Shown: positions 1 through 64,000 of the stretch, piece by piece
How positions within the stretch are numbered: position 1 is the stretch's first letter
Layout: each line of letters opens with the position of its first letter
DNA from: an uncultured bacterium
Lineage (GTDB): Bacteria; Muiribacteriota; CAYSPT01
Assembly: GCA_964593455.1 (NCBI GenBank)
Contig: CAZQHK010000016.1
Location: forward strand, 18,339 to 82,338
DNA length: 64,000 bases
Direction of reading: 5' to 3'
The notes under the pieces: model-generated
What the model was told of the DNA's origin: nothing
Databases searched by the model: none
Seen by the model: only the letters and a program-made list of their open reading frames with translations
Position numbers and translations under genes: made by a program

Positions 1-2
1 AA

Positions 3-713
3 GGGATAGATTGTTCTGGTATGATAACCATTTCACAGCGGTCCACGACCGTCAAGACAAGAATCCTGGCCGGTAGTCTTCACACTACCCGGCAGCAGGT
101 AATCAGGGTTGATAAAGAAGAAATGGGACCGCTTCTTAAACCGGTCAGTAAACAGCTGCTGGAGCGGTTTGAAAAACTCCTGCCCGGAGTTGACGCCGTT
201 CTTGTTTCGGATTACGGGTACGGGGTGGTTGGTGAAGAAATCAAGCAACGGGTCGGTGCCGGCCATGATCGGCCGGTGGTAGTTGATTCCCGGTACGATC
301 TCCTGTCTTTCAAGAGGATAACTATTGCTACCCCGAACGAGGAAGAAGTAATCGGTGTTCTCGACAAAACTATCGAGACGGCGACGGAACTGGAAGTCGC
401 CGGAAAAGAACTGCTTCACCGCCTGGACTGCCCGGCGTTGTTGGTTACCAGGGGTAGCCTGGGAATGTCTCTTTTTCAGCGGGATGGCTCTATCGTGCAT
501 ATTCCCGTATCGGGTACCGACGAGATAGCTGATGTCACGGGCGCCGGTGATACGGTTGCGGCGGTGATGGCTACCGCCTTGGCCGCCGGGGCCGATTTTC
601 TTACGGCCACTCATCTGGCTAATATTGCCGGTGGGATCGTAGTCATGAAGCGGGGAACAGGTATTGTGCATCCGGAAGAACTGATAGCAGTACTTGAAGA
701 GGACTCGCCGTGA
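3..713 (+). CDS. hldE: D-glycero-beta-D-manno-heptose-7-phosphate kinase (RfaE/HldE domain I, PfkB family); 5' end cut by the window edge
   Basis: Frame is open to the window start. The visible part carries the conserved TTVKTRI...VIRVD block of RfaE domain I and the C-terminal PfkB motif TGAGDT, and is paralogous to CDS 5194-6180. About 100 N-terminal residues are missing. Confidence 0.8.
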   Translation, partial: GIDCSGMITISQRSTTVKTRILAGSLHTTRQQVIRVDKEEMGPLLKPVSKQLLERFEKLLPGVDAVLVSDYGYGVVGEEIKQRVGAGHDRPVVVDSRYDLLSFKRITIATPNEEEVIGVLDKTIETATELEVAGKELLHRLDCPALLVTRGSLGMSLFQRDGSIVHIPVSGTDEIADVTGAGDTVAAVMATALAAGADFLTATHLANIAGGIVVMKRGTGIVHPEELIAVLEEDSP

Positions 714-1207
714 AGATTCACTCGGGTGCGCTGGTTGGTGAAACGGAGCTTCTCGAAGAGGTGCGGGAACGCCGTCGGCGGGGAGAAAGCATCGTGATTG
801 CCAACGGGTGTTTCGATATTCTTCACGTAGGCCATATCCGGTATTTGAAAGAAGCTGCCAAACTCGGAGATTTTCTGATCGTGGCTATCAATAGCGACAA
901 ATCGGTTTATGCTTTAAAAGGCCGGGGTAGGCCGGTGTTCGGAGAAAAAGCCCGCTCGGTGCTAATAAGCGCTCTGCCGGGAGTATCGGCGGTGGTGATC
1001 TTCAGCGATACTACTCTTGACCGGTTGATTGCTCATATAAAACCGGATATCCAGGCCAAGGGCACGGATTACACAGAGGAGTCTGTTCCGGAGCGGGAAA
1101 CGGTGCTTGCCTGCGGAGGAAAAGTAATGATATGCGGAGATCCAAAAGACCACTCGACTCGTTATGTGATAGACGATATTCTGAGCGGGAAGCAGGAAGA
1201 GAAATAG
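710..1207 (+). CDS. D-beta-D-heptose-1-phosphate adenylyltransferase (RfaE domain II, cytidylyltransferase-like), stand-alone
   Basis: GTG start overlaps the kinase stop (GTGA). Carries the nucleotidyltransferase motif NGCFDILHVGHIRYL. A 165-aa ORF is the typical size of RfaE domain II. Confidence 0.85.
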   Translation: MKIHSGALVGETELLEEVRERRRRGESIVIANGCFDILHVGHIRYLKEAAKLGDFLIVAINSDKSVYALKGRGRPVFGEKARSVLISALPGVSAVVIFSDTTLDRLIAHIKPDIQAKGTDYTEESVPERETVLACGGKVMICGDPKDHSTRYVIDDILSGKQEEK

Positions 1208-1239
1208 GCAAATTTGCTGATATTCGGGGAAGATTTTAA

Positions 1240-2121
1240 ATGAAAACGGTAGTGGTTACAGGGGCCGACCAGTTATTGGGATATCATCTGATGCGCGAAC
1301 TATCCCGGGACAACTATGTAGTGGGAATATCTTTGAAAGAACCGCCGGACCTACCGCCAGGCACTTTTCATCAGAAGTGCGCCATCACAAGCTATAGTAA
1401 GCTCGAATCGCTCCTTCAGGAAATTAAACCGTCCGTCGTCTTAAATGCGGCTGATTTTGATGATACGGAAAAGTGCGAAGACCAGCCCGGCAAAGCGTTC
1501 GATCTCAACGTGAAGAGCGTGTTTTATCTGGCCCGGCTTTCTTCGTTGTTGAGGTTCAAACTGGTCCACTTTTCCACAGATCTGGTGTTCGATGGCCATT
1601 CCGGTCCCTATGAGGAACGGGATGTCACCGGCCCGTTGAATTTCTACGGCGACACCAAGCTCCAAGCCGAGGATATTGTCCAGTATCTCGTCCAGGAATA
1701 CCTGCTGGTGAGAACGAGCATGGTGTATGGGGACGGCTCTACTACCCACCAGGACTTCATTCGTCGCCTCCTTAAGAAACTGGAATCGGGCGTGCCCACC
1801 GGCGAGGTGGTCGATCAGTGGAGCACTCCGACTTTTGCCGGTGATGTAGCTGAAATTACTACGGCTCTACTCGATCAGGACCTGGTCGGATTGTATCATG
1901 TGGCCGGGCCGGATTTTGTGAGTCGCAACTACTACGCTCACGCCATAGCTGATTTCTTTGGCTACGAGCGTCACTTGATTAAGTTGACGACCTCCCATTT
2001 TGTTGGAAAAAAAGCGACTATTCCCGAACGGGGGGGACTGCGTTCAATCAAGCTGAAAGCCGTACTCGGTTATGCGCCGAACGGGATCTCCGAAGGACTT
2101 CAGGCGTATGAGCGGCGTTGA
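1240..2121 (+). CDS. NAD(P)-dependent sugar-nucleotide reductase of the RmlD (dTDP-4-dehydrorhamnose reductase) family
   Basis: N-terminal Rossmann motif VVVTGADQLLG. STDLVFDG matches the RmlD signature STDYVFDG. Position between heptose-activation and heptosyltransferase genes is consistent with a keto-(deoxy)heptose reductase. Confidence 0.6.
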   Translation: MKTVVVTGADQLLGYHLMRELSRDNYVVGISLKEPPDLPPGTFHQKCAITSYSKLESLLQEIKPSVVLNAADFDDTEKCEDQPGKAFDLNVKSVFYLARLSSLLRFKLVHFSTDLVFDGHSGPYEERDVTGPLNFYGDTKLQAEDIVQYLVQEYLLVRTSMVYGDGSTTHQDFIRRLLKKLESGVPTGEVVDQWSTPTFAGDVAEITTALLDQDLVGLYHVAGPDFVSRNYYAHAIADFFGYERHLIKLTTSHFVGKKATIPERGGLRSIKLKAVLGYAPNGISEGLQAYERR

Positions 2122-3145
2122 AAAGGTACTGATAGTCCGTCTTTCTTCCATCGGTGATGTTATTCATGGACTGCCGGTAGTCAGAGCTCTTAAAGATGCT
2201 GTCCCGGGAATAAGAATTGACTGGATCGTGGAAAAACCATCGGCGGCGCTTTTAGAATCGGATGCCGACATCGACCGGGTATGGGTGCTTAAAAGGGGAA
2301 CGGGAAGTGCCGGCGAAATTATCCGCCAGCTACGTGCGGTGAGAAAACAACAGTATGATGTCTCCATCGATGTTCAGGGCCTCTTGAAGAGCGCGCTGGT
2401 CGCCAGGATATCCGGTGCCAGCCGGGTCGTGGGTTTCAGCCGGCCTACCGCCAGGGAGGGAAGCCACCTGTTCTACGACATTAAAGTTTGTGGGGAGCGG
2501 CCACTGCATGTGGTGGAAAAAAACCTGCGTCTCGTGTATGACGGGCTTCGAATTGACCTGCCAAAATTCAGATGGGGAGTTTTCACCGGTGATGAACCGG
2601 ACCAAAAGTTAAAAAGGTGGATTGATGAAACCTGCCCTGATAAAAGAAAACCTGTAGTTTTATTGAACCCGGGAGGAACCAGACCTAATAAAATGTGGGA
2701 AGGCGGACATTTTGCCCAACTGGCACGACTTTTGGCTCAAGACGGAGCCTGGGTGGTGGTGGCCTGGGGACCGGGAGAACAGGGCATTGCCGGGAAAATT
2801 GTCGAGGTTGCGAACTGTGACGGAGTAGTATCCGCGCCGCCTACCAATCTGCGTGAATTGGCCTCTTTGATCAAACAGGTGAACTGTGTTGTCTCGGGGG
2901 ATAGTGCCCCGCTTCATCTGGCCTCGGCGGTGGGTACTCCGGCGGTGGCTCTTTTCGGTTCTACCGACGCCGCCAGAAATGGCCCTTACCGGATACCATC
3001 ACGGACCATCCGCGGCGACTGCAGCAAGGGACCATGCTGGCAGCGTGAGTGTCCCGAAAGATATTGCATGAGACTTATCAGTTCCATCGGCGTACACCGG
3101 CATGTCCGGGCCGTGCTGGCTGTCGCTGGAGGCATAAGTCAATGA
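2108..3145 (+). CDS. Glycosyltransferase family 9 (LPS heptosyltransferase, WaaC/WaaF-like)
   Basis: N-terminus KVLIVRLSSIGDVIHGLP is the GT9 signature. ATG at 2108 overlaps the upstream gene end. The longer ORF from 2072 is probably over-extended. Confidence 0.8.
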   Translation: MSGVEKVLIVRLSSIGDVIHGLPVVRALKDAVPGIRIDWIVEKPSAALLESDADIDRVWVLKRGTGSAGEIIRQLRAVRKQQYDVSIDVQGLLKSALVARISGASRVVGFSRPTAREGSHLFYDIKVCGERPLHVVEKNLRLVYDGLRIDLPKFRWGVFTGDEPDQKLKRWIDETCPDKRKPVVLLNPGGTRPNKMWEGGHFAQLARLLAQDGAWVVVAWGPGEQGIAGKIVEVANCDGVVSAPPTNLRELASLIKQVNCVVSGDSAPLHLASAVGTPAVALFGSTDAARNGPYRIPSRTIRGDCSKGPCWQRECPERYCMRLISSIGVHRHVRAVLAVAGGISQ

Positions 3146-4227
3146 TGGATAAAAGGATTCAAAAACAAGCTGCCGGAGAAAAGCTTGCGAATATCCGGAA
3201 AATACTGATTGTCAGGCTCAGGTCCATCGGTGACATGATTCTGATTGGTCCGGCTGTGTTGGCTCTGAAGAAGACCTACCCCGGGGCTGAAATCACGGTG
3301 GTCTCAGAACCGCTGTGCGTCCCGGTGGTTGCCGGTAATCCTCTCTACGACCGGGTTATCGTCTTTAGTATACAGCGGATAAAAACACTCCCTTTTCGGC
3401 AAATGATAACCGAGTATGTAAAGTTCACCGCCTTCCTCCGGAACAAACAGTTTGATCTGACCATAGATTTGCATGGAGGACCCCGGGCGGCGGTCATCAC
3501 GCTGCTGTCCGGCAGCCGCTGCCGGCTCGGGTATGAATTGCGCGGTCGGCGGTGGGCTTACACTATCAGCCGCCGGGTGGAGTTGGGTAACTTAATGATT
3601 CGGGCCCATATAGAGCTCCTACGATCGGTAGGAACCAGTCCGTTGCACCCGCCCGAACAAGGTTTATTTTTTCCCATACCGGTTTCACACCGGACCTGGG
3701 CCGGAGACTTTCTTCGCAGCCTGCCACGAAATGATCTCCTGTTGGTTTTTCATTGTGGCGCCCGCTTCGACTATAAATGTTGGCCCGATACCCATTTCAT
3801 AACGTTAGGGAAAAAGCTGCATCTGTGGAGAAAAACCACAATTGTTTTAATCGGGGGAAAGGCCGATGAAGACAAGTCTCGCGAGATAGCCCGGGCTATC
3901 GGCGTGAACGCCGTCAACCTGGCCGGTGAACTGCCGTTGGAGAAAACGGCGGCCCTCATCGAGCAGGCCGATCTCATGGTTTGTAACGATTCCGGCCCCA
4001 TGCATATCGCGGAAGCTTTGCGCATACCCATTGTCAGTTTATTCGGTCCCACGGATCCGAATATATGGGCGCCGGTAGGTAAGCGAAACCGAGTCATTCA
4101 ATGCGATGATGTAAATCCTGCCTCCACCGGCCGTGATGGTGGAATAGCAGAGATACCGGTTGAAACGGTCTATCAAGTTTGTCTGGCAATGATCAGTGAG
4201 AAGGATGGTGAGGTAACCAATGGATAG
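3142..4227 (+). CDS. Glycosyltransferase family 9 (second LPS heptosyltransferase)
   Basis: KILIVRLRSIGDMILIGP GT9 motif. ATGATG start overlaps the stop of the previous GT9 gene (ATGA coupling). C-terminal NDSGPMHIAEAL block is typical of GT9. Confidence 0.8.
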   Translation: MMDKRIQKQAAGEKLANIRKILIVRLRSIGDMILIGPAVLALKKTYPGAEITVVSEPLCVPVVAGNPLYDRVIVFSIQRIKTLPFRQMITEYVKFTAFLRNKQFDLTIDLHGGPRAAVITLLSGSRCRLGYELRGRRWAYTISRRVELGNLMIRAHIELLRSVGTSPLHPPEQGLFFPIPVSHRTWAGDFLRSLPRNDLLLVFHCGARFDYKCWPDTHFITLGKKLHLWRKTTIVLIGGKADEDKSREIARAIGVNAVNLAGELPLEKTAALIEQADLMVCNDSGPMHIAEALRIPIVSLFGPTDPNIWAPVGKRNRVIQCDDVNPASTGRDGGIAEIPVETVYQVCLAMISEKDGEVTNG

Positions 4228-5176
4228 CAAGAAAATTATACCGGTTGATTTTTCCCGTCTAAAACGTGGACCACTCGGCGATAAAAAGCACAAAGTTACT
4301 CTGGACCGGCAAGCCGGTAAGCCGGTTGCGGGTGCCACCCTCGAAGAATTCTGCCGGGCTCTGCCGGGTGTGCTGGCAGCGGACGCTTTTCAAATGGTGG
4401 TTAAAGCTCTGGTAGAAGCTACCAGAAACGGACGGGATATCGTACTGGCATGCGGTGCTCACGTTATCAAGTGCGGCCTCTCTCCTCTTCTGAACGAACT
4501 CATGCAGCGGAAACTCGTTTCTCTGATTGCGCTAAACGGCGCCGGAGCAATTCATGATGCCGAGTTGGCAATGGTGGGCAGTACGTCGGAAGATGTCATG
4601 ACCGTGGTCAAGGATGGAAGTTTCGGTATGGCCCGGGAGACCGGCGCATTCTACGGCCGGGCGGTTGAAATGGGAACGACCATGCAGATGGGGCTTGGTG
4701 AGGCTCTCGGAATGACATTGATCCAGGATCAAGCTCCGTATTGTTCCGACAGCGTTCTCGCCCAGGCGGTTGCTACCGGTACTCCGATTACAGTACACTG
4801 TGCCATCGGCACGGACACGGTCCATACCTTTCCGGAGGTGGATCCGAGCGGGCTTGGAGCGCTTACTCATTATGATTTCCGGCTTTTTTGCGGTTGTGTA
4901 AACGGTTTTGAACCCGGAACCGTATATTTGAATGTAGGTTCGGCCGTGATCTTGCCCGAAGTGTTCCTGAAAGCGGTCGGCGTAGCTAAAAACATGGGAC
5001 GGTCACTCGAAGGGCTAACCCGGGTGAACATGGATATGATTCAGCATTACCGGCCACGGGAGAACGTACTGGGCCGGATTAATCCCGAAGAGAACCACCG
5101 ATGTTACGCCTTAACGGGACATCATGAAATAATGCTCCCTCTCCTGGTGTGGAGCTGGCTGAATGGTATTTCATAA
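4220..5176 (+). CDS. Conserved protein with remote deoxyhypusine-synthase-like (DS family) motifs; function unknown
   Basis: ATG overlaps the GT9 stop. The segment LVSLIALNGAGAIHDAELAM resembles the DHS block VDVLVTTAGGVEEDLIK. CGAHVIKCGLSPLLNEL resembles the DHS N-terminal GxxSSGxRE region. Assignment is by motif only. Confidence 0.3.
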   Translation: MDSKKIIPVDFSRLKRGPLGDKKHKVTLDRQAGKPVAGATLEEFCRALPGVLAADAFQMVVKALVEATRNGRDIVLACGAHVIKCGLSPLLNELMQRKLVSLIALNGAGAIHDAELAMVGSTSEDVMTVVKDGSFGMARETGAFYGRAVEMGTTMQMGLGEALGMTLIQDQAPYCSDSVLAQAVATGTPITVHCAIGTDTVHTFPEVDPSGLGALTHYDFRLFCGCVNGFEPGTVYLNVGSAVILPEVFLKAVGVAKNMGRSLEGLTRVNMDMIQHYRPRENVLGRINPEENHRCYALTGHHEIMLPLLVWSWLNGIS

Positions 5177-5193
5177 ATAGAGGTGTGGTAGAG

Positions 5194-6180
5194 ATGACTA
5201 ACACGGACAAGAGCAGGCTGATCCGATTGATCGAGAAGTTTTCCCGCTGCCGGATTCTGGTGGTGGGAGATGTCATGGTAGACGAATATATCTGGGGACG
5301 GGTTACCCGGATTTCTCCGGAAGCTCCTGTTCCGGTAGTGGAGCGGCGGGGCTGTTCACTCGTTCCCGGAGGAGCCGGGAATGTCGTGAGAACACTCATT
5401 TCACTGGGTGCGAACGTGACTTTGATTGGTGAAATAGGCCAGGACTCTTCAGGTGAATGGCTGCGAAGTCATCTGCAAAGCGAGGGAGTCGGAGTGAATG
5501 GCCTGGTCGAAGTTCCCGGTCGTGAAACTACGGTAAAAACCAGAATAATAGCCCATAAACAGCAAGTGGTCAGGGTTGACAGCGAAAACAAATCCCCTAT
5601 CGATGGACCGGTTATTGAAGAATTGCTCCGGAACGTTGAAAATGAATTGGACAGCGTTAACGTCGTTATCCTCTCCGATTACGCCAAAGGACTTCTTCAC
5701 AAGAAAACCATACCACTCATCGTGGAGAAGTGTCTGGAGAAGGGAGTTATGGTGGCGGTAGACCCTGCCGTCCACCATGCTGACCTGTACCGGGGAGTAA
5801 CCGTGCTGACTCCGAATCACCACGAGGCGGCGCTCATGGCCGGCCGGGAGATGGAGACCGAGGATGATGTCGAAGATGTCGGCACCAGCCTGGCCGGGAG
5901 GTTGGGTTGCCGGTACCTGGTCATCACCCGTGGGGAAGATGGTATGACGGTATTGGAAGCGGAGCAAAAGGCCATCGAACATATTCCGGCGGTGGCCCGT
6001 GAAGTGTTCGACGTGACCGGGGCGGGTGATACCGTGATTGGGACCCTGGCTCTCGGTTTGGCCGCCGGAGGCGGTATACTCGAGGCCGCGATCATATCCA
6101 ACTACGCGGCGGGTGTGGTGGTGGCCAAGTTCGGTACAGCCACGGTAACCGTCGATGAGCTGAAAGAAGTAATTGGCTAG
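5194..6180 (+). CDS. hldE: D-glycero-beta-D-manno-heptose-7-phosphate kinase (RfaE domain I), second copy
   Basis: ATG at 5194 is preceded by AGAGG. Carries the ILVVGDVMVDEYIWG N-terminus, TTVKTRII...VVRVD block and PfkB C-terminal motif TGAGDTVIG. The ORF call from 5149 is probably over-extended. Confidence 0.85.
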   Translation: MTNTDKSRLIRLIEKFSRCRILVVGDVMVDEYIWGRVTRISPEAPVPVVERRGCSLVPGGAGNVVRTLISLGANVTLIGEIGQDSSGEWLRSHLQSEGVGVNGLVEVPGRETTVKTRIIAHKQQVVRVDSENKSPIDGPVIEELLRNVENELDSVNVVILSDYAKGLLHKKTIPLIVEKCLEKGVMVAVDPAVHHADLYRGVTVLTPNHHEAALMAGREMETEDDVEDVGTSLAGRLGCRYLVITRGEDGMTVLEAEQKAIEHIPAVAREVFDVTGAGDTVIGTLALGLAAGGGILEAAIISNYAAGVVVAKFGTATVTVDELKEVIG

Positions 6181-6189
6181 GAGGCTGGA

Positions 6190-7428
6190 GTGAATAAACG
6201 ACTCCTTTCGGTGGCTCAAGCCGCCGCCAGAACCAGGGACCTGCAGGCAGCCGGTAAACGGGTGGTTTTTACCAACGGCTGTTTCGATCTTATGCATCCC
6301 GGTCACGTGAAGACGCTGGCCCAGGCCCGGGCGGAAGGCGATATACTGATCGTCGGTCTGAACAGCGATTCTTCCGTCCTCGGGCTCAAAGGTCCGAGCC
6401 GGCCACTGCTCGACCAGGAAGCCAGGGCGTCTGTTTTGCTGGCGCTCCGATTTGTTGATTTTGTCGTGTTGTTTAGCGAGGACACGCCGGCCGACCTGAT
6501 CGCACAGATAAAACCCGATGTACTCGTCAAGGGAGGGGACTGGGGTGAAAACGAGATCGTAGGCCGGGCAATCGTGGAACGAATGGGAGGCCGGGTGGTC
6601 AGGATACGTCCCGTACCCGGATATTCCACCACCGCTATCATTGATAAAGCAAAACACCCACGGCTTATGGGAGAAACCGGGGAGCGGGACCGTCCCACGG
6701 TCATCGGCGTCATCCCTGCCAGGTACGGTTCCACCAGGTTTCCGGGCAAACCGCTGGCCCCTATTGCCGGTATACCGATGGTGGAACGAGTGAGATGCCG
6801 TGCCGTCTCGGCCGGCCTGCTCGATCGGGTGGTAGTGGCCACGGATGATGAACGTATTGTTAAGGTGATTGAAGCGGCCGGCGGGGAAGCCATGATGACC
6901 GATCCTATGGCTCCATCGGGAACCGATCGGGTCATCGAAATCTCTGGCCGGATAAAGGGAGACATCTTTGTCAATATCCAGGGAGATGAGCCCCTGCTTC
7001 CACCCTCAGCCGTGGACGCGGCTGTTGAGATTGCCATCAATTCCACCGAAGACACGGTGGTTACCCTGGCTTCGGCTTCGGCTGACCGGAGTGATTTTAA
7101 CAATCCGGATGTCGTTAAAGTAGTCTGCCGGGAGGATGGGCAGGCACTTTACTTTTCCCGGGCTCCGATTCCTTTTCCCCGGGAGGGGGAGGGAGATTCT
7201 TTTCTCAAACACGTGGGATTGTATGTGTTCTCCAGGAAGGTGCTGCAAACGATAACCAATCTCCCTGTATCGGTGTTGGAATCGTGTGAAAAACTGGAAC
7301 AACTCCGGTGGATGGCGGGTGGTATTCCGGTGCGGGTAGTGCCGGTTACATGGGATACACATGCAGTTGACCGTCCGGAAGACATCGCCCGAGTCGAAGC
7401 TGAACTGGCTGAACGGGGAGACCGATAA
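6190..7428 (+). CDS. kdsB: Bifunctional fusion: heptose-1-phosphate adenylyltransferase (RfaE domain II) plus CMP-Kdo synthetase (KdsB)
   Basis: Residues 1-160 carry NGCFDLMHPGHVKTL and the RfaE-II fold and are paralogous to CDS 710-1207. Residues ~170-412 start with VIGVIPARYGSTRFPGKPL, the KdsB signature. It is a single uninterrupted ORF. Confidence 0.8.
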   Translation: MNKRLLSVAQAAARTRDLQAAGKRVVFTNGCFDLMHPGHVKTLAQARAEGDILIVGLNSDSSVLGLKGPSRPLLDQEARASVLLALRFVDFVVLFSEDTPADLIAQIKPDVLVKGGDWGENEIVGRAIVERMGGRVVRIRPVPGYSTTAIIDKAKHPRLMGETGERDRPTVIGVIPARYGSTRFPGKPLAPIAGIPMVERVRCRAVSAGLLDRVVVATDDERIVKVIEAAGGEAMMTDPMAPSGTDRVIEISGRIKGDIFVNIQGDEPLLPPSAVDAAVEIAINSTEDTVVTLASASADRSDFNNPDVVKVVCREDGQALYFSRAPIPFPREGEGDSFLKHVGLYVFSRKVLQTITNLPVSVLESCEKLEQLRWMAGGIPVRVVPVTWDTHAVDRPEDIARVEAELAERGDR

Positions 7429-7429
7429 C

Positions 7430-9034
7430 GTGGCCAAGTATATTTTTGTGACCGGCGGCGTGCTCTCGGCTTTGGGTAAAGGCGTTACAGCCGCTTCGCT
7501 CGGACGGCTGCTGGCCGACCGGAAATTAAAAGTTTCGCTGCAGAAACTCGATCCTTACCTCAATGTTGACTGCGGGACCATGAATCCTTATCAGCACGGA
7601 GAAGTGTTCGTGACAGCGGACGGCGCCGAGACAGATCTGGATATCGGACACTATGAGCGGTTCCTGGACCATGAGCTCAGCCGTGGCTGCAATGTCACTT
7701 CGGGACAGGTCTACCAGTCGATCCTTACCAGGGAGCGACGAGGAGATTATCTGGGGGAAACCGTACAGGTAATTCCGCATGTTACGGACCGGATCAAAGA
7801 GTGCATAAAAAGTCAGGCCGGGGGGAAAGACCTGGATGTGCTGATTGTGGAAGTCGGTGGCACCGTGGGTGACATCGAAAGTCTTCCCTTCCTGGAAGCG
7901 GCCCGGGAGATGAAAACAGATTTGGGACCGGATAATGTGCTCTACATTCACATTACCTGGGTGCCATACCTGAAGACCGCGGGCGAGCTGAAAACCAAAC
8001 CGACCCAGCACAGTGTCAACGAACTCAGGCGCATCGGCATACAACCGGATGTGGTGGTTTGCCGCGCCCAGCGCCGTCTGCCGGCGGAAGTTAAACAGAA
8101 GATATCGCTTTTCTGTGGTGTGCCGGCCGAAGCGGTGGTGGAAGCCCGTGATGTCAACTCGGTTTACGAGGTCCCGCTGCTACTCGAAAAAGAAGGCCTG
8201 GCTCGCCTGGTTACCGCAAAACTTGGTTTTTCAAAGGAAGGACCGGAACTGTCTTCCTGGCAGGAGATCGTAAAACGGATAAAGCATCTTGCCAAAACCA
8301 GGGAACGGGTCGTTAATGTCGGCATACTTGGAAAATATGTGACGCTGCCGGACTCGTATATCAGTGTCAGTGAAGCCATCCGTCACGCCGCCTGGAAATG
8401 CGGCGCCTGGCCGCAAATGTCGTACATTTCTTCAGAAACCTTACTGGAAGAAGGCGCCGAATCAGTCCTTTCCGCTTTGGATGCCGTGGTCGTTCCCGGG
8501 GGCTTCGGCGAACGCGGTATCGATGGCATGGTGGAAGGAATCAGGTATCTTCGCGAGAAACACCGTCCGTTTTTGGGAATATGCCTGGGGATGCAGTGTG
8601 CGGTGATAGAGGTTGCCAGAAACGTGCTGGGATGGACCGGTGCCAACAGCACGGAATTCGATCCGGACACGGCTTACCCGGTCATCGACCTTGCCTCCTG
8701 TCAGTTGAATATTGATCACAAAGGCGGTACCATGCGGCTGGGAGCGTATCCGTGCCGGATCACAAAAGATTCACTGGTATTTTCCTTGTACAGGAAAAAG
8801 TTGGTTCAGGAACGGCATCGACATCGTTATGAGTTCAACGAAAATTGCGAAGAACAATTGAAAAAAGCCGGCCTGGCGGTGAGCGGCCGTTGCCCGGAAG
8901 GCGGGTACGTGGAATGCGTGGAATTCAAAAAACATCCTTATTTTGTCGGAGTGCAGTATCACCCTGAATTCCTGAGCCGTCCCGATCGTCCCCATCCGCT
9001 GTTTCTGGGGCTTATCGAAGCGGCAGTTAGATGA
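7430..9034 (+). CDS. pyrG: CTP synthase
   Basis: GTG start immediately after the kdsB stop. AKYIFVTGGVLSALGKG N-terminus and GICLGMQ glutamine amidotransferase active-site motif. Standard length. Confidence 0.95.
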   Translation: MAKYIFVTGGVLSALGKGVTAASLGRLLADRKLKVSLQKLDPYLNVDCGTMNPYQHGEVFVTADGAETDLDIGHYERFLDHELSRGCNVTSGQVYQSILTRERRGDYLGETVQVIPHVTDRIKECIKSQAGGKDLDVLIVEVGGTVGDIESLPFLEAAREMKTDLGPDNVLYIHITWVPYLKTAGELKTKPTQHSVNELRRIGIQPDVVVCRAQRRLPAEVKQKISLFCGVPAEAVVEARDVNSVYEVPLLLEKEGLARLVTAKLGFSKEGPELSSWQEIVKRIKHLAKTRERVVNVGILGKYVTLPDSYISVSEAIRHAAWKCGAWPQMSYISSETLLEEGAESVLSALDAVVVPGGFGERGIDGMVEGIRYLREKHRPFLGICLGMQCAVIEVARNVLGWTGANSTEFDPDTAYPVIDLASCQLNIDHKGGTMRLGAYPCRITKDSLVFSLYRKKLVQERHRHRYEFNENCEEQLKKAGLAVSGRCPEGGYVECVEFKKHPYFVGVQYHPEFLSRPDRPHPLFLGLIEAAVR

Positions 9035-9084
9035 GGTACAATGAACACATGGCAAATTATGCCCTGGACTGAAGGTGAAATTCC

Positions 9085-9954
9085 TTGATAAACGTGAATA
9101 CGCCCGGCCCGGGCCCGGCCGGTATGGGTCCGAAACGGGTAGATATAACAGACGATATTTCGATAGGCCCGGGACTTTCACTGGTGCTTATAGCGGGACC
9201 CTGTGTTATCGAGTCGGGTGATCACTTGCTTGATATCGCGGCCAAGATGGCCGAGATCAGCCGTTCCTGCGGGATTCCGTATATCCTGAAAACATCATTT
9301 GATAAAGCCAACAGGACCTCGGGAAAATCGTATCGCGGGCCTGGCCTGGAAGAGGGTTTGCGTATCATGGCCGAGGTCAAAGAACGAACCGGCCTGCCGA
9401 TCCTGCTCGATGTTCACGAGCGGGACCAGATAGCTCCGGCGGCTGAAGTTGCCGAGATATTGCAGATCCCGGCTTTTCTCTGCCGTCAGACTGATTTTGT
9501 TCAGGACGTCGCCCGCTCGGGCCGGGTGGTAAATATTAAAAAAGGCCAGTTTCTTGCTCCCTGGGATCTCCGGCACGTGGTTGAAAAGATTGAGGCTGTG
9601 GGAAACACCAGAATTCTTCTTACCGAACGGGGAACTAGTTTTGGATATAACAACCTGGTGGTGGATTTCAGCGCGCTGCCGGTTATGGCTTCGCTCGGGT
9701 ATCCGGTAGTGTTTGATGCCACCCACAGCGTCCAGCGTCCCGGAGGGGCCGGTAACGCTACCGGCGGCCGCAGGCAATACGTCCGGCACCTGGCCCGGGC
9801 CGCGGTGGCAGTCGGCGTTGACTCCCTTTTTCTGGAAGTACATGACAGCCCGGATGATGCTCCATGTGATGGGCAGAATATGCTGTCGCTTGAAGAGATG
9901 CCGCTTTTGCTTGACGAGGTACTGTCGATCAGAAAAGCTTTGAATGGTAGGTAG
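9085..9954 (+). CDS. kdsA: 3-deoxy-8-phosphooctulonate synthase (KDO8P synthase)
   Basis: LIAGPCVIES and KTSFDKANRTS motifs, DAHP/KDO8P synthase family. TTG start at 9085; an alternative ATG start at 9124. Confidence 0.9.
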   Translation: MINVNTPGPGPAGMGPKRVDITDDISIGPGLSLVLIAGPCVIESGDHLLDIAAKMAEISRSCGIPYILKTSFDKANRTSGKSYRGPGLEEGLRIMAEVKERTGLPILLDVHERDQIAPAAEVAEILQIPAFLCRQTDFVQDVARSGRVVNIKKGQFLAPWDLRHVVEKIEAVGNTRILLTERGTSFGYNNLVVDFSALPVMASLGYPVVFDATHSVQRPGGAGNATGGRRQYVRHLARAAVAVGVDSLFLEVHDSPDDAPCDGQNMLSLEEMPLLLDEVLSIRKALNGR

Positions 9955-11278
9955 TGTGGAATTCTTTCGAAAAATCCTGGACACCCTCGGGGATGAGATT
10001 GTAGCACTTAAAGACGGTTCGACCGTCCAATGGGCGAACGAGACGTTTTGCAGCAACTGGAAAGTTACCCTCGGGGATTTGAGAAAACGACCGGTCTCTG
10101 AAGTACTGCCCGGTCCACGACTGGCGCGGGCACTTTTAAAAGGCCGATCGTTTAAAGCGCGTCTTTACACCGTGGGTGATGATTCTGCTCACGGCACAGC
10201 CCGCTACCGAGCCACGTATCTTCCGGCTATCTTGCCGGTCAGTTCCGGGACCTGGGATATACTGGTTCTCACTCCCATCAGCGGCAGTCCTTCCAGGGGT
10301 GTGGGCACGCACGCCAGGTTGACCTTCAGCGATATAATTGGCGTGAGCAAGGGTATAAAACAGGCCATCAGGACAGGAAAACTGGCGACCCGCCGGAGCA
10401 CCACGGTTCTCATTAAAGGAGAGAGCGGAGTTGGCAAGGATGTTTTTGCCCAGGCCATTCACAACGAGAGCGGCAGCAACCGCCCTTTCGTGGCCGTCAA
10501 CTGTGCCGCTCTCCCGCGTGAACTGATGGAAAGCGAATTGTTTGGCTACATGGGTGGATCGTTTACCGGTGCGGCCCCGGGCGGGCGGCCAGGAAAGTTC
10601 GAATTAGCCGACGGGGGAACTATCTTTCTGGATGAAATAGGCGAACTTCCTCTTTCCCTCCAACCAAAACTGTTGCGGGTATTACAGACCAAAGAAATCA
10701 CCAGGATAGGCGCTGAATGTTCGAAACCAGTGCAGGTCAAAGTCATTGCGGCCACAAAACAGGATCTCGAAGAGAAGGTCAGGGAGGGGTCATTCCGGGA
10801 CGATCTTTTTTACCGCCTTAATGTTATTACCATGCGTATTCCTCCGCTCAGAGAACGAGGCGATGATGTCCCGCTGCTGGTAAAACATTTTCTCTCGAAG
10901 ATCTGTCCTTCCATCGGGATACCGTGCCCGGAAGTGGACGATCCGGTCATGGAAGCATTGACCAGGTGCATGTGGCCGGGAAACGTCCGGCAACTGGAAA
11001 ACGTAATCGAGCGCGAACTTTTGTATCTGCCGGCAGGTGAACGGATCTTGAAGCACATACCCGATGAAGTTCTCCGGCCTGACAGTTCCATTGATCAGTG
11101 CGGTGAAGGTTCAGTCCGGGTCTTCCCGGGGGATGACTTGTCCCTGCGCGCCAAGGAAAAACAGATGATTATCCAGGCGATTGAGAGAGCCAGGGGGAAT
11201 ACCGCTGCCGCCTCCCGCATGCTCGGCATCTCACGGGCAACGCTCTATCGAAAAATGGAACGCTACGGCATAGAGTGA
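9944..11278 (+). CDS. Sigma-54-dependent transcriptional activator (bacterial enhancer-binding protein) with N-terminal sensor domain and C-terminal Fis-type HTH
   Basis: AAA+ sigma54-interaction domain with Walker A GESGVGKD. GSFTGA is a variant of the GAFTGA loop. FYRLNV motif. C-terminal RATLYRKMERYGI helix-turn-helix. Confidence 0.85.
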   Translation: MVGSVEFFRKILDTLGDEIVALKDGSTVQWANETFCSNWKVTLGDLRKRPVSEVLPGPRLARALLKGRSFKARLYTVGDDSAHGTARYRATYLPAILPVSSGTWDILVLTPISGSPSRGVGTHARLTFSDIIGVSKGIKQAIRTGKLATRRSTTVLIKGESGVGKDVFAQAIHNESGSNRPFVAVNCAALPRELMESELFGYMGGSFTGAAPGGRPGKFELADGGTIFLDEIGELPLSLQPKLLRVLQTKEITRIGAECSKPVQVKVIAATKQDLEEKVREGSFRDDLFYRLNVITMRIPPLRERGDDVPLLVKHFLSKICPSIGIPCPEVDDPVMEALTRCMWPGNVRQLENVIERELLYLPAGERILKHIPDEVLRPDSSIDQCGEGSVRVFPGDDLSLRAKEKQMIIQAIERARGNTAAASRMLGISRATLYRKMERYGIE

Positions 11279-11438
11279 CCGTGTAAAGACATTTTTTTAA
11301 AAAAATTAAACTTCAAATAACTCCCTCCCTCCGACTTATCCACACCTACTTGACCGCTAAAGCTGTGATTAATAGAGGTCTTAAAAATTATCAACAAGTT
11401 ATTAACAATTTATCCACAAGTTTTTCATAAAAAAATAC

Positions 11439-11466
11439 TTGCAAGCTGGGCTCAGGTGGGTATAAT
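11439..11466 (+). promoter_or_regulatory. Sigma70-type promoter of the dcw operon (-35 TTGCAA, 16-nt spacer, -10 TATAAT)
   Basis: TTGCAA at 11439-11444 and TATAAT at 11461-11466, about 70 nt upstream of the mraZ start, in the only sizeable intergenic gap ahead of the cluster. Confidence 0.45.
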
Positions 11467-11474
11467 AAGTTACG

Positions 11475-11515
11475 TAGTGGAGATCAAGTGGTGTTTAAGT
11501 GGGGTAAAGTGGGGG
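11475..11515 (+). promoter_or_regulatory. Array of four direct repeats (A)AGTGG(G) at 10-11 bp spacing, putative MraZ operator
   Basis: GTGG cores at 11477, 11488, 11499 and 11509, between the -10 element and the mraZ RBS. Helical-turn spacing and GTGG core match the MraZ binding-repeat architecture described for E. coli (TGGGN x3) and Firmicutes/Mollicutes (GTGG). Confidence 0.4.
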
Positions 11516-11538
11516 CGGATTAGTGAGGGAGGTCTTCT

Positions 11539-11964
11539 GTGTTTATTGGACATTATGAGCATACCGTAGATGATAAAGGGCGGCTCATAATTCCTTCCGA
11601 CTACAGAAAACTGCTCGGCAAACTGTTCGTCCTCGTCAAAGGCCTGGATAAAGCGATTACCATCTATCCCAAGGATGAGTGGGAAAAAGAAGCAAAGCGG
11701 CTATCCTCATTTTCATACCGGCAGAAGCATGTCCGTGATTACGTGCGGCCATTCTACGCTTCAGCCACCAAGGTTTCCCTGGACCGACAGGGAAGAATCT
11801 GTATCCCGATTACCCTGAGAAAGGAGGCCAGAATTCAAAAAGAAGTCGTTATCAACGGTATGGGAAGTTTTGCTGAAATATGGGCACGAGAAGAGTGGGA
11901 TCGCTTCAAGCAGGAAGCTGACGCAGTGTATGAAGAGAGGGCAGAATTGCTGGAAGAGATATGA
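11539..11964 (+). CDS. mraZ: Transcriptional regulator MraZ
   Basis: GTG start with GAGGGAGG RBS. FIGHYEHTVDDKGRLIIP and the second DxxGR repeat (DRQGRICIP) are MraZ signatures. First gene of the dcw cluster. Confidence 0.9.
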   Translation: MFIGHYEHTVDDKGRLIIPSDYRKLLGKLFVLVKGLDKAITIYPKDEWEKEAKRLSSFSYRQKHVRDYVRPFYASATKVSLDRQGRICIPITLRKEARIQKEVVINGMGSFAEIWAREEWDRFKQEADAVYEERAELLEEI

Positions 11965-12035
11965 GTATGTATTATGAGGGGGATTTAGACGTACGTATTA
12001 CTAAGGGGATCTAGAAGGAGGAGCGGGCGGTAGAT

Positions 12036-12521
12036 ATGATGCGACAGATACAAGATCACCAGCTGAGTACAAGAGAATCAGAGAAGGGGCTGGCAGCAAT
12101 ACTTACTGTGGCTGAAGCTTTGAAAAAAGAAAATGCAAAAGACAAACAACTTCAGAAACGGACTAAATCGAGTAAAAGTAAAATGTTTCAAGGTATGCAG
12201 GAAGAGATGACGTTTTCCGAGAAAATGAAATACCTGGACCAGCTTCCGGAACACAAGATGGCTCAGGGAAGTAAAGGCGATCGATATTTTGATATCGGCA
12301 CCTACCGGCCGTGGGGTATGGAGAGTATCAGTTTTCTGGTTGATATGATGCGTGAAAACGCGACTCCGATGGAAATAGCTTTTTTGAGCAGAAGATCATA
12401 CTACGATGTGCTGGCTATGCACCGTATTTACAAGTGGGTTATAAGGGAAGATTCTCAGGAGCGCCGTTTGCGTTTTAAGAAGAGGTTAAAAAAAGTAGTG
12501 GAAGCGGAAGAGGAGAGGTAG
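12036..12521 (+). CDS. Hypothetical protein inserted between mraZ and rsmH; possible small DNA-binding protein
   Basis: Strong RBS GAAGGAGGA ahead of ATGATG. 161 aa, Lys/Glu-rich N-terminus. C-terminal TPMEIAFLSRRSYYDVLAMHRI segment resembles a sigma-region-4-like HTH. No homolog recognised. Confidence 0.5.
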   Translation: MMRQIQDHQLSTRESEKGLAAILTVAEALKKENAKDKQLQKRTKSSKSKMFQGMQEEMTFSEKMKYLDQLPEHKMAQGSKGDRYFDIGTYRPWGMESISFLVDMMRENATPMEIAFLSRRSYYDVLAMHRIYKWVIREDSQERRLRFKKRLKKVVEAEEER

Positions 12522-12556
12522 AGAGTATTTCTGTCGCTGGTGGTCACTCGCCGGTT

Positions 12557-13465
12557 ATGGTACGGGAAGTACTGCACTATCTGAATCCATGTCCGGGAAA
12601 CAGATACGTTGACTGCACCGTCGGCGCCGGCGGACACGCTCTTGAGATTCTTAAAATTATTGGCTCCTCAGGCTCGCTGCTGGGTATAGACTGCGATTCA
12701 GAAACACTGACTTTAACTTCCCGGCGTTTGCAGCCGTGGCCAAACTTCATCCCCTTTCATGCTAATTTCTTCGAACTGTCTCGCATCCTGTCGGAAGTAG
12801 GGTGGACCGGGTTTGATGGGATCATGTTCGATCTTGGATTTTCATCTCTTCAGGTCGACGATCCCGAACGAGGATTCAGTTTTACCAGGGACGGTCCTCT
12901 TGATATGCGCATGGATCGAAAAAGCAACCGTTCGGCGGCGGACCTGGTTAATGATCTTTCAGAAAAAGAACTGGGTACGGTCATAAAGAAGTTGGGAGAG
13001 GAACCTCTGGCCAGGCGGCTGGCGCGGGCTGTGGCCCGGGAGAGAAAAAGGAGTCGGATACAAACAACGGGAGAACTAAAATCGATACTGGAAGGATCGG
13101 TTCCAACCGGGAATCCAATTCGTAAACAACTGGCGGTCAGGCGGACCTTCATGGCTCTGCGCATTGCCGTTAACCGTGAACTGGATGATTTGAGAGAGGT
13201 CTTGCAGACGGGAGTGAAGTACCTTCGTCCCGGAGGACGAATGGTAGTACTGTCATATCATTCGCTGGAAGACAGGATCGTGAAACATGCGTTTCGCGAC
13301 CTGTCGGGCCGTTGCACCTGTCCTTCTTGGGTGCCTGAATGCCGGTGTGAACCCAGAACATTGCTAAAAATCCTGGCTTCGAAGCCGATAATTCCAGAAG
13401 AGGGAGAAATACGGGGAAATCCGCGTGCACGAAGTGCGAAACTGAGAGCAATTGAAAGGTTATAA
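12557..13465 (+). CDS. rsmH: 16S rRNA (cytosine1402-N4)-methyltransferase
   Basis: DCTVGAGGHA SAM-binding motif, FDLGFSS and SYHSLEDRIVK motifs. The true N-terminus may lie a few codons upstream; HSPVMV resembles the canonical HIPVLL start. Confidence 0.9.
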   Translation: MVREVLHYLNPCPGNRYVDCTVGAGGHALEILKIIGSSGSLLGIDCDSETLTLTSRRLQPWPNFIPFHANFFELSRILSEVGWTGFDGIMFDLGFSSLQVDDPERGFSFTRDGPLDMRMDRKSNRSAADLVNDLSEKELGTVIKKLGEEPLARRLARAVARERKRSRIQTTGELKSILEGSVPTGNPIRKQLAVRRTFMALRIAVNRELDDLREVLQTGVKYLRPGGRMVVLSYHSLEDRIVKHAFRDLSGRCTCPSWVPECRCEPRTLLKILASKPIIPEEGEIRGNPRARSAKLRAIERL

Positions 13466-13468
13466 ACG

Positions 13469-13903
13469 GTGAGAGATCGCTCGATCATGCAATGGCGATA
13501 CGGAAAGAAGCACTCTCTCGCCATGTCCGGCTTAAATCGGGGGGACCAGCAGTCTCCTGCTTTATCCGGTGAAGGAAAACGGTGGGCCACCGGAGTTTCA
13601 AAGCTCCGCGGGGGGCGTCGCCTGGTGCTGGTCCTGGGGTATACCTGCCTGGTGGTTCTCCTCTCGGCCTTCGTGTTCCTGCATATTTCCCAGTATGTGG
13701 AAATGACGGAAATACAATTCAGAATTAGTAAGCTAAAAAGAGACTTTACCCGGATTGAACGGGATATTCAGGTTTTACAGTTCGAGTTTGAAAAGATGGC
13801 CAGTGCCACCACTATCGAGGCCGAAGCCGTCAGCCGACTGGGGATGGTTCATCCGTCGGAAATCATGTTTGTTCTTTGGAACGAGGAAGGGAAACCCAGG
13901 TGA
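13469..13903 (+). CDS. ftsL: Cell division protein FtsL-like (single TM helix plus coiled coil)
   Basis: Position between rsmH and ftsI. TM segment LVLVLGYTCLVVLLSAFVFL followed by a heptad-like region. Start codon uncertain. Confidence 0.6.
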   Translation: MRDRSIMQWRYGKKHSLAMSGLNRGDQQSPALSGEGKRWATGVSKLRGGRRLVLVLGYTCLVVLLSAFVFLHISQYVEMTEIQFRISKLKRDFTRIERDIQVLQFEFEKMASATTIEAEAVSRLGMVHPSEIMFVLWNEEGKPR

Positions 13904-16041
13904 GGGGACCGGTAGATCGTTGGCGCATCATTATTTTCGGCGTCATATGCCTTGTCTTCATGACACTGCTGCTGGTACGCCTTTTTGATATCCAATACCG
14001 ACAGGGTCCTCGTCTGAGGCGTTTGGCTCTTCAAGCACACGTAAAAAAAGTCATCATCGACCGCCAGCGAGGCACCATGACCGACGGCAACGGTCGTGTC
14101 CTGGCCGTCAGCATGAAAGTGCCGTCCTGTTTTGTCGATCCCAGCCAGATTAAAAATCCGGACGAAGTGGCTGCACTTCTCACTCCGCATATCAGGGGGG
14201 TTTCACCGGAAAAGCTCAAAAAGGCTCTTAATAAAAAAAGCCTTTTTGCCTGGATCGAACGAAAAATGGAAACCAAACGGGCTGCGGCCATCAAAGCGCT
14301 GAAGATCAAGGGAGTTTACTTTCAGAAAGAGTACAAGCGCTACTATCCCCGCGAGAGCATGGCCGCGAACCTGTTGGGATTTGTAGGTATGGACGACAAG
14401 GGACTCGAAGGAATCGAATATTTTTATGATAAGATCATGAAATGCGACTCCGGGTATGCCATGTACAAGGGAGATGTCCGGGGATATGAAATCCCCGAAA
14501 GCAACCGGGAAGAGAAACCTCCGGAAGGTGGATTTGACCTTGTGCTCTCTATCGATGAAGTCATTCAGCACATCGTCGAGGAAGAAGTCGGTAATGTTTA
14601 CCGGAAGTATAAAGCAGAGTCCGCCATGGGGATTGTCATGGACCCGCATACCGGTGAAATTCTGGCTATGGCCAACTTTCCCAGCTACAATCTTAACTCC
14701 TTTGCCAATACCAAAGCCTCCACCAGGCGAAACCGTGTCATCACCGATATGTTCGAACCCGGTTCGACCTTCAAGCTCATCATGGCTTCGGCTGCCGAGG
14801 AAATGGGGCTGGTTAACAGCATAGACCGGTTCGAATGCGACGGGAAAATACGTATTGGGGGGTTTACCATCCGTTGCCACGCCTCTCACGGCATCCAGAC
14901 TTTTACCCAGGTAATTGCCAACTCCTGCAATGAAGGTACGGTTGAAATGGCCAAGAAAATCGGAAAAAAACGGTTCTATGAGTATATCCGTCGGTTCGGC
15001 TTCGGCAAGAAGACTGGTATTGCTTTGCCGGGTGAGGTGCCGGGCCGGATTATGTCGTACAAACGGTGGGCGGATATCGACCTGGGAGCTATCGGTATGG
15101 GACAGGCGGTGGGGATTACTGCTCTACAGATGGTTTCGGCTGTATCTGCTATCATGAACGGCGGCCAGCTGGTCAAACCGCGGGTAGTGCTGGCGATTGC
15201 TGACCCTGAAACCGGCCGGGTTGTGAAGCGGTTCCCGAAAGAACTCAGGCAGCAGGCCATCTCTCCCGAGACCGCGGCAAAAGTGATCGAAATCATGAAA
15301 GAGGTCGTGGTTAGCGGTACCGGCCGTCGGGCAGCCATGAAAAATTACGTGTTGGCCGGCAAGACGGGAACAGCCCAGAAGATTGACCGTGAGACCGGTA
15401 AATACTCGAGTAAAAAAGTGATCTCTTCATTCATTGGCGGCGGACCTTTTCCCGACCCACGGTTTACCATCATGGTAGTCATGGACGAGCCTAAAGACAA
15501 ACGGGCTTCCACGGGTGTGGTGGCGGTAGAACCGTTTAAACGTATAGCTGAACGGTGTTTGAATTATCTTTCGGTGCCGCCTACGGTGGCCGAAGAATCG
15601 GACGATGTCAAAGCGGCTGGTGTGGCTCAGGCTCAGGCTGATGAAGATGTGGGCAGGCAATTCATGGTCCTGGTCCCCCGATTTTTGGGTATGGGAAAAG
15701 CCAAGGTTGAAAGTATCGCCCGGCAAAACGATATGAACATCGATCTGGGCGGTGACGGCCCGGTGGTGATATACCAGTCGCCCGAACCGGAAACTCCCAT
15801 CCTCCCCGAATCCCGTATCGTTGTCTACCTGGGCTATTCATATTCTACTCCGGTTTCTCTCTCCAACCGGATGATGCCGTGCCTGGTGGGTAAAACCATG
15901 ATGGAGAGCGGCGAAGAGTTAAGTCCGTATCCGGTCCTGGTCAGGTTCATGGGCTCCGGTCTGGCCTACGCCCAGGACCCGGTACCCGGCACCCCCCTGG
16001 AAACAGGCGCGGAAGTCAAAGTATTCTTCGCCGCGGATTAG
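13876..16041 (+). CDS. ftsI: Penicillin-binding protein 3 / FtsI (class B transpeptidase) with two C-terminal PASTA domains
   Basis: N-terminal TM, dimerisation domain and transpeptidase motifs STFK (FEPGSTFKL), SCN (NSCNEG) and KTGT (AGKTGTA). Two C-terminal PASTA-like repeats (VPRFLGMGKAKVESIARQ... and MPCLVGKTMMESGEEL...). Confidence 0.9.
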   Translation: MERGRETQVRGPVDRWRIIIFGVICLVFMTLLLVRLFDIQYRQGPRLRRLALQAHVKKVIIDRQRGTMTDGNGRVLAVSMKVPSCFVDPSQIKNPDEVAALLTPHIRGVSPEKLKKALNKKSLFAWIERKMETKRAAAIKALKIKGVYFQKEYKRYYPRESMAANLLGFVGMDDKGLEGIEYFYDKIMKCDSGYAMYKGDVRGYEIPESNREEKPPEGGFDLVLSIDEVIQHIVEEEVGNVYRKYKAESAMGIVMDPHTGEILAMANFPSYNLNSFANTKASTRRNRVITDMFEPGSTFKLIMASAAEEMGLVNSIDRFECDGKIRIGGFTIRCHASHGIQTFTQVIANSCNEGTVEMAKKIGKKRFYEYIRRFGFGKKTGIALPGEVPGRIMSYKRWADIDLGAIGMGQAVGITALQMVSAVSAIMNGGQLVKPRVVLAIADPETGRVVKRFPKELRQQAISPETAAKVIEIMKEVVVSGTGRRAAMKNYVLAGKTGTAQKIDRETGKYSSKKVISSFIGGGPFPDPRFTIMVVMDEPKDKRASTGVVAVEPFKRIAERCLNYLSVPPTVAEESDDVKAAGVAQAQADEDVGRQFMVLVPRFLGMGKAKVESIARQNDMNIDLGGDGPVVIYQSPEPETPILPESRIVVYLGYSYSTPVSLSNRMMPCLVGKTMMESGEELSPYPVLVRFMGSGLAYAQDPVPGTPLETGAEVKVFFAAD

Positions 16042-16302
16042 TTAAACCTGCATATTCTACCTTTCTTTCTACACTGCTTGCTTTTCATCTCAATCTCATA
16101 ATCTTAGATTCAGGCTGGTACGCTGCTATTGTCTTTTCGTCCACACCAGTGCTTGTCTTTCGATGACCTCAACCTCTCAAGAAAGAAACGTGGAAAGAAG
16201 GGTTGTCGATTCTGGAAACGGAAATACAAAATGCAGTATTTCAATCTTCTCCGAAACACGTGATTACTGGTACAATAAGCCATCTGATGGGAGGAGTATC
16301 GG

Positions 16303-17802
16303 TTGATTCTCAGAGAGATGTTGGAAGGTGTTTCCGTGCTGGAAATGGTGGGAGATATCTCGGTTGAGGTGACCGCCGTGGAGACCGATTCCAGGAAAGC
16401 CGTACCGGGGGCGCTCTTTGTCTGTGTTGAAGGACAGCGGTTTGACGGCCATGATTTCGTGACTGAGGCCGCTGCAGGCGGTGCCCGAACTGTTATCTGC
16501 AACCGGTCGGTGCTGGTGCCTGAAGGAGTGACTCGGGTGCTGGTGCCGGACACCCTGAAAGCGCTTTCACGGGTTGCCGCCATGTTCTACGGTTATCCGG
16601 CCCGGTCACTTTCGCTGATCGGTATCACCGGCACTAACGGCAAGACCACCACTTCGTACCTGGTCGAGTCCATCTTGAGACAGGCCGGTTACCGGACCGG
16701 GCTCATCGGGACCATCAAATACCATATTGGAGATAAAGAACTGCCGGCGCCTTTTACCACGCCGCTGGCCCACTCCCTGCACGCCATCTTCAGGCAGATG
16801 GTCGATGTCGGGGTTGAAGTAGTGGTGATGGAGGTATCCTCACACGCCCTGTCTCTTATGCGAGTGGAAGATTGTTCGTTTTCAGTAGCCGCCTTCACCA
16901 ACCTGAGCCAGGATCATCTTGATTTTCACCAGAACATGGAAGACTACTTTATCTCCAAACAGCGGTTGTTTGACCTGTTGGACGAATCCTGCGGAGTGCC
17001 GGTGATCAACATCGATGGTCTTTATGGAAAGCGTTTGCAGGCGAGAATGAAAAATATTCCCCGGATGATCACTGTTTCTGCAGGCGGAAGCAAAGAAGCG
17101 AACGTGAAAGCAGCAAATGTGATGGCGAGACAAAGTGTAACGTTATTTGAACTCCAGTTCCTTTTTGGATCAAACCCCGTGGAGCTTGGCTTAAAAGGGC
17201 GATTTAATGTCCAGAACGCACTGGTGGCCGCCGGCGCCGCCCTGGCTATGGGGATTTCCATGGATCGGATAGTGGCCGGACTAGAAGCCGTGAACGGGGT
17301 GCCCGGCCGCTTCGAGGCGCTCCAGGGCGGTGGGATAACGGTGATCGTGGATTATGCCCACACGCCGGCGGGGTTGGAGAACGTGCTTGTAGCTGTTCGT
17401 GAAATAACTGCCGGCAGGGTGATCAGTGTGTTTGGGTGCGGTGGCGACCGGGACCGGAAAAAACGGCCGCTTATGGGAGCGATAGGTGCCCGCTTGAGCG
17501 ATTATGTGATCCTGACGAGCGACAATCCCAGGACGGAAGACCCGGAAGAAATTATTGAGGAAATCACCTGCGGGGTAAACACGGTTGACGGGGCTTTGAA
17601 ACGGATGTATGTCGAACCTTCCCGGGCCGCCGCTATTGAGAGGGCCATAACCATGGCCCATCCGGGAGACACCGTGGTGGTGGCCGGCAAAGGACACGAA
17701 GACTACCAGATATTCAAGCACGAGACAATTCATTTTGATGATCGTGAAGTAGTGCGGATCATTTTGGGTAATATGAAGTTAAAAAAACATCGAGGGTCAT
17801 GA
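16303..17802 (+). CDS. murE: UDP-N-acetylmuramoyl-L-alanyl-D-glutamate--2,6-diaminopimelate ligase
   Basis: TTG start 6 nt after GGGAGGAG. Mur ligase motifs GTNGKTTT. DNPR motif (TSDNPRTEDP) indicates meso-DAP specificity. Confidence 0.95.
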   Translation: MILREMLEGVSVLEMVGDISVEVTAVETDSRKAVPGALFVCVEGQRFDGHDFVTEAAAGGARTVICNRSVLVPEGVTRVLVPDTLKALSRVAAMFYGYPARSLSLIGITGTNGKTTTSYLVESILRQAGYRTGLIGTIKYHIGDKELPAPFTTPLAHSLHAIFRQMVDVGVEVVVMEVSSHALSLMRVEDCSFSVAAFTNLSQDHLDFHQNMEDYFISKQRLFDLLDESCGVPVINIDGLYGKRLQARMKNIPRMITVSAGGSKEANVKAANVMARQSVTLFELQFLFGSNPVELGLKGRFNVQNALVAAGAALAMGISMDRIVAGLEAVNGVPGRFEALQGGGITVIVDYAHTPAGLENVLVAVREITAGRVISVFGCGGDRDRKKRPLMGAIGARLSDYVILTSDNPRTEDPEEIIEEITCGVNTVDGALKRMYVEPSRAAAIERAITMAHPGDTVVVAGKGHEDYQIFKHETIHFDDREVVRIILGNMKLKKHRGS

Positions 17803-17809
17803 GGTTCCC

Positions 17810-19198
17810 ATGGAAGAAACTTCTCTCAAAGACATTGCAGTCGCTGTTGGCGGGCGTCTTGCTGGTCTCCCCCCGGTAAAACCGTGTACCGGGGCGGCTG
17901 TGGACTCACGGGCTGTCCTGGCGGGTGACCTGTTCGTTCCAATTGCGGGAACCAGGACCGACGGTCATCGGTTCATTGTCGCAGCACTTCAAAATGGCGC
18001 ATCCGGATTCCTTTTCGAAAGCTGCCGGGCGGCCACGCCGGAGGTAGCGAAAGCTCTTCTTACCGCCACCGGCATCGGAGTTAAAAACACGCTGGCGGCG
18101 CTTCAAACCCTGGCCGGTTGGAACCGTTCCCGGCTCGGTACCTGGATAGCCGCCGTTACGGGGTCCAACGGTAAAACCACCACCAAGGAGATGATCGGGA
18201 GCGTTTTCAACCGGCAGGTATCGACCTATGTTTCGCTGGGAAACATGAACAACGATATCGGTCTGCCGCTTAATCTCCTCAGGATCGGACCAGAACACCG
18301 GGCCGCGGTCCTGGAGATGGGGATGAACCACCCGGGAGAGATCAGTCGTCTCTGTGAGTTGGCCCGGCCACACACCGGCCTAATCACCAATGTCGGCCCG
18401 GCTCATCTGGAATTCATGGGGACGCTTAAGAACGTAGCTCTGGCGAAAGGTGAGCTGCTGGACGGCTTATCAGACGGGGGGACGGCTGTTCTTAACATCG
18501 ACGATCCCTGGGTGCGGAGAATCGGGGAGGGGTTCAAAGGGAAGACAGTATGGTACGGATTTTCTCGGGACGCTGCGGTCCGGGCCGAAAAGGTACACAT
18601 GAGCGGCGGTGGTTCGACATTTAATCTCATAGTGCCCGGAACTAATGGATATACCGTTACTCTCGGAGTGCCTGGTGAACACAATATCATGAACGCGCTG
18701 GCCGTAGCCGCGCTGGCCTGGCTTAAGGAAATTGATCCGGATCATGTGGCGGCGGCCATGGCTGCGTTCACACCGGTCCACGGACGCCTGGAAGTCCTTG
18801 AGGGAGCTGGCTGGATCGTAGTCAATGACTGCTATAACGCCAATCCGGCCTCCCTGGCTGCCGGGTTGAAGGCGGCTGAAAACCTGAATGGAAAACGCTT
18901 GGTAGTAGTGCTCTCGGACATGCTGGAACTGGGGGAAGCCTCCGACAGCCTTCATCGGAAATGTGGTAGATTGGTAGCGGCTTCACATGCTTCGCTGCTC
19001 TTCGTGTGGGGAGATTATGCCGATTCATACTGTGAGGGAGCCCTGGAGGGCGGTCTCCCGGCTGATGGTGTCGTCATGTGCATGAACAAGGACGAATTGG
19101 CACGACGAGTGAGGGAAACAGTTACCGATGGGGACGTGGTGCTGGTGAAAGCCTCACGGTCACGGTCGCTCGATATGGTTACGGAAAGGCTTCTCTAA
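17810..19198 (+). CDS. murF: UDP-N-acetylmuramoyl-tripeptide--D-alanyl-D-alanine ligase
   Basis: GSNGKTTTKEM Mur ligase P-loop. Position after murE. Typical length. Confidence 0.9.
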   Translation: MEETSLKDIAVAVGGRLAGLPPVKPCTGAAVDSRAVLAGDLFVPIAGTRTDGHRFIVAALQNGASGFLFESCRAATPEVAKALLTATGIGVKNTLAALQTLAGWNRSRLGTWIAAVTGSNGKTTTKEMIGSVFNRQVSTYVSLGNMNNDIGLPLNLLRIGPEHRAAVLEMGMNHPGEISRLCELARPHTGLITNVGPAHLEFMGTLKNVALAKGELLDGLSDGGTAVLNIDDPWVRRIGEGFKGKTVWYGFSRDAAVRAEKVHMSGGGSTFNLIVPGTNGYTVTLGVPGEHNIMNALAVAALAWLKEIDPDHVAAAMAAFTPVHGRLEVLEGAGWIVVNDCYNANPASLAAGLKAAENLNGKRLVVVLSDMLELGEASDSLHRKCGRLVAASHASLLFVWGDYADSYCEGALEGGLPADGVVMCMNKDELARRVRETVTDGDVVLVKASRSRSLDMVTERLL

Positions 19199-19201
19199 CA
19201 G

Positions 19202-20257
19202 GTGTTCACCTATTTTTTCAACTCGATATCCCTGCGTACCATCTACTCTATTCTCACGGCGTTCCTGATGGTTATCGTGCTCTCCCCCCGGATGATAAGA
19301 CGCATGAAAAAGCGGTCGCTCGGACAGTCTGTCAGGAATGACGGACCGGAGACGCACCTGAAAAAAGAGGGTGTACCGACCATGGGGGGCCTGGTTATCC
19401 TGATTGCCATCGTGGTGACCAGTTTGCTCTGGACGAAACCCTGGGTAAGGCAGGTGTATATAAGCCTGTTCGTACTTTTATGCATGGGGTTATTAGGGTT
19501 CGTGGACGACCTGATGATGTTGCGCCGCAAAAACCACACAGGCTTGTCGGCCAAAAGTAAATTATTTTGGCAGGGCCTGGTGGGTTTGGCCTGCGGGCTC
19601 TACCTGGTATCGACACCTTACCTGAACGGATTCGAGTCGTTTATCAATGTTCCCATTTTGGGAAAAGTTGACCTCGGATTTTTCTATGTGCCGTTCGTGA
19701 TCTTGGTTATCATGGGCTCCTCCAACGCGGTCAACCTTACCGACGGACTGGATGGGCTGGCCTGCGGAATCTTGAGTATCGTTGGTTTGGCCTATGCCGG
19801 GATCTCGTATATCACGAGCCATGAAGTGTTCAGCATGCATCTGAACATATTCCATATTCCCGGGGCCGGTGAATTGACCATCTTTTGCGGCGCCATCCTG
19901 GGCGCCTGCCTGGGATTTTTGTGGTATAACTCTTATCCTGCCCAGATCTTCATGGGGGATACCGGTTCGCTTTCACTGGGGGCAGCTTTAGGGACGGTAG
20001 CAGTATTGACCAAGAGTGAAATCGTCCTGGTGGTCATCGGTGGTATCTTTGTTGTCGAGGCCTTATCGGTAATAATCCAGGTTACCTCCTTCAAGATGTG
20101 GGGCAAACGAGTGTTCAAGATGAGCCCGCTTCATCACCATTTCGAACTCAAAGGCTGGGCTGAACCCAAGGTAGTGTTCCGTTTCTGGGTCATCACCTTC
20201 GTGCTGGCGCTCCTGGGATTGAGCGTCTTTGGGATGAATACTATTTTTCGCCAGTAA
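19202..20257 (+). CDS. mraY: Phospho-N-acetylmuramoyl-pentapeptide transferase
   Basis: GTG start. Polytopic membrane protein with MraY motifs PTMGG, NAVNLTDGLDGLA and MGDTGS. Confidence 0.95.
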   Translation: MFTYFFNSISLRTIYSILTAFLMVIVLSPRMIRRMKKRSLGQSVRNDGPETHLKKEGVPTMGGLVILIAIVVTSLLWTKPWVRQVYISLFVLLCMGLLGFVDDLMMLRRKNHTGLSAKSKLFWQGLVGLACGLYLVSTPYLNGFESFINVPILGKVDLGFFYVPFVILVIMGSSNAVNLTDGLDGLACGILSIVGLAYAGISYITSHEVFSMHLNIFHIPGAGELTIFCGAILGACLGFLWYNSYPAQIFMGDTGSLSLGAALGTVAVLTKSEIVLVVIGGIFVVEALSVIIQVTSFKMWGKRVFKMSPLHHHFELKGWAEPKVVFRFWVITFVLALLGLSVFGMNTIFRQ

Positions 20258-20317
20258 TGGAGTATACTGGTCCCTGAGCGTAATTGGTGGATTGCTCGGG
20301 TAATCCACGGATAAAAT

Positions 20318-21241
20318 GTGAAGCGGAAGATCAGGCGGATGGAACCGACGGCGGATTTCTCCTTTGTAATGAAAGTTCAGTTTCGGGAACGGGACTTGAA
20401 CCTGGTCGGATTCTATGTTGTTCTTGCCTCAGTGGAAAAAGCGGCGGTATATAAATGTGCAGCCGTGGTTAACTTCTTTTCAGAAAGTTTTACCCAGAAA
20501 TTCAGCCTCACCTCTTCCTGGGTACGGTTCCTTGATCTGGTGGCTGATGAGTATTCCGATCTGGGCACGCGCGACTTGAAAGAATACTCGGAGAGTATCC
20601 GGGATTTGTACCAGGAGTATCTTCCCGAACGTATGGCCAGGATGTTGAAAATCGTCTTAGATATTACCGATCAGAATGTCCAGAAAGTAATGATGGACGA
20701 ATTGATCAAGGAAGATCTCCATTCTGTTTTACCGGGAGGAAACATTGCAGTAGAGTGCACCTGGGAGACCCTGGGGCAGGAAGAAAAAAAAGAGAAGAAA
20801 AAACAAAAAGAGCCGTCTCGCCAGGAAGTGCCGTCACCGAGTGATAGCGGAGCCATGGAACCGATGAGGACCATTACTACCCTTTCCGTGGAGCCGGAGA
20901 TAGACCCGGTAAACGGCGTGCCGGCCTGGCAACTCAAAGTCGGAGACGAAATCGACATTATTGTCAACCGCTGCCGCAATTTGCGGGGAAATGGCAAAAT
21001 TCTGTCAATGTTCTCGCCCCGGCCGGGATCGGACAACCTGGTTATCACTATGGAACTGTCTACCGATCTTCGAGGACAAATGATGGTTAACCGGGGAATG
21101 ATGCTCAAATCCGGGAAAGTCAAGGCCACTCTGTTCCAGGGCAGATTGACATCCGAATTGTTCTTCTATTTAATCCTCGCCTTCTCCGCCCTGATTTTCG
21201 TGTTATTCATCATCGCCCTCGGCCTGATCATGACCGGCTAG
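20318..21241 (+). CDS. Hypothetical C-terminally membrane-anchored protein inserted between mraY and murD
   Basis: 307 aa with a Lys/Glu-rich central linker and a single C-terminal TM helix LFFYLILAFSALIFVLFIIALGLIM. No recognised domain. Start codon uncertain (GTG 20318 or ATG 20339). Confidence 0.45.
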   Translation: MKRKIRRMEPTADFSFVMKVQFRERDLNLVGFYVVLASVEKAAVYKCAAVVNFFSESFTQKFSLTSSWVRFLDLVADEYSDLGTRDLKEYSESIRDLYQEYLPERMARMLKIVLDITDQNVQKVMMDELIKEDLHSVLPGGNIAVECTWETLGQEEKKEKKKQKEPSRQEVPSPSDSGAMEPMRTITTLSVEPEIDPVNGVPAWQLKVGDEIDIIVNRCRNLRGNGKILSMFSPRPGSDNLVITMELSTDLRGQMMVNRGMMLKSGKVKATLFQGRLTSELFFYLILAFSALIFVLFIIALGLIMTG

Positions 21242-21252
21242 TCCGCCAAGTC

Positions 21253-21275
21253 ATTCGCCGGTTTAACCGGCGAAT
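21253..21275 (+). other. Perfect stem-loop ATTCGCCGGTT-T-AACCGGCGAAT immediately after the stop of CDS 20318-21241
   Basis: 11-bp perfect inverted repeat with a 1-nt loop, 12 nt downstream of the TAG stop. No U-tract follows, so it is not a classical intrinsic terminator. It could attenuate transcription or stabilise the transcript. Confidence 0.3.
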
Positions 21276-21505
21276 CCACTGTGACTGGCAACACTGTCAA
21301 TCTATCAAGCAAGCAGGAAATTTTACCCGGGCGGAGGCTTGTCCTTTCCTCCAAACGTATGGGCAAACATTGAGATGTAGCGGAAACCGGGTGGTACCAC
21401 CCTCAAGCAAGACGTGTGGAAAGTGAAATCGGATGACTTAACCGTGTTCACATACGATATCTACACATCCGTGATACAATATTCCAGGTGGATGAAGATG
21501 TAATT

Positions 21506-22978
21506 ATGGATACAGATATTAAGCGCGTATTGAGAGACAATATGAAAACAGAAACCGAACGCTTCGACCTCTCGGGGCGGACCGTGGCGGTAGTGGGTTT
21601 GGGGAAAAGCGGCCAGGCAGCGCTCAGTGTCCTGCTTCAAGGAAAAGCCGGGAACTCATGCCGGGTCATCGTCAGCGAATCCCGATCTGATGGAGTTCTG
21701 GAATCGCTTCCTGGAGAGCTTCGCCGGGGAGTGGCTGCCATTCAGACCGGGGGACACACCGGGGAGTTTCTAGGACAGGCTGATTTCATTATTCTAAGTC
21801 CCGGTGTCCCTATCACCGCCCCGGCCGTGGTCTCGGCAAAAAAAAGTGGTGTCCCTGTTGTTTCTGAAATGGAGTTTGGATACCGGTTGATCGGCTGCCC
21901 CGTGGTGGCTATAACGGGGACCAACGGAAAGACTACTACCACCAATCTGACCGGCGAAATGTTTTCACGGGCCGGCTACAAGGTGGAAGTGGCCGGCAAT
22001 ATCGGGCGGCCGCTCAGTGATGTCGTCGCCGCCGGTGAGCAGCCGGACCTGGTGGTCCTGGAGGTGTCCAGTTTTCAACTGGAGGCGGTCCGGCAGTTTA
22101 AGGCGAACGGGGCGTTAATTCTCAATGTAACCCCGGATCATCTTAACCGTCACGGTACTTTCGAGACTTACGCGGATGTCAAGTTTAGGGTGTTCGACCG
22201 GCAAAGACCAGACGACGTGGCGGTTCTAAACCTGGATGACCCGGTTAGCAGAGACTATATCCTGGCGTGTGAAAAATTAGAAAAACCAAATGGTGATGGA
22301 ACTGTCCTCCTGTTCAGCCGATACCGGCCCGTTACCGCCGGTGTCTCTGTCGCCGCGGGGAAAATTTTGTTCAGACCCCATGGACCGGGAAGAGAATCTG
22401 TTGAAGTGGCCGGCCTCGATGATGTCAGGCTCCGGGGGGAACATAACCTGGAGAACGTGCTGGGAGCGGTGGCGCTCGGGTGCGGATTGGGGCTTTCGCC
22501 GGAACCCATCAGAAAAGCTATCAGGACTTTCGAAGGAGTTGTTCACCGGCTGGAGAGCGTGGCCATGGTGGGGCAGGTGGAGTTCATCAACGATTCCAAA
22601 GCCACTAACGTGGCTTCCACGAGATGTGCCGTAAAAGCTCTGGATAAACCGTTCATTATTATCCTTGGCGGTTACGACAAAAATGCTGATTTCACTGAAC
22701 TGGCGGGGGATATCGCCGATCTGGGCATCCGGACGGTGCTCATGGGAGATACCCGTTTTAAGATAGCGACGGCCTTGAAAAAAACTGGACACAATCGGAT
22801 GTGGAAAGTGCCCGATCTTGACGCGGCGGTGGAGAAAGCATGGGAAATTGCCGATAATGAAGATTGTATATTGTTATCCCCGGGGTGTGCCTCATTTGAT
22901 CAGTTCTCAAACTTCGAAGAGCGAGGAAACCGGTTCAAAAAATTGGTCATGGAGCTGAAAGATCGGTTTTCCCGATAA
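21506..22978 (+). CDS. murD: UDP-N-acetylmuramoylalanine--D-glutamate ligase
   Basis: VVGLGKSGQAA Rossmann N-terminus and ITGTNGKTTTT Mur ligase P-loop. Alternative GTG start at 21488. Confidence 0.9.
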   Translation: MDTDIKRVLRDNMKTETERFDLSGRTVAVVGLGKSGQAALSVLLQGKAGNSCRVIVSESRSDGVLESLPGELRRGVAAIQTGGHTGEFLGQADFIILSPGVPITAPAVVSAKKSGVPVVSEMEFGYRLIGCPVVAITGTNGKTTTTNLTGEMFSRAGYKVEVAGNIGRPLSDVVAAGEQPDLVVLEVSSFQLEAVRQFKANGALILNVTPDHLNRHGTFETYADVKFRVFDRQRPDDVAVLNLDDPVSRDYILACEKLEKPNGDGTVLLFSRYRPVTAGVSVAAGKILFRPHGPGRESVEVAGLDDVRLRGEHNLENVLGAVALGCGLGLSPEPIRKAIRTFEGVVHRLESVAMVGQVEFINDSKATNVASTRCAVKALDKPFIIILGGYDKNADFTELAGDIADLGIRTVLMGDTRFKIATALKKTGHNRMWKVPDLDAAVEKAWEIADNEDCILLSPGCASFDQFSNFEERGNRFKKLVMELKDRFSR

Positions 22979-22993
22979 CGGGCTGGATAGGTA

Positions 22994-24211
22994 ATGGATG
23001 CTGCCGTCGAGACACTGAATATTAGAGCGTCTATACACAAGTTGGGCGCTTTCCTGCAGCGCAAGATAGAAGGAAGGTCTACGCAGGCCTTTGATATCCT
23101 GCTCTTCGGTACCGTTGTCACGCTTACGGCGGTGGGCCTCATCATGGTGTACTCGTCCGGTTTCGTAACCGCCCTGAAAGATTTCAACAACAGTTTGTTC
23201 TTCTTCCAAAAACAATTTATTTCTTGCATGGTCGGTATAGTCTTCCTGCTTTTTTTCATGAACTTCGATTACCGGAACTTAAAAATCCTGGCCGTACCGA
23301 TTCTGGTCTTAAGCTACGTTTTGCTCTTCATCGTGTTGATCCCCGGTCTTGGTCGGAGCAACTATGGTGCGCAACGGTGGCTGGTAGTGGGGTCTCTTAG
23401 TTTCCAACCGTCTGAATATGCTAAGCTGGCCGTAATTATTTTCATGGCTTCGTTTTTGTCCAACAAATCGCGCGATCCACGGTCGTTCAGGAAGTTTGTT
23501 ATGCCTGGTCTGGTCATTACCGCTACCATGGCTGCCCTGATCATGGCCCAGCCTGATTTGAGCACGGCGGTTTCCGTATCCGTCCTGGTGTTCGTGCTGC
23601 TCTTCCTGGCCCGGGCCCAGATCCGGCACCTGTTGATCACCGGCGGGGTCGGGATGGTGTCGGTATTCATACTCATCATCACTGAAGGATATCGGTTGCG
23701 GCGGTTCTTGGCGTTTCTCGATCCCTGGAAAGACATGCGGAAAGACGGCTACCATATTATCCAATCGCTGCTGGCGATTTCCGGCGGTGGCCTGTCCGGC
23801 GTGGGTCTGGGCAAGAGCATTCAGAAGTTTCTCTACCTGCCAAAACAATACAACGATTTTATTTTCGCGATTATAACGGAAGAACTTGGTATCTTGGGAG
23901 CATTGTGTATCATCGCGTTGTTCGTCTTATTTCTCTGGCGGGGCTTGAAAACAGCCATGGACGCACCGGACCGTTTTGGCGGGTTATTGGCCGGTGGGTT
24001 GGTGGCTATGGTGGTTATCCAGGCGATTCTTAATATCGGTGTCGTGCTCAGTTTCTTTCCCACCACCGGCCTTCCACTTCCGTTTATTAGTTTTGGCGGA
24101 TCGTCTCTCGTAATCAATCTCTGCGCGGCCGGAATCCTGCTCAATATCTCCCGGCGCCGGATAACCAAGCAGAGAAAACTAAAAAAGCGGCGTATCAGTC
24201 CGGCGGCATAA
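22994..24211 (+). CDS. ftsW: Peptidoglycan glycosyltransferase FtsW (SEDS family)
   Basis: 10-TM SEDS protein with QPSEYAKLA and the ITEELG...FGGSS C-terminal blocks. Position between murD and murG. Confidence 0.9.
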   Translation: MDAAVETLNIRASIHKLGAFLQRKIEGRSTQAFDILLFGTVVTLTAVGLIMVYSSGFVTALKDFNNSLFFFQKQFISCMVGIVFLLFFMNFDYRNLKILAVPILVLSYVLLFIVLIPGLGRSNYGAQRWLVVGSLSFQPSEYAKLAVIIFMASFLSNKSRDPRSFRKFVMPGLVITATMAALIMAQPDLSTAVSVSVLVFVLLFLARAQIRHLLITGGVGMVSVFILIITEGYRLRRFLAFLDPWKDMRKDGYHIIQSLLAISGGGLSGVGLGKSIQKFLYLPKQYNDFIFAIITEELGILGALCIIALFVLFLWRGLKTAMDAPDRFGGLLAGGLVAMVVIQAILNIGVVLSFFPTTGLPLPFISFGGSSLVINLCAAGILLNISRRRITKQRKLKKRRISPAA

Positions 24212-24240
24212 TTTTTGTCATTATTGCTGGGGCGTAAAAA

Positions 24241-25419
24241 ATGAAAACACACAAGGCAAATCGGGTTATCCTTTTTGCGGGTGGAGGGACCGCTGGGCAT
24301 GTAGTCCCGGCATTGGCGGTGGCTGAAGTTATCAGGAAGACCGGTGCCGCCCGGGCCTGTTTCTGCGGAAGCACCTCCGGTTTCGAACAAGAACTTGTTG
24401 CTTCCGCCGGATTTCCGTTTGTTTCCATTCCCACCGCGCCATATTTGCGACGCTTCGACCGGTCCCTGGCAAAATCAGCGCTCCTTAACTCCTTTGGTTT
24501 GGCAAAAGCCTGTATGCTCATTCACCGCCTCCGGCCTGCAGTCGTGGTGGGCATGGGAGGATATGTCAGCGTCCCGGTGGGAATCGCTGCCGTTTTGAAC
24601 CGATGTCCGCTTATCCTGCACGAACAGAACTCAATTCCCGGCCTGGGAAACCGCCTCCTGTCACCGCTGGCTGAGCTTGTGTGCGTGTCGTTTCCTTCCA
24701 CGGTACAGTGTTTTCCACAGGCGGTCTGGACGGGGAATCCGGTGAGATTCGCTCACGAACAGGCAACCTCGACCGGTAAAAGGAAAAAATCGAAAACGCT
24801 ACTATGTTTCGGAGGTAGCCAGGGCGCCGGCTATATCAACACCTTGCTACTCGATTCGCTTACACACCTGATGACTGCCGGAATTACGCTTAAATGGGCC
24901 GCTGGACGGACCGATTTCTCCAGAGTAAACAAAGTACTTAACGGCCTGTTTGCGGCAAACCCGTCCTGGAAAAAGCGGATTGATCTCAATGAATACATAA
25001 CTGATATGGAAACGGCTATGATGGCGGCCGATCTGGTGGTAGCCAGGGCCGGAGCCACCACCATTGCCGAGTTGACGGTACTGGGAAAACCGGCTCTGCT
25101 TATACCGTTTCCCCATGCCACCGATAATCATCAGGTCGTGAACGCCAGGCAGTTGGAGCGCTCCGGCGGCTGCCGGGTGATCGAGCAACGCGAGCTCGGA
25201 TTTCCCGGGGCTTCAGCCGTTGAACTGTTTGTTACACAACTCCAGGATTTACTCGATAACCGTGACGAGCTTGATGAAATGGAACGGTGTTCCGGTAATT
25301 TTGGAAAAAAGGGTGCTGCATATTCCGTTTTTCGTATTATAATGCAACACATATCGAAAATCTCCGGCAGTGCCCCTATTTCCGGGGCAATGGAAGATCC
25401 ATGGGGGAAGACAGGATGA
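24241..25419 (+). CDS. murG: Undecaprenyldiphospho-muramoylpentapeptide beta-N-acetylglucosaminyltransferase
   Basis: FAGGGTAGHVVPALAVAE N-terminal G-loop. GT28 family fold. Confidence 0.9.
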   Translation: MKTHKANRVILFAGGGTAGHVVPALAVAEVIRKTGAARACFCGSTSGFEQELVASAGFPFVSIPTAPYLRRFDRSLAKSALLNSFGLAKACMLIHRLRPAVVVGMGGYVSVPVGIAAVLNRCPLILHEQNSIPGLGNRLLSPLAELVCVSFPSTVQCFPQAVWTGNPVRFAHEQATSTGKRKKSKTLLCFGGSQGAGYINTLLLDSLTHLMTAGITLKWAAGRTDFSRVNKVLNGLFAANPSWKKRIDLNEYITDMETAMMAADLVVARAGATTIAELTVLGKPALLIPFPHATDNHQVVNARQLERSGGCRVIEQRELGFPGASAVELFVTQLQDLLDNRDELDEMERCSGNFGKKGAAYSVFRIIMQHISKISGSAPISGAMEDPWGKTG

Positions 25420-26390
25420 AACCTCACATCGTCGCACAACCGAACAGAACAAAAAAAGATCTTTGTGAAGCCCGTATCGGAGTGCTCATGGGGGGGCTAT
25501 CCGCTGAACGGGAGGTTTCTTTTAAATCGGGACGAGCAGTGCTGGCCGCTCTCAAGCGGCTCGGATATCAGGCCCTGGAGGTGGACGTTAATGATAGCTT
25601 CATGACCCGTCTCTCCTCGCTTCAACTGGACGCCGCTTTCGTGGTCTTGCACGGTCGCGGCGGTGAAGACGGTGTCGTACAGGGGACGCTTGAACTGGCC
25701 GGTATCCCCTATACAGGATCGGGGGTACTGTCCAGTGCTCTCGGAATTGACAAAGTCATGACAAAGATTCTCCTCGATGCCGCTTCACTTCCCACCCCAT
25801 CGTGGGTGGCGGTAAATAGTCGCACCGAAAATCCCATTGAGCTGGTTCTGGATAATATAGCGCTTCCGGCGGTAGTAAAACCGTCACGGGAAGGTTCGAC
25901 AATCGGGCTTTCCCTGGTATTCAAGAAAGAGGATCTGGCCGACGCGTTGGCGAATGCTCATCACTACGACCAGGAAGTAGTGGTGGAGTCTTTCATAGAT
26001 GGTTCCGAGATAACCGTCGGCGTCCTCGGCAACAGCCCGCCCGAGACGCTCCCCATCATTGAAATCAAGCCAAAAGGGGGGCATTATAATTTCGAGGCAA
26101 AATATACCAAGGGCATGACCGAGTTTATCATCCCGGCATGTGTAACGCCGCCTACGGCCGCACTGGCTTCCGACTTGGCCGCCGAAGTGTTCTCCATTAT
26201 CAAGTGCCGGGGTATGGCCAGGGTAGATATGATCGTCGACCGGAAAGACCAGGTTTGGATACTGGAGATTAACACCATACCCGGCATGACGGAAACCAGC
26301 CTTCTGCCTATGGCCGCTGCTTACGTTGGGATCACTTTTGACAAGCTCGTAGACCGAATTCTCAAAGAAGCCTGGCACAGGGAAATGTAG
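25416..26390 (+). CDS. ddl: D-alanine--D-alanine ligase
   Basis: ATG at 25416 overlaps the murG stop (ATGA) and follows GGAAG. IGVLMGGLSAEREVS, HGRGGEDG and the ATP-grasp C-terminal motifs are present. The upstream ATG at 25401 is the over-extended alternative. Confidence 0.9.
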   Translation: MKPHIVAQPNRTKKDLCEARIGVLMGGLSAEREVSFKSGRAVLAALKRLGYQALEVDVNDSFMTRLSSLQLDAAFVVLHGRGGEDGVVQGTLELAGIPYTGSGVLSSALGIDKVMTKILLDAASLPTPSWVAVNSRTENPIELVLDNIALPAVVKPSREGSTIGLSLVFKKEDLADALANAHHYDQEVVVESFIDGSEITVGVLGNSPPETLPIIEIKPKGGHYNFEAKYTKGMTEFIIPACVTPPTAALASDLAAEVFSIIKCRGMARVDMIVDRKDQVWILEINTIPGMTETSLLPMAAAYVGITFDKLVDRILKEAWHREM

Positions 26391-26400
26391 GCGAGATCTG

Positions 26401-27375
26401 TTGTTATATATACAATCCGGTGATATAATTAGCGGCGCTAAACGGAAAAAGCGCAAAAGCCTTATCTGGCAAGGGAAACGGGCTTCTTCGAAAAAAAGAA
26501 CAGTCTCTCTTTCCGAGGTACGCAGCCGCAACAAAAAACGATTTGGTAAATCGTTTGGAAGACAAAAGGCAGGGCCGGAAAAAGATAGCTTCCGTTCCGG
26601 TGTCAACCGCCGCTTGCGGCGTCTGCGCCGGTTGGTAAGTCCAACCCGTCTAGCGGTCAGATTGGCGCTTATCGTGTTGTTGGTAACGGTGTTTGTGCTC
26701 GAACTGCGGGTGCTGGTGTTTGACATGCCGCTGTTCAGAATAGAGCAGATCGAAGTGGATTCGCCGGAAGGAATTCAGGTCCGCGATATATTGCGTATTG
26801 CCGGTATCAGGAAAAACCAGAGTTCATTAAAATTCGAGCCGGAAATAGTAGCCAGGAAAATTGAGATGCTTCCACAAGTAAAGCAGGTGAATGTTTTCCA
26901 AAACAGTATGGATAAAGTTGTCATCGAGGTCAAAGAGCGGGTTCCGGTTGCCTTCGTGTTGAATAACAATGGGCAGATATTCGAAGTTGATGAAGAAGGG
27001 TACATATTGGGTGAGCGGAACAAAAAGACGCCGTCCACCTTGCCGTTTATCACCGGCGCAAGTACGGAAGTGTTGGAAAGCGGAAAGTGCCTGGAGGATT
27101 CGTCGATCACGGAGGTTCTCGGCTGGTTGCCGCCGCTGGCCGATTTTTTCAATCGTAAAGTGTCGGAGATTAATGTCAGTGACAGTCAGGCCAAATATAT
27201 TTACACGGTTGACGGCATTAAGATATACCTGAACAATGTGGAGGAACTTCGTTCCCAACTGCCGTTTATACTCAGGGTGCTTGGCGAATTGAAAACCAAG
27301 TACACTGGAGTCGAGTACATGGATTTACGGTATAAGTGCGGCCTGGTGATAAAACCCGAGCGAGGGCTGCTCTAG
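26401..27375 (+). CDS. ftsQ: Cell division protein FtsQ/DivIB with POTRA domain and a long basic N-terminal extension
   Basis: TM segment LALIVLLVTVFVL followed by a POTRA-like IEQIEVDSPEGIQVRDILRIAGI region. Position between ddl and ftsA. The first ~75 residues are Arg/Lys-rich; the true start may be further downstream. Confidence 0.7.
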   Translation: MLYIQSGDIISGAKRKKRKSLIWQGKRASSKKRTVSLSEVRSRNKKRFGKSFGRQKAGPEKDSFRSGVNRRLRRLRRLVSPTRLAVRLALIVLLVTVFVLELRVLVFDMPLFRIEQIEVDSPEGIQVRDILRIAGIRKNQSSLKFEPEIVARKIEMLPQVKQVNVFQNSMDKVVIEVKERVPVAFVLNNNGQIFEVDEEGYILGERNKKTPSTLPFITGASTEVLESGKCLEDSSITEVLGWLPPLADFFNRKVSEINVSDSQAKYIYTVDGIKIYLNNVEELRSQLPFILRVLGELKTKYTGVEYMDLRYKCGLVIKPERGLL

Positions 27376-27388
27376 GAGGTGCGTTCCA

Positions 27389-28624
27389 TTGTCCGCTGAG
27401 GACATTATTGTTGCTCTGGATTTAGGTACGGGCAAGGTGACAACTCTGGTAGGGGCTGTGGCTGAAGACGGAAATATCGAGATTATCGGCGTCGGTCAGG
27501 CCCAATCCACGGGGATGAAAAAAGGCGTTGTCATCAATATAGAAGAGACGGTCCGATCGGTGGAGATGTCCGTGGAAGAAGCCGAACGTATGGCTGACAT
27601 CGATATTGACTCGGTTTATATCGGCTTATCCGGTGCGCACATCTCATCCCAGAACAGTCGGGGAGTTATCGCCGTTGCCGGTTCAGACCGGGAGATCACC
27701 CACGAAGATGTGGAGCGGGTAATCGAGGCAGCCAGGGCAGCCCAGGTGAATCCTAACCGCGAGGTCATCCACATTATTTCACGTGAGTTTATCGTCGATG
27801 ATCAACGTGGTATCAAGGATCCGGTGGGAATGTCCGGAATACGGCTGGAAGCGGATGTTCACATCGTTACCGGGGCCGCGACTGCTGTTCAAAACGTGCT
27901 CAAGAGTGTCCAGAAAGCCGGTCTTCAGGTCAGAGATGTCATTCTCAGCAGTCTCGCCTCCGCGGAAGCGGTCCTCACCACCGACGAGAAGGAACTGGGA
28001 GTCTTATTGCTGGATATCGGGGCCGGCACCACGGATATCTGCCTTTTCGTGCACGGTGCCGTTGCTTTTTCCAGTGTCATTCCCCTGGGAGGAGACCATA
28101 TTACCAACGATGTCGCGGTGGGATTGAAGACACCGACATCTTCGGCGGAAACCATCAAGAAACTGCATGGCTGCGCCATGGTCTCGTTGGTGGAAGACAA
28201 AGAACTGATCGAGGTCCCGGTAACCGGGAGCGATAAGGTTCGAACGCTGCCCAAGCGCGCGTTGTGTGAGATCATCGAGCCGAGGGTGGAAGAGATTTTC
28301 CGGTTTGTCCGGGATGATGTGCAGAAATTCGGCGCGGGAGAGATGATTCCCGCCGGGTGTGTTGTAACCGGTGGGACGGGACTTCTGAACGGTATCGACA
28401 GCATTGCTTCAGAGGTCCTGGACATGCAGGTCAGAATAGGGGTTCCGGGTAAGGTGTCCGGACTGTCCGAGAAGGTTAAAAGCTCGGAATTCGCAACCGG
28501 TCTCGGGCTGCTTAACTACGGGATGCGTGACGATCTCGCCGGCGGCGGAGGATCATCATTCATGCCTGCCGGTCTCAGCCGATTGTGGGATCAATTCATG
28601 GGATGGATAAGGAGCATATTCTAG
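27389..28624 (+). CDS. ftsA: Cell division protein FtsA (actin-like ATPase)
   Basis: TTG start. IVALDLGTGKV phosphate-1 motif, LDIGAGTTD phosphate-2 motif and C-terminal amphipathic tail. Confidence 0.9.
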   Translation: MSAEDIIVALDLGTGKVTTLVGAVAEDGNIEIIGVGQAQSTGMKKGVVINIEETVRSVEMSVEEAERMADIDIDSVYIGLSGAHISSQNSRGVIAVAGSDREITHEDVERVIEAARAAQVNPNREVIHIISREFIVDDQRGIKDPVGMSGIRLEADVHIVTGAATAVQNVLKSVQKAGLQVRDVILSSLASAEAVLTTDEKELGVLLLDIGAGTTDICLFVHGAVAFSSVIPLGGDHITNDVAVGLKTPTSSAETIKKLHGCAMVSLVEDKELIEVPVTGSDKVRTLPKRALCEIIEPRVEEIFRFVRDDVQKFGAGEMIPAGCVVTGGTGLLNGIDSIASEVLDMQVRIGVPGKVSGLSEKVKSSEFATGLGLLNYGMRDDLAGGGGSSFMPAGLSRLWDQFMGWIRSIF

Positions 28625-28697
28625 CGTTTCCTTATCCGGTCGGTGAATACCGACGGGGATAGATAAAAAGAGAGAATCGCGAAGGAGGTAGTGGGAG

Positions 28698-29753
28698 TTG
28701 TTCAACTACGAAGCAGTGGAACAGGTAGCGGAGGTTAAAGTTATTGGGGTGGGCGGCGGCGGATCCAATGCCGTGAACCGGATGATCGCATCGAAACTGG
28801 TGGGGGTTGAGTTTATCGTCGCCAACACCGATGCACAGGTACTGGCATTGTCCGAAGCGCGTACCAAGCTGCAACTGGGCGACAAGCAGACCAAAGGCCT
28901 GGGCGCCGGCGCCGATGTGGAAGTCGGGCGCAAGGCGGCCGAGGAGGACCGGGAAAAGATCCGGAGCTCCCTGGAAGGCTCCGATATGGTATTTATAACC
29001 GCCGGTATGGGCGGCGGTACTGGAACAGGAGCGGCCCCGGTCGTGGCTGATGTAGCCCATGGTCTCAACGCGCTCACGGTAGCGGTCATAACCAAGCCGT
29101 TCAGTTTCGAAGGAAAAAAACGGATGAAACAGGCCGAGGAAGGCATCAAGGTCTTGCGTGAGAAGGTGGACGCGATCATCGTCATTCCCAACGATAAACT
29201 GCTCTCGGTTATCGATCAGGATACGCCTATTATGGATGCTTTCAAGGTGGCTGACGATGTACTGCTCCAGGGTGTGCAGGGTATTTCCGATCTCATCACC
29301 ATTCCTGGTCTGATCAATCTGGATTTTGCCGATGTGCGTACCGTCATGATGTCAGCCGGCTCGGCCCTTATGGGTATCGGACTAGGCACCGGTGAGAACC
29401 GGGCCGTCCAGGCCGCCCAGGCGGCAATCGGCTGTCCGCTGCTCGAGTCAACCATCGAGGGAGCCAAAGGTATTCTTCTTAATGTCACCGGCGGCATAAA
29501 TCTCGGACTTCACGAAGTAAACAAGGCTGCTGAAATCGTCAGCGAAGCAGCGGACGATGATGCCGAGATTATTTTCGGCGCGGTAATCAATGAGGAAATG
29601 GAAGACGACATCCGCCTGACCGTGATCGCCACCGGTTTCGACCAGGCTTCGGGAGTACTCTCCCGTCCGAAAGAGTTCAACAATGTGACTCGGCTTCGCA
29701 CCGCCCGGTCGGATGAACTGGACGTGCCGTCATTCCTGCGTTCAAAGAGTTGA
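28698..29753 (+). CDS. ftsZ: Cell division GTPase FtsZ
   Basis: TTG start after GAAGGAGG. Tubulin signature GGGTGTG ([15 protein letters not shown]) and [13 protein letters not shown]-terminus. Confidence 0.95.
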
Positions 29754-29815
29754 TGAGAAACGGTTGACGGAAGCTGTAAAAAAGGTCGAATAAGACCTGC
29801 TATCTCCTTTAAAGC

Positions 29816-29855
29816 AACGGAGGCTTTGCAAATCAAAGCCTCCGTTTTTATTTTG
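29816..29855 (+). terminator. Rho-independent terminator after ftsZ
   Basis: 12-bp stem AACGGAGGCTTT / AAAGCCTCCGTT with a 7-nt loop, followed by TTTTTATTTT. Confidence 0.7.
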
Positions 29856-30089
29856 GTCATGCGTTTTCGTGATAGTTCTACTGCGGAAACGGATGCTCGG
29901 TCATATGCTTCGTCGAGCTTGAAATTGACAAGTCTTAATCTGGATGATTGAGTTCCGGTATACTGGAATATAACATGAGGAGATCTTTTTATGTCATCTG
30001 TTGGCGCCGTCGGCGGGATGGGTGCCCGCCCAATGTCAGTAAAAAGTCCGATTGCGAAGAGCAACAATTCAGCTTCCGTTAAAACGCAC

Positions 30090-32048
30090 TTAGCGCAACT
30101 CCCGCTTTTTTTCTATCAATTGGGTGACGATGGAGGGATCAGCTAACGTGCTCGTATCCCCGAGGTCTTCAGTCTCATCTACAGCTATTTTGCGGAGAAG
30201 ACGACGCATGATCTTACCGGAGCGGGTTTTTGGAAGCCCATGGGTAAGTAAGATATGATCCGGTGTCGCAATCGGACCAATATGATGACGGACTTCGTTT
30301 TTCAATTCACCGATAAGTTCAGCGCTTTCTTCATAGCCGTCATTGAGGATGACATAAGCAAAAATCCCCTGCCCTTTGATCTCGTGATGACATCCCACTA
30401 CCGCTGCTTCAGCGCAAGATTCATGTTGCACCAGAGCGCTTTCCACTTCGGCGGTTCCCATGCGGTGTCCGGAAACGTTCAACACATCATCCACCCGACC
30501 GGTAATCCAATAATAGCCATCTTTGTCTCGCCTGCAACCATCCCCGGTCAGGTAGTACCCTGGGTACTTATCCAGGTAGGTCTCCATAAATCGAGGATGA
30601 TCTCCATAGATGGATCGCGCCATACTGGGCCAGGGCTGTTTGATGGCCAGTAAACCGTTCACCTCATTGTCATGAATCTCGTGACCTTCTTCGGTGAGCA
30701 ATACCGGTTCAATTCCAAAGAAAGGGAGGGTTGCCGAGCCTGGTTTCGTATCGATTGCACCTGGTAGCGGGCTAATCATAATCCCACCGGTTTCAGTTTG
30801 CCACCAGGTATCCACCACGGCACATTTCCCTTCACCTACGACGTGGTAATACCATTGCCAGATCTCCGGATTTATCGGTTCACCGACGGTACCGAGAATT
30901 CGAAGGCTGGAACGATCATATTTTGTAACAAAATCATCCCCATCTTTAGCGATGGCCCGGATAGCAGTCGGCGCGGTATAAAACTGAGTTATCTTCAGCC
31001 GCTCTACCATGTCCCAATAACGTCCGGCATCCGGGTAGGTGGGGATACTTTCAAACATCACCGTGGTAGCCCCGTTAGCCAGAGGCCCGTAGACGACATA
31101 AGAATGACCGGTAATCCATCCGACATCAGCGACACACGCAAAGATGTCATCTTCCTGATGATCGAATATCAGTTTATACGTTAACGTAGCATAGAGGAGA
31201 TATCCGGCGGTAGTGTGGATAATTCCTTTTGGTTTACCGGTACTGCCGGAAGTATAGAGGAGAAAAAGAATATCTTCGCTATCCATCGGTTCGATGGGTG
31301 CATACGGACGTTCCAGCTTCATTGCCTCGAGCAGCCATACATCTCGTTGGGGATAAAATGGAATGTTGGCTCCGGTGTGGGCCACAATATAGACATGTTC
31401 CACACAGGGACAGGCCATCACGGCTTCGTCGACGGTTCTTTTAAGAGGAATACGTTTTCCACCCCGCAAACCTTCATCGGCGGTAATGACGGCCTTACAC
31501 GTGGCGTCTAAGATTCTATCTCTGAGAGCTTCCGCACTAAATCCGGCGAAAACAACCGAATGGATCGCTCCGATACGGGCACAAGCAAGCATGGCGAAAG
31601 CTGCCTCCGGGATCATTGGCATGTAGATGGCGACACGGTCTCCTCTTCGAACACCATCTTTACGCAAGACGTTGGCTAATCGGCAAACCTTCTCATGGAG
31701 TTCCCGGTAGGTTATTTTACGAATATTTCCGGGTTCATCACCTTCCCAAAGGATGGCCACTTTGTCGGCCTGTGTGGCGAGGTGTCGGTCCACACAGTTT
31801 TCGGTCACGTTCAAACGTCCTCCTAAAAACCAGGAAATAAGTCCCGTTTTAAAGTCGGATTGTTTGGTGGTATGGAACTCATGCTGCCAGTTAATGGTCT
31901 CTTTCGCTTTGGCAGACCAATAGGTTTCCGGATCTTCAATACTCAATTTATATTGGGACTGATAGCTGGCTATCGAATTAATACGGGCATCTTTTTGTAA
32001 TGATTTTTGGGGAACATAACGGTCGGCATGTGATATTTCCTTTGACAT
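30090..32048 (-). CDS. acs: Acetyl-CoA synthetase (AMP-forming)
   Basis: ATG at 32048 is preceded by a perfect AGGAGG RBS. N-terminus matches the Acs family (YQSQYKLSIEDPETYW), with AMP-binding motifs YTSGSTGKPKG and the C-terminal lysine region. The ORF call extending to 32153 (TTG) is probably over-extended. Confidence 0.95.
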   Translation of the reverse strand: MSKEISHADRYVPQKSLQKDARINSIASYQSQYKLSIEDPETYWSAKAKETINWQHEFHTTKQSDFKTGLISWFLGGRLNVTENCVDRHLATQADKVAILWEGDEPGNIRKITYRELHEKVCRLANVLRKDGVRRGDRVAIYMPMIPEAAFAMLACARIGAIHSVVFAGFSAEALRDRILDATCKAVITADEGLRGGKRIPLKRTVDEAVMACPCVEHVYIVAHTGANIPFYPQRDVWLLEAMKLERPYAPIEPMDSEDILFLLYTSGSTGKPKGIIHTTAGYLLYATLTYKLIFDHQEDDIFACVADVGWITGHSYVVYGPLANGATTVMFESIPTYPDAGRYWDMVERLKITQFYTAPTAIRAIAKDGDDFVTKYDRSSLRILGTVGEPINPEIWQWYYHVVGEGKCAVVDTWWQTETGGIMISPLPGAIDTKPGSATLPFFGIEPVLLTEEGHEIHDNEVNGLLAIKQPWPSMARSIYGDHPRFMETYLDKYPGYYLTGDGCRRDKDGYYWITGRVDDVLNVSGHRMGTAEVESALVQHESCAEAAVVGCHHEIKGQGIFAYVILNDGYEESAELIGELKNEVRHHIGPIATPDHILLTHGLPKTRSGKIMRRLLRKIAVDETEDLGDTSTLADPSIVTQLIEKKRELR

Positions 32049-32228
32049 TATAAGCCTCCTTAGAGAATAGAACGTATCCTTCATTGTACCACTTCCTGAA
32101 GTTAGATATATAGGTTCTGATAACAAAGGCTCATATGCTTCTGAAGGTTCCAATCAAGCTTTGTTTTGGCGTAGCCCCCGGTTGGGTTGATATGATAGAA
32201 TGATACAGGATCTTTTTACATGTGAGGT

Positions 32229-33425
32229 GTGCTCGTGTTATCAGTGTGTATGATCGTCAAAAACGAGGAAGCGCTGCTTAATGACTGTCTGGCCAGCGTC
32301 AAATCGGTGGCTGACGAAGTAATCGTGGTTGATACGGGGTCCGATGACAAAACGGTGGAGATTGCCGAATCTCACGGGGCTCGGATATTCACTATTGAGT
32401 GGACCGACGATTTTTCGGCAGCCAGGAATTTTTCCCTGGAGCAGGCCACGGGTAACTGGATTCTGGTTGTGGATGCCGATGAACGTCTGGCTGAAGAAGA
32501 TCTGGAAAAAGTGAGAAACTGGATCTCTAAAAAGGATGTCGACGTGGTGAACGTCAAGATCCTTGACGAAGGCGGCACCTTCGGGCGTCTACCCCGGTTG
32601 TTCAGGACCGGCCGGGGCCTTCACTACCAGGGCCGGGTCCACGAACAGCTGGTTTTTTCATCGGGTGAAAAGCCTGTTAAAATATTTGATTCCGAGGTCC
32701 GGTTGCACCATGTGGGTTACAACCCCCAAATGATTTCCCAACGATCGAAGATCGAGCGTAACATGGCCCTTTTGAACCGGATTCTTGAAGATTCCCCGAA
32801 AGATATTGCCGCCCGTTATCACCTGGCCTGCACACTCCAATATGCCTGTAAGTATCCCGAAGCGTTGCGCAAGTGGGATGAAGTAATGCAGATCGTGTCC
32901 GGGGAGGAGCTGGCGGAAGCCATTAAAAACAGGGCTATCTGTCTTTTCGAGGTCGGGCCGCCCAAGGACGCCCTGTTGGCTCTCGATGAGGCCGTGAGGG
33001 CGTTCCCGGACGAGGTGTCGTTACATGTCCGGTTGGCCCAGCTCTACCAGGCCACAGGAGACCTGACGGGACTGCGGCGGGAAATCAGGATCTTGACCAA
33101 GCTCGATCCCGAGGACCGCAATCTCAGGGTGGTTCGGGCCATCCTCTATTTTCGGGAAGAGAGCTACTACCAGTCGGGAGTCGAGTTTGCCAAGCTGCTG
33201 GTGGATTATCCGGATGAGCCCTTGAGCTACGTGAACCTGGCTCACGTTCTGATTCTGTCCGGTGACATGTGGGAAGCGCTGTCGACCCTGGAGGAAGGCG
33301 TGCGTTGTTGCGGTTCGGTAGACGTTTTCGTCCGGCCATTGCTGGCGATCAAGGGCGAATGTGATCCGAAACTCCTACCCAGGCTGGATAAGCTGTTCGA
33401 AAAATTCCCGGTGCTGAGCTCATGA
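32229..33425 (+). CDS. Family 2 glycosyltransferase fused to a C-terminal TPR-repeat domain
   Basis: GT2 N-terminus SVCMIVKNEE...VVDTGSDDKT...DADE (DxD). The C-terminal ~200 aa has TPR-like helical repeats. GTG start at 32229 or 32235. Confidence 0.75.
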   Translation: MLVLSVCMIVKNEEALLNDCLASVKSVADEVIVVDTGSDDKTVEIAESHGARIFTIEWTDDFSAARNFSLEQATGNWILVVDADERLAEEDLEKVRNWISKKDVDVVNVKILDEGGTFGRLPRLFRTGRGLHYQGRVHEQLVFSSGEKPVKIFDSEVRLHHVGYNPQMISQRSKIERNMALLNRILEDSPKDIAARYHLACTLQYACKYPEALRKWDEVMQIVSGEELAEAIKNRAICLFEVGPPKDALLALDEAVRAFPDEVSLHVRLAQLYQATGDLTGLRREIRILTKLDPEDRNLRVVRAILYFREESYYQSGVEFAKLLVDYPDEPLSYVNLAHVLILSGDMWEALSTLEEGVRCCGSVDVFVRPLLAIKGECDPKLLPRLDKLFEKFPVLSS

Positions 33426-33587
33426 TCGGCAGGGGAAAACGCGGCCAGACCGCAACCGCAGGTTAAAAATACTGCCTTCATTTAATGCGGTTGAGCAAGT
33501 GAAACCGTTGATTTCGGCCGGTGCCGATGAGCTTTACTGCAGCGTGGTTGAAGGGAAATGGCTGGACCAGGGATTCTGTTCCGAAGA

Positions 33588-34868
33588 TCACAACGCGGAA
33601 CAGAGAAGGGTGCCTTGTTTGTATCCGGTAATCCGTACCCGTAAAAGTTTCCCCATGTCTGCCGGTGTGTTCCGGTTCGTCAGTTTGCCCGTGAGGTAGG
33701 TTCCGGTAAGAAGGCTGGCCGGAGGTCCTTCATTGATCACCACGGCTTCGTGGATGGTCCCCGAGGCTTTTTTCAATACATGGTCTATTTTTTCCCCTTC
33801 GAGGTCGTGCAGTATACGGCTTCTGTCTTTCTTTACCGCCGGTAGGACGTCGTCGTTAAGCGCCGCGGCCTGCGTTCCCGGCCGGGGGGAGTAACGGAAT
33901 ACGTGGAGATATGTGAACGGCAGTTCCTCGACCAGGCGCCGGGTGTTCTCAAACTCCTGTTCCGTTTCTCCGGGAAAACCGACCATGATGTCGGTCCCCA
34001 GCCCGAAATCGTCGAACCTCTCCTCGATCAGGGACACCGTTTTTTTATAGCTGTCCACGGTATACTCGCGGTTCATTCTCCGCAATACCCTATCGTCACC
34101 GCTTTGGAGCGGCAGGTGAAAGTGCGGGCAAACGATGTCCGAGGCGGCCATGGTGTCGATCAGGTCGGCGGTAATCCATTGCGGTTCGAGGGAGCTCAGC
34201 CTGATCCGGAAAACTCCTTCCAACTCGTGTATCGATTCGATGAGCCTGGTGAGTGAACCGGGCGGGCTTAGATCAGAACCGTAGCTGGCCAGGTTGACGC
34301 CGGCCAGCACGATTTCCTCGAATCCGGCTCGTACCAGGTACTGAAGCCGGCTGAGAACCAGGGAAACGGGCATACTGGCAGGTGTGCCCCGTATGTGCCT
34401 GACAATGCAGTAGGCGCAGGTGCCGGAACATCCGTCTTGAATCTTCAGGATACCGCGTGAGCGCATCCTGAGACCGTCGGAAGAAGTTGCCTCGGTAACG
34501 GTGTGATTCCGGGTTGACTCGTTCACACTGCCGGTGATGTCGAGCAGGTCGAGGATTGCCTCCGGATTGTGGCCTGGGACGATGTCATCGATTCCCGTGG
34601 AGGTCTTAAGCTCGGTCAGGTAGGCGGTGGGATAACAGCCGCACAGGATAATCCGGGCCCGGGAGTTGTCCCGGGCGAGTTTCCTTACCCGCTGCCGCAC
34701 CTTTTGCGCGCCGCGTCCGGTGACACAACAGCAGTAGATGATAATGATATCCGCCTGGTCAAATGTCAGGACCCTGGTCACTTCGCCGGTGTCGACCAGT
34801 ATCCGAATGGTTTCAAAGGCGTCGCTTTGACTGACCTTGCATCCGAAATTAACGGCGATGGCTTTCAT
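33588..34868 (-). CDS. MiaB-family radical SAM methylthiotransferase (MtaB-like), with MTTase N-terminal domain and C-terminal TRAM
   Basis: N-terminal IAVNFGCKVSQSD. Radical SAM cluster motif CSGTCAYC. C-terminal TRAM-like segment. Translationally coupled to rimO (ATGA overlap). Confidence 0.7.
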   Translation of the reverse strand: MKAIAVNFGCKVSQSDAFETIRILVDTGEVTRVLTFDQADIIIIYCCCVTGRGAQKVRQRVRKLARDNSRARIILCGCYPTAYLTELKTSTGIDDIVPGHNPEAILDLLDITGSVNESTRNHTVTEATSSDGLRMRSRGILKIQDGCSGTCAYCIVRHIRGTPASMPVSLVLSRLQYLVRAGFEEIVLAGVNLASYGSDLSPPGSLTRLIESIHELEGVFRIRLSSLEPQWITADLIDTMAASDIVCPHFHLPLQSGDDRVLRRMNREYTVDSYKKTVSLIEERFDDFGLGTDIMVGFPGETEQEFENTRRLVEELPFTYLHVFRYSPRPGTQAAALNDDVLPAVKKDRSRILHDLEGEKIDHVLKKASGTIHEAVVINEGPPASLLTGTYLTGKLTNRNTPADMGKLLRVRITGYKQGTLLCSAL

Positions 34869-36232
34869 GGGGAAACGGGTACGTCTCCCGGTACGGGAGC
34901 AGCCACCAGATCAACGGCGTCGGCATTGATGTATTTCACGGTGAGCCACGATCCCGGCTGTCCTTCCCAGGAGTCGATGTACACTACTCCGTCGATCTCG
35001 GGAGCTTGTGAATAGCTTCTGGCCGTCCAGGCCGGAATCTCAGCTGAAAAATTTTCTACCAGGACGGTTTCCACGGTACCGATGCGCTTTTCGTTTTTTT
35101 CCCGGGCGATGTGTTCTTGAATACCACAGACTATATTGAGCCGTTCCTGTTTGATCTCTTCCGGGACCTGGTTGAGAAACGAGGCGGCCGGGGTATCCTC
35201 TTCCGGGGAGTATGTGAAAAATCCCGCATGATCGAGCCGGTACTTTTTAAGAAATTCGCACAGTTCGTTGAAGGACCGGTCCGTTTCTCCCGGGAAACCG
35301 ATAATAAAAGTGGATCGTAAAACCACTGAGTCAAGGCGGTTTCTCAGGCCGGTGATAATCATTTCCAGGCGCGAGCGTGTCACTTTGCGGTCCATGGCTT
35401 TGAGCAGGTCATCGTCCACGTGTTGGAAGGGAATATCGATGTAGTTACAGATTTTCTTTTCATTCCCGATGGTGTCGATCAACCGTTCGGTGATATGGGC
35501 TGGATGGGCGTAGAGAAGGCGTAACCAGCCGATCCCGTCTATTGTTGCCAACCGGGTGAGCAACCCGGCCAGGGCATCCGGTTCTCCCCGGTCCCGGCCG
35601 TAGGCGGTGATGTCCTGGGCCACGAGTACCAGCTCTTTTACTCCCTGTTCGGCCAGGCAGCGGGCTTCTGTCATGATGTCTCCGGAAGGTCTGCTTCTCA
35701 AATAACCGCGGATTGAAGGAATGAGACAGTACGAGCAGCAATTGTCGCAACCCTCCGAGAGTTTAAGGTACGCGGTCGGGGATGGGGTGGACAGAATCCG
35801 ATGTCCCTGGGTCGTGGGGGCCAGGGTAACGGGACGTTTCACGGGCAGTATTGACTCTGGCCGGTTTCCGGGCCGGTTGTCGATAGCCGCCCCGATGGTG
35901 TGGAAATGATCGATCCCTATCACCGCGTCCACCTCCGGGATACTGCCCCGGAGAGAGTCACTGTACCGTTGCACCAGGCAACCCGCCACTATCAGTCGTT
36001 TCAGCCGTCCGGAGGCCTTGTGCTCGGCGGCTTCCAGTATGACGTCAATTGATTCCTGGGCGGCGTCTCCGATGAACGCACAGGTGTTGATTACCACCCC
36101 TTCGGCTTCCTCGTATGTGTTAACCAGCCGGTGTTTGCCCTGGCGGATGAGATAGGCCAGGTACTCAGAATCAACCGTGTTCTTGGGACAGCCGAGAGTT
36201 ATCAGCAGAATCTTCAAAAAATCACCCTGCAA
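34865..36232 (-). CDS. rimO: Ribosomal protein S12 methylthiotransferase
   Basis: ILLITLGCPKNTVDSE N-terminus typical of RimO. Radical SAM CDNCCSYC. TRAM C-terminus. Confidence 0.8.
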   Translation of the reverse strand: MQGDFLKILLITLGCPKNTVDSEYLAYLIRQGKHRLVNTYEEAEGVVINTCAFIGDAAQESIDVILEAAEHKASGRLKRLIVAGCLVQRYSDSLRGSIPEVDAVIGIDHFHTIGAAIDNRPGNRPESILPVKRPVTLAPTTQGHRILSTPSPTAYLKLSEGCDNCCSYCLIPSIRGYLRSRPSGDIMTEARCLAEQGVKELVLVAQDITAYGRDRGEPDALAGLLTRLATIDGIGWLRLLYAHPAHITERLIDTIGNEKKICNYIDIPFQHVDDDLLKAMDRKVTRSRLEMIITGLRNRLDSVVLRSTFIIGFPGETDRSFNELCEFLKKYRLDHAGFFTYSPEEDTPAASFLNQVPEEIKQERLNIVCGIQEHIAREKNEKRIGTVETVLVENFSAEIPAWTARSYSQAPEIDGVVYIDSWEGQPGSWLTVKYINADAVDLVAAPVPGDVPVSP

Positions 36233-36402
36233 TCTATTTTGAGTATTTCACCATCTTTTCCGTCAGGCCGTCAAATCGTGGAGCAAAGAAGAGCGTATGA
36301 CGGTAAATTGTGAGATTGAAATAAAGCCCCACGGCGATCACTTGATTTTTCCCTACGGCTGCGTTACAGTGAAATCTTAAAATGATTTTTTCTAAGTAGC
36401 AT

Positions 36403-36430
36403 GGAACAAAAGTATGGTAATTAATCGTTA
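36403..36430 (+). promoter_or_regulatory. Candidate ECF-type autoregulatory promoter (GGAAC -35, CGTT -10) ahead of the ECF sigma gene
   Basis: GGAACA at 36403-36408 and CGTTA at 36426-36430, about 18 nt apart. Its position favours the downstream ATG 36516 as the sigma-factor start. Confidence 0.25.
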
Positions 36431-36515
36431 TCAAGAATGGAGCCAGGAAGTGACTGCTCGGTCGGCTGATACCAGGCTTGACAAGAAGACGATAAAGCAA
36501 AAGAAGGTACGGTTT

Positions 36516-37049
36516 ATGGAAGAGATCATGCCTCACTTGAACTCTCTGTATCGGTCCGCTTATTTTATGGTAGACAACATGTTTGACTCCGAGGACCTGG
36601 TGCAGGATACGCTGCTCGCATCGTTCAGGTCTTTTCACACTTATCGTTCGGGCACCAATGCCCGAGCCTGGTTGATGAAGATCATGAGAAACCTCTTTAT
36701 CGACTGGATGCGCCGCAAACAGCGTGCCGTGAAGACCGTGACTTTGCCGGAGGCGTTTGAAAACAATATTTCCTACGAGGAGATGTTGAAACAGGGCCTG
36801 GAGGACCCGGAGTTCCAGTCTCTCGTGAATGTGCTTCCTGAAAACCTGGAAAAAGCGCTCAAGCAGCTTCCGGAAGATTTCCGCACGGCTTTGACCTTGT
36901 GCGACATCGAAGGGATGACCTATCTGGAGATAGCGGAAGTGATGGATTGTCCTTTGGGAACGGTGCGCTCACGGATATTCCGTGCCAGAAAAATAGTTCG
37001 AGTTTTGATTAAAAAAAAATCTGCGCAACAGAAAGGTAGAAGCAGATGA
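36516..37049 (+). CDS. ECF-subfamily RNA polymerase sigma factor
   Basis: Region 2 (LYRSAYFMV...DLVQDTLL...AWLMKIMRNLFIDWMRR) and region 4 (ALTLCDIEGMTYLEIAEVMDCPLGTVRSRIFRARK). The ORF call from 36414 would add ~34 non-conserved residues. Confidence 0.8.
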   Translation: MEEIMPHLNSLYRSAYFMVDNMFDSEDLVQDTLLASFRSFHTYRSGTNARAWLMKIMRNLFIDWMRRKQRAVKTVTLPEAFENNISYEEMLKQGLEDPEFQSLVNVLPENLEKALKQLPEDFRTALTLCDIEGMTYLEIAEVMDCPLGTVRSRIFRARKIVRVLIKKKSAQQKGRSR

Positions 37050-37876
37050 AGTGCTCTTTTACGGGGGAACAGATTGCGGCTTATCTCGATGGTGAACTGG
37101 GTGCCGCAAAAAGCAAAGAGTTCGAGCAGCATGTGAAAGAATGCTCTTCCTGTTTCCAGACCTACCAGGCTCAAAAAGCGGTGCAAAACACCTTGCGTGC
37201 CAACTTTTCCCACTGGGTCGCTCCGGGCTCCCTCCGTAACAAGATCAACAGAGCCCTAGAGGATTATCAGCCGGAACTTGAAGAAAAGGTCGTCGCGTTC
37301 CGGTTTCCGTGGTTTTCCTGGCATGGGTTTAGCTCGGTAGCCATAGCCGCGGCGGTGCTGCTCCTGCTGTTCTTTCCCATGTTTACCGCCACCGACATCA
37401 GTCCCGCCCTATTTGCCAGTACTAAATTGTTTATTAGCACCGGAAAACTGGAAGCCGGTCCGGGCTATGAAATAACGTCTCTTCCGGACGACGGGTCCAT
37501 TCCCTTCAGCTCGCTGCGGCCCGACTTTTCTTTTGCCGGTTTCAATTACCATACGTCCAGCGGTTTTACCTACCAGGGAATCAAGGGGCGGCTGCTGATC
37601 TACAAACGTGGGGAAAACTGCCTCTCCCTGTGGTTGTTCAAATGCACGGGGGGGACGTGTACAAAGATCGTGCAGTCCTATTTCAAGACCGAATCCTATA
37701 TCGTGTACACCGACTACACCAGTAAACTTATCTGTCCGATCACCGGGAATTCCTCCTACCTTAACCTGGTGATAAATCAAGACGTCTGCAAGAAAGTCGT
37801 ATTTGCCATGGTTGGCCCCCTCTCTCACCAGGAACTGATCTACCTGGCTAAACGTTTTAATTCCCAGAACAAGTAA
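37046..37876 (+). CDS. Zinc-finger (ZAS-type) anti-sigma factor with single TM and periplasmic domain
   Basis: ATGA overlap with the sigma gene. HVKECSSC matches the HxxxCxxC ZAS motif. TM helix VAIAAAVLLLLFFPMF. Confidence 0.7.
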   Translation: MKCSFTGEQIAAYLDGELGAAKSKEFEQHVKECSSCFQTYQAQKAVQNTLRANFSHWVAPGSLRNKINRALEDYQPELEEKVVAFRFPWFSWHGFSSVAIAAAVLLLLFFPMFTATDISPALFASTKLFISTGKLEAGPGYEITSLPDDGSIPFSSLRPDFSFAGFNYHTSSGFTYQGIKGRLLIYKRGENCLSLWLFKCTGGTCTKIVQSYFKTESYIVYTDYTSKLICPITGNSSYLNLVINQDVCKKVVFAMVGPLSHQELIYLAKRFNSQNK

Positions 37877-37931
37877 TGGGGTTGACGGACCGGCCGGTTT
37901 GCTGCGTTCATCTGCTGGTCGAAGGCCGTGG

Positions 37932-37975
37932 GGAAAATAAAAGAACCACCACCGGTTATAACAGTGATGGTTCTT
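37932..37975 (-). terminator. Hairpin terminator between convergent genes, oriented for the minus-strand gene 37998-39062
   Basis: Stem AAGAACCACCAC / GTGATGGTTCTT (12 bp, 1 mismatch) with an 11-nt loop. U-tract on the minus strand (complement of GGAAAATAAAA). Confidence 0.5.
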
Positions 37976-37997
37976 AACAATAATCGTATAGGTTATG

Positions 37998-39062
37998 TTA
38001 CATGTCGTCGCTGGTGTCTAACTCTATTCTGTGTCCCTCGTAGGCTTTCGGAGGTTGGTAATCAGCTCCCTGACTCTGACTACGTTCCACGAACTGCCGG
38101 CGACGGTAGAGGCGCCGGTCGACTCCGTGTCCCGATTCCTGGCCGGTGAAAGCGCCGAACAAAGCGATCAGTTCAGATAAAATGGGAATTCCCGGTCCGG
38201 CAGCCTGTCCCGCCGCGATACCGCCTGCGGCACCGCCCTGGCTGCTGATGATGGCGGTTCTGTTCTTCTTGTAGCCGTTCTCCCAGCCCTTGATCCTATC
38301 ATTGATATTGCCGGTTTGATCGCTCATCTGGCGGAGTTTGTTCGGGGCGAAGTAATCCCAAGGGGTGTCCTGCGAGTTCTTGATGAGCTCCGCCTCGTAG
38401 GCTGCCAGCTTATTCTCGTAGATTTCTTTCTGTTCCTCGTATTTTTTCTTCAGCTCCCGTTTCTTCAAGAAACGGATTCCCCAGGTGTCTTCGTACTCAT
38501 ATTTCATCTGTTTCATTTTCTTTCGTTCGTATTCGAGCACGGTTTCACCGTAACGGCGAAGTTGTTCAATGGCTTGTTTTTTCCGGTCTGATTTTCTGAA
38601 AAAGAGATTGTTCTCGGCTTCATCGGAGAGCTTTTTCTTGAACTGATACTGTTCCCGTTCCCATTTGGCCCGGTCTTCCATCCATTTTTTTTCGGCGTCC
38701 TCCATCTCTTTTTTTCGGTCGCCTTTGTCCAAGAACTCCCACCAGCCGGAATCGTCATAGCGTTGTTTTGCTTCCCGGTACTCTTTCTGCTTGCGCTCGA
38801 TGTTCCGTTGACGCATCCTGACATACTCGGGTTTGAACTTCGGGTCCATCTGCCGGCCTACTTTGTTCACCTCGTCTGAAACCTTCGAGAAAGCTTGCAG
38901 GATCTGGCCGATCGAACCGATGATCGTCTCGGCGTTCTTCACTACATTTTCCGCTTTATCCGCAAACTTGGAGAAGCCTCCTCCTATGGCCGGTCCGGAG
39001 GCCGTTAACATCATGACGGTAATTATGACAGTAGCCATAACGCGCTGGGCTGTTCTGTGCAT
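37998..39062 (-). CDS. Secreted Lys/Glu-rich coiled-coil protein, function unknown
   Basis: N-terminal signal peptide (MATVIITVMMLTASGPAIGG). Long highly charged K/E/R-rich helical region. Gly-rich C-terminal segment GGAAGGIAAGQAAGPG. No recognised domain. Confidence 0.4.
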   Translation of the reverse strand: MHRTAQRVMATVIITVMMLTASGPAIGGGFSKFADKAENVVKNAETIIGSIGQILQAFSKVSDEVNKVGRQMDPKFKPEYVRMRQRNIERKQKEYREAKQRYDDSGWWEFLDKGDRKKEMEDAEKKWMEDRAKWEREQYQFKKKLSDEAENNLFFRKSDRKKQAIEQLRRYGETVLEYERKKMKQMKYEYEDTWGIRFLKKRELKKKYEEQKEIYENKLAAYEAELIKNSQDTPWDYFAPNKLRQMSDQTGNINDRIKGWENGYKKNRTAIISSQGGAAGGIAAGQAAGPGIPILSELIALFGAFTGQESGHGVDRRLYRRRQFVERSQSQGADYQPPKAYEGHRIELDTSDDM

Positions 39063-39187
39063 CGTCGCTCATCCTTTCAGGGTGGAAAGGGACATCTCAC
39101 CCCTGGTGATACAATTTCTCCCCTTCAACATCTATTAGTCGATAACCCGTTACAATGTTACAGGCATTATTCATTCGGATTCGGGAT

Positions 39188-40429
39188 TCAGCGTTTCGGT
39201 TTCCTGAGCCCGATCTTGTCTTCCTCTATATTGGTTATGAAAAACCGGGAGAATTCTTCCAGGATACGAGTTGCTTCCCTGTTTCCATTCTGGAGTAGTT
39301 CCTTGAGCTGAAGTTCGGCTTTTTTCCTGATGTTGATATCGTTGTTGTACAAAAGTTTTTCAAGTTTAAGTATTTCACTGTCGGGCGCGTGTTCCAGTTG
39401 ACTGGCTTTGCTCACCCGCACGGCGGCGACTTCGTGCACTATCTTGTTGTTCTTGAGCAAGGAATTGATTGACTGGTCCATGGTAATCATACCCGCTGTG
39501 TCGGATTTGCTGATGGCATCGGGTATCAGGAATGTTTTTCCCTCTTTGAGCAGGGTTTTGACCGCCGGTGTCATTATCATGACTTCCCGTGCGGCCACGA
39601 ATCCTTCGCCGTCGGCTGAAGGCAGTAGTTGCTGCGAAATCACGGCTTTGAGACACCCGGTAAGTTGGATACGTATTTGCTGTTGTTGGTAGGTGGGAAA
39701 AACATCTATCATCCGGTCGATGGTTTCCGCGGCGGAACGCGTGGTCAGAGTAGATATTACCAGGTGTCCGCTTTCGGCCACTTTCAGGATCGCGGCAATG
39801 GTCTCCAGGTCAGGGAGATCGTCGACCGCAACCACGTCCGGATTCTGGGCCAGCATCTGTTTCAAGGCGTCTTTGTAGGTCGGCGCGTCCCGGCCTATTT
39901 CCCGCTGGTCCACCACGCTTTTCTTGAAGGGGTGTACAAATTCTACCGGTTGCTCGAGCGTGATGATGTGACAGGCACGGGTACGGTTGAGGTAGTCCAC
40001 CAGGGAAGCCAGGGTTGTAGTCCGGCCGCTTCCGGTAGGGCCGGTGATCATTATCAGTCCTTCATTTTTTTCCATCAGGTGAAAGATGCTGTCGGGGATA
40101 CCCATGGTTTCAAGGTGTGGGATCTGCGGTAAAATGGCCCTGAAGGCAGCTGCCGTGTGGCCCATCTTGTGGTAGGCGTTGACCCTGAACCGTCCTGCTC
40201 TCTTGATTGATACGGCAAAGTTTACCTGTTTCTGTTCATTGAACCGGGCGATCTGGTCTTCACTGAGCAGGGTTGTCAAGACTTTTTCCACCAGGCCCGA
40301 GGTCAGTTTCTCTTCTTCGCAGGGAATGAGTTTTCCCTGCAGACGCATCATAGGTGGTGCACCCGGTGAAAAAATCACATCGGATGCCTTTTTCTCCACC
40401 GCTTTGTTGAGAAGATCCAGAATTTTCAT
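39188..40429 (-). CDS. pilT: Type IV pilus retraction ATPase PilT/PilU family, with ~70-aa C-terminal extension
   Basis: Walker A GPTGSGRTTT, Asp box and His box (TLTTRSAAETIDR) of the PilT family. AAGGAG RBS. No other pilus genes nearby. Confidence 0.85.
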   Translation of the reverse strand: MKILDLLNKAVEKKASDVIFSPGAPPMMRLQGKLIPCEEEKLTSGLVEKVLTTLLSEDQIARFNEQKQVNFAVSIKRAGRFRVNAYHKMGHTAAAFRAILPQIPHLETMGIPDSIFHLMEKNEGLIMITGPTGSGRTTTLASLVDYLNRTRACHIITLEQPVEFVHPFKKSVVDQREIGRDAPTYKDALKQMLAQNPDVVAVDDLPDLETIAAILKVAESGHLVISTLTTRSAAETIDRMIDVFPTYQQQQIRIQLTGCLKAVISQQLLPSADGEGFVAAREVMIMTPAVKTLLKEGKTFLIPDAISKSDTAGMITMDQSINSLLKNNKIVHEVAAVRVSKASQLEHAPDSEILKLEKLLYNNDINIRKKAELQLKELLQNGNREATRILEEFSRFFITNIEEDKIGLRKPKR

Positions 40430-40501
40430 AATTCGACTGCTCCTTACGGATTATTGTAGACAGTAAATGGATGTGTTGTCAAATTTTCCGGCGTGTCATG
40501 C

Positions 40502-41827
40502 TTACGGTTTCGTTGGTAACAGACTATGTTGTTTGAGTCCCTGGTACACGAGATCGGCGATAATTTCGTGACCGCGAGCGTTCGGGTGAAGGGGATCGGC
40601 TTTCGGGTCTACGAACAGGTACTCGTCTTGAAAAGCCCTGAAGGCGGACACCACGTCCACCAGCGGCAGACCATTTTTAACTGCCAGTTCAGCCATGAGC
40701 CGGTTGTAGAGGTGTCCGTCCTGGCCGCAGCGGAAGGATTCCATGTCTTTTGCCTTTTGGAAGTTATTGACCGCCTCTTCAGTGTCGCCCTTTTTCCGGG
40801 AACAGACACCCAGCCAGTAGTAAGCTTCACTCAGGTACTTGTTGATTTTTACCGCCTCGGCTAGTTTGACCAAGGCCTCGTCGTGCCGCCCGGTTTCGGC
40901 CAGTTTAAGGGCTTTTTGCAAGAGCGCGTTTGCCTGCGTTATCGCCGTTTCCGGCAGTTGTTCGGGAGAGGGAAGGTTCACTGGCATCTTGAGAAGCAGG
41001 ACCTTGATTCCCTTTTCCCGGGCAAACTCGATAATATGGTTCAGATTCTCCGTGTAGTGTTCCGGCGGCACGCGCCGCGCCCCGGGAAAATAGATGTTGG
41101 TTTTGAATTTATCGAATCCCACGTTGCGGGCCGAGAGATGGAAAGATAGTTTCTCGACTAACCGGAGAAAGGCGCTCCTGAAGAGCATGTTTTTTATCCC
41201 GATAATCACGGGATTAGAGGAAGAAAGGCTGCGGTCCGGTGTTCCGGTGCTCCGGAAAAACCGGTACCGGTCAAGATCGTTCAGTACATAGGAAACAGTG
41301 ATAAGGTCCGGTTGTAATTTTACGACATGTTTTTTCAGCAGGCGCAGTCCCTGGTGGGTAGTGTAGCCGATGACCGATCCGTTGAACACTTCCACGGTCC
41401 CGCTATACTCCTTTTTGAGCCGCGCGGCGAGCCGGGACGAGTAAATCTTATCGTAGTCCACTCCCCATCCGAAGGTGGGCGATGCTCCCATGCAGATGAT
41501 TCTGAAGGTGCCGGACTCCTTCGAGTCAGGCAGGCGGGAGTTTCGAAATCCGAACCGGTCCGTAGTAACCGCCACGTTCTGGAAACTTACCTGGGCGTTG
41601 GGCCGCTGTCGCCAGAATAATTCCGGGTCTTGTTTGAGAAAAGCCAGTATAGTATCGAGATGGTCTTCAACGAAGATCAACCGGCTGGCGCTTTCCAGCG
41701 TCAGTAACAAGAACAGGGCGAAGAGCAGGCAGATGATTTTAGCCTGTTTAGAGTGGACATCTATGGTGTGGTCTGATTCCGGTGCCGTTCCAGCAATCCG
41801 GTTTGAATCGGTGTTCTGTTCAGTCAT
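40502..41827 (-). CDS. SGNH/GDSL-like hydrolase with an embedded TPR region and N-terminal TM anchor
   Basis: N-terminal TM segment. Block I variant ICMGASPTFGWG. Block V DPLHPNARGH (DxxH). TPR-like region ALVKLAEAVKINKYLSEAYYWLGVC. Confidence 0.6.
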   Translation of the reverse strand: MTEQNTDSNRIAGTAPESDHTIDVHSKQAKIICLLFALFLLLTLESASRLIFVEDHLDTILAFLKQDPELFWRQRPNAQVSFQNVAVTTDRFGFRNSRLPDSKESGTFRIICMGASPTFGWGVDYDKIYSSRLAARLKKEYSGTVEVFNGSVIGYTTHQGLRLLKKHVVKLQPDLITVSYVLNDLDRYRFFRSTGTPDRSLSSSNPVIIGIKNMLFRSAFLRLVEKLSFHLSARNVGFDKFKTNIYFPGARRVPPEHYTENLNHIIEFAREKGIKVLLLKMPVNLPSPEQLPETAITQANALLQKALKLAETGRHDEALVKLAEAVKINKYLSEAYYWLGVCSRKKGDTEEAVNNFQKAKDMESFRCGQDGHLYNRLMAELAVKNGLPLVDVVSAFRAFQDEYLFVDPKADPLHPNARGHEIIADLVYQGLKQHSLLPTKP

Positions 41828-43274
41828 GATTTTTTTCTCCCGGGCCTCCGGCCAGCTTTCGTATGATGTACGCCTGGATAATCAAGGCTATAATGTTCAT
41901 GAATTTCTTAAAAAAATCGAGTTTGCGCGGTGCTTTTCGGAACGTTTTCCAGATTCTTCCCGGTCTCAGGAAAAACCGTTGCTGGGCGATAAGGATGAGC
42001 TCGTTCAGTTCCCTATTCGGGATATCGGAGCAGGACCGCTCAACTGAGTAGAAATGATAGTCGTCATACGATTCCGGCTCATCGAGCCGGCCGCTTTCCA
42101 GCAGTGACCGGTAGAGTTCCGAGCCGGGGTAGGGGGTGACCTTGAAAAAATAGGCCACGTCGAGATTGGACGCGACGGCGAAGTCGATGGTTTTCAATAT
42201 TTCTTCCCTGGTCTCGGTGGGAAACCCGAACATGAAGTAGGCCCCGGTGATGATTCCCGCGGCGGCTGTCCGGTTGATGATCTGAACGGCTTTCGGGATA
42301 TTGAGATTCTTCCTGATAAGCCGCTGAAGCCGGGGAGTAATGGTCTCGAACCCGTAATGGATCTTATAGGTGCCGATTGCTCTCAAATCATCGATGAGAT
42401 TTTCCTCCATGATATCCGCCCTGAGACCGTTGGGAAACGCGAAAGAGAATTGCATCTTCGAGCCCATGATCATGGCGCAGAGCTTTTTTGCGCGTTCCGG
42501 GTCGAAGTTGAACACATCGTCGATAATGTGGATCTCCGGGACACCGAGGGTGTGATGAAGATACTCGATTTCCGCAAAGACGTTCTCAGGCGACCGGGCT
42601 CTGACTTTCTTGCCGAAAACGTTGTGGCAGTAGGAGCAGTGAAACGGGCATCCCCGGGTGGTTACCAGGGGCGCGTAAAATCGCTCTTTCAGCTCCCCGT
42701 TCCAGTTGGAATAGGCGGCGTAAATCTTAGGATCGAGAAGGTCCCAGGCTGGAAACGGCAGCTCGTCGAGGTTCTCAATCAGGTTCCGGGGATTAGTTAG
42801 AGCCGGCTCACCGTTTTTCCTGTAAGCCAGTCCGGCAACACCGTTTACGGTCCCTTCTTCCTCCAGGGCATCGAGCAGTTCCACGATGGTTCTCTCTCCT
42901 TCTCCGATCACGGAGAAATCGATGTTTTGGTCGTTTAGCAGCTGCTCCTTAACCACTACGGTGTGCGGTCCGCCGGCGATAACTACCGTGTTGCCGTCGT
43001 GTTCCTTGACCTGCCCAGCTATCCGGTGCAGGAGATCAGCTTCGCAGCTCATGGAACTGAGTCCTACCAGGTGCGGGTTAAAATCGGCCAGGAGATTGGA
43101 GAAATCTTCAGGCGAAGATGGATTGGTGCCGGTATCGTAGATTTTGAACTGGTAGCGGTCGCCGAATTGTTTCCTGATGGCCGCCGCGATATAGAGAAGT
43201 CCCAGGGGCGGAACAGGTCCTCCCGCTCCCAAGAGCTTGAATGTCCTGATGAGCAGAAAACGTTTCTTCTTCAC
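41820..43274 (-). CDS. B12-binding-domain radical SAM protein (class B radical SAM)
   Basis: N-terminal cobalamin-binding Rossmann-like domain (FLLIRT...PPLGLLYIAAAI...VVIAGGPH). Radical SAM cluster CPFHCSYC. GTG at 43274 with AGGAA RBS avoids overlapping the upstream small gene; the ORF call extending to 43337 is the over-extended alternative. Confidence 0.8.
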   Translation of the reverse strand: MKKKRFLLIRTFKLLGAGGPVPPLGLLYIAAAIRKQFGDRYQFKIYDTGTNPSSPEDFSNLLADFNPHLVGLSSMSCEADLLHRIAGQVKEHDGNTVVIAGGPHTVVVKEQLLNDQNIDFSVIGEGERTIVELLDALEEEGTVNGVAGLAYRKNGEPALTNPRNLIENLDELPFPAWDLLDPKIYAAYSNWNGELKERFYAPLVTTRGCPFHCSYCHNVFGKKVRARSPENVFAEIEYLHHTLGVPEIHIIDDVFNFDPERAKKLCAMIMGSKMQFSFAFPNGLRADIMEENLIDDLRAIGTYKIHYGFETITPRLQRLIRKNLNIPKAVQIINRTAAAGIITGAYFMFGFPTETREEILKTIDFAVASNLDVAYFFKVTPYPGSELYRSLLESGRLDEPESYDDYHFYSVERSCSDIPNRELNELILIAQQRFFLRPGRIWKTFRKAPRKLDFFKKFMNIIALIIQAYIIRKLAGGPGEKNHD

Positions 43275-43281
43275 GGTATTC

Positions 43282-43443
43282 CTAGAAGAACGCGTATATT
43301 GCCGGCAGAATCGATTGATTGCCAGTAAGTCCCACAAAAAGACCGAGCAAGGCGAGTACGAAAAGGAGTGGCAGCAACCACCATTTCTTGTTTTCCTTGA
43401 TAAGCAGGAACAGGTAGATCAGCAAATCCTTATTGCTATTCAT
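43282..43443 (-). CDS. Small membrane protein resembling the DUF5989 family
   Basis: 53 aa: MNSNKDLLIYLFLLIKENKKWWLLPLLFVLALLGLFVGLTGNQSILPAIYAFF. The pattern KKxWLLP...LLG...LT...S...P.IY.F matches my recollection of the DUF5989 family, whose members neighbour carbamoyltransferase/SxtJ-type genes. The ORF call from 43626 is probably over-extended. Confidence 0.45.
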   Translation of the reverse strand: MNSNKDLLIYLFLLIKENKKWWLLPLLFVLALLGLFVGLTGNQSILPAIYAFF

Positions 43444-43617
43444 CTGCGGCAGCGTTTTTTTGGCTGGTTTTTTTTCCACTTTGCTTCGATCCCTTCCTCT
43501 AGCTCTTAACGAGCCCAAGAGGGTGAAAAGTTCATTAAAAAGTGTATCATTGATACGTTTATTGTGCAAGAGCCGCCGTCCGGACATCAGTTGACAGTCT
43601 TCAGGCGGCCAAGTAAA

Positions 43618-45426
43618 ATGGAACATATGAAAACGCTCCAGGATCTTGCTTCATCCCTTGAATCGAAAGGGGAATCTAAGGCTCTTTCATGGAAGCAGGG
43701 CGGGGATATTGTTTCTCATTCGTACCGGGAATTAGGCCGCCGCGTTCGTGATTTCAGCCGGGGATTCCTGAAGATGGGTTTGAAACCGGGCGATACGGTC
43801 GTCTTGCTTTCGCACAATAACCCGGAGTGGATAGGCTTGAGTCTGGGGCTCAACAACGCCGGCCTGGTTGATGTCCCGCGGGGCGAAAACACCACCTCCG
43901 ATGAGATCAAGTACTTTATCGAGCACAGCCGGGCCGGGGTAGTTATCGTCCAGAACAAGACGTTTTTGAAAATGGTGCGCGATCTCGATCTCCCCGACCT
44001 GAAAACGATCATCTCCATGGAGAAAATTGATGGTGTCCGGCATACATCCGAGGTGCTCGCTGCCGGGAAAAACAGTTCGGTTACTGTTCCGGAAGTGACT
44101 CCCGCTACCACCGCCAGTCTGATCTACACTTCGGGGACCACTTCGCTGCCCAAGGGAGTCGAGCTGACACACGGCAATTTTTGCAGCAATATCAGGAGCC
44201 TGGTCAAATTTCTTCCCATCAGTACGAAAGACAAGTTCATATCGATTCTGCCTGCCTGGCACGCCCTGGAGCGTATTTCAAAATATATGACCCTGACAGT
44301 CGGCGCGGAGACGTTCTATTCGACCTGGCGCACGCTCAGGTCCGACCTGCTGGAACAGAAACCAACCATCATGGTTTCCGTCCCCCGGATCTGGGACATG
44401 ATCTATACCCGGCTAATGAAACGGGTCAAAGAGCAAGGCGGTCTGAGCCGCCGGCTTTTCTCCGTTGGCATGAAAGTGTCCATCGATTACGTCCGCCGCC
44501 GCCGTGAGTTCGAGTTGGTTAAACTGTTCGAGTACCCGTTCTACCATTACATGGACCGGCACGTTTTTTCACGGCTGCGAAAAAGAATGGGTGGCCGGTT
44601 CAGGTTCGCCGTTTCGGGAGGGTCTTCCCTGCCGCGGCACGTGGACGATTTCTTCCGGGTGGCCGGAGTGGAGATTCTGGAAGGATACGGTTTGACGGAG
44701 ACCAGCCCGGTGGTGGCCCTCAGGGTCCCCGGAAACACGGTCCCGTACACCGTCGGTCCGGTGTTGGAAGACATAGAAGCCAGGATTATCGACCAGGAAA
44801 CGGAAGAAGTTCTCCCGCTCATGGAAAAGGGAGTACTTCATGTCCGGGGCCCAAATATCATGAAAGGGTATTACCGGAATCCCACTGAGACGAGCCGTGT
44901 ACTTCAGGGTGACGGGTGGTTTAACACCGGTGATATCGGGTATTTCACCAGAAAAGGCGATCTGGTCATTACCGGCCGGGCAAAGGATATCATCGTTCTC
45001 TCCAACGGCGAGAACATCAACCCGGTTCCCATGGAAGACGTCCTGAAAGAGAGCGAATATATCGCCGAAGCCATCATGGTCGGGCAGGAGTGGAAACAGC
45101 CCGGGGCCCTGATCGTACCTGATTTCGATACGTTGCGGGAATACTGCGATCAAAATGGTATTTCCTATCATTCGGACCGGCTGTATGACGTTTTCAGTAA
45201 CCCGAATATCAAACAACTTTTTACTGCCGAGATCGACCGGTTGCTCAATAGCCAATCCTGGTGTAAGTCGTACGAAAAAATCCAGAATTTCCGGATGGTG
45301 TACGCGCCGTTTACCGTGGGCAAGGAGTTGACGCCGACCTTGAAACCCAAACGGGCGGTCATCGAAGAGCTGTACAAGGAGTTAATCGAAAGTCTCTGGC
45401 TTTCCATTCACCAGAAGAAACGGTAG
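43618..45426 (+). CDS. Long-chain acyl-CoA synthetase (AMP-dependent synthetase/ligase, FAA1/FadD15 type)
   Basis: AMP-binding motif IYTSGTTSLPKGVELTHGN, EGYGLTETSP and TGDIGYF...GRAKDII motifs. Divergent from the DUF5989/radical-SAM operon. Confidence 0.85.
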   Translation: MEHMKTLQDLASSLESKGESKALSWKQGGDIVSHSYRELGRRVRDFSRGFLKMGLKPGDTVVLLSHNNPEWIGLSLGLNNAGLVDVPRGENTTSDEIKYFIEHSRAGVVIVQNKTFLKMVRDLDLPDLKTIISMEKIDGVRHTSEVLAAGKNSSVTVPEVTPATTASLIYTSGTTSLPKGVELTHGNFCSNIRSLVKFLPISTKDKFISILPAWHALERISKYMTLTVGAETFYSTWRTLRSDLLEQKPTIMVSVPRIWDMIYTRLMKRVKEQGGLSRRLFSVGMKVSIDYVRRRREFELVKLFEYPFYHYMDRHVFSRLRKRMGGRFRFAVSGGSSLPRHVDDFFRVAGVEILEGYGLTETSPVVALRVPGNTVPYTVGPVLEDIEARIIDQETEEVLPLMEKGVLHVRGPNIMKGYYRNPTETSRVLQGDGWFNTGDIGYFTRKGDLVITGRAKDIIVLSNGENINPVPMEDVLKESEYIAEAIMVGQEWKQPGALIVPDFDTLREYCDQNGISYHSDRLYDVFSNPNIKQLFTAEIDRLLNSQSWCKSYEKIQNFRMVYAPFTVGKELTPTLKPKRAVIEELYKELIESLWLSIHQKKR

Positions 45427-45609
45427 CCCGCATATTTCACCAGTCTCTGTCGTGAGGACATGGAGGCGCTTGTAACTTCAAGGCACGCGACCAAGGCTTC
45501 CGCAGACGTATCCTTTGCGATACGTTGAGGACAGCCGACCGAGCGTAACGCAGAAGATGCACGTGCATCCGTGTCCGCAACAGGATGATTGGTGAAATAT
45601 GCGGGCTAT
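45424..45609. mobile_element. MITE-like repeat element, copy A (~186 bp) with perfect 19-bp terminal inverted repeats TAGCCCGCATATTTCACCA
   Basis: Left TIR 45424-45442 and right TIR 45591-45609 are a perfect reverse complement. The internal sequence is ~85% identical to the reverse complement of copy B (56750-56934) and contains an internal hairpin ACGTATC...GATACGT. The left TAG is the stop codon of the acyl-CoA synthetase. Confidence 0.6.
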
Positions 45610-45616
45610 TGCTGCC

Positions 45617-46894
45617 TCAGGGTGAGTAGAGGACGATATCCTTATAGCGTTCCATGTTGTCGTCCTGTTTATCTGCTCCCGGACTGTACAGCACAAAAGA
45701 GTCTCCCGATCGCCGGTAGATCAAATCTGCATTGGTATAGACGTCTCCGGGTAACGGTCGCCCCGCGTGATCCCTGAGTTCCGTCAAGCTGTTCGGATAC
45801 GCGTTTCGGTCTCGGTAAAACTCGTTTAGCAGGTGAATTATCTCAAGTCCGCGCCTGTACTGGGAGATTTTCAGATCCTGGATATACGCCCGTTTGATAC
45901 CCGGTACGGCAATAGCGATCAGGGTCGCCGCCAGGCGCTCACCGCCTGACAGGCTGCGCTCTCCCCCTCCGCCTGCTTCCCTGGATAGTTTCATTATGTA
46001 TTCGCTTACCCGGTCGAGATCTGCTTCTCCATCCACGAATCCCCGTTTCATGGCCTTCTCGCCTTCGTCGTAGATAAAGGCCAGCATCCGGTCAAAATGT
46101 TTCTGGGCCGCCCGGCCGTAAAAAAATATGAGGAACCGGTCATAGAGGCTTTTCTTTACTTTGGTCGGCTTTTCGGTTTCGTCGCTGCTACCCGTGGAAA
46201 ACAACGACAGGCTGAAATGCTCCTTGAAGTTGAATCTTTCCAGACTCGTCCGTTCGGCATCGAGGGCCTCACTCAGGCCGGCTCTCTTTTCCAGGAGGAG
46301 ATCGATTGATTCCAGGATGGTCTTTTCCTCGCGGTTGTCGAGACAGCGGTTCCCCATCAGCAAGGCCAGTCTTTCCAGGGCCACTTTCTGGATGGCGATG
46401 GAAATCATGTGGGTGATCAAGGTTCTCTGGGTCCCGAATCCGTATCCGCTGTCGATACCGCACTTGAACACCTGGCGATATACGAGGCTGGCTTTCGAGA
46501 TACGGCCGGTAAGTTTGAAATAATCACCAAAAACGGCCACGGCCCGGCCGCTTGTCCTGAGCGTGTTGAAATCGGGAATATCACCGTGAATTATTTCCAG
46601 GAAGTTCATTGTTCGATAATCTTTGGGAGGAAAAACGATATAGGTCGGTATTTCCTGCCGGTAGTATTTCATGAACTGCTCAAAAAAGTCTTTATGGATT
46701 ATTACGTATTCTTTCAGTGCCGGCAGGTCTTTCTCTTCCAGGGGTATTCCTGTGATAAGTCCGGGTTGGTATTCAAGTCCCTGACAGAAATCGAGCGCAA
46801 TCTTTTTGGCGCGGCAGACAGGTGGCAGGATGATTGCCTGGATGAACAGGACCAGCAAACTTACTATCCCCAACAGCCGAAGGTCTTTATTCAT
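45617..46894 (-). CDS. Hypothetical secreted / membrane-anchored protein
   Basis: ATG at 46894 gives the N-terminus MNKDLRLLGIVSLLVLFIQAIILPPV (signal/anchor). 425 aa, no recognised domain. Gly-rich loop REAGGGGERSLSGGER. Confidence 0.4.
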   Translation of the reverse strand: MNKDLRLLGIVSLLVLFIQAIILPPVCRAKKIALDFCQGLEYQPGLITGIPLEEKDLPALKEYVIIHKDFFEQFMKYYRQEIPTYIVFPPKDYRTMNFLEIIHGDIPDFNTLRTSGRAVAVFGDYFKLTGRISKASLVYRQVFKCGIDSGYGFGTQRTLITHMISIAIQKVALERLALLMGNRCLDNREEKTILESIDLLLEKRAGLSEALDAERTSLERFNFKEHFSLSLFSTGSSDETEKPTKVKKSLYDRFLIFFYGRAAQKHFDRMLAFIYDEGEKAMKRGFVDGEADLDRVSEYIMKLSREAGGGGERSLSGGERLAATLIAIAVPGIKRAYIQDLKISQYRRGLEIIHLLNEFYRDRNAYPNSLTELRDHAGRPLPGDVYTNADLIYRRSGDSFVLYSPGADKQDDNMERYKDIVLYSP

Positions 46895-46974
46895 GAGATA
46901 TCCATTGTACCGGATAGTGTTTAGAGAGGCAATGAACTGTTGAATACACCGGATTAACATGATACCTTGTCACC

Positions 46975-47616
46975 ATGGGCAAGCGTAAGCGTATCGGACT
47001 CGACTTTGACAATACCATCGTCGGTTACGACGAGCTGTTTGCGACTCTGGCACTCGAGCAGGGGATGCTCACAAGGGTTTCGGAGGGTGGGAAACCGGCT
47101 ATCCGTGAAAACCTGCGTTCAAAAGGCGAGCAGGGTGAGCTGGAATGGCAGCGATTACAGTCTCTCGCGTACGGAGCCCGTATCGGCGAAGCCAAGCTGA
47201 TCGAAGGGGTCGCTCCCTTTATTCTCTCCTGCCGCCGACGGAACTGTGAACTTTTCATCGTCAGTCACAAGACACGCTATGCCGGTATGGATCCCGGCGG
47301 TGTAAATCTTCGCCGGGCGGCACTTGATTGGATGTCCGCCAGGAATTTTTTCGATGAAGCCGGCCTCGGCTTCAAACGTGCCGACATCTATTTTGCCGGC
47401 ACCCGTTTTGAAAAGATAGAACGGATCCGCTTACTTCGATGTGACCTGTTTATCGACGATCTGATTGAAGTATTTACCAACCCGGCTTTTCCCACCGATG
47501 TCGAAGCTGTTCTCTTTAGTCCGGGACCGGGGTTTGATAGAAAGGCTTCTAGCGGCGTAAAGAGGGTGGCGGCTTTTGTTTCGTGGAAGGATATCGCGGG
47601 CCATGTGTTTAAGTAA
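46975..47616 (+). CDS. HAD-superfamily hydrolase-like protein
   Basis: N-terminal motif I GLDFDNTIV (DxDxT). Confidence 0.6.
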   Translation: MGKRKRIGLDFDNTIVGYDELFATLALEQGMLTRVSEGGKPAIRENLRSKGEQGELEWQRLQSLAYGARIGEAKLIEGVAPFILSCRRRNCELFIVSHKTRYAGMDPGGVNLRRAALDWMSARNFFDEAGLGFKRADIYFAGTRFEKIERIRLLRCDLFIDDLIEVFTNPAFPTDVEAVLFSPGPGFDRKASSGVKRVAAFVSWKDIAGHVFK

Positions 47617-48655
47617 TGATCATGGTGAAACATTATCAGCCTTGAAAGAGGAGACTGAACATCTGGCCGGCATACCCGTGACGCATATAAAACCGGTATC
47701 GGGCGGCCGAAACAACCGCGTTTACCGGGTGCGGTTAACCGACGGCCGATGTCTGGCGCTCAAAAAATATTTTCACTCTCCGGAAGATCCCCGGGATCGG
47801 CTCCGGACCGAGTTTTCCACACTTCGTTTCTTGTGGGAAAACGGAATCAATTACGTGCCGGAACCGGTTGCCTGCGACAGAGAATCCGGAATAGCGCTTT
47901 ACCGTTGGATTGAAGGTGAAAAGGTGGCCGACCCGGCTGCCGGGGACATCGACCGGGTGGTGGATTTTTTGTCTGCTCTCAAGCGGCTGGCCGGCTGCCC
48001 GGCGGCTGCCTCGCTGAGGCCGGCGTCGGAGGCCTGCCTTTGCGCTGATGAATTGATTGCACAGGTTGAAGCACGGTTCGAGAGACTGAGTTGTGTGGCC
48101 ACCGATTATCCGGAGCTGGAGAGGTTCCTGAGAGAACGGTTACAGTCCAGAATTCACTTGGTGAAGGAGCGGCTGCTGAACGGATATGCTGATAATGGAC
48201 TCTCCTGTTCGGAGGATATCGAGATGGCGTTTCGTACGTTGTCACCGGCAGATTTTTGTTTTAATGATACATTGTATTCTTCAGACGGGATTCTATTTTT
48301 TCTCGACTTCGAGTACTTCGGGTGGGATGATCCGGTGAAAATGCTTTCTGATTTCCTGCTGCATCCGGGAATGAAAATATCTCTCGAACTTAAGGAACGG
48401 TTCCTGAACGGAACATTCAACGTGTTTTCCACCGACCGGTATTTTCCGGTGCGCTTGAAACTCCAATACCCGATGTACCTGCTTCGCTGGAGCCTTATTA
48501 TTCTCAATGAGTTTCTACCCGAGGTCTGGAGCCGCCGCTCGTTTGCCGGGGCAGGCGCCTCCCGGGCCGCCAGGAACAAACAGCTTGATAAGGCTGAATC
48601 ATTTCTGCGTGGTGTTGAACACGATGACATGGCTCCGTTCCTCCAGTGCCTTTAA
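47603..48655 (+). CDS. Aminoglycoside/choline-kinase-like phosphotransferase (APH family)
   Basis: Catalytic-loop-like ADFCFND and metal-binding LDFEYFGWDDP (IDFE...DP) motifs of the APH/ChoK fold. N-terminal nucleotide-binding region VSGGRNNRVYRV...ALKKY. Confidence 0.6.
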   Translation: MCLSNDHGETLSALKEETEHLAGIPVTHIKPVSGGRNNRVYRVRLTDGRCLALKKYFHSPEDPRDRLRTEFSTLRFLWENGINYVPEPVACDRESGIALYRWIEGEKVADPAAGDIDRVVDFLSALKRLAGCPAAASLRPASEACLCADELIAQVEARFERLSCVATDYPELERFLRERLQSRIHLVKERLLNGYADNGLSCSEDIEMAFRTLSPADFCFNDTLYSSDGILFFLDFEYFGWDDPVKMLSDFLLHPGMKISLELKERFLNGTFNVFSTDRYFPVRLKLQYPMYLLRWSLIILNEFLPEVWSRRSFAGAGASRAARNKQLDKAESFLRGVEHDDMAPFLQCL

Positions 48656-48760
48656 AATCTCCAACCTCACTTTCTACACCTCTTCAGAGCACTTCTGGTA
48701 TAATATCAAGTCTGGCCAATAATTGCGGGAATCGGCAGGAAGAACGGTAACGGTGGCGAC

Positions 48761-50341
48761 ATGACAGGCGAAAACATGGCACGGGAGTGCACCTCAAGCG
48801 GTTCCGGGCGGTGGTACATCTGGCTGCTCGTGGTAGCGATCTTGATCGGTGTCTCTCACACGTTATTGTACCGGGACTGTTCGGTCGAGGATTCTTATAT
48901 CGCGTTCAAGTACATTGACAACTGGTATCGGGGTAACGGATTTACGTACAACGTGGGAGAACCGGTTGAAGGGTACTCCAACTTCCTATGGCTGGTGTTT
49001 ATCGGGGCCGGCCGGGTACTGAAGATTTCCGAAGCGGCCCGTTGGCTCGGCGGTCTTGTGGGGTGGCTCCCGGGGGAATCCGGTGATGTGCTTTGTGCCA
49101 GGATCCTAGGTACAATTATCTTCGCTCTTATTATCCTTATCGGGGCGACGATGGTGCGGCGTCAATTCGGTACCGGCGCCGGTGCCGGCGCTGCCTTGCT
49201 GCTGGCTTTAAGTTTCCCTCTTTCCTTCTATTCGGTGACCGGTCTGGAGACCGGTTTTTTTACCTTGTTGTTGACTGTTACCGTTTTCAGGTATCTGGAC
49301 AACCGCTGCCGTATCGATCTCATGACTGTCCTGCTCCTGCACCTGGTGGCGGTAAGTCGCGTGGAAGGCGTGCTTTATTTCTTCCCGTTCTTTGGTTATG
49401 ATCTTTTCTCCGCCGGGAAATGGCACCGCCGCCACACATTGTCGCTGGCTGTGTTCTCCGTGCTTGGACTGGGATTTATCTCCTGGCGATGGTGGTATTT
49501 CGGGTCCGTGCTCCCGCAGGTTTTTTTCGCCCGGTTCCCGTTGAACGATCCCACCGTCAAACTTCCCTGGATTCTGCGTGGATTCGATGATATGGTTCTG
49601 TTCATCAGGAGCACCGGCGGCATTCTGGGGGGGCTTCTCATCCTTTGCAGCCTGGGATCAAAGATGTTTCGCCGGCGTGTCGGGTTCCTGCTGTGGGTCA
49701 TAGCTGCCGGTCTCGTATTCCAAAAGTTAGTGGGCGGAGATTTTATGCTGGGGGCCCGGTATCTTATTCCGGTGCTTCCCTGTTATTTGGCATGTTTACT
49801 GGGGGCTGTTTCCCGGGTGGTGGACAGGCTTTCTAAAGACGCCATGTTCACCTGCCCGCTTGGAAATGTGAAACTACCTTTGATAGTGACTCTGGCAGTA
49901 ATCTGGGGTATTTTCCAATTTTCACAAACCGTGGAGTTTCTGGCGTATCCGATGCGCTACCCGAACTTCCTGATGCATTCCCGGACCCTGAGAACCACCG
50001 CCAACTGGTTGAAGGAACGTTACGACAAAAACACGGTCCTTTCGTGTTGGCGATTTGGCGCGGTGGGATATGTTTCCGGTTTAAAAATCAGAGACCTGGA
50101 AGGAATCGTTGTCCGGGATACCGGCCGGAACCGTTTTCGTAGGGCCCTCGGCCTGGAGCCGGCTATTGAGCGGGAACGTCCTGCTCCGGATCTTATCCTG
50201 GAACCGTTTTCCACCGACATTCACCTTGAAGAGAAGGAAGTCTCCCGGTACGATAATCGTTACCGGTTGATTCATCTGTTTCCCATCGCGGAAGGGGTTA
50301 CCTGGCGGCTTTTGGAGATCGTTCCCGGCGAGAAACAGTAA
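48761..50341 (+). CDS. Polytopic membrane protein, putative GT-C-fold glycosyltransferase (ArnT/PMT-like)
   Basis: About 12 predicted TM helices. Conserved Asp-containing first loop DSYIAFKYIDNWYRGNG. Soluble C-terminal domain. Context of sugar-modification genes. Assignment by architecture only. Confidence 0.4.
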   Translation: MTGENMARECTSSGSGRWYIWLLVVAILIGVSHTLLYRDCSVEDSYIAFKYIDNWYRGNGFTYNVGEPVEGYSNFLWLVFIGAGRVLKISEAARWLGGLVGWLPGESGDVLCARILGTIIFALIILIGATMVRRQFGTGAGAGAALLLALSFPLSFYSVTGLETGFFTLLLTVTVFRYLDNRCRIDLMTVLLLHLVAVSRVEGVLYFFPFFGYDLFSAGKWHRRHTLSLAVFSVLGLGFISWRWWYFGSVLPQVFFARFPLNDPTVKLPWILRGFDDMVLFIRSTGGILGGLLILCSLGSKMFRRRVGFLLWVIAAGLVFQKLVGGDFMLGARYLIPVLPCYLACLLGAVSRVVDRLSKDAMFTCPLGNVKLPLIVTLAVIWGIFQFSQTVEFLAYPMRYPNFLMHSRTLRTTANWLKERYDKNTVLSCWRFGAVGYVSGLKIRDLEGIVVRDTGRNRFRRALGLEPAIERERPAPDLILEPFSTDIHLEEKEVSRYDNRYRLIHLFPIAEGVTWRLLEIVPGEKQ

Positions 50342-50356
50342 CAGGAGAATACTTCT

Positions 50357-51205
50357 ATGGCTACAGAGTTTCATTCATCAGCCGACGGCCGCCGCACGTT
50401 GCTTGACGAACGTTCAAAACACCTTCGCCGCCTGGTCATCCGCGGACTCCAGGGAGGTAACCGGGGGCATCTGGGTTCTTCGTTATCGCTGATTGAAATA
50501 CTGCGGGTGCTTTACGATGATGTGCTGCGTTACCGGTCGGAAGAACCCTGGTGGGAGGGACGGGACCGATGTATTCTCAGCAAAGGGCACGGCTGTCTGG
50601 CTCTCTACGCTGTTTTGGTAGATAAAGGGTTTTTCCCCGCGGTAGAACTCGATCGTTTCTGCCGGTTTGACGCGGTTCTGGGCGGACATCCCGAGCGGGG
50701 CAAAATCCCGGGAGTCGAAGCTTCTACCGGGGCGTTGGGACACGGTCTTTCCATGGGAGTCGGGATGGCTCTGGCTCTCCGGGCCAAAAAAAAAGATTCC
50801 AGGGTTTTTGTGGTCATGGGTGATGGGGAGATCAACGAAGGTTCGGTCTGGGAGGCAGCCATGAGTGCCTCCAAACATAGACTTTCCAACTTGATCGCCC
50901 TGGTTGATTACAACAAGATCCAGTCGTATGGGCCTACGAGAGAAGTACAGGAACTCCACCCGTTGCCGGCCAAGTGGGAGAGTTTTGGGTTTGCTGTGCG
51001 TGAGGTTGACGGCCATGATGTAATGGCCTTATTCGAGCAGTTAAGCGATCTCCCGTTTAGCGCCGGCAGACCCGGTGTTGTCATCTGTCACACGGTCAAA
51101 GGGAAAGGGATTTCGTTTGCCGAGGGAAATCCGAATTGGCACCACAAATCCCGGATGAAACCGGAAGATTTTCAGTCTATGTATCGGGAAATTGAAGGGT
51201 ATTGA
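50357..51205 (+). CDS. Transketolase, N-terminal (TPP-binding) subunit of a split transketolase
   Basis: GHLGSSLS, SKGHG and GALGHGLSMGVGMAL, with the TPP-binding GDGEINEGSVWEA motif. Confidence 0.9.
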   Translation: MATEFHSSADGRRTLLDERSKHLRRLVIRGLQGGNRGHLGSSLSLIEILRVLYDDVLRYRSEEPWWEGRDRCILSKGHGCLALYAVLVDKGFFPAVELDRFCRFDAVLGGHPERGKIPGVEASTGALGHGLSMGVGMALALRAKKKDSRVFVVMGDGEINEGSVWEAAMSASKHRLSNLIALVDYNKIQSYGPTREVQELHPLPAKWESFGFAVREVDGHDVMALFEQLSDLPFSAGRPGVVICHTVKGKGISFAEGNPNWHHKSRMKPEDFQSMYREIEGY

Positions 51206-51208
51206 TTC

Positions 51209-52132
51209 GTGCGCAAGACCTGTCTCAACATGGTATATGAACTGGCCCGGAAAGATCCCCGGGTGCTCTTCATCGGATCCGATCTGGGGCCCGGTACCCT
51301 GGACCGGTTTCGGCAGGAGATGCCGGACAGGTTCTTCATGGAAGGTGTTTACGAGGGACATGTGGTCGGTATGGCGGCCGGCCTGGCCATGGAAGGATTT
51401 ATCCCGTATGTAAACACCATCGCCTCGTTTCTCACTCGCCGCTCATTCGAACAGGTAGTAATCGATCTTTGTCTGCAAAACTTGCCGGTGCGGCTTATCG
51501 GCAACGGGGGAGGGTTGGTGTACGCGCCCCTGGGGTTGACCCATATGGCGATAGAGGATATCGCTATTTTCAGGACCCTGCCAAACATGACCGTGGTGGC
51601 GCCCAGTGACGCTGAAGAGATGCGCCGGTTCATGGAAAAAAGCATCAATCTGCCCGGCCCTGTTTATATCCGCCTGGGAAAAGGTGGGGATCCCGTTATC
51701 TCACGGGATGAGAACGGTTTCACCATCGGCCGGGGAATCTTGTTGAAAGAACCGGGCCGGGTCCTGTTCATAGCTACGGGGGTGATGACCGGCCGTGTTC
51801 TTCAGGCCTCGGATATCCTGGATGGGCAGGGAATTACGGCGGGAGTTCTTCACGTCCACACGGTCAAACCTCTGGATGAGGATCAGATAGCCGGCCTGGT
51901 CGAGCGGGTGGAGGCCGTGGTCACGGTAGAGGAGCATGTTTTAATGGGTGGACTGGGGAGCGCCGTGGGCGAGCTTCTTATCGACCGTGGCGGCCGTGTC
52001 CCGAAGATGTTCAGGTTGGGACTCCCCGACCGGTTTCCGGAACGCTACGGCCGGCAGGATGATCTGCTTGAATTTTATGGTCTTCAGCCGGAACCCATCG
52101 CCCGGTCGGTGAGCGATTTCATGGCCCGGTAA
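51209..52132 (+). CDS. Transketolase, C-terminal (pyrimidine-binding) subunit of a split transketolase
   Basis: GTG start 3 nt after the N-subunit stop. FFMEGVYEGHVVGMAAGLAMEG and the transketolase C-terminal domain. Confidence 0.9.
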   Translation: MRKTCLNMVYELARKDPRVLFIGSDLGPGTLDRFRQEMPDRFFMEGVYEGHVVGMAAGLAMEGFIPYVNTIASFLTRRSFEQVVIDLCLQNLPVRLIGNGGGLVYAPLGLTHMAIEDIAIFRTLPNMTVVAPSDAEEMRRFMEKSINLPGPVYIRLGKGGDPVISRDENGFTIGRGILLKEPGRVLFIATGVMTGRVLQASDILDGQGITAGVLHVHTVKPLDEDQIAGLVERVEAVVTVEEHVLMGGLGSAVGELLIDRGGRVPKMFRLGLPDRFPERYGRQDDLLEFYGLQPEPIARSVSDFMAR

Positions 52133-52152
52133 TGAGGAAGGTTTAAACTATC

Positions 52153-52815
52153 ATGAAAGAGCTGCTGAATATTGTTACTCCGCTTCACCGGAAAACCAGC
52201 CGGGACTACGTGGGGCGCATGAACGACGGCAAGGTGGAGTGTATGGAGGTGGCCCGGCGGTACGGCCGTGAATTCTGGGACGGTAACCGGCGGTACGGTT
52301 ACGGCGGGTATAGCTATGACGGGCGCTGGGAACCGGTGGCCAGAAGCCTTATCGAGCAATACGGGCTGAGCGCGGACGCGGCTATCCTCGATGTCGGCTG
52401 CGGGAAAGGGTATCTTCTGCACGAGTTGAAGAAACTACTGCCACAGGCTCGACCAGCGGGTTTTGATATCTCCGGGTATGCCGTTGCCAACGCCAAAGAG
52501 GAAATACGTGACACTCTTTTTGTCAGCAATGCCCGTGACCCGTTCCCGTTCGATGATGCTGAATTCGATCTGGCTATTTCCCTGACCGCGCTCCACAACT
52601 TGCGGGTAAACGAGCTCAAGGCGGCCCTGGCTCAGATGGAACGCGTGGCCCGGAACAAGTACCTGGTGGTAGAAAGCTATCGCAGTGAACTGGAGCTTTT
52701 TAACCTCCAGTGCTGGGCCCTGACATGCGAGTCTTTCTACGATCCGCGGGAATGGGTGTGGCTGTTTAACGAGTTCGGTTACACCGGGGACTACGAGTTC
52801 ATATATTTTGAGTAG
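52153..52815 (+). CDS. Class I SAM-dependent methyltransferase
   Basis: Motif I ILDVGCGKGYL and post-I acidic residue. 220 aa. Confidence 0.75.
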   Translation: MKELLNIVTPLHRKTSRDYVGRMNDGKVECMEVARRYGREFWDGNRRYGYGGYSYDGRWEPVARSLIEQYGLSADAAILDVGCGKGYLLHELKKLLPQARPAGFDISGYAVANAKEEIRDTLFVSNARDPFPFDDAEFDLAISLTALHNLRVNELKAALAQMERVARNKYLVVESYRSELELFNLQCWALTCESFYDPREWVWLFNEFGYTGDYEFIYFE

Positions 52816-52826
52816 GGGAAAACTCC

Positions 52827-53897
52827 ATGGGACTCCTGTATACTGGAATGAAGATCTTTCATTTCAAAGATAAACTCGATTCTCTGCCCGCCGCCCACCA
52901 GGGAATTCTGCCACCGCTTCACGTGCGGATCAAACCTACCAACGTCTGCGCGCATAAGTGCCGCTACTGCGCCTACCGGATGGATAGTCTACAGCTTGGC
53001 CGGGACATGGAGGAGAGGGATACCATTGCGCGGGACAAGATGCTTGAAATTCTGGACGACCTGATCGAAATGGGAGTACGGGCGGTTACGTTCAGCGGCG
53101 GTGGCGACCCGTTTTACTACCCGCACCTCACCGAAGCGGTAAAGAAACTGGTTGCCAGCCCGGTCAAGTTTGCCTCTCTCACCAACGGTGCCCGGCTGGA
53201 GGATGAGCTGGCTGAACTTTTTGCTCACCACGCCACCTGGCTCAGGGTTTCCATCGACGGATGGGACGATTCGAGTTATGCCCGGTATCGCAATGTCCCT
53301 GAAGGAGAGTTCAGCCGGGTGATGAATAACATGGAACGCTTTAAAGAACTGGCCGGACCGTGTTACCTGGGAGTGAGTTTTGTGGTGGATAAGGAGAACG
53401 CGTCTCACGTCTACGAATTCATCATGAAGCTTCGCGATATCGGGGTGGACAGCGTCAAGGTGTCTCTCTGTATCGTCAGTAACAGCGGTCGGGAGAACAA
53501 CGAGTATCATCAACCTCACTTCGAGCTCGTGCAGAGGCAGATAAACCGGGCGTATTCCGATATCCGGGACGAACGGTTGGAGATCTTCAACTCTTATCAC
53601 CATGACCTGGAGACGTTTAAGAAACGATACCGTTGGTGTCCCTACATCCAGATACTGCCGATTATCGGGGCCGATCTTAACGTTTACTCCTGCCAGGATA
53701 AAGCGTACAATCTCGAGGAAGGTCTGATCGGCTCTCTCAAGGAGTGTTCGTTCAAAGAGTTCTGGTATTCAGGTAAAGAGAAATTTTTCACTGTGGACCC
53801 GTCGTGTCACTGTAACCATCACTGTGTGGCGGACGAGCGCAACCGCAGAGTGCTGGAGTACCTGGACGCCGACCCGGACCACGTGGTTTTTGTGTGA
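52827..53897 (+). CDS. Radical SAM enzyme with Cys-rich C-terminal region
   Basis: CAHKCRYCAY (CxxxCxxC) near the N-terminus, FSGGGDP glycine-rich motif, and additional C-terminal cysteines (CPYI...YSCQD...CHCNHHC) suggesting an auxiliary cluster. Confidence 0.75.
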   Translation: MGLLYTGMKIFHFKDKLDSLPAAHQGILPPLHVRIKPTNVCAHKCRYCAYRMDSLQLGRDMEERDTIARDKMLEILDDLIEMGVRAVTFSGGGDPFYYPHLTEAVKKLVASPVKFASLTNGARLEDELAELFAHHATWLRVSIDGWDDSSYARYRNVPEGEFSRVMNNMERFKELAGPCYLGVSFVVDKENASHVYEFIMKLRDIGVDSVKVSLCIVSNSGRENNEYHQPHFELVQRQINRAYSDIRDERLEIFNSYHHDLETFKKRYRWCPYIQILPIIGADLNVYSCQDKAYNLEEGLIGSLKECSFKEFWYSGKEKFFTVDPSCHCNHHCVADERNRRVLEYLDADPDHVVFV

Positions 53898-53912
53898 TTT
53901 GGAGGACCCAGA

Positions 53913-55010
53913 GTGAAAATTCCTTATCGCGATCTCAGCGTCAAGGACCTGCGGCGTAAACGCGAACTTCTGGCGGCCGTGGAAAAGGTTCTCTCTCATG
54001 GCCGGATGATTCTCGGCCCGGAGGTCGGTCGGTTCGAGCAGCTGATGGCCGATTCATGCTCAAAACAGTATGCGGTGGGGGTCAGTTCCGGTACCGACGC
54101 CCTGTACCTGGCTCTTCGCAGCCTGGGAGTCGGGCCGGGAGACGAGGTAATCACCACGCCACTTTCCTGGATTGCCACCACCAATGCCATCGTTCAGTGC
54201 GGCGCCGAAGCGGTGTTCGTGGATATCGGCGAGGATTTGAACATCGACGCCGATCTCATCAGTGAGGCCGTTACACCCCGGACCAGGGCCATACTGCCGG
54301 TACATTTTACCGGCCGTCTCTGTGCCATGGATACCATCCTGCATATTGCCGGGGAGCGAAATCTCCTGGTTATTGAAGATGCGGCCCAGGCTTTCGGGGC
54401 GCGCCGGGGAGAAAAGCAGGCGGGTTCTTTCGGGCATGCCGGCTGTTTCAGCATGAATCCCATGAAAATCTGGTGCGCCTGCGGTGAAGCCGGCGCCGTA
54501 GTGACCGATGACCGTGACGTGTATGAAAAGCTTTGTACGCTCAGGTACGCCGGTACGGTCAACAAGGAGGACTGCCATTACCCGAGCTTGAACGGGCGCA
54601 TCGACACGGTGCAGGCAGCCATGCTGCTGGTGGATTTTAATTATCTTCCGGAAAAAATCGCACGGCGGCAGGAGATTGCCCGCGTTTACACCGAAGGTCT
54701 CCATGATTTGGTGGGTTGTCCGCGGGAAGACGGTTCTTACCATTGCTACTACTCTTACACGGTGCTGGCCGAAAAGCGGGAAAAGCTGGTTGAACACCTG
54801 TCCGGGAAGGGTATCGAAACGAAAGTTCAACATCCGATCCTGATACCCTACCACACTGCCTATAAGGATCGTACCTATCCTCCGCTGCCGGTGGCCGAGC
54901 GGTTGGTGAACCGGATTCTCTGTCTTCCCAACCAGGAAGACCTGTCCACAGAGGAGATCGATTACGTGATCGGTTCGGTTCGGGAGTTCTACGAGGGGCA
55001 GGCACCATGA
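53913..55010 (+). CDS. DegT/DnrJ/EryC1/StrS-family PLP-dependent sugar aminotransferase
   Basis: GTG start after GGAGGA. Typical DegT blocks (ILGPEVGRFEQLMA, VSSGTDALYLAL, EDAAQAFGA) and conserved lysine in SMNPMKIW. Confidence 0.9.
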   Translation: MKIPYRDLSVKDLRRKRELLAAVEKVLSHGRMILGPEVGRFEQLMADSCSKQYAVGVSSGTDALYLALRSLGVGPGDEVITTPLSWIATTNAIVQCGAEAVFVDIGEDLNIDADLISEAVTPRTRAILPVHFTGRLCAMDTILHIAGERNLLVIEDAAQAFGARRGEKQAGSFGHAGCFSMNPMKIWCACGEAGAVVTDDRDVYEKLCTLRYAGTVNKEDCHYPSLNGRIDTVQAAMLLVDFNYLPEKIARRQEIARVYTEGLHDLVGCPREDGSYHCYYSYTVLAEKREKLVEHLSGKGIETKVQHPILIPYHTAYKDRTYPPLPVAERLVNRILCLPNQEDLSTEEIDYVIGSVREFYEGQAP

Positions 55011-55540
55011 AATACCGGAAGGAGAACGACGAGGTTTTTTACGCCGTCGGGGACTCCGTCCGTGTTACCCGGGCAGAAGTGGAGTTCGTTAAAACCGGGG
55101 CCCGGGACAGTATTCGGGGTCGTTTCCGTTTGTGCCTGCACTCCGATCCCGGGGCAAAAATACATCAAATGCTCATCGCCCATACCGGCGGTATCTATGT
55201 CCGCCCTCACAAGCATATCGGCCGGAGCGAGTCATTTCAGCTGATAGATGGGGCGCTTTGCGTAGTGGTGTTTGACTCTCGGGGAACGGTGACCGACGTG
55301 GTTTCAATGGACAATTCAGACGTCGGCTGTCCCTTTCTTTACCGTATTCCGGCAGACTGTTTTCACACGGTCCTGCTGCTCTCAAGCATGGTAGTGTTTC
55401 TCGAGACTACCGGTGGACCGTTTAATCCTTCGGAAACGGTCTTTGCACCGTGGGCGCCACCGGTCGAAAAAAAAGATGAGCTTTCTCTATACAGGCAAAA
55501 ACTCGATCTGGAGATAAATCAGTGGCCTGATAAGAAATGA
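55007..55540 (+). CDS. WbuC-family cupin-fold protein
   Basis: ATGA overlap with the aminotransferase. The pattern RLCLHSDPGAKIHQMLIAHTGGIYVRPHKH matches my recollection of the WbuC cupin family (O-antigen-cluster associated). Confidence 0.6.
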   Translation: MKYRKENDEVFYAVGDSVRVTRAEVEFVKTGARDSIRGRFRLCLHSDPGAKIHQMLIAHTGGIYVRPHKHIGRSESFQLIDGALCVVVFDSRGTVTDVVSMDNSDVGCPFLYRIPADCFHTVLLLSSMVVFLETTGGPFNPSETVFAPWAPPVEKKDELSLYRQKLDLEINQWPDKK

Positions 55541-55673
55541 TTTCTCACCTGCAAAAACATTATTCTGGTTACGTGTTCCGGATCAATTTGGTGATATAAT
55601 CAGAACGATCTGTAAACGTGGTATCTTTGTTGCAAAGTCAGGTTTGGAAGACCCTGATAAGGAGATTTCCCGG

Positions 55674-56645
55674 ATGAATTGGTTCTACATGAAACTCCAG
55701 CCGAAAGATGAGGATGATGTGCTCTTCGTTCATTACGGGTTACCCCGGACGGGAAGTTCTACCATCCGGTTTCTCATCCGCCGCTACTGCAACCTTCTCG
55801 GACTGAAATGGGAATCTTTCGAGGCGCAAAACGCGGTAGTCAATCCCGGTTGTAAATATCTGCTGGTTGAAATCCCGTATCCTGTTCATCTGGCCACCAA
55901 CCGGGAATGCCGTTATATAACGACGCTGAGAGATCCGGTCAAAGCGGTGTGTTCCTGGTATTTCTGGCTCACCAGGATCGGCCGGAAAATCACTCTGGAA
56001 GACTATGTCCGGCAATTACCGAAATCCTATAATCTCATGTCGCGCTGGCTCATAAGGCTCAATGATGAAACCGTGAGCGAAATGAATCGCGCTCAACCGG
56101 ATTTTATGAACGACACGACAGGATTTTTCAATGATATTCCTGATGATGAGTTGTACAAAGCAGCTCTCGAGGCAATAGAAAGCAAGATATCATTGATCGG
56201 TATCCTGGAGCAGTTCGAGGATTTTTCTTTTGCTATGCTCGACTTGTTTGCCTGGAAGATTCTGCCTGTCTATAGCCGGACGAATTACAGTATAAAACCC
56301 AGAGATTGGTCATTTAACCGTCTCGAAAAATCGATGAAAAAGAAGATTATGTCCTCTTCAGCTGTGGACAGGCGCGTGTTTTCTTATGTGAGGAAACGTT
56401 TTCGGGATGTGTCTGCGGATGTGCGGAATAAGTATGGTAACGAGATCGAGAAATACCGTTCCTTCTGCCGCCAATTGGATGATTTTATCGTTCGAGAAAA
56501 AGGACTGGTTTTGGAAGATGGGAATATCGTCTCTCAAAACTGGGAACAAACCGTTGTAGAAAAGCCTATAGGCATCGAAATAAAAGCCTCGATACAGAAG
56601 CAGTTGGGAATAATCATGGCAGAGGATTGGTTACCTATTATCTAA
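55674..56645 (+). CDS. Sulfotransferase-family protein (PAPS-dependent)
   Basis: AAGGAG RBS 9 nt before ATG 55674. 5'-PSB motif YGLPRTGSST and 3'-PB motif TLRDPVKAV. The ORF call from 55644 (TTG) is the longer alternative. Confidence 0.65.
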   Translation: MNWFYMKLQPKDEDDVLFVHYGLPRTGSSTIRFLIRRYCNLLGLKWESFEAQNAVVNPGCKYLLVEIPYPVHLATNRECRYITTLRDPVKAVCSWYFWLTRIGRKITLEDYVRQLPKSYNLMSRWLIRLNDETVSEMNRAQPDFMNDTTGFFNDIPDDELYKAALEAIESKISLIGILEQFEDFSFAMLDLFAWKILPVYSRTNYSIKPRDWSFNRLEKSMKKKIMSSSAVDRRVFSYVRKRFRDVSADVRNKYGNEIEKYRSFCRQLDDFIVREKGLVLEDGNIVSQNWEQTVVEKPIGIEIKASIQKQLGIIMAEDWLPII

Positions 56646-56749
56646 CAGTACCGAACCTTCCGAGTCATTTGACGGCTTGACCTGCTAATCCAGCTTACTT
56701 TCCACATTCCTTAACTGATCTTCTGGAATCTCTACATAGAATGAGAACC

Positions 56750-56934
56750 TAGCCTGGATATTTCACCAGTCTTCCTGCTGCGGCCACGGATGCACCCGCA
56801 TCTTCTGCGTTGTGCTCGGTCGCCTGTCCTCGACGTATCGCAGAGGATACGTCTGCGGAAGGCTCGGTTGCACGCCTTGAATTTGCAGGCACCTCCGCGA
56901 CCTCGCTACGGAAACTCGTGAAATATCCGGGCTA
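56750..56934. mobile_element. MITE-like repeat element, copy B (~185 bp), inverted relative to copy A
   Basis: Left TIR TAGCCTGGATATTTCACCAG and right TIR (reverse complement) TAGCCCGGATATTTCACGAG. The interior is the reverse complement of copy A at ~85% identity. The right-end TAG (complement of CTA at 56932-56934) is the stop codon of pmbA on the minus strand. Confidence 0.6.
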
Positions 56935-58356
56935 GGCCGAAACCGAGACATCGTCCACCAGTATCGCGGGACAGAAGATATTGTTGCTGGCCTGGTAAGG
57001 TGTGTCTCCCAACGCCAGCAGGTGGTTGAGATCTTCCAGGATATTGCCCGATACCATGGTGTTCTTCACGCGGCCGGCGAGCTGCCCGTTCTTGATCCGG
57101 TATCCGAGATAGACATTCACCGAGTAATCCCCGTTTTGAATATCGCCCCGGCCGGCGCCCATGACCTGGTTCACGAGCAGACCATCGTCCACCATGCGGA
57201 TAATCTCTTCGAGCGGGGCAGGTCCTGGAGAGACGGTTATATTGCTGATGGTGGTGTGCGGCATGACGGCAAAACTGGTACCGCCGCTGCGGCTTCTCCG
57301 GTACCCGTTGCCGGTGGGTGGGATTTTGAGACGCGCGGCGGTCTCCAGATCGCAGATAATCGAGCTGGGAATGCCGTTTTCTACCAGGACGGTCCGCCGT
57401 GACGGCGTTCCCTCGTCGTCAAAGGGCGAGCTTCCGGGTAGAAAATCCATGGTGCTGTCATCCACCACCGTCAGGTTTGAGCTGAAGGTTTCCTTATCCA
57501 TCCTGGATTGCAGGATGGAGATACCTTCCAGAAAACTCCGGCCGTTCACGGCCGCCAACAGCGGCAGCAAAATGGCATTTATCGCCGATCCGGTAAAAAG
57601 CACCGGACATTGTCCGGTGCTCATGGAGCTTATTTCGCGGGCCAGTTGAACTTTTTCCACGAGTTTCCGGGCCACACCCGCTAAATGCTCGGGGTCCCAA
57701 CGGCAGGAGTAAGAACTCTCGGAACAGGAGAGAATGTCACCTTCTTTTACGAGTTTAGCCGAGACGAATACCACTACCAGGCTCTGGAGATAGCTCCCTT
57801 TCAAAGCCTGGTTGTTTCTTACCGATTTGAGCTCGAACACGCGATACACATCAGCCAGGACATTGGCGTCGGGTAGATCTTTCAGCACCCGGTCGACGAC
57901 CTCCCGGCCGATATCAATGAGACTGTTGATGTCCTGGTCCGCCACCTCCCGGTCGAAGGTTTTGACCGGAGAAAAAGAGGTGGCCGGGGTCAGGAACGAG
58001 GCTGCCGAGGTGGGACCGAGCGGGGCCATTTCCAAAGCCAGCAGGAGCGCTTCCATCAATCGGCTGGACTCGGTGGTGGAGGCGATTCCCATGCGTCCGT
58101 CCCGTAAAACTCTGAGTCCCCAGCCTTCGGACTCCTTGTGTTGGCTCTGTTTGAGGTCGCGGTTCTCAAAGCTGAAATGATCCAAATCCCGCGTTTCATA
58201 AAAAATTTCCAGGGATGTCCCCCGGGCCCTGGCGGCTTCTTCAAGCCCCGCGTAGAGAACTTCACGGGCCTGCTCGTTTTTCAGGGTGCTTTCGTTTCCT
58301 TGAATCTCCGTCATCTGCTTCATGTCCTTCACGTTACATGCCTCCAACCACGACAT
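56932..58356 (-). CDS. pmbA: TldE/PmbA-family protein (non-catalytic partner of TldD metallopeptidase)
   Basis: PmbA/TldD fold, lacks HExxxH. Paired with and overlapping tldD. Probable start at M12 (MKQMTEI). Confidence 0.8.
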   Translation of the reverse strand: MSWLEACNVKDMKQMTEIQGNESTLKNEQAREVLYAGLEEAARARGTSLEIFYETRDLDHFSFENRDLKQSQHKESEGWGLRVLRDGRMGIASTTESSRLMEALLLALEMAPLGPTSAASFLTPATSFSPVKTFDREVADQDINSLIDIGREVVDRVLKDLPDANVLADVYRVFELKSVRNNQALKGSYLQSLVVVFVSAKLVKEGDILSCSESSYSCRWDPEHLAGVARKLVEKVQLAREISSMSTGQCPVLFTGSAINAILLPLLAAVNGRSFLEGISILQSRMDKETFSSNLTVVDDSTMDFLPGSSPFDDEGTPSRRTVLVENGIPSSIICDLETAARLKIPPTGNGYRRSRSGGTSFAVMPHTTISNITVSPGPAPLEEIIRMVDDGLLVNQVMGAGRGDIQNGDYSVNVYLGYRIKNGQLAGRVKNTMVSGNILEDLNHLLALGDTPYQASNNIFCPAILVDDVSVSA

Positions 58357-59695
58357 CCCTGATCATCAGGGCCGGGCATCCCTTTGAACGGGGCAGGGGA
58401 AACTGTCCGCCTTTCCCGCATCCACCGCCTTCGCTCCAGACTATCTCGTCGCCGACGGCCTCGATGTTTTTGAGCGATTCGAACACGTTTCCGGTCAGCA
58501 TCACATTACGCACCGGTTCCGCTATTTTGCCTTTTCTGATCATGTATCCATGCTGGGCCCTGAACGTAAACATCTCCTGCGAGGTCTGGCCGCCGGTGGT
58601 GCCGCAGGCCAGTATACCCAGTTTTATGTCGCCGATCATCTCGTCCAAACTGGTATCACCCGGTTCCACAAACGTATTGGTCATCCGCACCAGCGGTGAG
58701 AATCGGTGGTCAAGGGCCCGTGCGTTTCCGGTAACGGGTTCATCCATCCTGAAAGAGGTCTCCCGCGAATGCATCCGGCCAACCAGTTCCCCTTCCCGTA
58801 TCAGGTAGGTTTTTTTGGACGGGACACCTTCATCGTCGTAGAGATAGGACCCCCGGTGTCCCGGGATAGCGGCTCCATCACCGATGTTCAGAGTCGATGG
58901 CCCGAACCTGGTACCGATCGAGAGCAGTTCGCAGAGCCGCTTGTTGTTGCAGACCGAGTCCCCCTCCGACAGGTGTCCGAAAGCTTCGTGAATGAAGGTA
59001 CCGGCCAGGTAGGGATCGAGCACTACCGGATAACGGCCTCCTTTGACCGGGGAAGCCGAGAGCATATTCACGGACCGTTTGACGATCTCTTCCACCTGGT
59101 CGTGGCGTGATTCGAACATTTTGCCGGCTTCGATGGTTCCAAAACTCATGATGGCTTTTTGAATGGTGTCGTAGCGTCGGGCTAAAGCGCTGGCGCTCAT
59201 GGTATAGTCGGCTTTCTCCTGGGATACCAGGCAGCCGTCGGAGGTTAGAATCGTTACTTTTTTAAACACGTCATGGTAAGCGACGACGGAACTTTCTATG
59301 GCCGGCCGGTGAGAGAAAATTATCCCGTTATAGTCTTCCAGCATGGAGAGTTTGCGGGCCAGTAGTATCCGCCGTGGATCGTCCTCGGGTTTGATTTTTA
59401 TCTGGGCTACCTCCCGGAGAACCGGTGCCAGGCCTGTCTTCTGGGCGGCTACGCATCGGGCCATCCGGTCGGCCAGGCGGATATTATACTCCAGATTCTT
59501 CAGATTGTTGAACGAGGAAAATCCCCATCCTCCTTCGTGGAAGACCCGGACATTACCGCCCACGAAGGTGCTTTCCGTCAATTTTTCCAGTTTCTCGCTT
59601 CTGAAAAGAATCTCGGTGGTATCGTATTCCTCTATCCGGATTTCAATGTAGTCGGCCTTGATAGACCGGATAGCGTCCACCACATGGTTCTCCAC
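58334..59695 (-). CDS. tldD: TldD-family zinc metallopeptidase
   Basis: HEAFGH (HExxxH) motif. C-terminal Gly-rich GGGCGKGGQ loop typical of TldD. Confidence 0.9.
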   Translation of the reverse strand: MENHVVDAIRSIKADYIEIRIEEYDTTEILFRSEKLEKLTESTFVGGNVRVFHEGGWGFSSFNNLKNLEYNIRLADRMARCVAAQKTGLAPVLREVAQIKIKPEDDPRRILLARKLSMLEDYNGIIFSHRPAIESSVVAYHDVFKKVTILTSDGCLVSQEKADYTMSASALARRYDTIQKAIMSFGTIEAGKMFESRHDQVEEIVKRSVNMLSASPVKGGRYPVVLDPYLAGTFIHEAFGHLSEGDSVCNNKRLCELLSIGTRFGPSTLNIGDGAAIPGHRGSYLYDDEGVPSKKTYLIREGELVGRMHSRETSFRMDEPVTGNARALDHRFSPLVRMTNTFVEPGDTSLDEMIGDIKLGILACGTTGGQTSQEMFTFRAQHGYMIRKGKIAEPVRNVMLTGNVFESLKNIEAVGDEIVWSEGGGCGKGGQFPLPRSKGCPALMIRDVVVGGM

Positions 59696-59963
59696 GGTAC
59701 CGGGTCTCCTTTCATGATTTTTAGCGCTCTCGTTCAGGAGAAGCTATGATACCATGAATAGACAGCCACTCCTTGATCCGTTTAATCATTATCTCTCCGA
59801 AGTTAAACTCATCTTCATTTTACTGTGCTGCGGGGTCGACGTCAATTTTGAATGCAGGGAGGGCTTAAACCACTTCCAAAGAGTAGGCCGATGTGCTACA
59901 ATTAGGCCTTCATTCAGACCGTGTTTTATTTGGAATTATTTATCTTGAGAGGAGCGTACCCAT

Positions 59964-61052
59964 ATGCCGATTGTGAACGCTCTGCGGTTTGACTATAAAC
60001 GTGGAGCTATCTTAAGCGACGAAGAATACTGGCATCGCCGCCGCCGCCGGACATTTTTCTCCGAGAATCTTCACAATATTGTTCCTGAACAAATTTCAGA
60101 CAAAACGGGACTTGAAGCTGTGTTGGGCGGGGCCGGGAGTCCTACCTTCTTTCTTGATGTGGTCCGGACGGTTCGCTCCCGGTTGGCGGTCTATCTGCCG
60201 GAAAACGGGGAAGAACTGAAAGAAGGCGCTCCTTCCACCCTTGAAGAGTTGGGAAAGATCGTTCTCGAGGAACTGCACAAAGCGCTGAAACGACGCCTGG
60301 AGAACGTGATTCGTCTCTACTTCGGATTTGGGATGGATGATCTTAACCAGGGATCTTTTGATTTCAACGGCGAGTCGGTGGAGATTCTTCAGGACCTGGT
60401 TAAGAAGGAAGCCAGGGAGGTTTCTTCGGGAAAAGGAAAAGTGTCGTTTATCAACGACCTGATCGAGAGTCGGGGAGTGCTTTTCGGTTATGATGAAAAG
60501 AAAGGCGTCACCTGTTATTACATTAACGTCAAAGAAGGCGTTCTCTCCGTCACTTCGGGCGGTTTTGAAGCAATCGGCAACGGTAAGTACGCTTCGGGAA
60601 TCACGTTTGCCGAGTTCCTGAACGGTAAGATACTGGACGAGCGCCGAGGCGGATTTGACCCGGTGGAAGGAATGATTGTCCTGCTTAAATCCGGCCTGGC
60701 CGCGGTACAGTATTTCAGCGAAGTAGGCGGAGCCTTCAATATCATCTACCTCGACAATACGGCCGGCTCCCACGCCGAGCGTTATCGTGAAATCCCGTAT
60801 CATACCACCACGCTGGCTGCTGAAATTGTCACCGCTATGGAGTGCGGCGCTTTAGACTACGAGAAAGCATATAACCTGATGGGTTCCTTGATGTTTGGCG
60901 GATCTTCCGTGGAGAAAGTTGAAAAGGAACTCTTTGCTTCCGTTCCCGACGCCGATCGTCTCCATCTGCTGTTGGAGGGCTACAAACTCAGTCAACTGGA
61001 GGTACAGGATCGCAAATCTATCGGACATACCGGAGAGGAAGCGGGCCAATGA
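59964..61052 (+). CDS. Hypothetical protein, paralog 1. N-terminal domain resembles HslV/proteasome-beta Ntn hydrolases but has Pro at position 2
   Basis: Strong RBS [29 protein letters not shown] aligns with HslV [40 protein letters not shown] aligns with HslV DKVIAGFAGGTADAFTLFE. Has a ~180-aa C-terminal extension of unknown fold. Paralogous to the next gene. Confidence 0.35.
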   Translation: [362 protein letters not shown]

Positions 61053-62149
61053 CTTCGATCAACGCCATCCGTTTCGACAGCCTTAAAGGGGCCATGGTAT
61101 GTGACGAATGCCGGGGTTGGAACCCGGAAGACATGAGAATTTACTCCGCCGATAAGATCAAGCCGGTTATTCCCGATGAAATCAGGGACCGTTACGGTTT
61201 AGTCGCCTGTTACGGCAATACCGGTTCTTCCAGCACCGGTGACGAGATCAAACAGAAAATCCGGGAACGGGTTCAGAAAGAGTTCGACGATGCCCGGGAA
61301 CGGTTGGGCCGTCCGCCCGAAACATTCCTGACTATACGGAACCTGGCCTACCTGGCTTACGACGAGCAGTGCAAGATGAAACACAGGCACGTGGACGAGC
61401 ACATGGTCAGCCATTATGGTTTTAACACCCGGGATTTCTGCCGCGGATCCTACACGATCGATGACACCACCCAGCCGGGTGGAAAAAGAAAAATAGAGAT
61501 CAAGGACAAGGACGTACAGAAGGAGATTTTAGAAGCGCTCACCTGGAAGAATCGCGGGCAAACCAACCGGGGCGTGTTCGTCAATGCCGGACTGCTGGCC
61601 GGTTATGAACCCCGGGAAGGGTTCAGGATCTACCACACATCGCTTATCGAGTTCATATGCGAACCGGTTCAGTTTATCTTTCTGGCTGAAGGTTCGGGGC
61701 TGGACGCCACCGATCTCTTGATGTCCGAATACATGGGCCGGAAATCATTACCGGAACGGCGAGACGTGATCGACCGGGTGGAAGGTATCATGGCTCTCAT
61801 CTGTTCGGTAAATACCGCCTCGCGGCACAATATCGGGGTTGGGGGATATTTTAACATCATCCTGGTTGACGGCCGGGAGAAGGACCCGGCCTCAATGATG
61901 CGCTGTATCAACGACCACCGGGCCAAATTGGTGACCCAGATAGCCGATGCTTACACGCAGAACCTTGTTTCCCGCCGATTGGCCTTTAAATTGGTGGAAG
62001 ATGTTTTATATAATAAGGCCGGGTTTCAGGAAACCCGCCAGGCATTTTTTGAGGGATGCAAAGAACCGGAGATCCTGCGAAGACACCTTCGTGGTTACCG
62101 GATTGCTTCCCCGAAAGGTCCGGTACGGTTAGGGATATTTCTTCCATAG
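61049..62149 (+). CDS. Hypothetical protein, paralog 2. HslV/proteasome-beta-like N-terminus beginning Met-Thr-Ser (potential N-terminal Thr nucleophile)
   Basis: ATGA-coupled to paralog 1. MTSINAIRFDSLKGAMVCDE and YGLVACYGNTGSSSTGDEI blocks parallel paralog 1 and HslV. Shares the later blocks G(I/L)(T/D)..(E/D)(F/L)L.G(K/R) and FNII(Y/L)(L/V)D with paralog 1. Confidence 0.35.
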   Translation: MTSINAIRFDSLKGAMVCDECRGWNPEDMRIYSADKIKPVIPDEIRDRYGLVACYGNTGSSSTGDEIKQKIRERVQKEFDDARERLGRPPETFLTIRNLAYLAYDEQCKMKHRHVDEHMVSHYGFNTRDFCRGSYTIDDTTQPGGKRKIEIKDKDVQKEILEALTWKNRGQTNRGVFVNAGLLAGYEPREGFRIYHTSLIEFICEPVQFIFLAEGSGLDATDLLMSEYMGRKSLPERRDVIDRVEGIMALICSVNTASRHNIGVGGYFNIILVDGREKDPASMMRCINDHRAKLVTQIADAYTQNLVSRRLAFKLVEDVLYNKAGFQETRQAFFEGCKEPEILRRHLRGYRIASPKGPVRLGIFLP

Positions 62150-62168
62150 CCTGGATATTTCACGAGAG
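62147..62168. repeat. Solo terminal repeat (TAGCCTGGATATTTCACGAGAG) of the MITE-like family
   Basis: Identical over 16 nt to the left TIR of copy B and near-identical to B's right TIR. The TAG is the stop codon of CDS 61049-62149. No matching second TIR within 300 bp. Confidence 0.35.
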
Positions 62169-62231
62169 TAGGCACACTGGTTAGATAGTCAAACAGGACC
62201 CGGGGATACGGATTAATGGAGGTGATGGAGT

Positions 62232-63674
62232 GTGGTGGCACGAAGCGTAGCCCTCTGGGCGCTTGACATGGCCATGGAGCATGGCGCCTCTTATGCTGAA
62301 GTACGGCTTCACCGCATCATCTCCGAGTCGATCACCATGCGGGACGGTATCGTCGTCGGGCTTAACCGGCATAGCGAACTGGGTATGGGCGTACGGGTCC
62401 TGGTGGAAGGCGCCTGGGGGTTTGCCGGTAACCCCGACCTGACCGGCGATAAAGTGACCAAAGCTGTTAAACGGGCTATTGCTATTGCCCGGGCCTCAGC
62501 CCGGGCCGGCGGTACGAAGGTCAAACTCGCTCCGGTGGAAAAACAGATCGGAGAATGGTGCTCGCCCTGCGAAAAAGATCCCTGGACGGTACCGCTGGAA
62601 GAGAAAATCGATCTACTGCAGCGCTGCGACGACGCCATGGCCGCGGTGCCGGGGGTGAAGGTCCGGGAGTCGATCCTGCGGTTCTGGAGAGAACACAAAC
62701 TGTTGGCGACTTCCATCGGTACCCTGGTCGAGCAAACTATCTACAACACCACTGCCGGTGTTACTGCTAAGGCGGTGGATAAAGGAGATTTTCAGGTCCG
62801 GAACTATCCGATGTGTTTCGGTGGTAACTGGCGACAGGCGGGATACGAGGCGGTTGAGAAACTGGATCTGCTTAAAAACGCCGGCCGTGTGGCTGAGGAG
62901 GCCGTCCAGTTGCTCAAAGCGGACCTGGCGCCCACCGGCAAGGCGGACTTGATCCTGGGCGGGAACCAGCTTGCTCTCCAGGTACACGAGTCCGTAGGTC
63001 ACCCGATCGAGCTCGACCGGGTCCTGGGAACCGAGGCGGATTTTGCCGGTACCAGCTTCCTGTCTCCGGACATGTTGAACAACTTCACCTACGGGTCAAA
63101 GGTCGTCAACATCGTGGCCGATTCCGTTACTCCCGGCGGACTGGGTACGTTCGGATACGACGACGAGGGAGTGCCGGCGGGCAGCCATGATATCGTCAAG
63201 GAAGGCCGGTTTATCGGGTTTCTCACGTCCCGGGAGACTGCCGCCGATATCGGCACGGTTTCCATGGGCGCCATGCGGGCCGACGGATGGAACAATATCC
63301 CACTGATCAGGATGGTCAATGTCAGTCTCCTTCCGGGGGATTGCACCTATGATGAAATAATCGAGTCTACCGAACGGGGGCTGCTCATCACCTGTAACCG
63401 CAGTTGGAGCATCGACGACAAACGTCTCAATTTTCAGTTTGGCGGAGAGATCGGGTGGTGGATCGAGAAAGGCCGGATCGTCAAGATCGTCAAGAACCCC
63501 ACCTACAACGGTATAACGCCGGTTTTCTGGCGTAGCTGCGATGCTATCGCCAACCGGGACAGTTGGAAGATGTGGGGTTTTGCCAATTGCGGAAAAGGTC
63601 GTCCGGCCCAGGCCGGACGGGTGGGGCACGGCGTCAGTTGTGCCCGGTTCAGGAACGTGGAGATAGGGGTGTAA
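62232..63674 (+). CDS. tldD: TldD-family zinc metallopeptidase, second copy
   Basis: HESVGH (HExxxH) motif. C-terminal Gly/Cys-rich FANCGKGRP loop. Clearly homologous to, but divergent from, the tldD at 58334-59695. Confidence 0.9.
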   Translation: MVARSVALWALDMAMEHGASYAEVRLHRIISESITMRDGIVVGLNRHSELGMGVRVLVEGAWGFAGNPDLTGDKVTKAVKRAIAIARASARAGGTKVKLAPVEKQIGEWCSPCEKDPWTVPLEEKIDLLQRCDDAMAAVPGVKVRESILRFWREHKLLATSIGTLVEQTIYNTTAGVTAKAVDKGDFQVRNYPMCFGGNWRQAGYEAVEKLDLLKNAGRVAEEAVQLLKADLAPTGKADLILGGNQLALQVHESVGHPIELDRVLGTEADFAGTSFLSPDMLNNFTYGSKVVNIVADSVTPGGLGTFGYDDEGVPAGSHDIVKEGRFIGFLTSRETAADIGTVSMGAMRADGWNNIPLIRMVNVSLLPGDCTYDEIIESTERGLLITCNRSWSIDDKRLNFQFGGEIGWWIEKGRIVKIVKNPTYNGITPVFWRSCDAIANRDSWKMWGFANCGKGRPAQAGRVGHGVSCARFRNVEIGV

Positions 63675-63676
63675 TC

Positions 63677-64000
63677 ATGATCCAGGAAGACTGGGCCAGG
63701 CGCCTGCTTAACGAAGCCATCTCCTTTTCTTCGGCGGACGGGACGGAGATCATCCTGACGGGGGGCAAAATGTTCCTGACCAGATTCGCTGACAACCGCA
63801 TTCACCAGAATGTTTTGAAAAAAGATTACGAGCTTATGGTGAAGACTGTCCTGGGAAATAAAGCCGGGGTGGCTTCCCGCAATGTCTTCGACGGTATCGA
63901 GCTCAAACGCCTGGTAGACGATGCTCTGGAGATAACGCGCCACCAGAAGGAAGACCCAGAGCTGCCGCCTCTGATGGCCATGCCCGATCCTGAAAAGAAT
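63677..64000 (+). CDS. pmbA: TldE/PmbA-family protein, second copy; 3' end beyond the window
   Basis: ATG 3 nt after the tldD stop. The frame is open to the window end (108 codons). The N-terminal region carries no HExxxH; assignment rests on size and pairing with tldD. Confidence 0.55.
   Translation, partial: MIQEDWARRLLNEAISFSSADGTEIILTGGKMFLTRFADNRIHQNVLKKDYELMVKTVLGNKAGVASRNVFDGIELKRLVDDALEITRHQKEDPELPPLMAMPDPEKN

Follow-up and report, generated by a model that had tools for sequence, protein, structure and literature searches.

Putative IS1380-type MITEs inserted at CTAG as a probable reason for the siting of a short repeat on stop codons in DNA of an uncultured bacterium

Elements and genes in the window

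Why should two copies and one isolated end of a short repeat adjoin exactly the stop codons of three genes? The question is raised by a 64-kb stretch of DNA from an uncultured bacterium (hereafter the window, 64,000 nt). The original prediction described here a family of MITE-like elements whose terminal inverted repeats (TIRs) supply TAG stop codons to flanking genes. The relevant features are the following.

43564..45426 (+): AMP-binding long-chain acyl-CoA ligase gene (Pfam); its stop abuts copy A
45423..45426 (+): GTAG, left flank of copy A; TAG at 45424-45426 is the acyl-CoA ligase stop
45427..45605 (+): copy A proper, putative MITE, 179 bp, CCCGCATATTTCACCAG to TTGGTGAAATATGCGGG
45506..45525 (+): apical hairpin of copy A predicted by folding, ACGTATC-CTTTGC-GATACGT
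45537..45559 (+): internal core of copy A, GACCGAGCGTAACGCAGAAGATG, probe for the metagenome search
45606..45609 (+): CTAT, right flank of copy A, imperfect partner of GTAG
45617..46960 (-): convergent ORF, 447 aa, no Pfam match, partner at copy A
55644..56645 (+): convergent ORF, 333 aa, no Pfam match, partner at copy B
56749..56752 (no strand): other CTAG flank of copy B, repeating the 4 bp of 56932-56935 perfectly and in direct orientation
56753..56931 (-): copy B proper, putative MITE, 179 bp, inverted with respect to copy A
56932..56935 (no strand): CTAG, flank of copy B next to pmbA; 56934-56932 of the minus strand is TAG, the pmbA stop
56932..58356 (-): PmbA/TldD-family gene (Pfam); its stop abuts copy B
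61049..62149 (+): conserved hypothetical gene, 366 aa, no Pfam match; its stop abuts the solo end
62146..62149 (+): ATAG, flank of the solo end; TAG is the stop of ORF 61049..62149
62150..62166 (+): solo end, CCTGGATATTTCACGAG, apparently a remnant with the rest of the element deleted

The boundary TAG is indeed the stop codon of the three open reading frames (ORFs) for which this had been proposed, 43564..45426 (+), 56932..58356 (-) and 61049..62149 (+), and the Pfam matches (AMP-binding acyl-CoA ligase and PmbA/TldD family) agree with the acyl-CoA synthetase and pmbA identities given to the first two. The C-termini of all three gene products match the C-termini of relatives; the gene ends that adjoin the elements are genuine stop codons rather than artefacts, a point of relevance for annotation. 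The nearest named homologues, with identities of 35-50%, are found in Planctomycetota, CSSED10 and Eremiobacterota MAGs. Both full copies are placed between convergent genes, as predicted, with the ORF pairs 43564..45426(+)/45617..46960(-) at copy A and 55644..56645(+)/56932..58356(-) at copy B. The TGA stop of the minus-strand partner at copy A is located 8 nt past the CTA of the right boundary (45608), and the plus-strand partner at copy B stops 104 nt from the TAG/CTA boundary at 56750.

Copy A (45424-45608, +) and copy B (56750-56934, inverted) can be aligned over their full length with 83-87% identity, close to the ~85% first estimated, and the element measures 179 bp, or 185 bp when the TAG/CTA triplets are counted. 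The similarity ends at these TAG/CTA boundaries, so that the flanks are unrelated and a local segmental duplication, named at the outset as one explanation that would overturn the prediction, is ruled out. The 20-nt consensus TAGCCYGSATATTTCACSAG occurs five times in the window, whereas 100 shuffles gave an expectation of 0.00; the five occurrences are the four TIRs and the solo end at 62147-62166, whose presence is thereby confirmed. The TIRs are conserved as had been described; pairing is, however, not restricted to their 19-20 bp but involves the whole element, copy A being an imperfect palindrome over its entire length. Some frames inside the element are open for up to 60 codons, a length too small for a transposase, and no transposase homology was detected within the 64-kb window.

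The family extends beyond the window, as expected for a MITE family with conserved TIRs: 44 metagenome loci were recovered with the internal core GACCGAGCGTAACGCAGAAGATG as probe. At least 40 related copies of ~180 nt are present in soil, sediment and marine metagenomes, and the full-length copies detected with nhmmer, 172-199 nt long, are spread over numerous contigs and MAGs, Terriglobia and Pirellulales among them. Copies A and B match the family profile with E = 2.6e-38 and E = 1.8e-40, respectively. Many metagenome contigs break 40-200 nt inside these element ends, which makes the elements relevant to metagenome assembly.

Terminal sequences and related insertion sequences

In the IS1380 family the ends start with CC and the flanking direct repeats measure 4-5 bp; the element proper starts with CCCG, ends with CGGG and is flanked by 4-bp repeats. 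A closer comparison of the termini showed that the 17-nt end of copy A, TAGCCCGCATATTTCAC, recurs without any change as the right end of ISPosp7, from Polaromonas JS666 plasmid 2, while ISPa33 and ISMaq4 have the variant ...GGATTTCTCAT, near the ...GGATTTCTCAC of metagenome MITE copies. ISPosp7 (NC_007950.1), ISPa33 (NZ_CP124659.1) and ISMaq4 (NC_008739.1) have CC ends and are flanked by CTAG, and NCBI labels their transposase genes 'IS1380-like element ISPa33/ISPosp7/ISMaq4'. Elements of 1.56-1.74 kb with these ends encode transposases that match PF13701 (E = 3e-125) and also, with 307.6 bits at a cutoff of 180, the NCBIfam model NF033539, 'IS1380 family transposase'. IS1380-family elements with the same ends are found in loci L035, L042, L048, L101 and L118, and an IS1380 transposase gene adjoins the end in 13 of the loci retrieved. 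The cognate transposase, for which a search elsewhere had been suggested, can thus be assigned through the shared ends to the IS1380 family; no IS1380 transposase gene lies within the 64-kb window.

The likeness to ISPosp7, ISPa33 and ISMaq4 is found in the terminal 17 nt. These ISs are autonomous, with a length of 1.57-1.62 kb and a transposase gene, whereas the window elements have 179 bp and lack a transposase gene, and their interior is unrelated to the interiors of the ISs examined. No parent IS with the MITE interior was found, the full-length ISs retrieved sharing only the ~18-nt terminus, and the MITE itself had no match among plasmids. MITEs have roughly 100-400 bp and no transposase gene. 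Judged from the sequence, by their size, ends shared with ISs, dispersed copies and target duplication, the window elements are classified as MITEs. The literature search returned no paper dealing with MITEs derived from IS1380 or with IS1380 elements that target CTAG, and the TIR strings do not occur in the literature searched.

Flanking tetranucleotides and target site

The first scan of the collection forced TAG at the boundary, and part of the end sample is therefore biased towards this triplet. An unbiased end search, in which TAG was not forced, yielded 67 paired elements with 51 clean pairs. Identical 4-mers flank the element in 37 of the 51 clean pairs (CTAG/CTAG in 27, CTAA/CTAA in 5, TTAG/TTAG in 4 and CTAT/CTAT in 1), and 10 of these identical pairs are non-palindromic; the other 14 of the 51 have discordant flanks, as seen for TTAG/CTAA in L038 and L042. 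Since the flanking 4-mers are direct repeats, TAG is most likely part of a duplicated 4-bp target and not of the inverted repeat, which leaves CCCG...CGGG as the element proper. Thus, on the evidence of these repeats, the flanks most likely behave as 4-bp target-site duplications. The GTAG/CTAT flanks of copy A may derive from CTAG/CTAG by two point changes, the left of which, if it started from CTAG, is synonymous (CGC to CGG). The mix of concordant and discordant flanking 4-mers might possibly reflect a piggyBac-like cut-and-paste that carries the 4-nt overhangs of the donor site.

A different reading of the same boundaries assumes that TA is duplicated and that G is the first base of the element, so that the element itself donates a stop codon wherever it enters TA. 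The base at position -1 of the TAG-forced ends (C 70, T 44, A 14, G 6) was counted for this model on account of the pyrimidines, and the combinations TTAG/CTAA (L038, L042), TTAG/CTAG (L035, L100) and GTAG/CTAT (copy A) are better fitted by a TA duplication with fixed G...C termini than by a repeat of 4 bp. However, the 10 identical non-palindromic pairs would require repeated asymmetric terminal mutations mimicking direct repeats, a relative without the element already has the TAG, and IS1247, of the IS1380 family, is listed with a 5-bp duplication (PMC3281130). The model was dropped as the best one after the unbiased end search and we regard it as quite unlikely. The statement that the TIR of the element supplies the TAG is probably incorrect for two of these reasons, the 4-bp flanking repeats and the TAG of the relative lacking copy B.

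Insertions of this kind coincide with stop codons more often in the reading frame than out of it. When only open frames of 150 codons or more are counted, 41 of 207 ends have the boundary triplet as an in-frame stop, and the two control frames give 16 and 25; the corresponding values for the TAG-forced set are 28 of 122 ends, with 7 and 11 in the control frames. Locus L037, whose ends were taken to give stops to convergent genes on both sides, was withdrawn, because its left-hand open frame fails the GC3 check and another ORF stops 29 nt upstream. CTAG is the most avoided tetranucleotide in many bacteria. It occurs 18 times in the 64-kb window, where composition would predict 247 occurrences and a Markov model 53, and seven sites lie outside ORFs, four at stop codons; two of the seven are the duplicated CTAGs of copy B, and one of these two is the pmbA stop.

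We consider it probable (about three chances in four) that IS1380-type MITEs inserting into CTAG, filtered by selection, account for the siting on stop codons. The MITEs would be mobilised in trans by an IS1380-family transposase from the clade of ISPosp7, ISPa33 and ISMaq4, and an autonomous partner would have the ends CCCGSATATTTCAC. Insertion would take place into CTAG, less often into CTAA, TTAG or other NTAN, with duplication of those 4 bp, and each insertion would be bracketed as ...CTAG-CC...GG-CTAG..., where both boundaries read inwards as TAG. Insertions inside genes would be removed by selection. With CTAG depleted and within-gene insertions lost, a large share of the tolerated targets would be C-TAG gene ends. 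There, the left copy of the duplicated target would keep the stop of the gene, so that the insertion would be nearly neutral and could persist; because CTAG is palindromic the same would apply to a gene approaching from the other side, and gaps between convergent genes would be favoured. The solo end would be what was left after deletion of the remaining element. In this proposal, where we infer trans-mobilisation, the 4-bp duplication as mechanism and selection as filter, target choice together with selection against within-gene insertions would explain the stop-codon pattern. CTAG preference plus a stop-preserving duplication would be a simple mechanistic reason for finding MITEs exactly on stop codons.

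REP/BIME sequences are palindromes of 20-40 nt with a conserved 5' GTAG and an associated RAYT gene. Their mobilisation by a RAYT (Y1, IS200/IS605-like) that recognises a GTAG-type tetranucleotide would be in keeping with palindromic, intergenic elements next to stops and with the GTAG preceding copy A, but it fails on the ends, the 17 nt being those of DDE IS1380-family ISs. At 179 bp the element is far longer than a REP, it is flanked by direct repeats of 4 bp, and among the four NTAG contexts GTAG is the least frequent (6 of 207 ends). We consider this origin extremely unlikely.

Relatives with and without the insertions

Contigs from a relative whose pmbA region has 94% DNA identity to the window lack copy B and already have GCC-TAG at the stop (...GGTTTCGGCC-TAG-G); the junction in the TARA relative without the element reads GGCC-TAG-G. 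The existence of this GCC-TAG end in a relative free of copy B argues that the element targets and preserves a pre-existing stop. The homology of the 94% relative to the window stops exactly at the pmbA TAG and its downstream DNA is unrelated, so that only the left junction of copy B is visible. The boundary of copy B is thus a break in synteny, and the elements affect how such breaks are read.

At copy A, the acyl-CoA ligase relatives with 62-63% identity finish at the same last residue (...HQKKKR) with a TAA stop, and the downstream gene is a different one in the nearest non-identical relatives (62%). All contigs with an identical acyl-CoA ligase (5 of 5) also bear the copy A element. The solo end is likewise present in L183 and L184, with a 99%-identical protein; it is missing in L185 (75% relative), where the gene stops at the same residue with TAG. 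No copy was found in ~190 kb of loci from relatives at 62-75% protein identity (near-duplicates included), and none of the three insertions is present in relatives at 67-75% identity. A clean empty site with both flanks conserved was seen at none of the three positions (copy A, copy B and the solo end).

Hairpin structure

Folding of each copy gave, as anticipated, one long hairpin, with energies of -104.2 kcal/mol for copy A and -99.2 kcal/mol for copy B (z-scores of -11.7 and -9.3, respectively). The paired changes noticed between the two copies, which pointed to a preserved long hairpin, are borne out at the level of the family. Compensatory changes are found in 28 of 58 pairs, with 0 of 500 shuffles reaching the observed values and 4-7 in slid controls, and the proportion of paired cells is 96.7%, compared with 83% for the shuffles and 32-45% for the slid controls. 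Helices 3, 4, 6, 7 and 9 all contain compensatory changes, in helix 9 at 4 of its 8 pairs. The consensus energy depends on the strand (-87.2 vs -57.3 kcal/mol), with 87 G-U cells against 3 A-C cells (26 on the unbiased union of pairs). The same strand is the more stable in 19 of 19 copies, which are related by descent and do not represent 19 independent events.

For both window copies, the gene that stops at the element has the more stable strand as its sense strand. This strand asymmetry, the pairing kept in the interior as well as in the TIRs and the placement of both copies between convergent genes would agree with RNA hairpins adopted by the host as a barrier to convergent transcripts, an RNase III site or a protection against 3' exonucleases, the siting then resulting from selection for such a role in addition to target choice; RNase III processing of Correia elements takes place through hairpins of this kind (PMC2229807). 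Nevertheless, the signature of a T-tract terminator is missing, as no terminator-like site overlaps either copy and no T run follows the hairpin, and across the family the element shows no preferred orientation with respect to its neighbouring gene (13 left-only vs 9 right-only). An intrinsic (Rho-independent) terminator would consist of a G+C-rich hairpin with a T-tract after it; the bidirectional terminator or mRNA-stability role in the original prediction is hypothetical. In addition, the 19/19 strand agreement concerns copies of shared descent, and relatives at 62-75% identity do without the element. A host function of this type appears doubtful as the reason for the siting, for which insertion of MITEs into CTAG is preferred.

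In the inner ~100 nt of the element, two loops are conserved, CAAGGCGCGCGA and GACCGAGCGCAACGCAGNAGATG, together with stems that covary and an apical GTAC hairpin. This module occurs inside IS1380-type MITEs and also in hairpins without such TIRs, whose outer stems are entirely different yet still paired. It tolerates G-U pairing on one strand only and belongs to no Rfam family: the Rfam search gave no gathering-score match over the window, none on the element up to E = 10 and none at the element in eight related loci up to E = 1. It could be speculated, with a low probability in our estimation, that the inner ~100 nt form a structured module of their own, of RNA or single-strand DNA, that has so far escaped recognition and for which the MITE acts as a vehicle to gene 3' ends.

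Comparison with known systems

The elements are ordinary mobile DNA and reveal no new kind of system. Correia/NEMIS elements of Neisseria, RUP of S. pneumoniae and other bacterial MITEs are comparable in being small, with TIRs, an RNA stem-loop, an intergenic location, a TA-containing target and mobilisation in trans (PMC2229807, PMC5896051). They duplicate TA and have another parent IS (RUP is linked to IS630-Spn1), whereas the window elements appear to duplicate 4 bp; the TIRs of the latter match IS1380-family ISs and their flanks favour a 4-bp duplication, which separates them from IS630-type elements. No sequence similarity of the window elements to Correia/NEMIS/RUP or to other MITEs was found. 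The proposed resemblance to REP, Correia and RUP elements consequently holds for behaviour and not for membership, since the transposon family and the target duplication differ.

QMITE2 of Coxiella burnetii and MIRU-like elements are also placed at gene 3' ends, where they alter or abut the stop codon (PMC5896051). There the reading frame is extended or truncated, in contrast to the window elements, with which the native stop position is kept in 3 of 3 genes.

The ends of piggyBac begin with CCC. Its target is, like the putative one of the window elements, a palindromic 4-bp sequence with a central TA (TTAA for piggyBac and CTAG here), and one IS1380 clade would in this way be linked to a piggyBac-like palindromic 4-bp target. 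piggyBac differs in being eukaryotic and in its target tetranucleotide. The IS1380 and piggyBac superfamilies are regarded as related (bioRxiv 10.1101/2021.09.26.461848; used in PMC10813416).

Elements and neighbouring genes

The two elements of the original prediction, a MITE pair, align end to end with 83–87% identity, and the solo end was recovered as the fifth match of the 20-nt end consensus, which is found five times in the window and not once in 100 shuffles. The similarity between the copies ends at the TAG/CTA boundaries, which rules out a segmental duplication as the source of their likeness. The open reading frames bear out both the boundary TAG as the stop codon of three genes and the location of each full copy between convergent genes.

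Elements and abutting ORFs in the window
43564..45426, + strand: AMP-binding acyl-CoA ligase (Pfam), stop at the boundary TAG
45424-45608, + strand: copy A, full-length alignment to copy B
56750-56934, inverted with respect to copy A: copy B, full-length alignment to copy A
56932..58356, - strand: PmbA/TldD-family protein (Pfam), stop at the boundary TAG
61049..62149, + strand: 366-aa ORF without Pfam hit, stop at the boundary TAG
62147-62166: solo end

The claim that the element supplies these stops probably does not hold. A marine TARA relative (L133), 94% identical in DNA over the pmbA region, lacks copy B and reads GGTTTCGGCC-TAG-G, with pmbA already ending in TAG. The acyl-CoA ligase finishes in ...HQKKR and its 62–63% relatives in ...HQKKKR followed by TAA, while the 366-aa protein shares its terminal residue with a 75% relative, with TAG in both. 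Judged by these matching gene ends, all three genes carry the element at their native stop position, and no protein is truncated or extended by it.

The homology with the TARA relative (94% in DNA, 2358 nt) stops at L133:2358, exactly at the pmbA TAG (window 56932), so that synteny, too, breaks at the boundary of copy B. Beyond it lies a 333-aa ORF (55644..56645) without Pfam hit, whose C-terminal part does not resemble the gene that a 67% relative has there. On the other side, window 56932-63674 holds two TldD/PmbA pairs around two conserved hypothetical genes (360–366 aa, without Pfam hit), a cluster that is syntenic in 67–75% relatives (L136/L185). Going by how related contigs are annotated, radical-SAM/B12-binding genes are abundant in the window.

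Probable target duplication

Ends were collected with an anchor that does not require TAG (CC[CTA][GC]..T.T.TCA). The flanking 4-mers of 67 paired elements included CTAG/CTAG (27), CTAA/CTAA (5), TTAG/TTAG (4) and CTAT/CTAT (1), and the ten identical non-palindromic pairs are those predicted by a 4-bp target duplication. These direct repeats point to an element proper that is probably CCCG...CGGG, of 179 bp, with TAG lying within the duplicated target. A first reading, based on ends collected with TAG forced, took the duplication as TA and the terminal G as part of the element. The pyrimidine at position -1 in 85% of those ends speaks for it, but the ten non-palindromic pairs would then need repeated asymmetric mutations; it was dropped after the unbiased search and appears improbable.

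Copy B keeps perfect CTAG/CTAG flanks. Those of copy A (GTAG/CTAT) are two changes away and would derive from the same pair, the left change being synonymous. Discordant flanks (14 of 51 clean pairs) may reflect decay, recombination between copies or carry-over of a donor overhang; copies of the family differ by 13–30%. Members of the IS1380 family have CC ends and 4–5-bp repeats, in agreement with the 4-bp duplication proposed here. The repeat of IS1247 is listed as 5 bp (PMC3281130). The eukaryotic piggyBac superfamily, regarded as related to IS1380 (bioRxiv 10.1101/2021.09.26.461848; PMC10813416), duplicates TTAA, a parallel to the 4-bp duplication proposed for the window elements.

Enrichment at stop codons

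The coincidence with stop codons is real and statistically supported. An open frame of 150 codons or more ends in the boundary triplet at 41 of 207 non-redundant ends (control frames, 16 and 25) and, in the TAG-forced set, at 28 of 122 (controls, 7 and 11); in the 180-nt family this is so at about 12 of 60 ends after a GC3 filter. The 64-kb window contains 18 CTAG sites, where base composition would predict 247 and a Markov model 53. This is a depletion of ~14-fold relative to base composition (~4–5-fold for TTAG and CTAA). Eleven sites lie inside ORFs and seven outside, four of these at stop codons, two of the seven being copy B's own duplicated CTAGs.

The position at stop codons most likely results from target choice and selection, not from donation of a stop by the element. 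The element would seek CTAG and insertions inside genes would be purged, so that survivors would accumulate at C-TAG gene ends, where the duplication would keep the stop codon in place. Since CTAG is a palindrome and reads the same on the other strand, gaps between convergent genes would be favoured. GC skew is positive over nearly the whole window.

Family and probable IS1380 parentage

As predicted, the family extends beyond the window. An internal 20-base core matched 44 loci in JGI metagenomes; full-length relatives occur in a Terriglobia MAG (L037, L045; 70–76% identity), and a profile search brought up more full-length copies at other MAG loci, e.g. in a Pirellulales MAG (L064). Copies are 172–199 nt long, and both arms change together in the end variants GGATATTTCAC, GGATTTCTCAC, GCCTTTCTCAC and GCATCTCTCAC. 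No copy was present in ~190 kb of fetched loci (near-duplicates included) from relatives of the window organism at 62–75% protein identity; one relative, whose protein is 99% identical, retains the solo end. The Pirellulales MAG shows two inverted copies around a 320-aa ORF (L064:229-2150), in a composite-transposon-like arrangement, and a third copy at 5020-5218.

A scan with TAGCCNGNATATTTCAC, one genome per species, returned at least 120 loci. Among the matches listed, the two free positions are far from random (mostly TAGCCCGGATATTTCAC), an IS1380-type transposase gene adjoins the end in 13 loci, and many ends are 40–200 nt away from the edge of a contig, as would be the case for an assembly-breaking repeat. 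In a Chthoniobacter MAG (L042) two inverted ends bound a 1.64-kb element whose ORF matches PF13701 (Pfam, E = 3e-125) and NCBIfam NF033539 'IS1380 family transposase' (307.6 bits, cutoff 180). Complete IS1380-type elements of 1.56–1.74 kb were seen in L035, L048, L101 and L118. The nearest transposases on annotated plasmids, those of ISPosp7, ISPa33 and ISMaq4 (~50% identity), belong to elements with the same ends and CTAG on their flanks; over 17 nt, both ends of copy A are the same as the ISPosp7 right end. The MITE family is real and multi-copy, and it belongs to a known IS family, IS1380. The search for a cognate transposase thus identified the family in other genomes, and none within the 64-kb window. 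Together with the shared ends, this marks the window elements as non-autonomous derivatives, which would have to be moved in trans.

IS1380 elements with internal deletions (0.7–1.1 kb; L038:1063-1900, L041:1251-2350, L043:5036-5750) keep both ends and a fused transposase-gene remnant, and are intermediates between full IS and MITE. Mini-elements of ~36–50 nt in Verrucomicrobiota and other MAGs (L067:1869-1911, L044:4507-4550, L044:4696-4733, L011:3092-3135, L104) consist of two IS1380-type ends back to back and little else, e.g. TAGCCTGCATATTTCACGCGCATGCGCGAAATATGCAGGCTAG, and look like REP-sized hairpins derived from these ends. The contigs of L001, L016, L029 and L077, from one Burkholderiaceae MAG, and many other listed loci stop 40–200 nt inside an IS end; IS1380-type elements appear to cause frequent assembly breaks in MAGs of several phyla.

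Hairpin and inner module

Copies A and B each form a single long hairpin (-104 kcal/mol for A, -99 for B; z-scores -11.7 and -9.3), with no Rfam match for the element. The paired changes proposed to preserve it were substantiated by RNAalifold on 19 distinct copies: 28 of 58 pairs carry compensatory changes, and paired cells reach 96.7%, against 83% in shuffles and 32–45% with slid partners, none of 500 shuffles attaining any observed measure. Covariation in interior helices as well as in the TIRs would suit a role as RNA barrier, RNase III site or 3' stabiliser, of the kind demonstrated for Correia elements (PMC2229807). So would the strand asymmetry (consensus energy -87.2 against -57.3 kcal/mol; 87 G-U against 3 A-C cells, or 26 when the unbiased union of pairs is used), with the stabler strand the same in 19 of 19 copies and, for both window copies, the sense strand of the stop-abutting gene. 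However, the family shows no orientation bias with respect to neighbouring genes (13 against 9) and no T-tract terminator signature was found, so that such a role seems rather doubtful.

The inner ~100 nt recurs, without IS1380-type ends, in hairpins with different but still paired outer stems.

Module hairpins
L139:3538-3635
L143:1262-1366
L163:2977-3072
L165:2121-2245
L170:4425-4538

These five hairpins have no Rfam match and gave nhmmer E-values of 6.9e-10 to 9.7e-16. Ascertainment accounts for the conservation of the probe region, but not for that of the left-hand loop or for the architecture that the hairpins share; these two form the basis for reading the inner part as an unrecognised structured RNA (or single-strand DNA) module with the MITE as its vehicle, which we consider unlikely.

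Follow-up and report, generated by a model that had tools for sequence, protein, structure and literature searches.

The 64-kb window, by which we mean the whole stretch of DNA that was analysed, contains a run of tightly spaced forward-strand genes that opens with a HAD-like phosphatase of 213 aa (46975..47616; DFDNT corresponds to the DxDxT motif). This is followed by an APH-family kinase of 350 aa, a putative sugar kinase (47603..48655; Pfam APH, 4e-13), and by a hydrophobic, multi-pass membrane protein of 526 aa that is a candidate GT-C-like glycosyltransferase (48761..50341). The genes that follow encode the N and C subunits of a transketolase-like enzyme (50357..51205, Pfam Transketolase_N, E=1.8e-44; 51209..52132, Pfam Transket_pyr, 1.4e-31, and Transketolase_C, 1.1e-22), a class I SAM methyltransferase of 220 aa (52153..52815; Pfam Methyltransf_25, 8.5e-16), a radical SAM enzyme of 356 aa (52827..53897; Pfam Radical_SAM, 4e-24), a DegT-family PLP sugar aminotransferase (53913..55010; Pfam DegT_DnrJ_EryC1, 4.1e-98), and a WbuC-family cupin metalloprotein (55007..55540; NCBIfam TIGR04366, 3.2e-34, 117.6 bits against a cut-off of 42). 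Further downstream are a match to the extended -10 promoter consensus, TGATATAAT (55592-55600), a ribosome binding site, AAGGAG (55659-55664), and a divergent carbohydrate sulfotransferase of 323 aa (55674..56645), recognised by profile, profile-profile and fold comparison, all likewise on the forward strand.

The seven ORFs that the initial annotation had grouped as one unit, from 50357 to 56645, are all present on the forward strand at those coordinates, but the limits of the unit have to be redrawn, since the tight run begins at 46975 with the phosphatase, kinase and membrane protein. Spacing between the genes from 50357 to 55540 ranges from -4 to 21 nt, and the start of the cupin gene overlaps the stop of the aminotransferase gene by 4 nt, such that the two are translationally coupled. 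The stretch from 46975 to 55540 is probably a single, closely spaced operon for the tailoring of a cell-surface glycan sugar, probably in nucleotide-activated form; the glycan would be a lipopolysaccharide core, O-antigen-like or an exopolysaccharide.

The HAD-like phosphatase matched nothing in Pfam or NCBIfam and has no solved relative, and the APH-type kinase likewise has no solved relative by sequence. The ORF list starts the kinase at a TTG (47576), and the public contigs call the 350-aa form, which begins at an ATG. In three other loci (L011, L025 and L027) the two genes are paired, with the HAD-like homologue standing before the kinase and transketolase-like genes. The 526-aa membrane protein has just 20 homologues, the distant ones being named arabinofuranosyltransferase or dolichyl-phosphate-mannose transferase, or having PF13231. 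Its gene is missing from the syntenic relative L011, a 62%-identical homologue is found in an unrelated gene context, and it is a lineage-specific insertion into the operon.

The transketolase-like heterodimer, the methyltransferase and the radical SAM enzyme make up the core of the operon, a conserved cassette that is as yet uncharacterised. Homologues of the radical SAM enzyme numbered 2175 at E<=1e-20; the best 120 of these 2175 are 62-70% identical over their full length and come from many phyla, and identity is 57-70% across Planctomycetota, Omnitrophota, Nitrospirae, Geobacter and Desulfovibrionaceae. Carriers are mostly uncultured bacteria from anaerobe-rich phyla. We compared 18 other cassette loci; similarity to a single protein was the basis for selecting them, and most belong to metagenome bins. 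In 13 of the 18 the radical SAM gene has a transketolase N gene beside it, and in 13 it has a methyltransferase gene beside it. Of the latter 13, 11 loci encode a methyltransferase 61-70% identical to that of the window, no more than ~3.5 kb from the radical SAM gene and in most cases immediately 5' of it; two further loci have homologues that are ~40% identical. The methyltransferase, not the aminotransferase, is the constant partner of the radical SAM enzyme. HldE-like and GmhA-like genes were found directly upstream of the cassette in 7 of the 18 loci, and genes for GT9, a TIGR04372 glycosyltransferase, an ABC exporter, a MarR-EPS regulator, an NDP-sugar dehydratase and a C-methyltransferase also occur near it in other loci. 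Two cassette loci encode PDH-E1 alpha/beta pairs. In the literature searched, the cassette matched neither a published description nor a known O-antigen type, the latter having been raised in the initial annotation as a possible identity for the cluster.

One explanation for the split transketolase is that it serves the pentose phosphate pathway of this organism, with neighbours that are an unrelated collection. Split transketolases of this size are normal in the central metabolism of some bacteria (6yaj), and NCBIfam transketolase models match both halves, but below their cut-offs. By sequence reading, the N subunit has the thiamine-diphosphate motif GDG...N. Among solved structures, the C subunit is closest to 6yaj, the C chain of a split transketolase (2.4e-59), but where 6yaj has THAG...GEDGASHQ the window protein has GNGGG...APLGLTHM, and the 10 cassette homologues that were aligned are changed in a similar way; neither the window C subunit nor any of these 10 retains the His and Asp of THAG...GEDG. 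In transketolase structures, these positions bind the substrate phosphate and the acceptor C2 hydroxyl. Because the C subunit lacks this His and Asp, the cassette enzyme is probably not a housekeeping transketolase. The pair is also accompanied by constant neighbours across phyla, with intergenic distances of 3-21 nt, and a pentose phosphate function is hard to credit.

The radical SAM enzyme has its CxxxCxxC motif at C41, C45 and C48 and further cysteines at C179, C271, C289, C329 and C333, all eight of which are invariant in 18 sequences. Conservation of the extra cysteines suggests an auxiliary Fe-S cluster, of which they are probable ligands. The enzyme matched no characterised NCBIfam family above cut-off and has no close solved relative, the best solved match being SkfB (6.9e-07). 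For the DegT enzyme, in which the Schiff-base lysine K185 is invariant, the closest solved relatives are 7b0d, QdtB (5.4e-65), DesV and WbpE, and its gene is immediately 3' of the radical SAM gene in L011 and L020 as well. The WbuC cupin has no solved relative by sequence; its metal ligands H45, H68, E75 and H120 are invariant, and its gene lies close to that of the radical SAM enzyme in L011, L013, L016, L020, L022 and L025. The tailoring set originally proposed is supported. Its members are a thiamine-diphosphate enzyme for two-carbon transfer, a methyltransferase, a radical SAM enzyme for which auxiliary cluster ligands are probable, and a PLP aminotransferase with K185 retained.

By itself, the 323-aa protein matched no Pfam or NCBIfam family, and a word-indexed search returned 3 homologues only. 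A profile search of 1.84 billion sequences recovered 16 close relatives at E<=1e-30 and about 800 distant ones, and 45 of 60 sampled sequences (59 relatives and the query) matched Pfam sulfotransferase families. The family profile matches HS6ST at 1.3e-25 and HS2ST at 3.6e-19, hhalign of the subfamily against the classical family gave a probability of 100% (E=9.8e-41), and the top Foldseek matches of the AlphaFold model (pLDDT 89) were all sulfotransferases, with probability 1.0. Judged by its profiles and predicted fold, the protein is a genuine, very divergent carbohydrate sulfotransferase of the HS2ST/HS6ST/Gal-3-O-sulfotransferase type. The PSB and PB motifs noticed earlier are real: the 5'-PSB loop is PRTGSST and the 3'-PB motif is RDPxxxxxS, which keeps R86, P88 and S94 in each of 60 relatives. 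The PAPS-binding motifs are intact, but the catalytic His of related enzymes is Glu here, which makes sulfotransferase activity plausible, not certain. In HS2ST, His142 is the putative base (PMC6094399); there are precedents both for a Glu acting as the catalytic base and for an Arg in the PSB loop (PMC11625862). Relatives at 42% and 36% identity sit among other sulfotransferases in glycan clusters, and one of the two has methyltransferases and glycosyltransferases as neighbours as well.

The initial annotation had assigned all seven genes to one pathway, leading to a two-carbon-branched, aminated, methylated and sulfated sugar, in which the sulfotransferase would take as its substrate either what the upstream enzymes make or the glycan that bears it. 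The genes do share a strand, their adjacency in this lineage is kept at 99.8% across six public contigs, the sulfotransferase has an intact fold and intact PAPS motifs, and relatives of the enzyme occur in glycan clusters; the GT-C-like protein is also a lineage-specific addition, which could mean that the whole glycan was remodelled. However, none of the 18 other cassette loci has a sulfotransferase homologue, the closest homologue (66% identical) is in an unrelated gene context, and in the syntenic relative L011 that position is occupied by genes for a radical SAM enzyme and a GT9. The GC content of the sulfotransferase gene is 0.454, compared to 0.525-0.579 in the nine forward-strand genes from 46975, a difference of 7 to 12.5 points. 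A gap of 133 nt separates the cupin stop (55540) from the most likely sulfotransferase start, which is the ATG at 55674 with its AAGGAG site, not the TTG at 55644. The sequence TGnTATAAT occurs only 3 times on the forward strand of the window, one occurrence being that in the gap, and this consensus match suggests that the gene probably has its own promoter; a general promoter and terminator scan performed no better than chance. Genes for PAPS synthesis were absent from the 64-kb window. A single seven-gene pathway is therefore rather unlikely, and the sulfotransferase, given its absence from the other loci, the unrelated context of its homologue, its low GC and its own promoter-like site, does not qualify as a conserved pathway component. 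It is instead a separately acquired add-on, attached to the operon's 3' end in this lineage alone, which makes a sulfated sugar possible rather than shown. The enzyme may sulfate the operon's glycan, and adjacency alone ties it to the cassette.

The best explanation, to which we assign a probability of about 0.6, is a surface-sugar tailoring operon around the conserved cassette, plus an add-on sulfotransferase in this lineage only. The thiamine-diphosphate enzyme would transfer a two-carbon ketol unit, forming a C-C bond, and might thereby either extend a sugar phosphate, giving a precursor of the heptulose or octulose type, or put a two-carbon branch on a keto sugar. The kinase and the phosphatase would handle phosphates en route to the activated sugar, and the radical SAM enzyme and methyltransferase would modify the sugar, with oxygen-independent oxidation, epimerisation or methylation as candidate reactions. 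The WbuC cupin and the DegT enzyme would act on a keto intermediate to yield an amino sugar, which most likely has its amino group at C3. Of the branched or extended sugar first proposed, the two-carbon transfer holds up, but the GmhA-like, HldE-like and GT9 context of the cassette elsewhere makes a higher-carbon sugar of the heptose type at least as likely as a two-carbon-branched hexose.

The operon itself encodes no nucleotidyltransferase, GmhA-type isomerase or Leloir glycosyltransferase; candidates lie 40 kb away. Genes at 4220..7428 on the forward strand encode a GSU2086-family protein, a PfkB-type sugar kinase and a fusion of a heptose-type nucleotidyltransferase with KdsB (Pfam), and have tblastn matches to families F14, F5 and F40, whose members immediately precede the cassette in other genomes. 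We infer from this that they are distant candidates for activating the operon's sugar. A B12-binding radical SAM enzyme on the reverse strand (41820..43337; Pfam B12-binding and Radical_SAM) is a possible outlying member, as it clusters with family F7, which is present in 5 other cassette loci.

Were the product a small molecule and not a surface glycan, for instance an aminocyclitol-like or other sugar-derived natural product, the radical SAM enzyme would be BtrN-like, the DegT enzyme would resemble an inosose aminotransferase, and the transketolase would supply sedoheptulose 7-phosphate. Consistent with this, the best solved relative of the DegT enzyme was deposited as a "glutamine--scyllo-inositol transaminase" (7b0d, 4.7e-75), additional cysteines are conserved in the radical SAM enzyme, and an acyl-CoA-ligase-type gene and the B12 radical SAM gene lie upstream. 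No sugar-phosphate cyclase was found, however, among the annotated genes of the window, L001 and L009-L011 (for the remaining loci, only recurrent gene families were annotated), the cassette is set among GmhA-/HldE-like, GT9, TIGR04372, ABC exporter and NDP-sugar tailoring genes, and secondary-metabolite genes are not usually so highly conserved from phylum to phylum; we regard a small-molecule product as improbable.

The proposed surface-sugar operon has parallels in several known systems. The sulfotransferase shares the fold of the HS2ST/HS6ST and Gal-3-O-sulfotransferase types (PF03567, PF06990; 3f5f, 4ndz, 5t03), with which its 5'-PSB strand-loop-helix and 3'-PB Arg/Ser motifs align, but its PSB loop carries Arg where theirs has Lys, and it has Glu66 at the position of the putative HS2ST base His142, and is bacterial, without the Golgi membrane anchor of the HS2ST-type enzymes. 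The QdtA/QdtB and FdtA/FdtB pairs combine a cupin 3,4-ketoisomerase with a 3-aminotransferase acting on dTDP-sugars; the DegT enzyme is related to QdtB and is likewise coupled to a small cupin gene, although WbuC is a separate cupin family (TIGR04366) and the aminotransferase comes first in the window. That the WbuC cupin might be a ketoisomerase, by analogy with QdtA and FdtA, is only an idea. In DesII-DesI and BtrN-BtrS, radical SAM enzymes are partnered with sugar aminotransferases, and the window radical SAM gene also adjoins a DegT-family gene; BtrN has an auxiliary cluster, as the extra cysteines suggest for the window enzyme. The latter has no DesII or BtrN match above cut-off, and DesII matches weakly (53.6 bits against a cut-off of 450) to a second cassette radical SAM family, F4.

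The split transketolase of Carboxydothermus hydrogenoformans (6yaj/6yak) likewise consists of two subunits with identical domain order, but it functions in central metabolism, whereas the window pair has a glycan-tailoring context and a replaced motif. Two-carbon branching enzymes of deoxysugar pathways include YerE and the PDH-E1-like AlmDI/DII and AviB1/B2. Their thiamine-diphosphate-dependent addition of two carbons to a nucleotide-linked keto sugar is the reaction initially envisaged for the window pair, but these enzymes are acetolactate-synthase- or PDH-E1-like and the window pair is transketolase-like. Because the cassette is linked to heptose-activation genes, chain extension is favoured at least as much as branching. 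Higher-carbon sugar pathways include the heptose routes of septacidin and hygromycin B and the octose route of the lincosamides, which employs the LmbR transaldolase, the GmhA-like isomerase LmbN, the kinase LmbP, the HAD phosphatase LmbK and the nucleotidyltransferase LmbO, followed by an aminotransferase. Compared by function, these routes share a logic of C-C enzyme, isomerase, kinase, phosphatase, nucleotidyltransferase and DegT-type enzyme, and each of these functions is encoded within the cassette or next to it in at least one of the loci. The cassette differs in having a transketolase-like enzyme (C2) where LmbR is a transaldolase (C3), in including two radical SAM enzymes as well as a dedicated methyltransferase, and in being carried by largely uncultured bacteria.

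The window is chromosomal DNA of a marine bacterium seen solely in metagenomes, with a lipopolysaccharide-core cluster (1-9950) and the dcw cell-division cluster (13876-29753) inside it. All seven ORFs proposed by the initial annotation at 50357-56645 were found on the + strand, and Pfam or NCBIfam gave identities for the first six: Transketolase_N (50357-51205; Pfam, 1.8e-44), Transket_pyr plus Transketolase_C (51209-52132; Pfam), a class I methyltransferase (52153-52815; Pfam), a radical SAM enzyme (52827-53897; Pfam, 4e-24), a DegT/DnrJ/EryC1 aminotransferase (53913-55010; Pfam PF01041, 4.1e-98, 329 bits), and a 177-aa WbuC cupin (55007-55540; NCBIfam TIGR04366, 117.6 bits against a cut-off of 42). 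The seventh, a sulfotransferase-like ORF (55644/55674-56645), had no significant Pfam or NCBIfam match. Intergenic spacing across 50357-55540 is -4 to 21 nt, the DegT stop overlapping the WbuC start, and a 133-nt gap separates the WbuC gene from the sulfotransferase-like gene. The same-strand run starts already at 46975, ahead of 50357, with a 213-aa HAD-like protein carrying a DFDNT motif, followed by an APH-family kinase (4e-13). Next, 105 nt further on, comes a multi-pass membrane protein of 526 aa; its distant relatives are few and carry the names arabinofuranosyl- or mannosyltransferase. The proposal of a sugar-tailoring operon with an amino-sugar branch thus holds, but the operon is larger than first drawn and begins at 46975. 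PDB sequence searches with the kinase, the HAD-like protein and WbuC gave nothing usable, and a general promoter and terminator scan of 45400-57000 was left unused because its counts were close to the shuffled expectation.

Convergent TldD/PmbA genes lie downstream of the run. Two TldD/PmbA pairs occur within 56932-63674, one at 56932-59695 (-) and the other from 62232 (+), flanking two paralogous ORFs (59964-61052 and 61049-62149) that are about 25% identical to each other; the layout is kept in L011, the closest syntenic relative of the window, and looks like a peptide-processing module. Divergent from the sugar operon, and 14 nt from its start, is a gene for a 447-aa protein (45617-46960, -) that matched no family and has a hydrophobic segment at its N terminus. 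Directly before the MraW/RsmH methylase gene, in the usual place of MraZ, is a 161-aa ORF (12036-12521, +) with no MraZ match and only a weak match to a STING ligand-binding domain (E=0.004), and within the dcw cluster an ORF of 307 aa that matched no family significantly (20318-21241, +) sits between MraY-like and MurD-like genes.

The two transketolase-like genes, the methyltransferase gene and the radical SAM gene (50357-53897) form a cassette that recurs in distant genomes. Searches returned 2175 homologues of the radical SAM enzyme at E<=1e-20, the best 120 of which share 62-70% identity across all 356 residues and are carried by Candidatus Brocadia, other Planctomycetota, Sedimentisphaerales, Omnitrophota, Nitrospinota and Sulfuricella; a genome scan for the family added Nitrospirae, Geobacter and Desulfovibrionaceae. 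Identity stays at 57-70% across very distant phyla, from anammox Planctomycetota and Omnitrophota to Nitrospirae, Geobacter and Desulfovibrionaceae. We compared 18 of these loci with the window by tblastn and ORF clustering. Of the 18 other loci, 11 encode a methyltransferase 61-70% identical to that of the window, its gene no more than about 3.5 kb from the radical SAM gene and in most cases immediately before it; two more loci have one of about 40% identity. Thirteen of the 18 carry the transketolase-like N gene, and strict clustering finds the C gene in nine, to which tblastn adds a few. In one planctomycete locus (L010, 6770-7574) a UPF0175/DUF3368 toxin-antitoxin-like pair is inserted between the two subunit genes. 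Ahead of the cassette genes, nine loci have a second radical SAM/SPASM gene, and seven have a reversed HldE-like fusion (adenylyltransferase plus PfkB kinase) with a GmhA-like isomerase, these GmhA-like and HldE-like genes scoring below equivalog cut-offs. The transketolase-like genes come after HAD-like and APH-type genes in four cases (the window, L011, L025 and L027), and the radical SAM gene is followed directly by DegT and WbuC genes in the window, L011 and L020; WbuC without DegT is near the radical SAM gene in four more loci.

Also recurrent near the cassette were genes for a MarR-EPS regulator, a GSU2086-family protein, a B12-binding radical SAM enzyme, a TIGR04372 glycosyltransferase, an ABC exporter, GT9 heptosyltransferase-like proteins, NDP-sugar dehydratases and epimerases, NDP-hexose C-methyltransferases and TylF-type O-methyltransferases. 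The NDP-hexose C-methyltransferase genes are found near 12000-19300 in L016, L020 and L022, and two loci have PDH-E1 alpha/beta pairs, possible two-carbon branching enzymes (L018, 2368-4498; L027, 6206-8168). Given these pairs and C-methyltransferases, the cassette's glycan loci may make several unusual sugars. Full-text literature searches in which transketolase, radical SAM, heptose and WbuC were variously combined turned up no account of the cassette, and no known O-antigen type that matches it.

Of ADP-heptose-type functions, the operon in the window has just the APH-type kinase and the HAD-like gene. Elsewhere in the window, genes for a GSU2086-family protein, a PfkB-type kinase and a heptose-type nucleotidyltransferase fused to KdsB (CMP-Kdo synthetase) occupy 4220-7428 (+), the kinase and nucleotidyltransferase at 5149-7428, in the lipopolysaccharide-core cluster, with GT9 heptosyltransferase genes on one side and pyrG on the other. 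The GSU2086-family protein is 30-34% identical to those adjoining the cassette in other genomes, and since the window showed no GmhA-type isomerase, it might replace that enzyme. The window also encodes a B12-binding radical SAM enzyme (41820-43337, -) belonging to a family seen with the cassette in five other loci; a gene for a GDSL-lipase/TPR protein (40502-41827, -) comes after it.

The amino-sugar branch is represented by the DegT enzyme, whose PLP-binding residue K185 is invariant in seven homologues, marking it as an aminotransferase and not the dehydratase type. Its closest solved relatives are 7b0d, QdtB, DesV and WbpE, the last three of which we take to be 3-aminotransferases of nucleotide sugars; no NCBIfam equivalog was reached. 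The cupin metal ligands of WbuC (H45, H68, E75 and H120, a His/His/Glu/His set) are invariant. A PDB search by sequence found no solved relative of WbuC, and in the literature searched its gene is mentioned only as a passenger beside mcr-9 and blaCTX-M. Because QdtA and QdtB form a cupin/aminotransferase pair, and because the WbuC gene lies between C-methyltransferase genes in L016 and L022, we raise, as an idea only, that WbuC could act as a ketoisomerase- or epimerase-like enzyme on a keto sugar. The radical SAM enzyme has the CxxxCxxC motif and five other invariant cysteines (C179, C271, C289, C329 and C333); the SPASM Pfam model did not match it, and no characterised family matched above cut-off.

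The protein encoded by the last gene proved to be related to sulfotransferases through profiles only, and not through curated Pfam models. Compared with Pfam by itself it had nothing at E<=0.01 (Sulfotransfer_3 reached E=0.24, 12 bits), and just three homologues emerged when 5.8 billion proteins were searched with a word index. A profile of those three yielded a chance match only in a PDB sequence search, and a metagenome scan with the three-sequence alignment found no relatives; run against 1.84 billion representatives, the profile recovered 16 close relatives (E<=1e-30) and about 800 distant ones. In an alignment of 60 sequences, the query and 59 relatives, 45 matched Pfam Gal-3-O-sulfotransferase and 42 matched Sulfotransfer_2, and the profile of this alignment matched heparan sulfate 6-O-sulfotransferase (5t03, 1.3e-25) and 2-O-sulfotransferase (4ndz, 3.6e-19). 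Since classical members dominate that profile, the 17-member subfamily of the window protein was compared alone with 44 classical members by hhalign, which gave a probability of 100% (E=9.8e-41, 236 columns). AlphaFold produced an unusable model from three sequences (pLDDT 35), which the 60-sequence alignment remedied (pLDDT 89.3, pTM 0.90); this model has the sulfotransferase fold, a central parallel sheet flanked by helices, and its best Foldseek matches in the PDB are all sulfotransferases, led by 3f5f (2.8e-08) and followed by 4ndz, 5t03, LGS1 and many SULTs, with moderate TM-scores of about 0.5.

The PSB and PB motifs recognized in the initial annotation are both real and align with those of classical sulfotransferases. 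The PSB strand-loop-helix, GLPRTGSST (residues 22-30), aligns with classical HIPKTGGT, and the 3'-phosphate-binding motif, TLRDPVKAVCSWY, aligns with the classical PB motif, its residues R86, P88 and S94 being invariant both in the 60 sequences and in the 17-member subfamily. Arg stands for Lys in the PSB loop; the two interchange among relatives (K in P0006, R in P0051 and P0054), and Arg at this place has precedents in Stf0 and NodH (PMC11625862). On the full alignment, then, the PSB and PB motifs are intact but the position of the catalytic His is changed: the invariant His of the classical "GH", which aligns with the putative catalytic base His142 of HS2ST (PMC6094399), is Glu66 in the window protein, the subfamily having E, H or Q there. 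His is also the catalytic base in HS6ST and SULTs. The window protein retains a second conserved His, H72. Glu catalytic bases, on a different loop, are known in NST and HS3ST (PMC11625862). By sequence and modelled fold, the protein is predicted to be a divergent carbohydrate sulfotransferase and is probably active. ATP sulfurylase and APS kinase domains were absent from the ORFs scanned within the 64-kb window.

The evidence says that the sulfotransferase gene is a lineage-specific addition to the operon end, with adjacency as its single tie to the amino sugar. Of the claim of a sulfated sugar, the part that holds is a real sulfotransferase gene at the operon end; a homologue of this gene is present in none (0/18) of the other cassette loci. 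L011, which has a radical SAM enzyme 70% identical to that of the window and the same TldD/PmbA genes downstream, has at the sulfotransferase position a gene for a 298-aa radical SAM protein and a GT9 gene; the 526-aa membrane protein is likewise absent in L011, and its 62% homologue lies in an unrelated place. The sulfotransferase gene has a GC content of 0.454, against 0.525-0.579 in the nine + strand genes from 46975, its own AAGGAG ribosome-binding site, and, 74 nt upstream of its start, a match to the extended -10 consensus (TGATATAAT, 55592-55600), a pattern (TGnTATAAT) with only three occurrences on the + strand of the window. The transketolase-like, methyltransferase and radical SAM genes of the cassette are missing from the neighbourhoods of the three sulfotransferase homologues that we inspected. 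One of these, 66% identical, adjoins peptidase and cNMP-binding genes, and two, 42% and 36% identical, sit among other sulfotransferase genes, one of them also next to TylF-type methyltransferase and glycosyltransferase genes; a role on glycans fits such company. Relatives of this divergent sulfotransferase in L030 (2775-9849) and L031 (998-4417) are clustered with two or three different sulfotransferase genes, which suggests multiply sulfated glycans in uncultured bacteria.

The most far-reaching interpretation, to which we give about one chance in four, is that the cassette is a widespread, undescribed route to a higher-carbon (C7-C9) or two-carbon-branched surface amino sugar in anaerobe-rich phyla, in which a transketolase-like enzyme with a remodelled acceptor site would build the skeleton and radical SAM chemistry would replace oxygen- or NAD-dependent tailoring, and that a new, Glu-base subfamily of sulfotransferases would, in this marine lineage, also add sulfate to that sugar or to the glycan carrying it. 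The case for a sulfated amino sugar in the source organism comes down to gene adjacency. An aminocyclitol pathway is judged unlikely, since the annotated genes of the window, L001 and L009-L011 showed no cyclase; in the other loci only the recurrent families were annotated.

The main value of the locus lies in a widely conserved, unstudied cassette and in a sulfotransferase subfamily outside curated models. Working out what the cassette does would put a name to a surface sugar found in many uncultured bacteria, and sugar enzymology of both the transketolase-like and the radical SAM kind could gain a new type of reaction. The window protein, as a predicted enzyme, illustrates that there are bacterial carbohydrate sulfotransferases that curated Pfam models miss, a gap described in a recent review of polysaccharide sulfotransferases (PMC11625862). 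The same review counts six bacterial genera as reported producers of sulfated polysaccharides, so each new candidate sulfotransferase is useful.

The domains of a split transketolase (thiamine-diphosphate N, pyrimidine and C) are present on the two chains of the transketolase-like pair, the N subunit keeping the thiamine-diphosphate motif GDG...N, and among solved structures the C subunit comes closest to the split transketolase of Carboxydothermus hydrogenoformans (6yaj, 2.4e-59). The 6yaj motif THAG...GEDGASHQ is, however, GNGGG...APLGLTHM in the window C subunit, and its His and Asp, which presumably touch the phosphate of the substrate and the acceptor's C2 hydroxyl, are replaced in 10 of 10 cassette homologues aligned. 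Against NCBIfam NF004559 the N subunit scored 248.2 bits and the C subunit 187.4 bits, both below the cut-off of 488. On the changed motif and these scores, the pair is probably a specialised C2-transfer enzyme; a housekeeping transketolase was rejected as a reading on account of the altered motif and the constant neighbours. Two roles can be proposed for such an enzyme. It could lengthen a sugar phosphate, a role that the GmhA- and HldE-like neighbours favour and for which the octose pathway of the lincosamides would be the analogue, or it could, as the initial annotation had it, put a two-carbon branch on a keto sugar, by analogy with YerE and AviB1/B2.

Follow-up and report, generated by a model that had tools for sequence, protein, structure and literature searches.

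A coupled pair of proteasome-fold paralogs, one predicted active and one predicted inactive, lies between two TldD/PmbA pairs in an uncultured bacterium

Results and Discussion

Organization of the locus

The window, by which we mean the whole 64,000-nucleotide stretch of DNA that was analyzed, contains a six-gene island with the order pmbA(-) tldD(-), X1(+) X2(+), tldD(+) pmbA(+) (Table 1). The initial annotation had proposed this layout, and every open reading frame was found exactly where it had been placed; the translational coupling of X1 and X2 that it reported is likewise evident from the sequence, the stop codon of X1 and the start codon of X2 overlapping as ATGA. The entire island is retained in the clade L001-L004.

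Table 1. Features of the island in window coordinates.
Feature	Coordinates	Strand	Description
pmbA1	56932..58356	-	TldE-type, without metal site; Pfam match
tldD1	58334..59695	-	Metalloprotease catalytic subunit, type 1; all three PmbA_TldD Pfam domains
tldD1/X1 divergent intergenic region	59696..59963		Aligned with L001 and L004; promoter scan
X1	59964..61052	+	Proteasome-fold subunit, predicted catalytically dead; begins Met-Pro; active-site Lys and Ser lost
X2	61049..62149	+	Predicted catalytic subunit; Thr2, Asp19/Glu20, Lys36, Gly56, Gly215-Ser216-Gly217
tldD2	62232..63674	+	Metalloprotease catalytic subunit, type 2; Pfam
pmbA2	63677..64000	+	N-terminal 108 codons; gene continues past window end

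When the divergent tldD1/X1 intergenic region is aligned with its counterparts in L001 and L004, a ribosome-binding site, GAGAGGAGC, is seen to be conserved before the X1 ATG, and a promoter scan of the region yields a single promoter-like hit, which lies on the minus strand. This region has only one small open reading frame, of 64 aa (59754-59948); both L001 and L004 have it deleted, and a RiPP or precursor-peptide model was therefore rejected. On the other side of the X genes, the co-directional X2 and tldD2 are separated by only 82 bp, a sequence scan of this gap (62150-62231) found no terminator-like site, and the gene arrangement suggests that X1-X2-tldD2-pmbA2 is probably a single transcript.

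The two TldD/PmbA pairs

Four of the six open reading frames match Pfam PmbA_TldD, with E values from 1e-35 to 1e-59. The pmbA1 product matches PmbA_TldD_3rd (E = 4.9e-59) and PmbA_TldD_1st (E = 2.9e-12); its translation may in fact begin a few codons after the listed ATG, and the L001 ortholog is called at 466 aa. In the tldD1 product HEAFGH lies at residue 236 and GGCGKG at the C-terminus, and in the tldD2 product HESVGH lies at residue 252 and NCGKG near the C-terminus: both TldD copies thus have an HExxxH motif, each with a C-terminal Cys-Gly-Lys. A motif check found no HExxxH in PmbA1 or in the full-length PmbA2 ortholog of L001 (450 aa, PmbA_TldD_3rd present), and it is this ortholog that identifies the 108-aa fragment in the window as a PmbA-type N-terminus. 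The initial annotation's reading of HExxxH as present in both TldD proteins and missing from both PmbA proteins is therefore correct, for PmbA2 by way of L001.

These are the features of TldD/PmbA metalloproteases: PmbA_TldD domains, HExxxH with a C-terminal Cys in TldD only, and adjacent genes. Both pairs resemble E. coli TldD/TldE (PmbA) in their three PmbA_TldD domains and gene adjacency, and the HExxxH and C-terminal Cys-x-Lys of the window TldDs, absent from PmbA, fit the reference TldD metal site of His262/His267/Cys454 (PMC5810440). In contrast to this agreement, none of the proteins reaches the NCBIfam equivalog cut-offs (438-635 bits): PmbA1 scores 80 bits, and the TldD copies, at 260 and 146 bits, fall far under the 635-bit cut-off. 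The window also differs in having two pairs, with just 25% identity between them (tldD1 versus tldD2 products), indicating that the TldD copies are old paralogs and not the result of a recent duplication. Nor did we see a substrate gene of the microcin or CcdA type.

Fold and active sites of X1 and X2

X1 and X2 share 26% identity over 355 aa (E = 3e-37), confirming that they are paralogs. The initial annotation had recognized proteasome-like blocks near their N-termini and had stated that the C-terminal half matches nothing. The first observation is supported by the predicted fold and by profile matches to proteasome subunits, but the second is not: over its whole length, each protein is predicted to adopt the proteasome fold, with the four-layer alpha-beta-beta-alpha Ntn architecture interrupted by insertions. 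The insertions are ~55 residues long after H2 and short between H3 and H4, and three additional helices follow at the C-terminus; X2 retains helices H1 and H2. Matches in BFVD cover the bare proteasome core only, with query TM-scores of ~0.41 or less.

At the level of sequence the relationship is distant. Neither protein matches any model in Pfam (including PF00227, Proteasome) or NCBIfam even at E values up to 1, phmmer searches of the PDB returned nothing significant, and the best PDB match of the family profile is marginal (E = 0.17). Of the 22 PDB matches of this profile, however, 21 are proteasome subunits aligned at the Gly-Ser-Gly (GSG) block, a weak but consistent signal. Because no curated model matches and the best PDB E value is 0.17, assignment to the proteasome-like Ntn hydrolases (MEROPS family T1/clan PB) rests on the fold and active-site residues and is made at the superfamily level.

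The active-site residues reveal a clear difference between the two paralogs. X2-type proteins begin Met-Thr in 80 of 80 cases, and X2 has no in-frame start upstream, so that its Thr is predicted to become an N-terminal nucleophile once Met is removed. Thr2, Asp19, Lys36 and Ser216 are kept in all 80 proteins and Gly56 is nearly invariant, giving X2 the equivalents of proteasome Asp17, Lys33, Gly47 and Ser129 (GSG). Profile alignment with hhalign also superimposes the X2 GSG on the proteasome GSG; proteasome Asp166 and Ser169 are not kept, the aligned residues being Asn and Val. X1 starts level with X2 (MPIVNA versus MTSINA), has Pro in the position of Thr, and so offers no N-terminal nucleophile. 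Among 63 X1-type proteins this position is occupied by Ala (46), Gly (10), Ser (5), Pro (1) or Thr (1), the active-site Lys is kept in none, and the Ser is kept in six. X1 is thus predicted to be catalytically dead and X2 active, a distinction that the initial annotation had missed. X1 has invariant residues of its own, indicating that it is nevertheless under selection.

The X1-X2 pair is the conserved unit

The X family has 363 representatives among 1.84 billion, with no Pfam, NCBIfam or source name, and literature searches by member accessions found no paper naming it; members such as OGL43578.1 and OQA18071.1 were public before 2021. A word-index search with X1 gave only 8 relatives, and X1 orthologs were therefore taken from the loci. 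When lineages are defined at 70% identity, 37 of the 41 have X1 as the gene immediately 5' of X2, usually with translational coupling: among 68 unique pairs the genes overlap by 4 bp in 33 and are at most 30 bp apart in 60. A neighbor-joining tree places all 30 X1 proteins in one clade and 36 bacterial X2 proteins in another, with archaeal singletons outside both. X1 is absent from the bacterial X2 lineage L032-L036 and from the archaeal members, showing that X2-type proteins can exist alone.

The conserved unit is the X1-X2 pair itself, which belongs to a small, deep-branching family and is conserved across many uncultivated bacteria. Hosts include Planctomycetota (among them Kuenenia), Vulcanimicrobiota/Eremiobacterota, CSSED10-310, Ignavibacteria, Wallbacteria, Schekmanbacteria and Sumerlaeota, and single-subunit relatives occur in Woesearchaeota. 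A phage or defence origin was rejected: there was no match in PHROG or PADLOC and no relative in IMG/VR, and the BFVD matches were confined to the core, as described above.

Comparison with known proteasome-like systems

It is instructive to set the X proteins beside the established families. They share only 10-18% identity with 20S alpha and beta subunits and, lacking a PF00227 match, differ from them in several further respects: X2 has no propeptide; X1 has no alpha-type N-terminal H0 extension and is a within-family paralog of X2, not an alpha homolog; the post-H2 and H3-H4 insertions and C-terminal helices are additional; and no AAA+ partner was seen near the X pair. Compared with HslV, which no Pfam or NCBIfam model links to them, they are twice as long and form a paralog pair instead of one subunit, and there is no HslU nearby. 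Anbu is likewise a single homo-oligomeric subunit, in contrast to the two X paralogs. Its genomic companions are an ATP-grasp protein, a transglutaminase and Alpha-E (PMC5666114); none of these operon partners is encoded in the window, and only a circularly permuted ATP-grasp (CP_ATPgrasp) gene, with M20, was found, in one other X subclade.

A further resemblance is to PMI ('proteasome homologs with multiple insertions'), described by Fuchs, Alva and Lupas in 2021 together with 22 other families (PMC8665760) and represented by, for example, OGZ26396.1 and HDY66466.1. Both groups are uncharacterised prokaryotic proteasome homologs from metagenome-derived sequences, with insertions after H1/H2 and between H3/H4, no propeptide and no AAA+ partner (PMC8665760). 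On this comparison, which is by qualitative description only, the X family may be among the PMI homologs catalogued in 2021. It is unlikely to be PMI-4 in particular, because PMI-4 comprises 501 sequences, also from phages, and the X family has 363 representatives with no viral members. The 2021 census offered no informative genomic context and did not describe active/dead gene pairs (PMC8665760).

We consider it probable that X1 and X2 together make up, as its two subunits, a proteasome-like threonine peptidase that has not been characterised before. X2, with the proteasome beta Asp, Lys, oxyanion Gly and Gly-Ser-Gly, would be the catalytic subunit; since Thr comes immediately after its initiator Met and there is no propeptide, removal of Met by methionine aminopeptidase should leave Thr1 exposed. 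X1, which keeps the fold without the nucleophile, Lys or Ser, would presumably provide a scaffold or a regulatory function. The fixed X1-X2 order and 4-bp overlap imply that the two are co-synthesized at ~1:1 and form a hetero-oligomer, a prediction drawn from gene order. Because no unfoldase gene lies beside the pair, it most likely acts independently of ATP, on peptides or unfolded polypeptides. The large insertions might block ring assembly, and monomeric or dimeric non-proteolytic roles are possible by analogy with connectase.

Having some subunits that catalyze and others that do not is a hallmark of the 20S proteasome, while HslV, BPH and Anbu have a single subunit type (PMC8665760). The X pair would resemble proteasome alpha/beta in this division of labour but would have reached it by a separate duplication, inside the X family. 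The family offers a simple two-gene system in which to ask how and why proteasome-like particles gain dead subunits, and how insertions affect assembly.

Gene neighborhoods and the link to TldD/PmbA

The initial annotation had proposed that X1/X2 and both TldD/PmbA heterodimers constitute a dedicated two-stage or compartmentalised machine for proteolysis or peptide maturation. We surveyed synteny starting from both gene sets. Around the X genes, the survey covered 79 genome loci and 7 contigs (~10 kb flanks); around the closest TldD2 relatives, which are 49-55% identical, it covered 80 metagenome loci totalling 739 kb, 39 of them at least 8 kb. From the X side, TldD/PmbA genes lie within 10 kb of the pair in 4 of 41 lineages, leaving 37 without them. 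The bracket seen here is confined to the 75%-identical clade L001-L004. In the three further lineages (L006, L009 and L029) the arrangements differ; in L029, for example, the order is tldD-pmbA-membrane protein-X1-X2-M29, all on one strand. From the TldD2 side, none of the 80 loci contains an X gene. Where a genome has three or four X pairs, none of them adjoins TldD/PmbA. Conserved synteny, whose absence had been named in advance as a result that would refute the proposal, was thus largely not found, and we rejected it as a general feature: the tight bracket is kept in L001-L004, but the TldD/PmbA coupling is local to this lineage and not a defining part of the X system.

A dedicated machine is therefore unlikely in our judgment, yet several observations are in its favor. 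In addition to the tight bracket and the short X2-tldD2 gap without a terminator-like site, PmbA_TldD outnumbers every other Pfam family among the genes immediately next to X pairs, and its recurrence involves both enzyme types, the L006 TldD being 39% identical to the tldD1 product (type 1) and the L029 TldD 39% identical to the tldD2 product (type 2). Four of 41 lineages exceeds chance if TldD/PmbA pairs occur about once per 2-4 Mb, a density that we estimated and did not measure. Against these points, besides the two surveys and the multi-pair genomes, stand the abundance of TldD2-type enzymes (more than 528 matches in one scan) and the lack of a conserved small precursor ORF. If X1/X2 constitute a threonine peptidase, as we favor, TldD/PmbA may trim its products further in this genome.

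The neighborhoods as a whole are variable. The 126 immediate neighbors of X pairs match 169 Pfam families; PmbA_TldD, at their head, accounts for 6 proteins from 3 loci only, each listed family beyond the top six matches 2 of the 126, and no AAA+ family is among the best 25 of the 169. All-against-all clustering and the Pfam census of two genes on each side in the 41 lineages revealed no universally conserved neighbor. Most X pairs lie among housekeeping genes (polyprenyl synthase, RecN, NAD kinase, DXS, RNase Y, tRNA synthetases), and the genes bordering the present island are unrelated to it, with sugar modification represented at one end and band-7/NfeD and IleRS at the other. This raises the question of whether X1/X2 and the TldD/PmbA pairs are simply unrelated housekeeping genes joined by rearrangement in one lineage. 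We regard such a coincidence as somewhat unlikely, given the compact, co-directional spacing of X2 and tldD2 and the recurrence of varied peptidases (TldD/PmbA, M20, M29) beside X pairs in independent lineages, together with an Opp peptide transporter in the CSSED10-type clade.

Elsewhere, X pairs have M20 or M29 peptidases and ATP-grasp ligases of the circularly permuted type as neighbors. One X2 subclade has a conserved operon, CP_ATPgrasp - Peptidase_M20 - X1 - X2 - CP_ATPgrasp, on contigs with differing flanks, and in L006 a CP_ATPgrasp gene adjoins the TldD-PmbA pair near the X pair. Such associations would fit a specific amide-bond enzyme (a peptide ligase, transpeptidase or de-tagging amidase) working with ATP-grasp peptide ligases, as opposed to a general protease. 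The co-occurrence of Anbu with ATP-grasp, transglutaminase and Alpha-E hints at peptide synthesis (PMC5666114), connectase is a proteasome homolog that acts as a ligase (PMC7980362), and the large insertions of the X proteins could confer specificity. We nevertheless hold this alternative to be very unlikely: ATP-grasp genes lie within 10 kb of the X pair in only ~5 of 41 lineages, there is none in this window, and X2 has the H1 and H2 helices that connectase lacks (PMC8665760).

The recurrent peptidase and ATP-grasp neighbors, including the TldD/PmbA island, provide testable functional leads that the 2021 census, with its lack of context, did not. A more ambitious reading, which we think quite unlikely, is that X1/X2 evolved independently, in uncultivated bacteria, into a heteromeric and self-compartmentalising proteasome homolog of the alpha/beta-like kind, and that they form the degradative core of ATP-independent pathways that draw on different partner enzymes in different lineages: TldD/PmbA here, and M20, M29 and circularly permuted ATP-grasp 'tagging' ligases elsewhere. 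If true, this would be a previously undescribed, modular bacterial system of the tag-and-degrade or degrade-and-trim kind.

Among the remaining neighbors, Ser/Thr kinases occur near X pairs in 14 of 41 lineages. The host phyla are kinase-rich, so these genes are probably background.

A proteasome fold along the full length of X1 and X2

The adjacent unannotated genes X1 and X2 gave no match to Pfam, NCBIfam, PHROG or PADLOC models or to PDB sequences, and their known homologs are solely metagenomic proteins, unnamed or labelled 'hypothetical', without Pfam domains. Comparison with known folds yielded values of 20-23.1 for beta subunits of the 20S proteasome (with alignments of up to 192 of the 203 target residues), 21.2 for Anbu, 15-20 for alpha subunits, 18.0 for HslV, 16.5 for BPH, 11.4 for Connectase and ≤12 for other Ntn hydrolases. 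Thus the proteasome fold spans all of X1 and X2: the initial annotation was right about a proteasome-like stretch of ~70 N-terminal residues, but not in stating that the C-terminal half matches nothing recognisable. Three features account for the extra length: helices H1 and H2 are long and lead into a ~55-residue insertion (residues 124-178 in X2), H3 and H4 are separated by a short helix, and three added C-terminal helices end in a conserved LRGY[KR] motif with a possible role in assembly or docking. Both X1 and X2 keep this motif (X2 residues 345-350, X1 residues 337-341), as do the archaeal singletons, in which it is the protein end (e.g. ...LRGYKV). Against the PDB, the family profile gave marginal matches (E 0.17-0.7), 21 of 22 being proteasome subunits aligned on a block ending in Gly-Ser-Gly; hhalign with the T. 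acidophilum beta subunit aligned the same GSG.

A predicted catalytic subunit and its dead partner

We surveyed 80 unique X2-type and 63 unique X1-type proteins. All 80 X2-type proteins carry Thr right after Met1, Asp19, Lys36 and Ser216 (within Gly-Ser-Gly), and Gly56 is nearly invariant; these residues correspond to proteasome Thr1, Asp17, Lys33, Ser129 and Gly47. Among X1-type proteins, Ala takes the Thr position in 46, Gly in 10, Ser in 5, Pro in 1 (the window) and Thr in 1; the catalytic Lys occurs in none of the 63 and the catalytic Ser in 6. The structural glycines are retained, and R28, R227 and E320 are X1-specific invariants. Given its lost catalytic residues, kept glycines and own invariants, X1 is a catalytically dead partner under selection.

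In 37 of 41 lineages (loci grouped at 70% identity), X1 lies immediately upstream of X2; the other four are three archaeal singletons and a bacterial lineage in which X2 is an orphan. The two genes overlap by 4 bp in 33 of 68 unique pairs and lie ≤30 bp apart in 60. In the orphan lineage (L032-L036), MQN or MQI precedes Thr, as a minimal propeptide or through a mis-called start; these MAGs carry normal X1-X2 pairs as well.

In a neighbour-joining tree, all 30 sampled X1 proteins form one clade and 36 bacterial X2 proteins another, with the archaeal singletons (Woesearchaeota, ~310 residues, all active-type) outside both. The pair arose by one duplication inside the X family, unrelated to the proteasome alpha/beta split; unlike alpha subunits, X1 has no alpha-like N-terminal extension. 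The single archaeal genes (L080, L082, P0222-P0299) adjoin housekeeping genes (tRNA synthetases, TrmB/AsnC-type regulators).

When a single genome from each GTDB species was scanned, 79 X loci were found, in Planctomycetota (including Kuenenia), Vulcanimicrobiota/Eremiobacterota, CSSED10-310, Ignavibacteria/Bacteroidota, Wallbacteria, Schekmanbacteria, Sumerlaeota, Gemmatimonadota-labelled MAGs and Woesearchaeota. Three or four loci are present in many of these genomes. On one 4.29-Mb contig (ENA ERZ21831077 contig_2; L083, L084, L085) there are three X1-X2 pairs, each in a different gene context; two lie only ~15 kb apart. Exhaustive HMMER searching of 1.84 billion cluster representatives returned 363 proteins at E ≤1e-3: the family is small and closed. 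No phage relatives of X proteins were found.

The 22 proteasome homologs newly catalogued in 2021 by Fuchs, Alva and Lupas include PMI types; that study reported no informative gene context and described no active/dead pairs (PMC8665760). Compared by description only, PMI types and X proteins have insertions at the same sites (PMC8665760). Because some X sequences were already public by 2021, the family may sit within one of these clusters; PMI-4 is an unlikely home, given its size and phage occurrence.

The TldD/PmbA bracket

All six ORFs of the island predicted by the initial annotation are present (see table), and X1 and X2 are, as it proposed, paralogs (26% identity, E 3e-37) translationally coupled by an ATGA overlap. 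Pfam assigns the four flanking proteins to PmbA_TldD (C-terminal domain E 2e-35 to 5e-59), and all four score far beneath NCBIfam equivalog cut-offs. The HExxxH reported for both TldD copies was recovered (HEAFGH at 236 in TldD1, HESVGH at 252 in TldD2), and both carry a C-terminal Cys-Gly-Lys; PmbA1 and the full-length PmbA2 ortholog in the related contig L001 lack both motifs, the first as previously described. This pattern resembles E. coli, where TldD has a His262/His267/Cys454 metal site that TldE lacks (PMC5810440). TldD1 and TldD2 are 25% identical, as are PmbA1 and PmbA2, and are therefore old paralogs.

This synteny is not conserved in general: the full bracket is confined to contigs whose X2 is 75-76% identical (L001-L004). 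Besides this clade, three lineages have a TldD/PmbA gene ≤10 kb from X. L029 (X2 43% identical to that of the window) encodes on one strand tldD, pmbA, an 825-aa membrane/ILEI-domain protein, X1, X2 and a Peptidase_M29 aminopeptidase; L006 has CP_ATPgrasp-tldD-pmbA on the opposite strand, 3.4-6.2 kb upstream of its X pair; L009 has a partial gene 3 kb away. L029 TldD is of window type 2 and L006 TldD of type 1, each 39% identical. L006 joins both recurrent contexts, a circularly permuted ATP-grasp gene adjoining the type 1 pair.

In a census of two genes on each side of the X pair across the 41 lineages (126 scannable proteins, 169 Pfam families), PmbA_TldD was the commonest family, yet with 6 proteins from only 3 loci; no AAA+ family was among recurrent neighbours. 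X genes occurred at 0 of 80 metagenome loci (739 kb; 39 loci ≥8 kb) that surround the nearest relatives of TldD2 (49-55% identical). With an estimated one or two TldD/PmbA pairs per genome, proximity within 10 kb in 4 of 41 lineages probably exceeds chance. The link is at best facultative, and the bracket is a lineage-specific neighbourhood, one functional hint among several; the object of interest is the X1/X2 pair rather than the bracket. We found no paper tying TldD to proteasome-like proteins or citing X-family accessions.

Other contexts and proposed function

An operon CP_ATPgrasp - Peptidase_M20 - X1 - X2 - CP_ATPgrasp is conserved in the X2 subclade starting MTVVNA, in contigs with differing flanks; DUF1287 sometimes follows the second CP_ATPgrasp. 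Its context resembles the Anbu operon of ATP-grasp protein, transglutaminase and Alpha-E (PMC5666114). For at least one subclade, a ligase or de-tagging enzyme tied to ATP-grasp enzymes is a real alternative. What the evidence supports best is a threonine peptidase that is hetero-oligomeric and independent of ATP, in which X2 would be activated by mere Met1 removal and X1 would be the non-catalytic partner. Fold, residue patterns, gene pairing, distribution and neighbourhoods are observations; removal of Met, assembly, activity, co-transcription and any coupling are predictions from them. In the CSSED10-type clade, an Opp peptide-transporter operon precedes the pair and housekeeping genes lie downstream. 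Ser/Thr kinases lie ≤10 kb away in 14 of 41 lineages, probably as background, the host phyla being kinase-rich; several of these large kinases are immediately adjacent.

TldD/E trims unfolded peptides processively, fed via a narrow channel (PMC5810440), so that trimming of X1X2 products by TldD/PmbA would be plausible. X1-X2-tldD2-pmbA2 is probably a single transcript in the window genome, since the 82-bp X2-tldD2 gap has no terminator-like site. This putative operon and the divergent tldD1-pmbA1 are separated by 268 bp, in which a conserved ribosome-binding site precedes X1. The 64-aa Cys-rich ORF there is probably not a gene, because L001 and L004 carry a deletion of this stretch. Left of the island, a 333-aa ORF without Pfam match (~45% GC, against ~55% in its surroundings) may be a recent insertion, since L001 has radical-SAM and glycosyltransferase-9 genes at the equivalent position.

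Coordinates of features in the window and at related X loci
Locus	Feature	Position	Strand
window	333-aa ORF	55644-56645	+
window	pmbA1	56932-58356	-
window	tldD1	58334-59695	-
window	64-aa ORF	59754-59948	+
window	X1	59964-61052	+
window	LRGY[KR], X1	60972-60986	
window	X2	61049-62149	+
window	LRGY[KR], X2	62081-62098	
window	tldD2	62232-63674	+
window	sixth ORF (pmbA2)	from 63677, continues past window end	+
L029	tldD to Peptidase_M29	3119-12229	
L006	CP_ATPgrasp-tldD-pmbA	895-5042	
L084	CP_ATPgrasp/M20 operon	6155-13226	
L086/L087	CP_ATPgrasp/M20 operon	4203-9032	
L088	CP_ATPgrasp/M20 operon	4264-10469	
L048	CP_ATPgrasp/M20 operon	17096-21041	
L021	Ser/Thr kinase	6319-8658	
L030/L031	Ser/Thr kinase	~11054-15630	
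L046	Ser/Thr kinase	2728-4761	
L049	Ser/Thr kinase	5539-8676	
L065	Ser/Thr kinase	11189-14440	
L034	orphan X2	9920-11035	
L080	single X	10001-10942	
L082	single X	10001-10924
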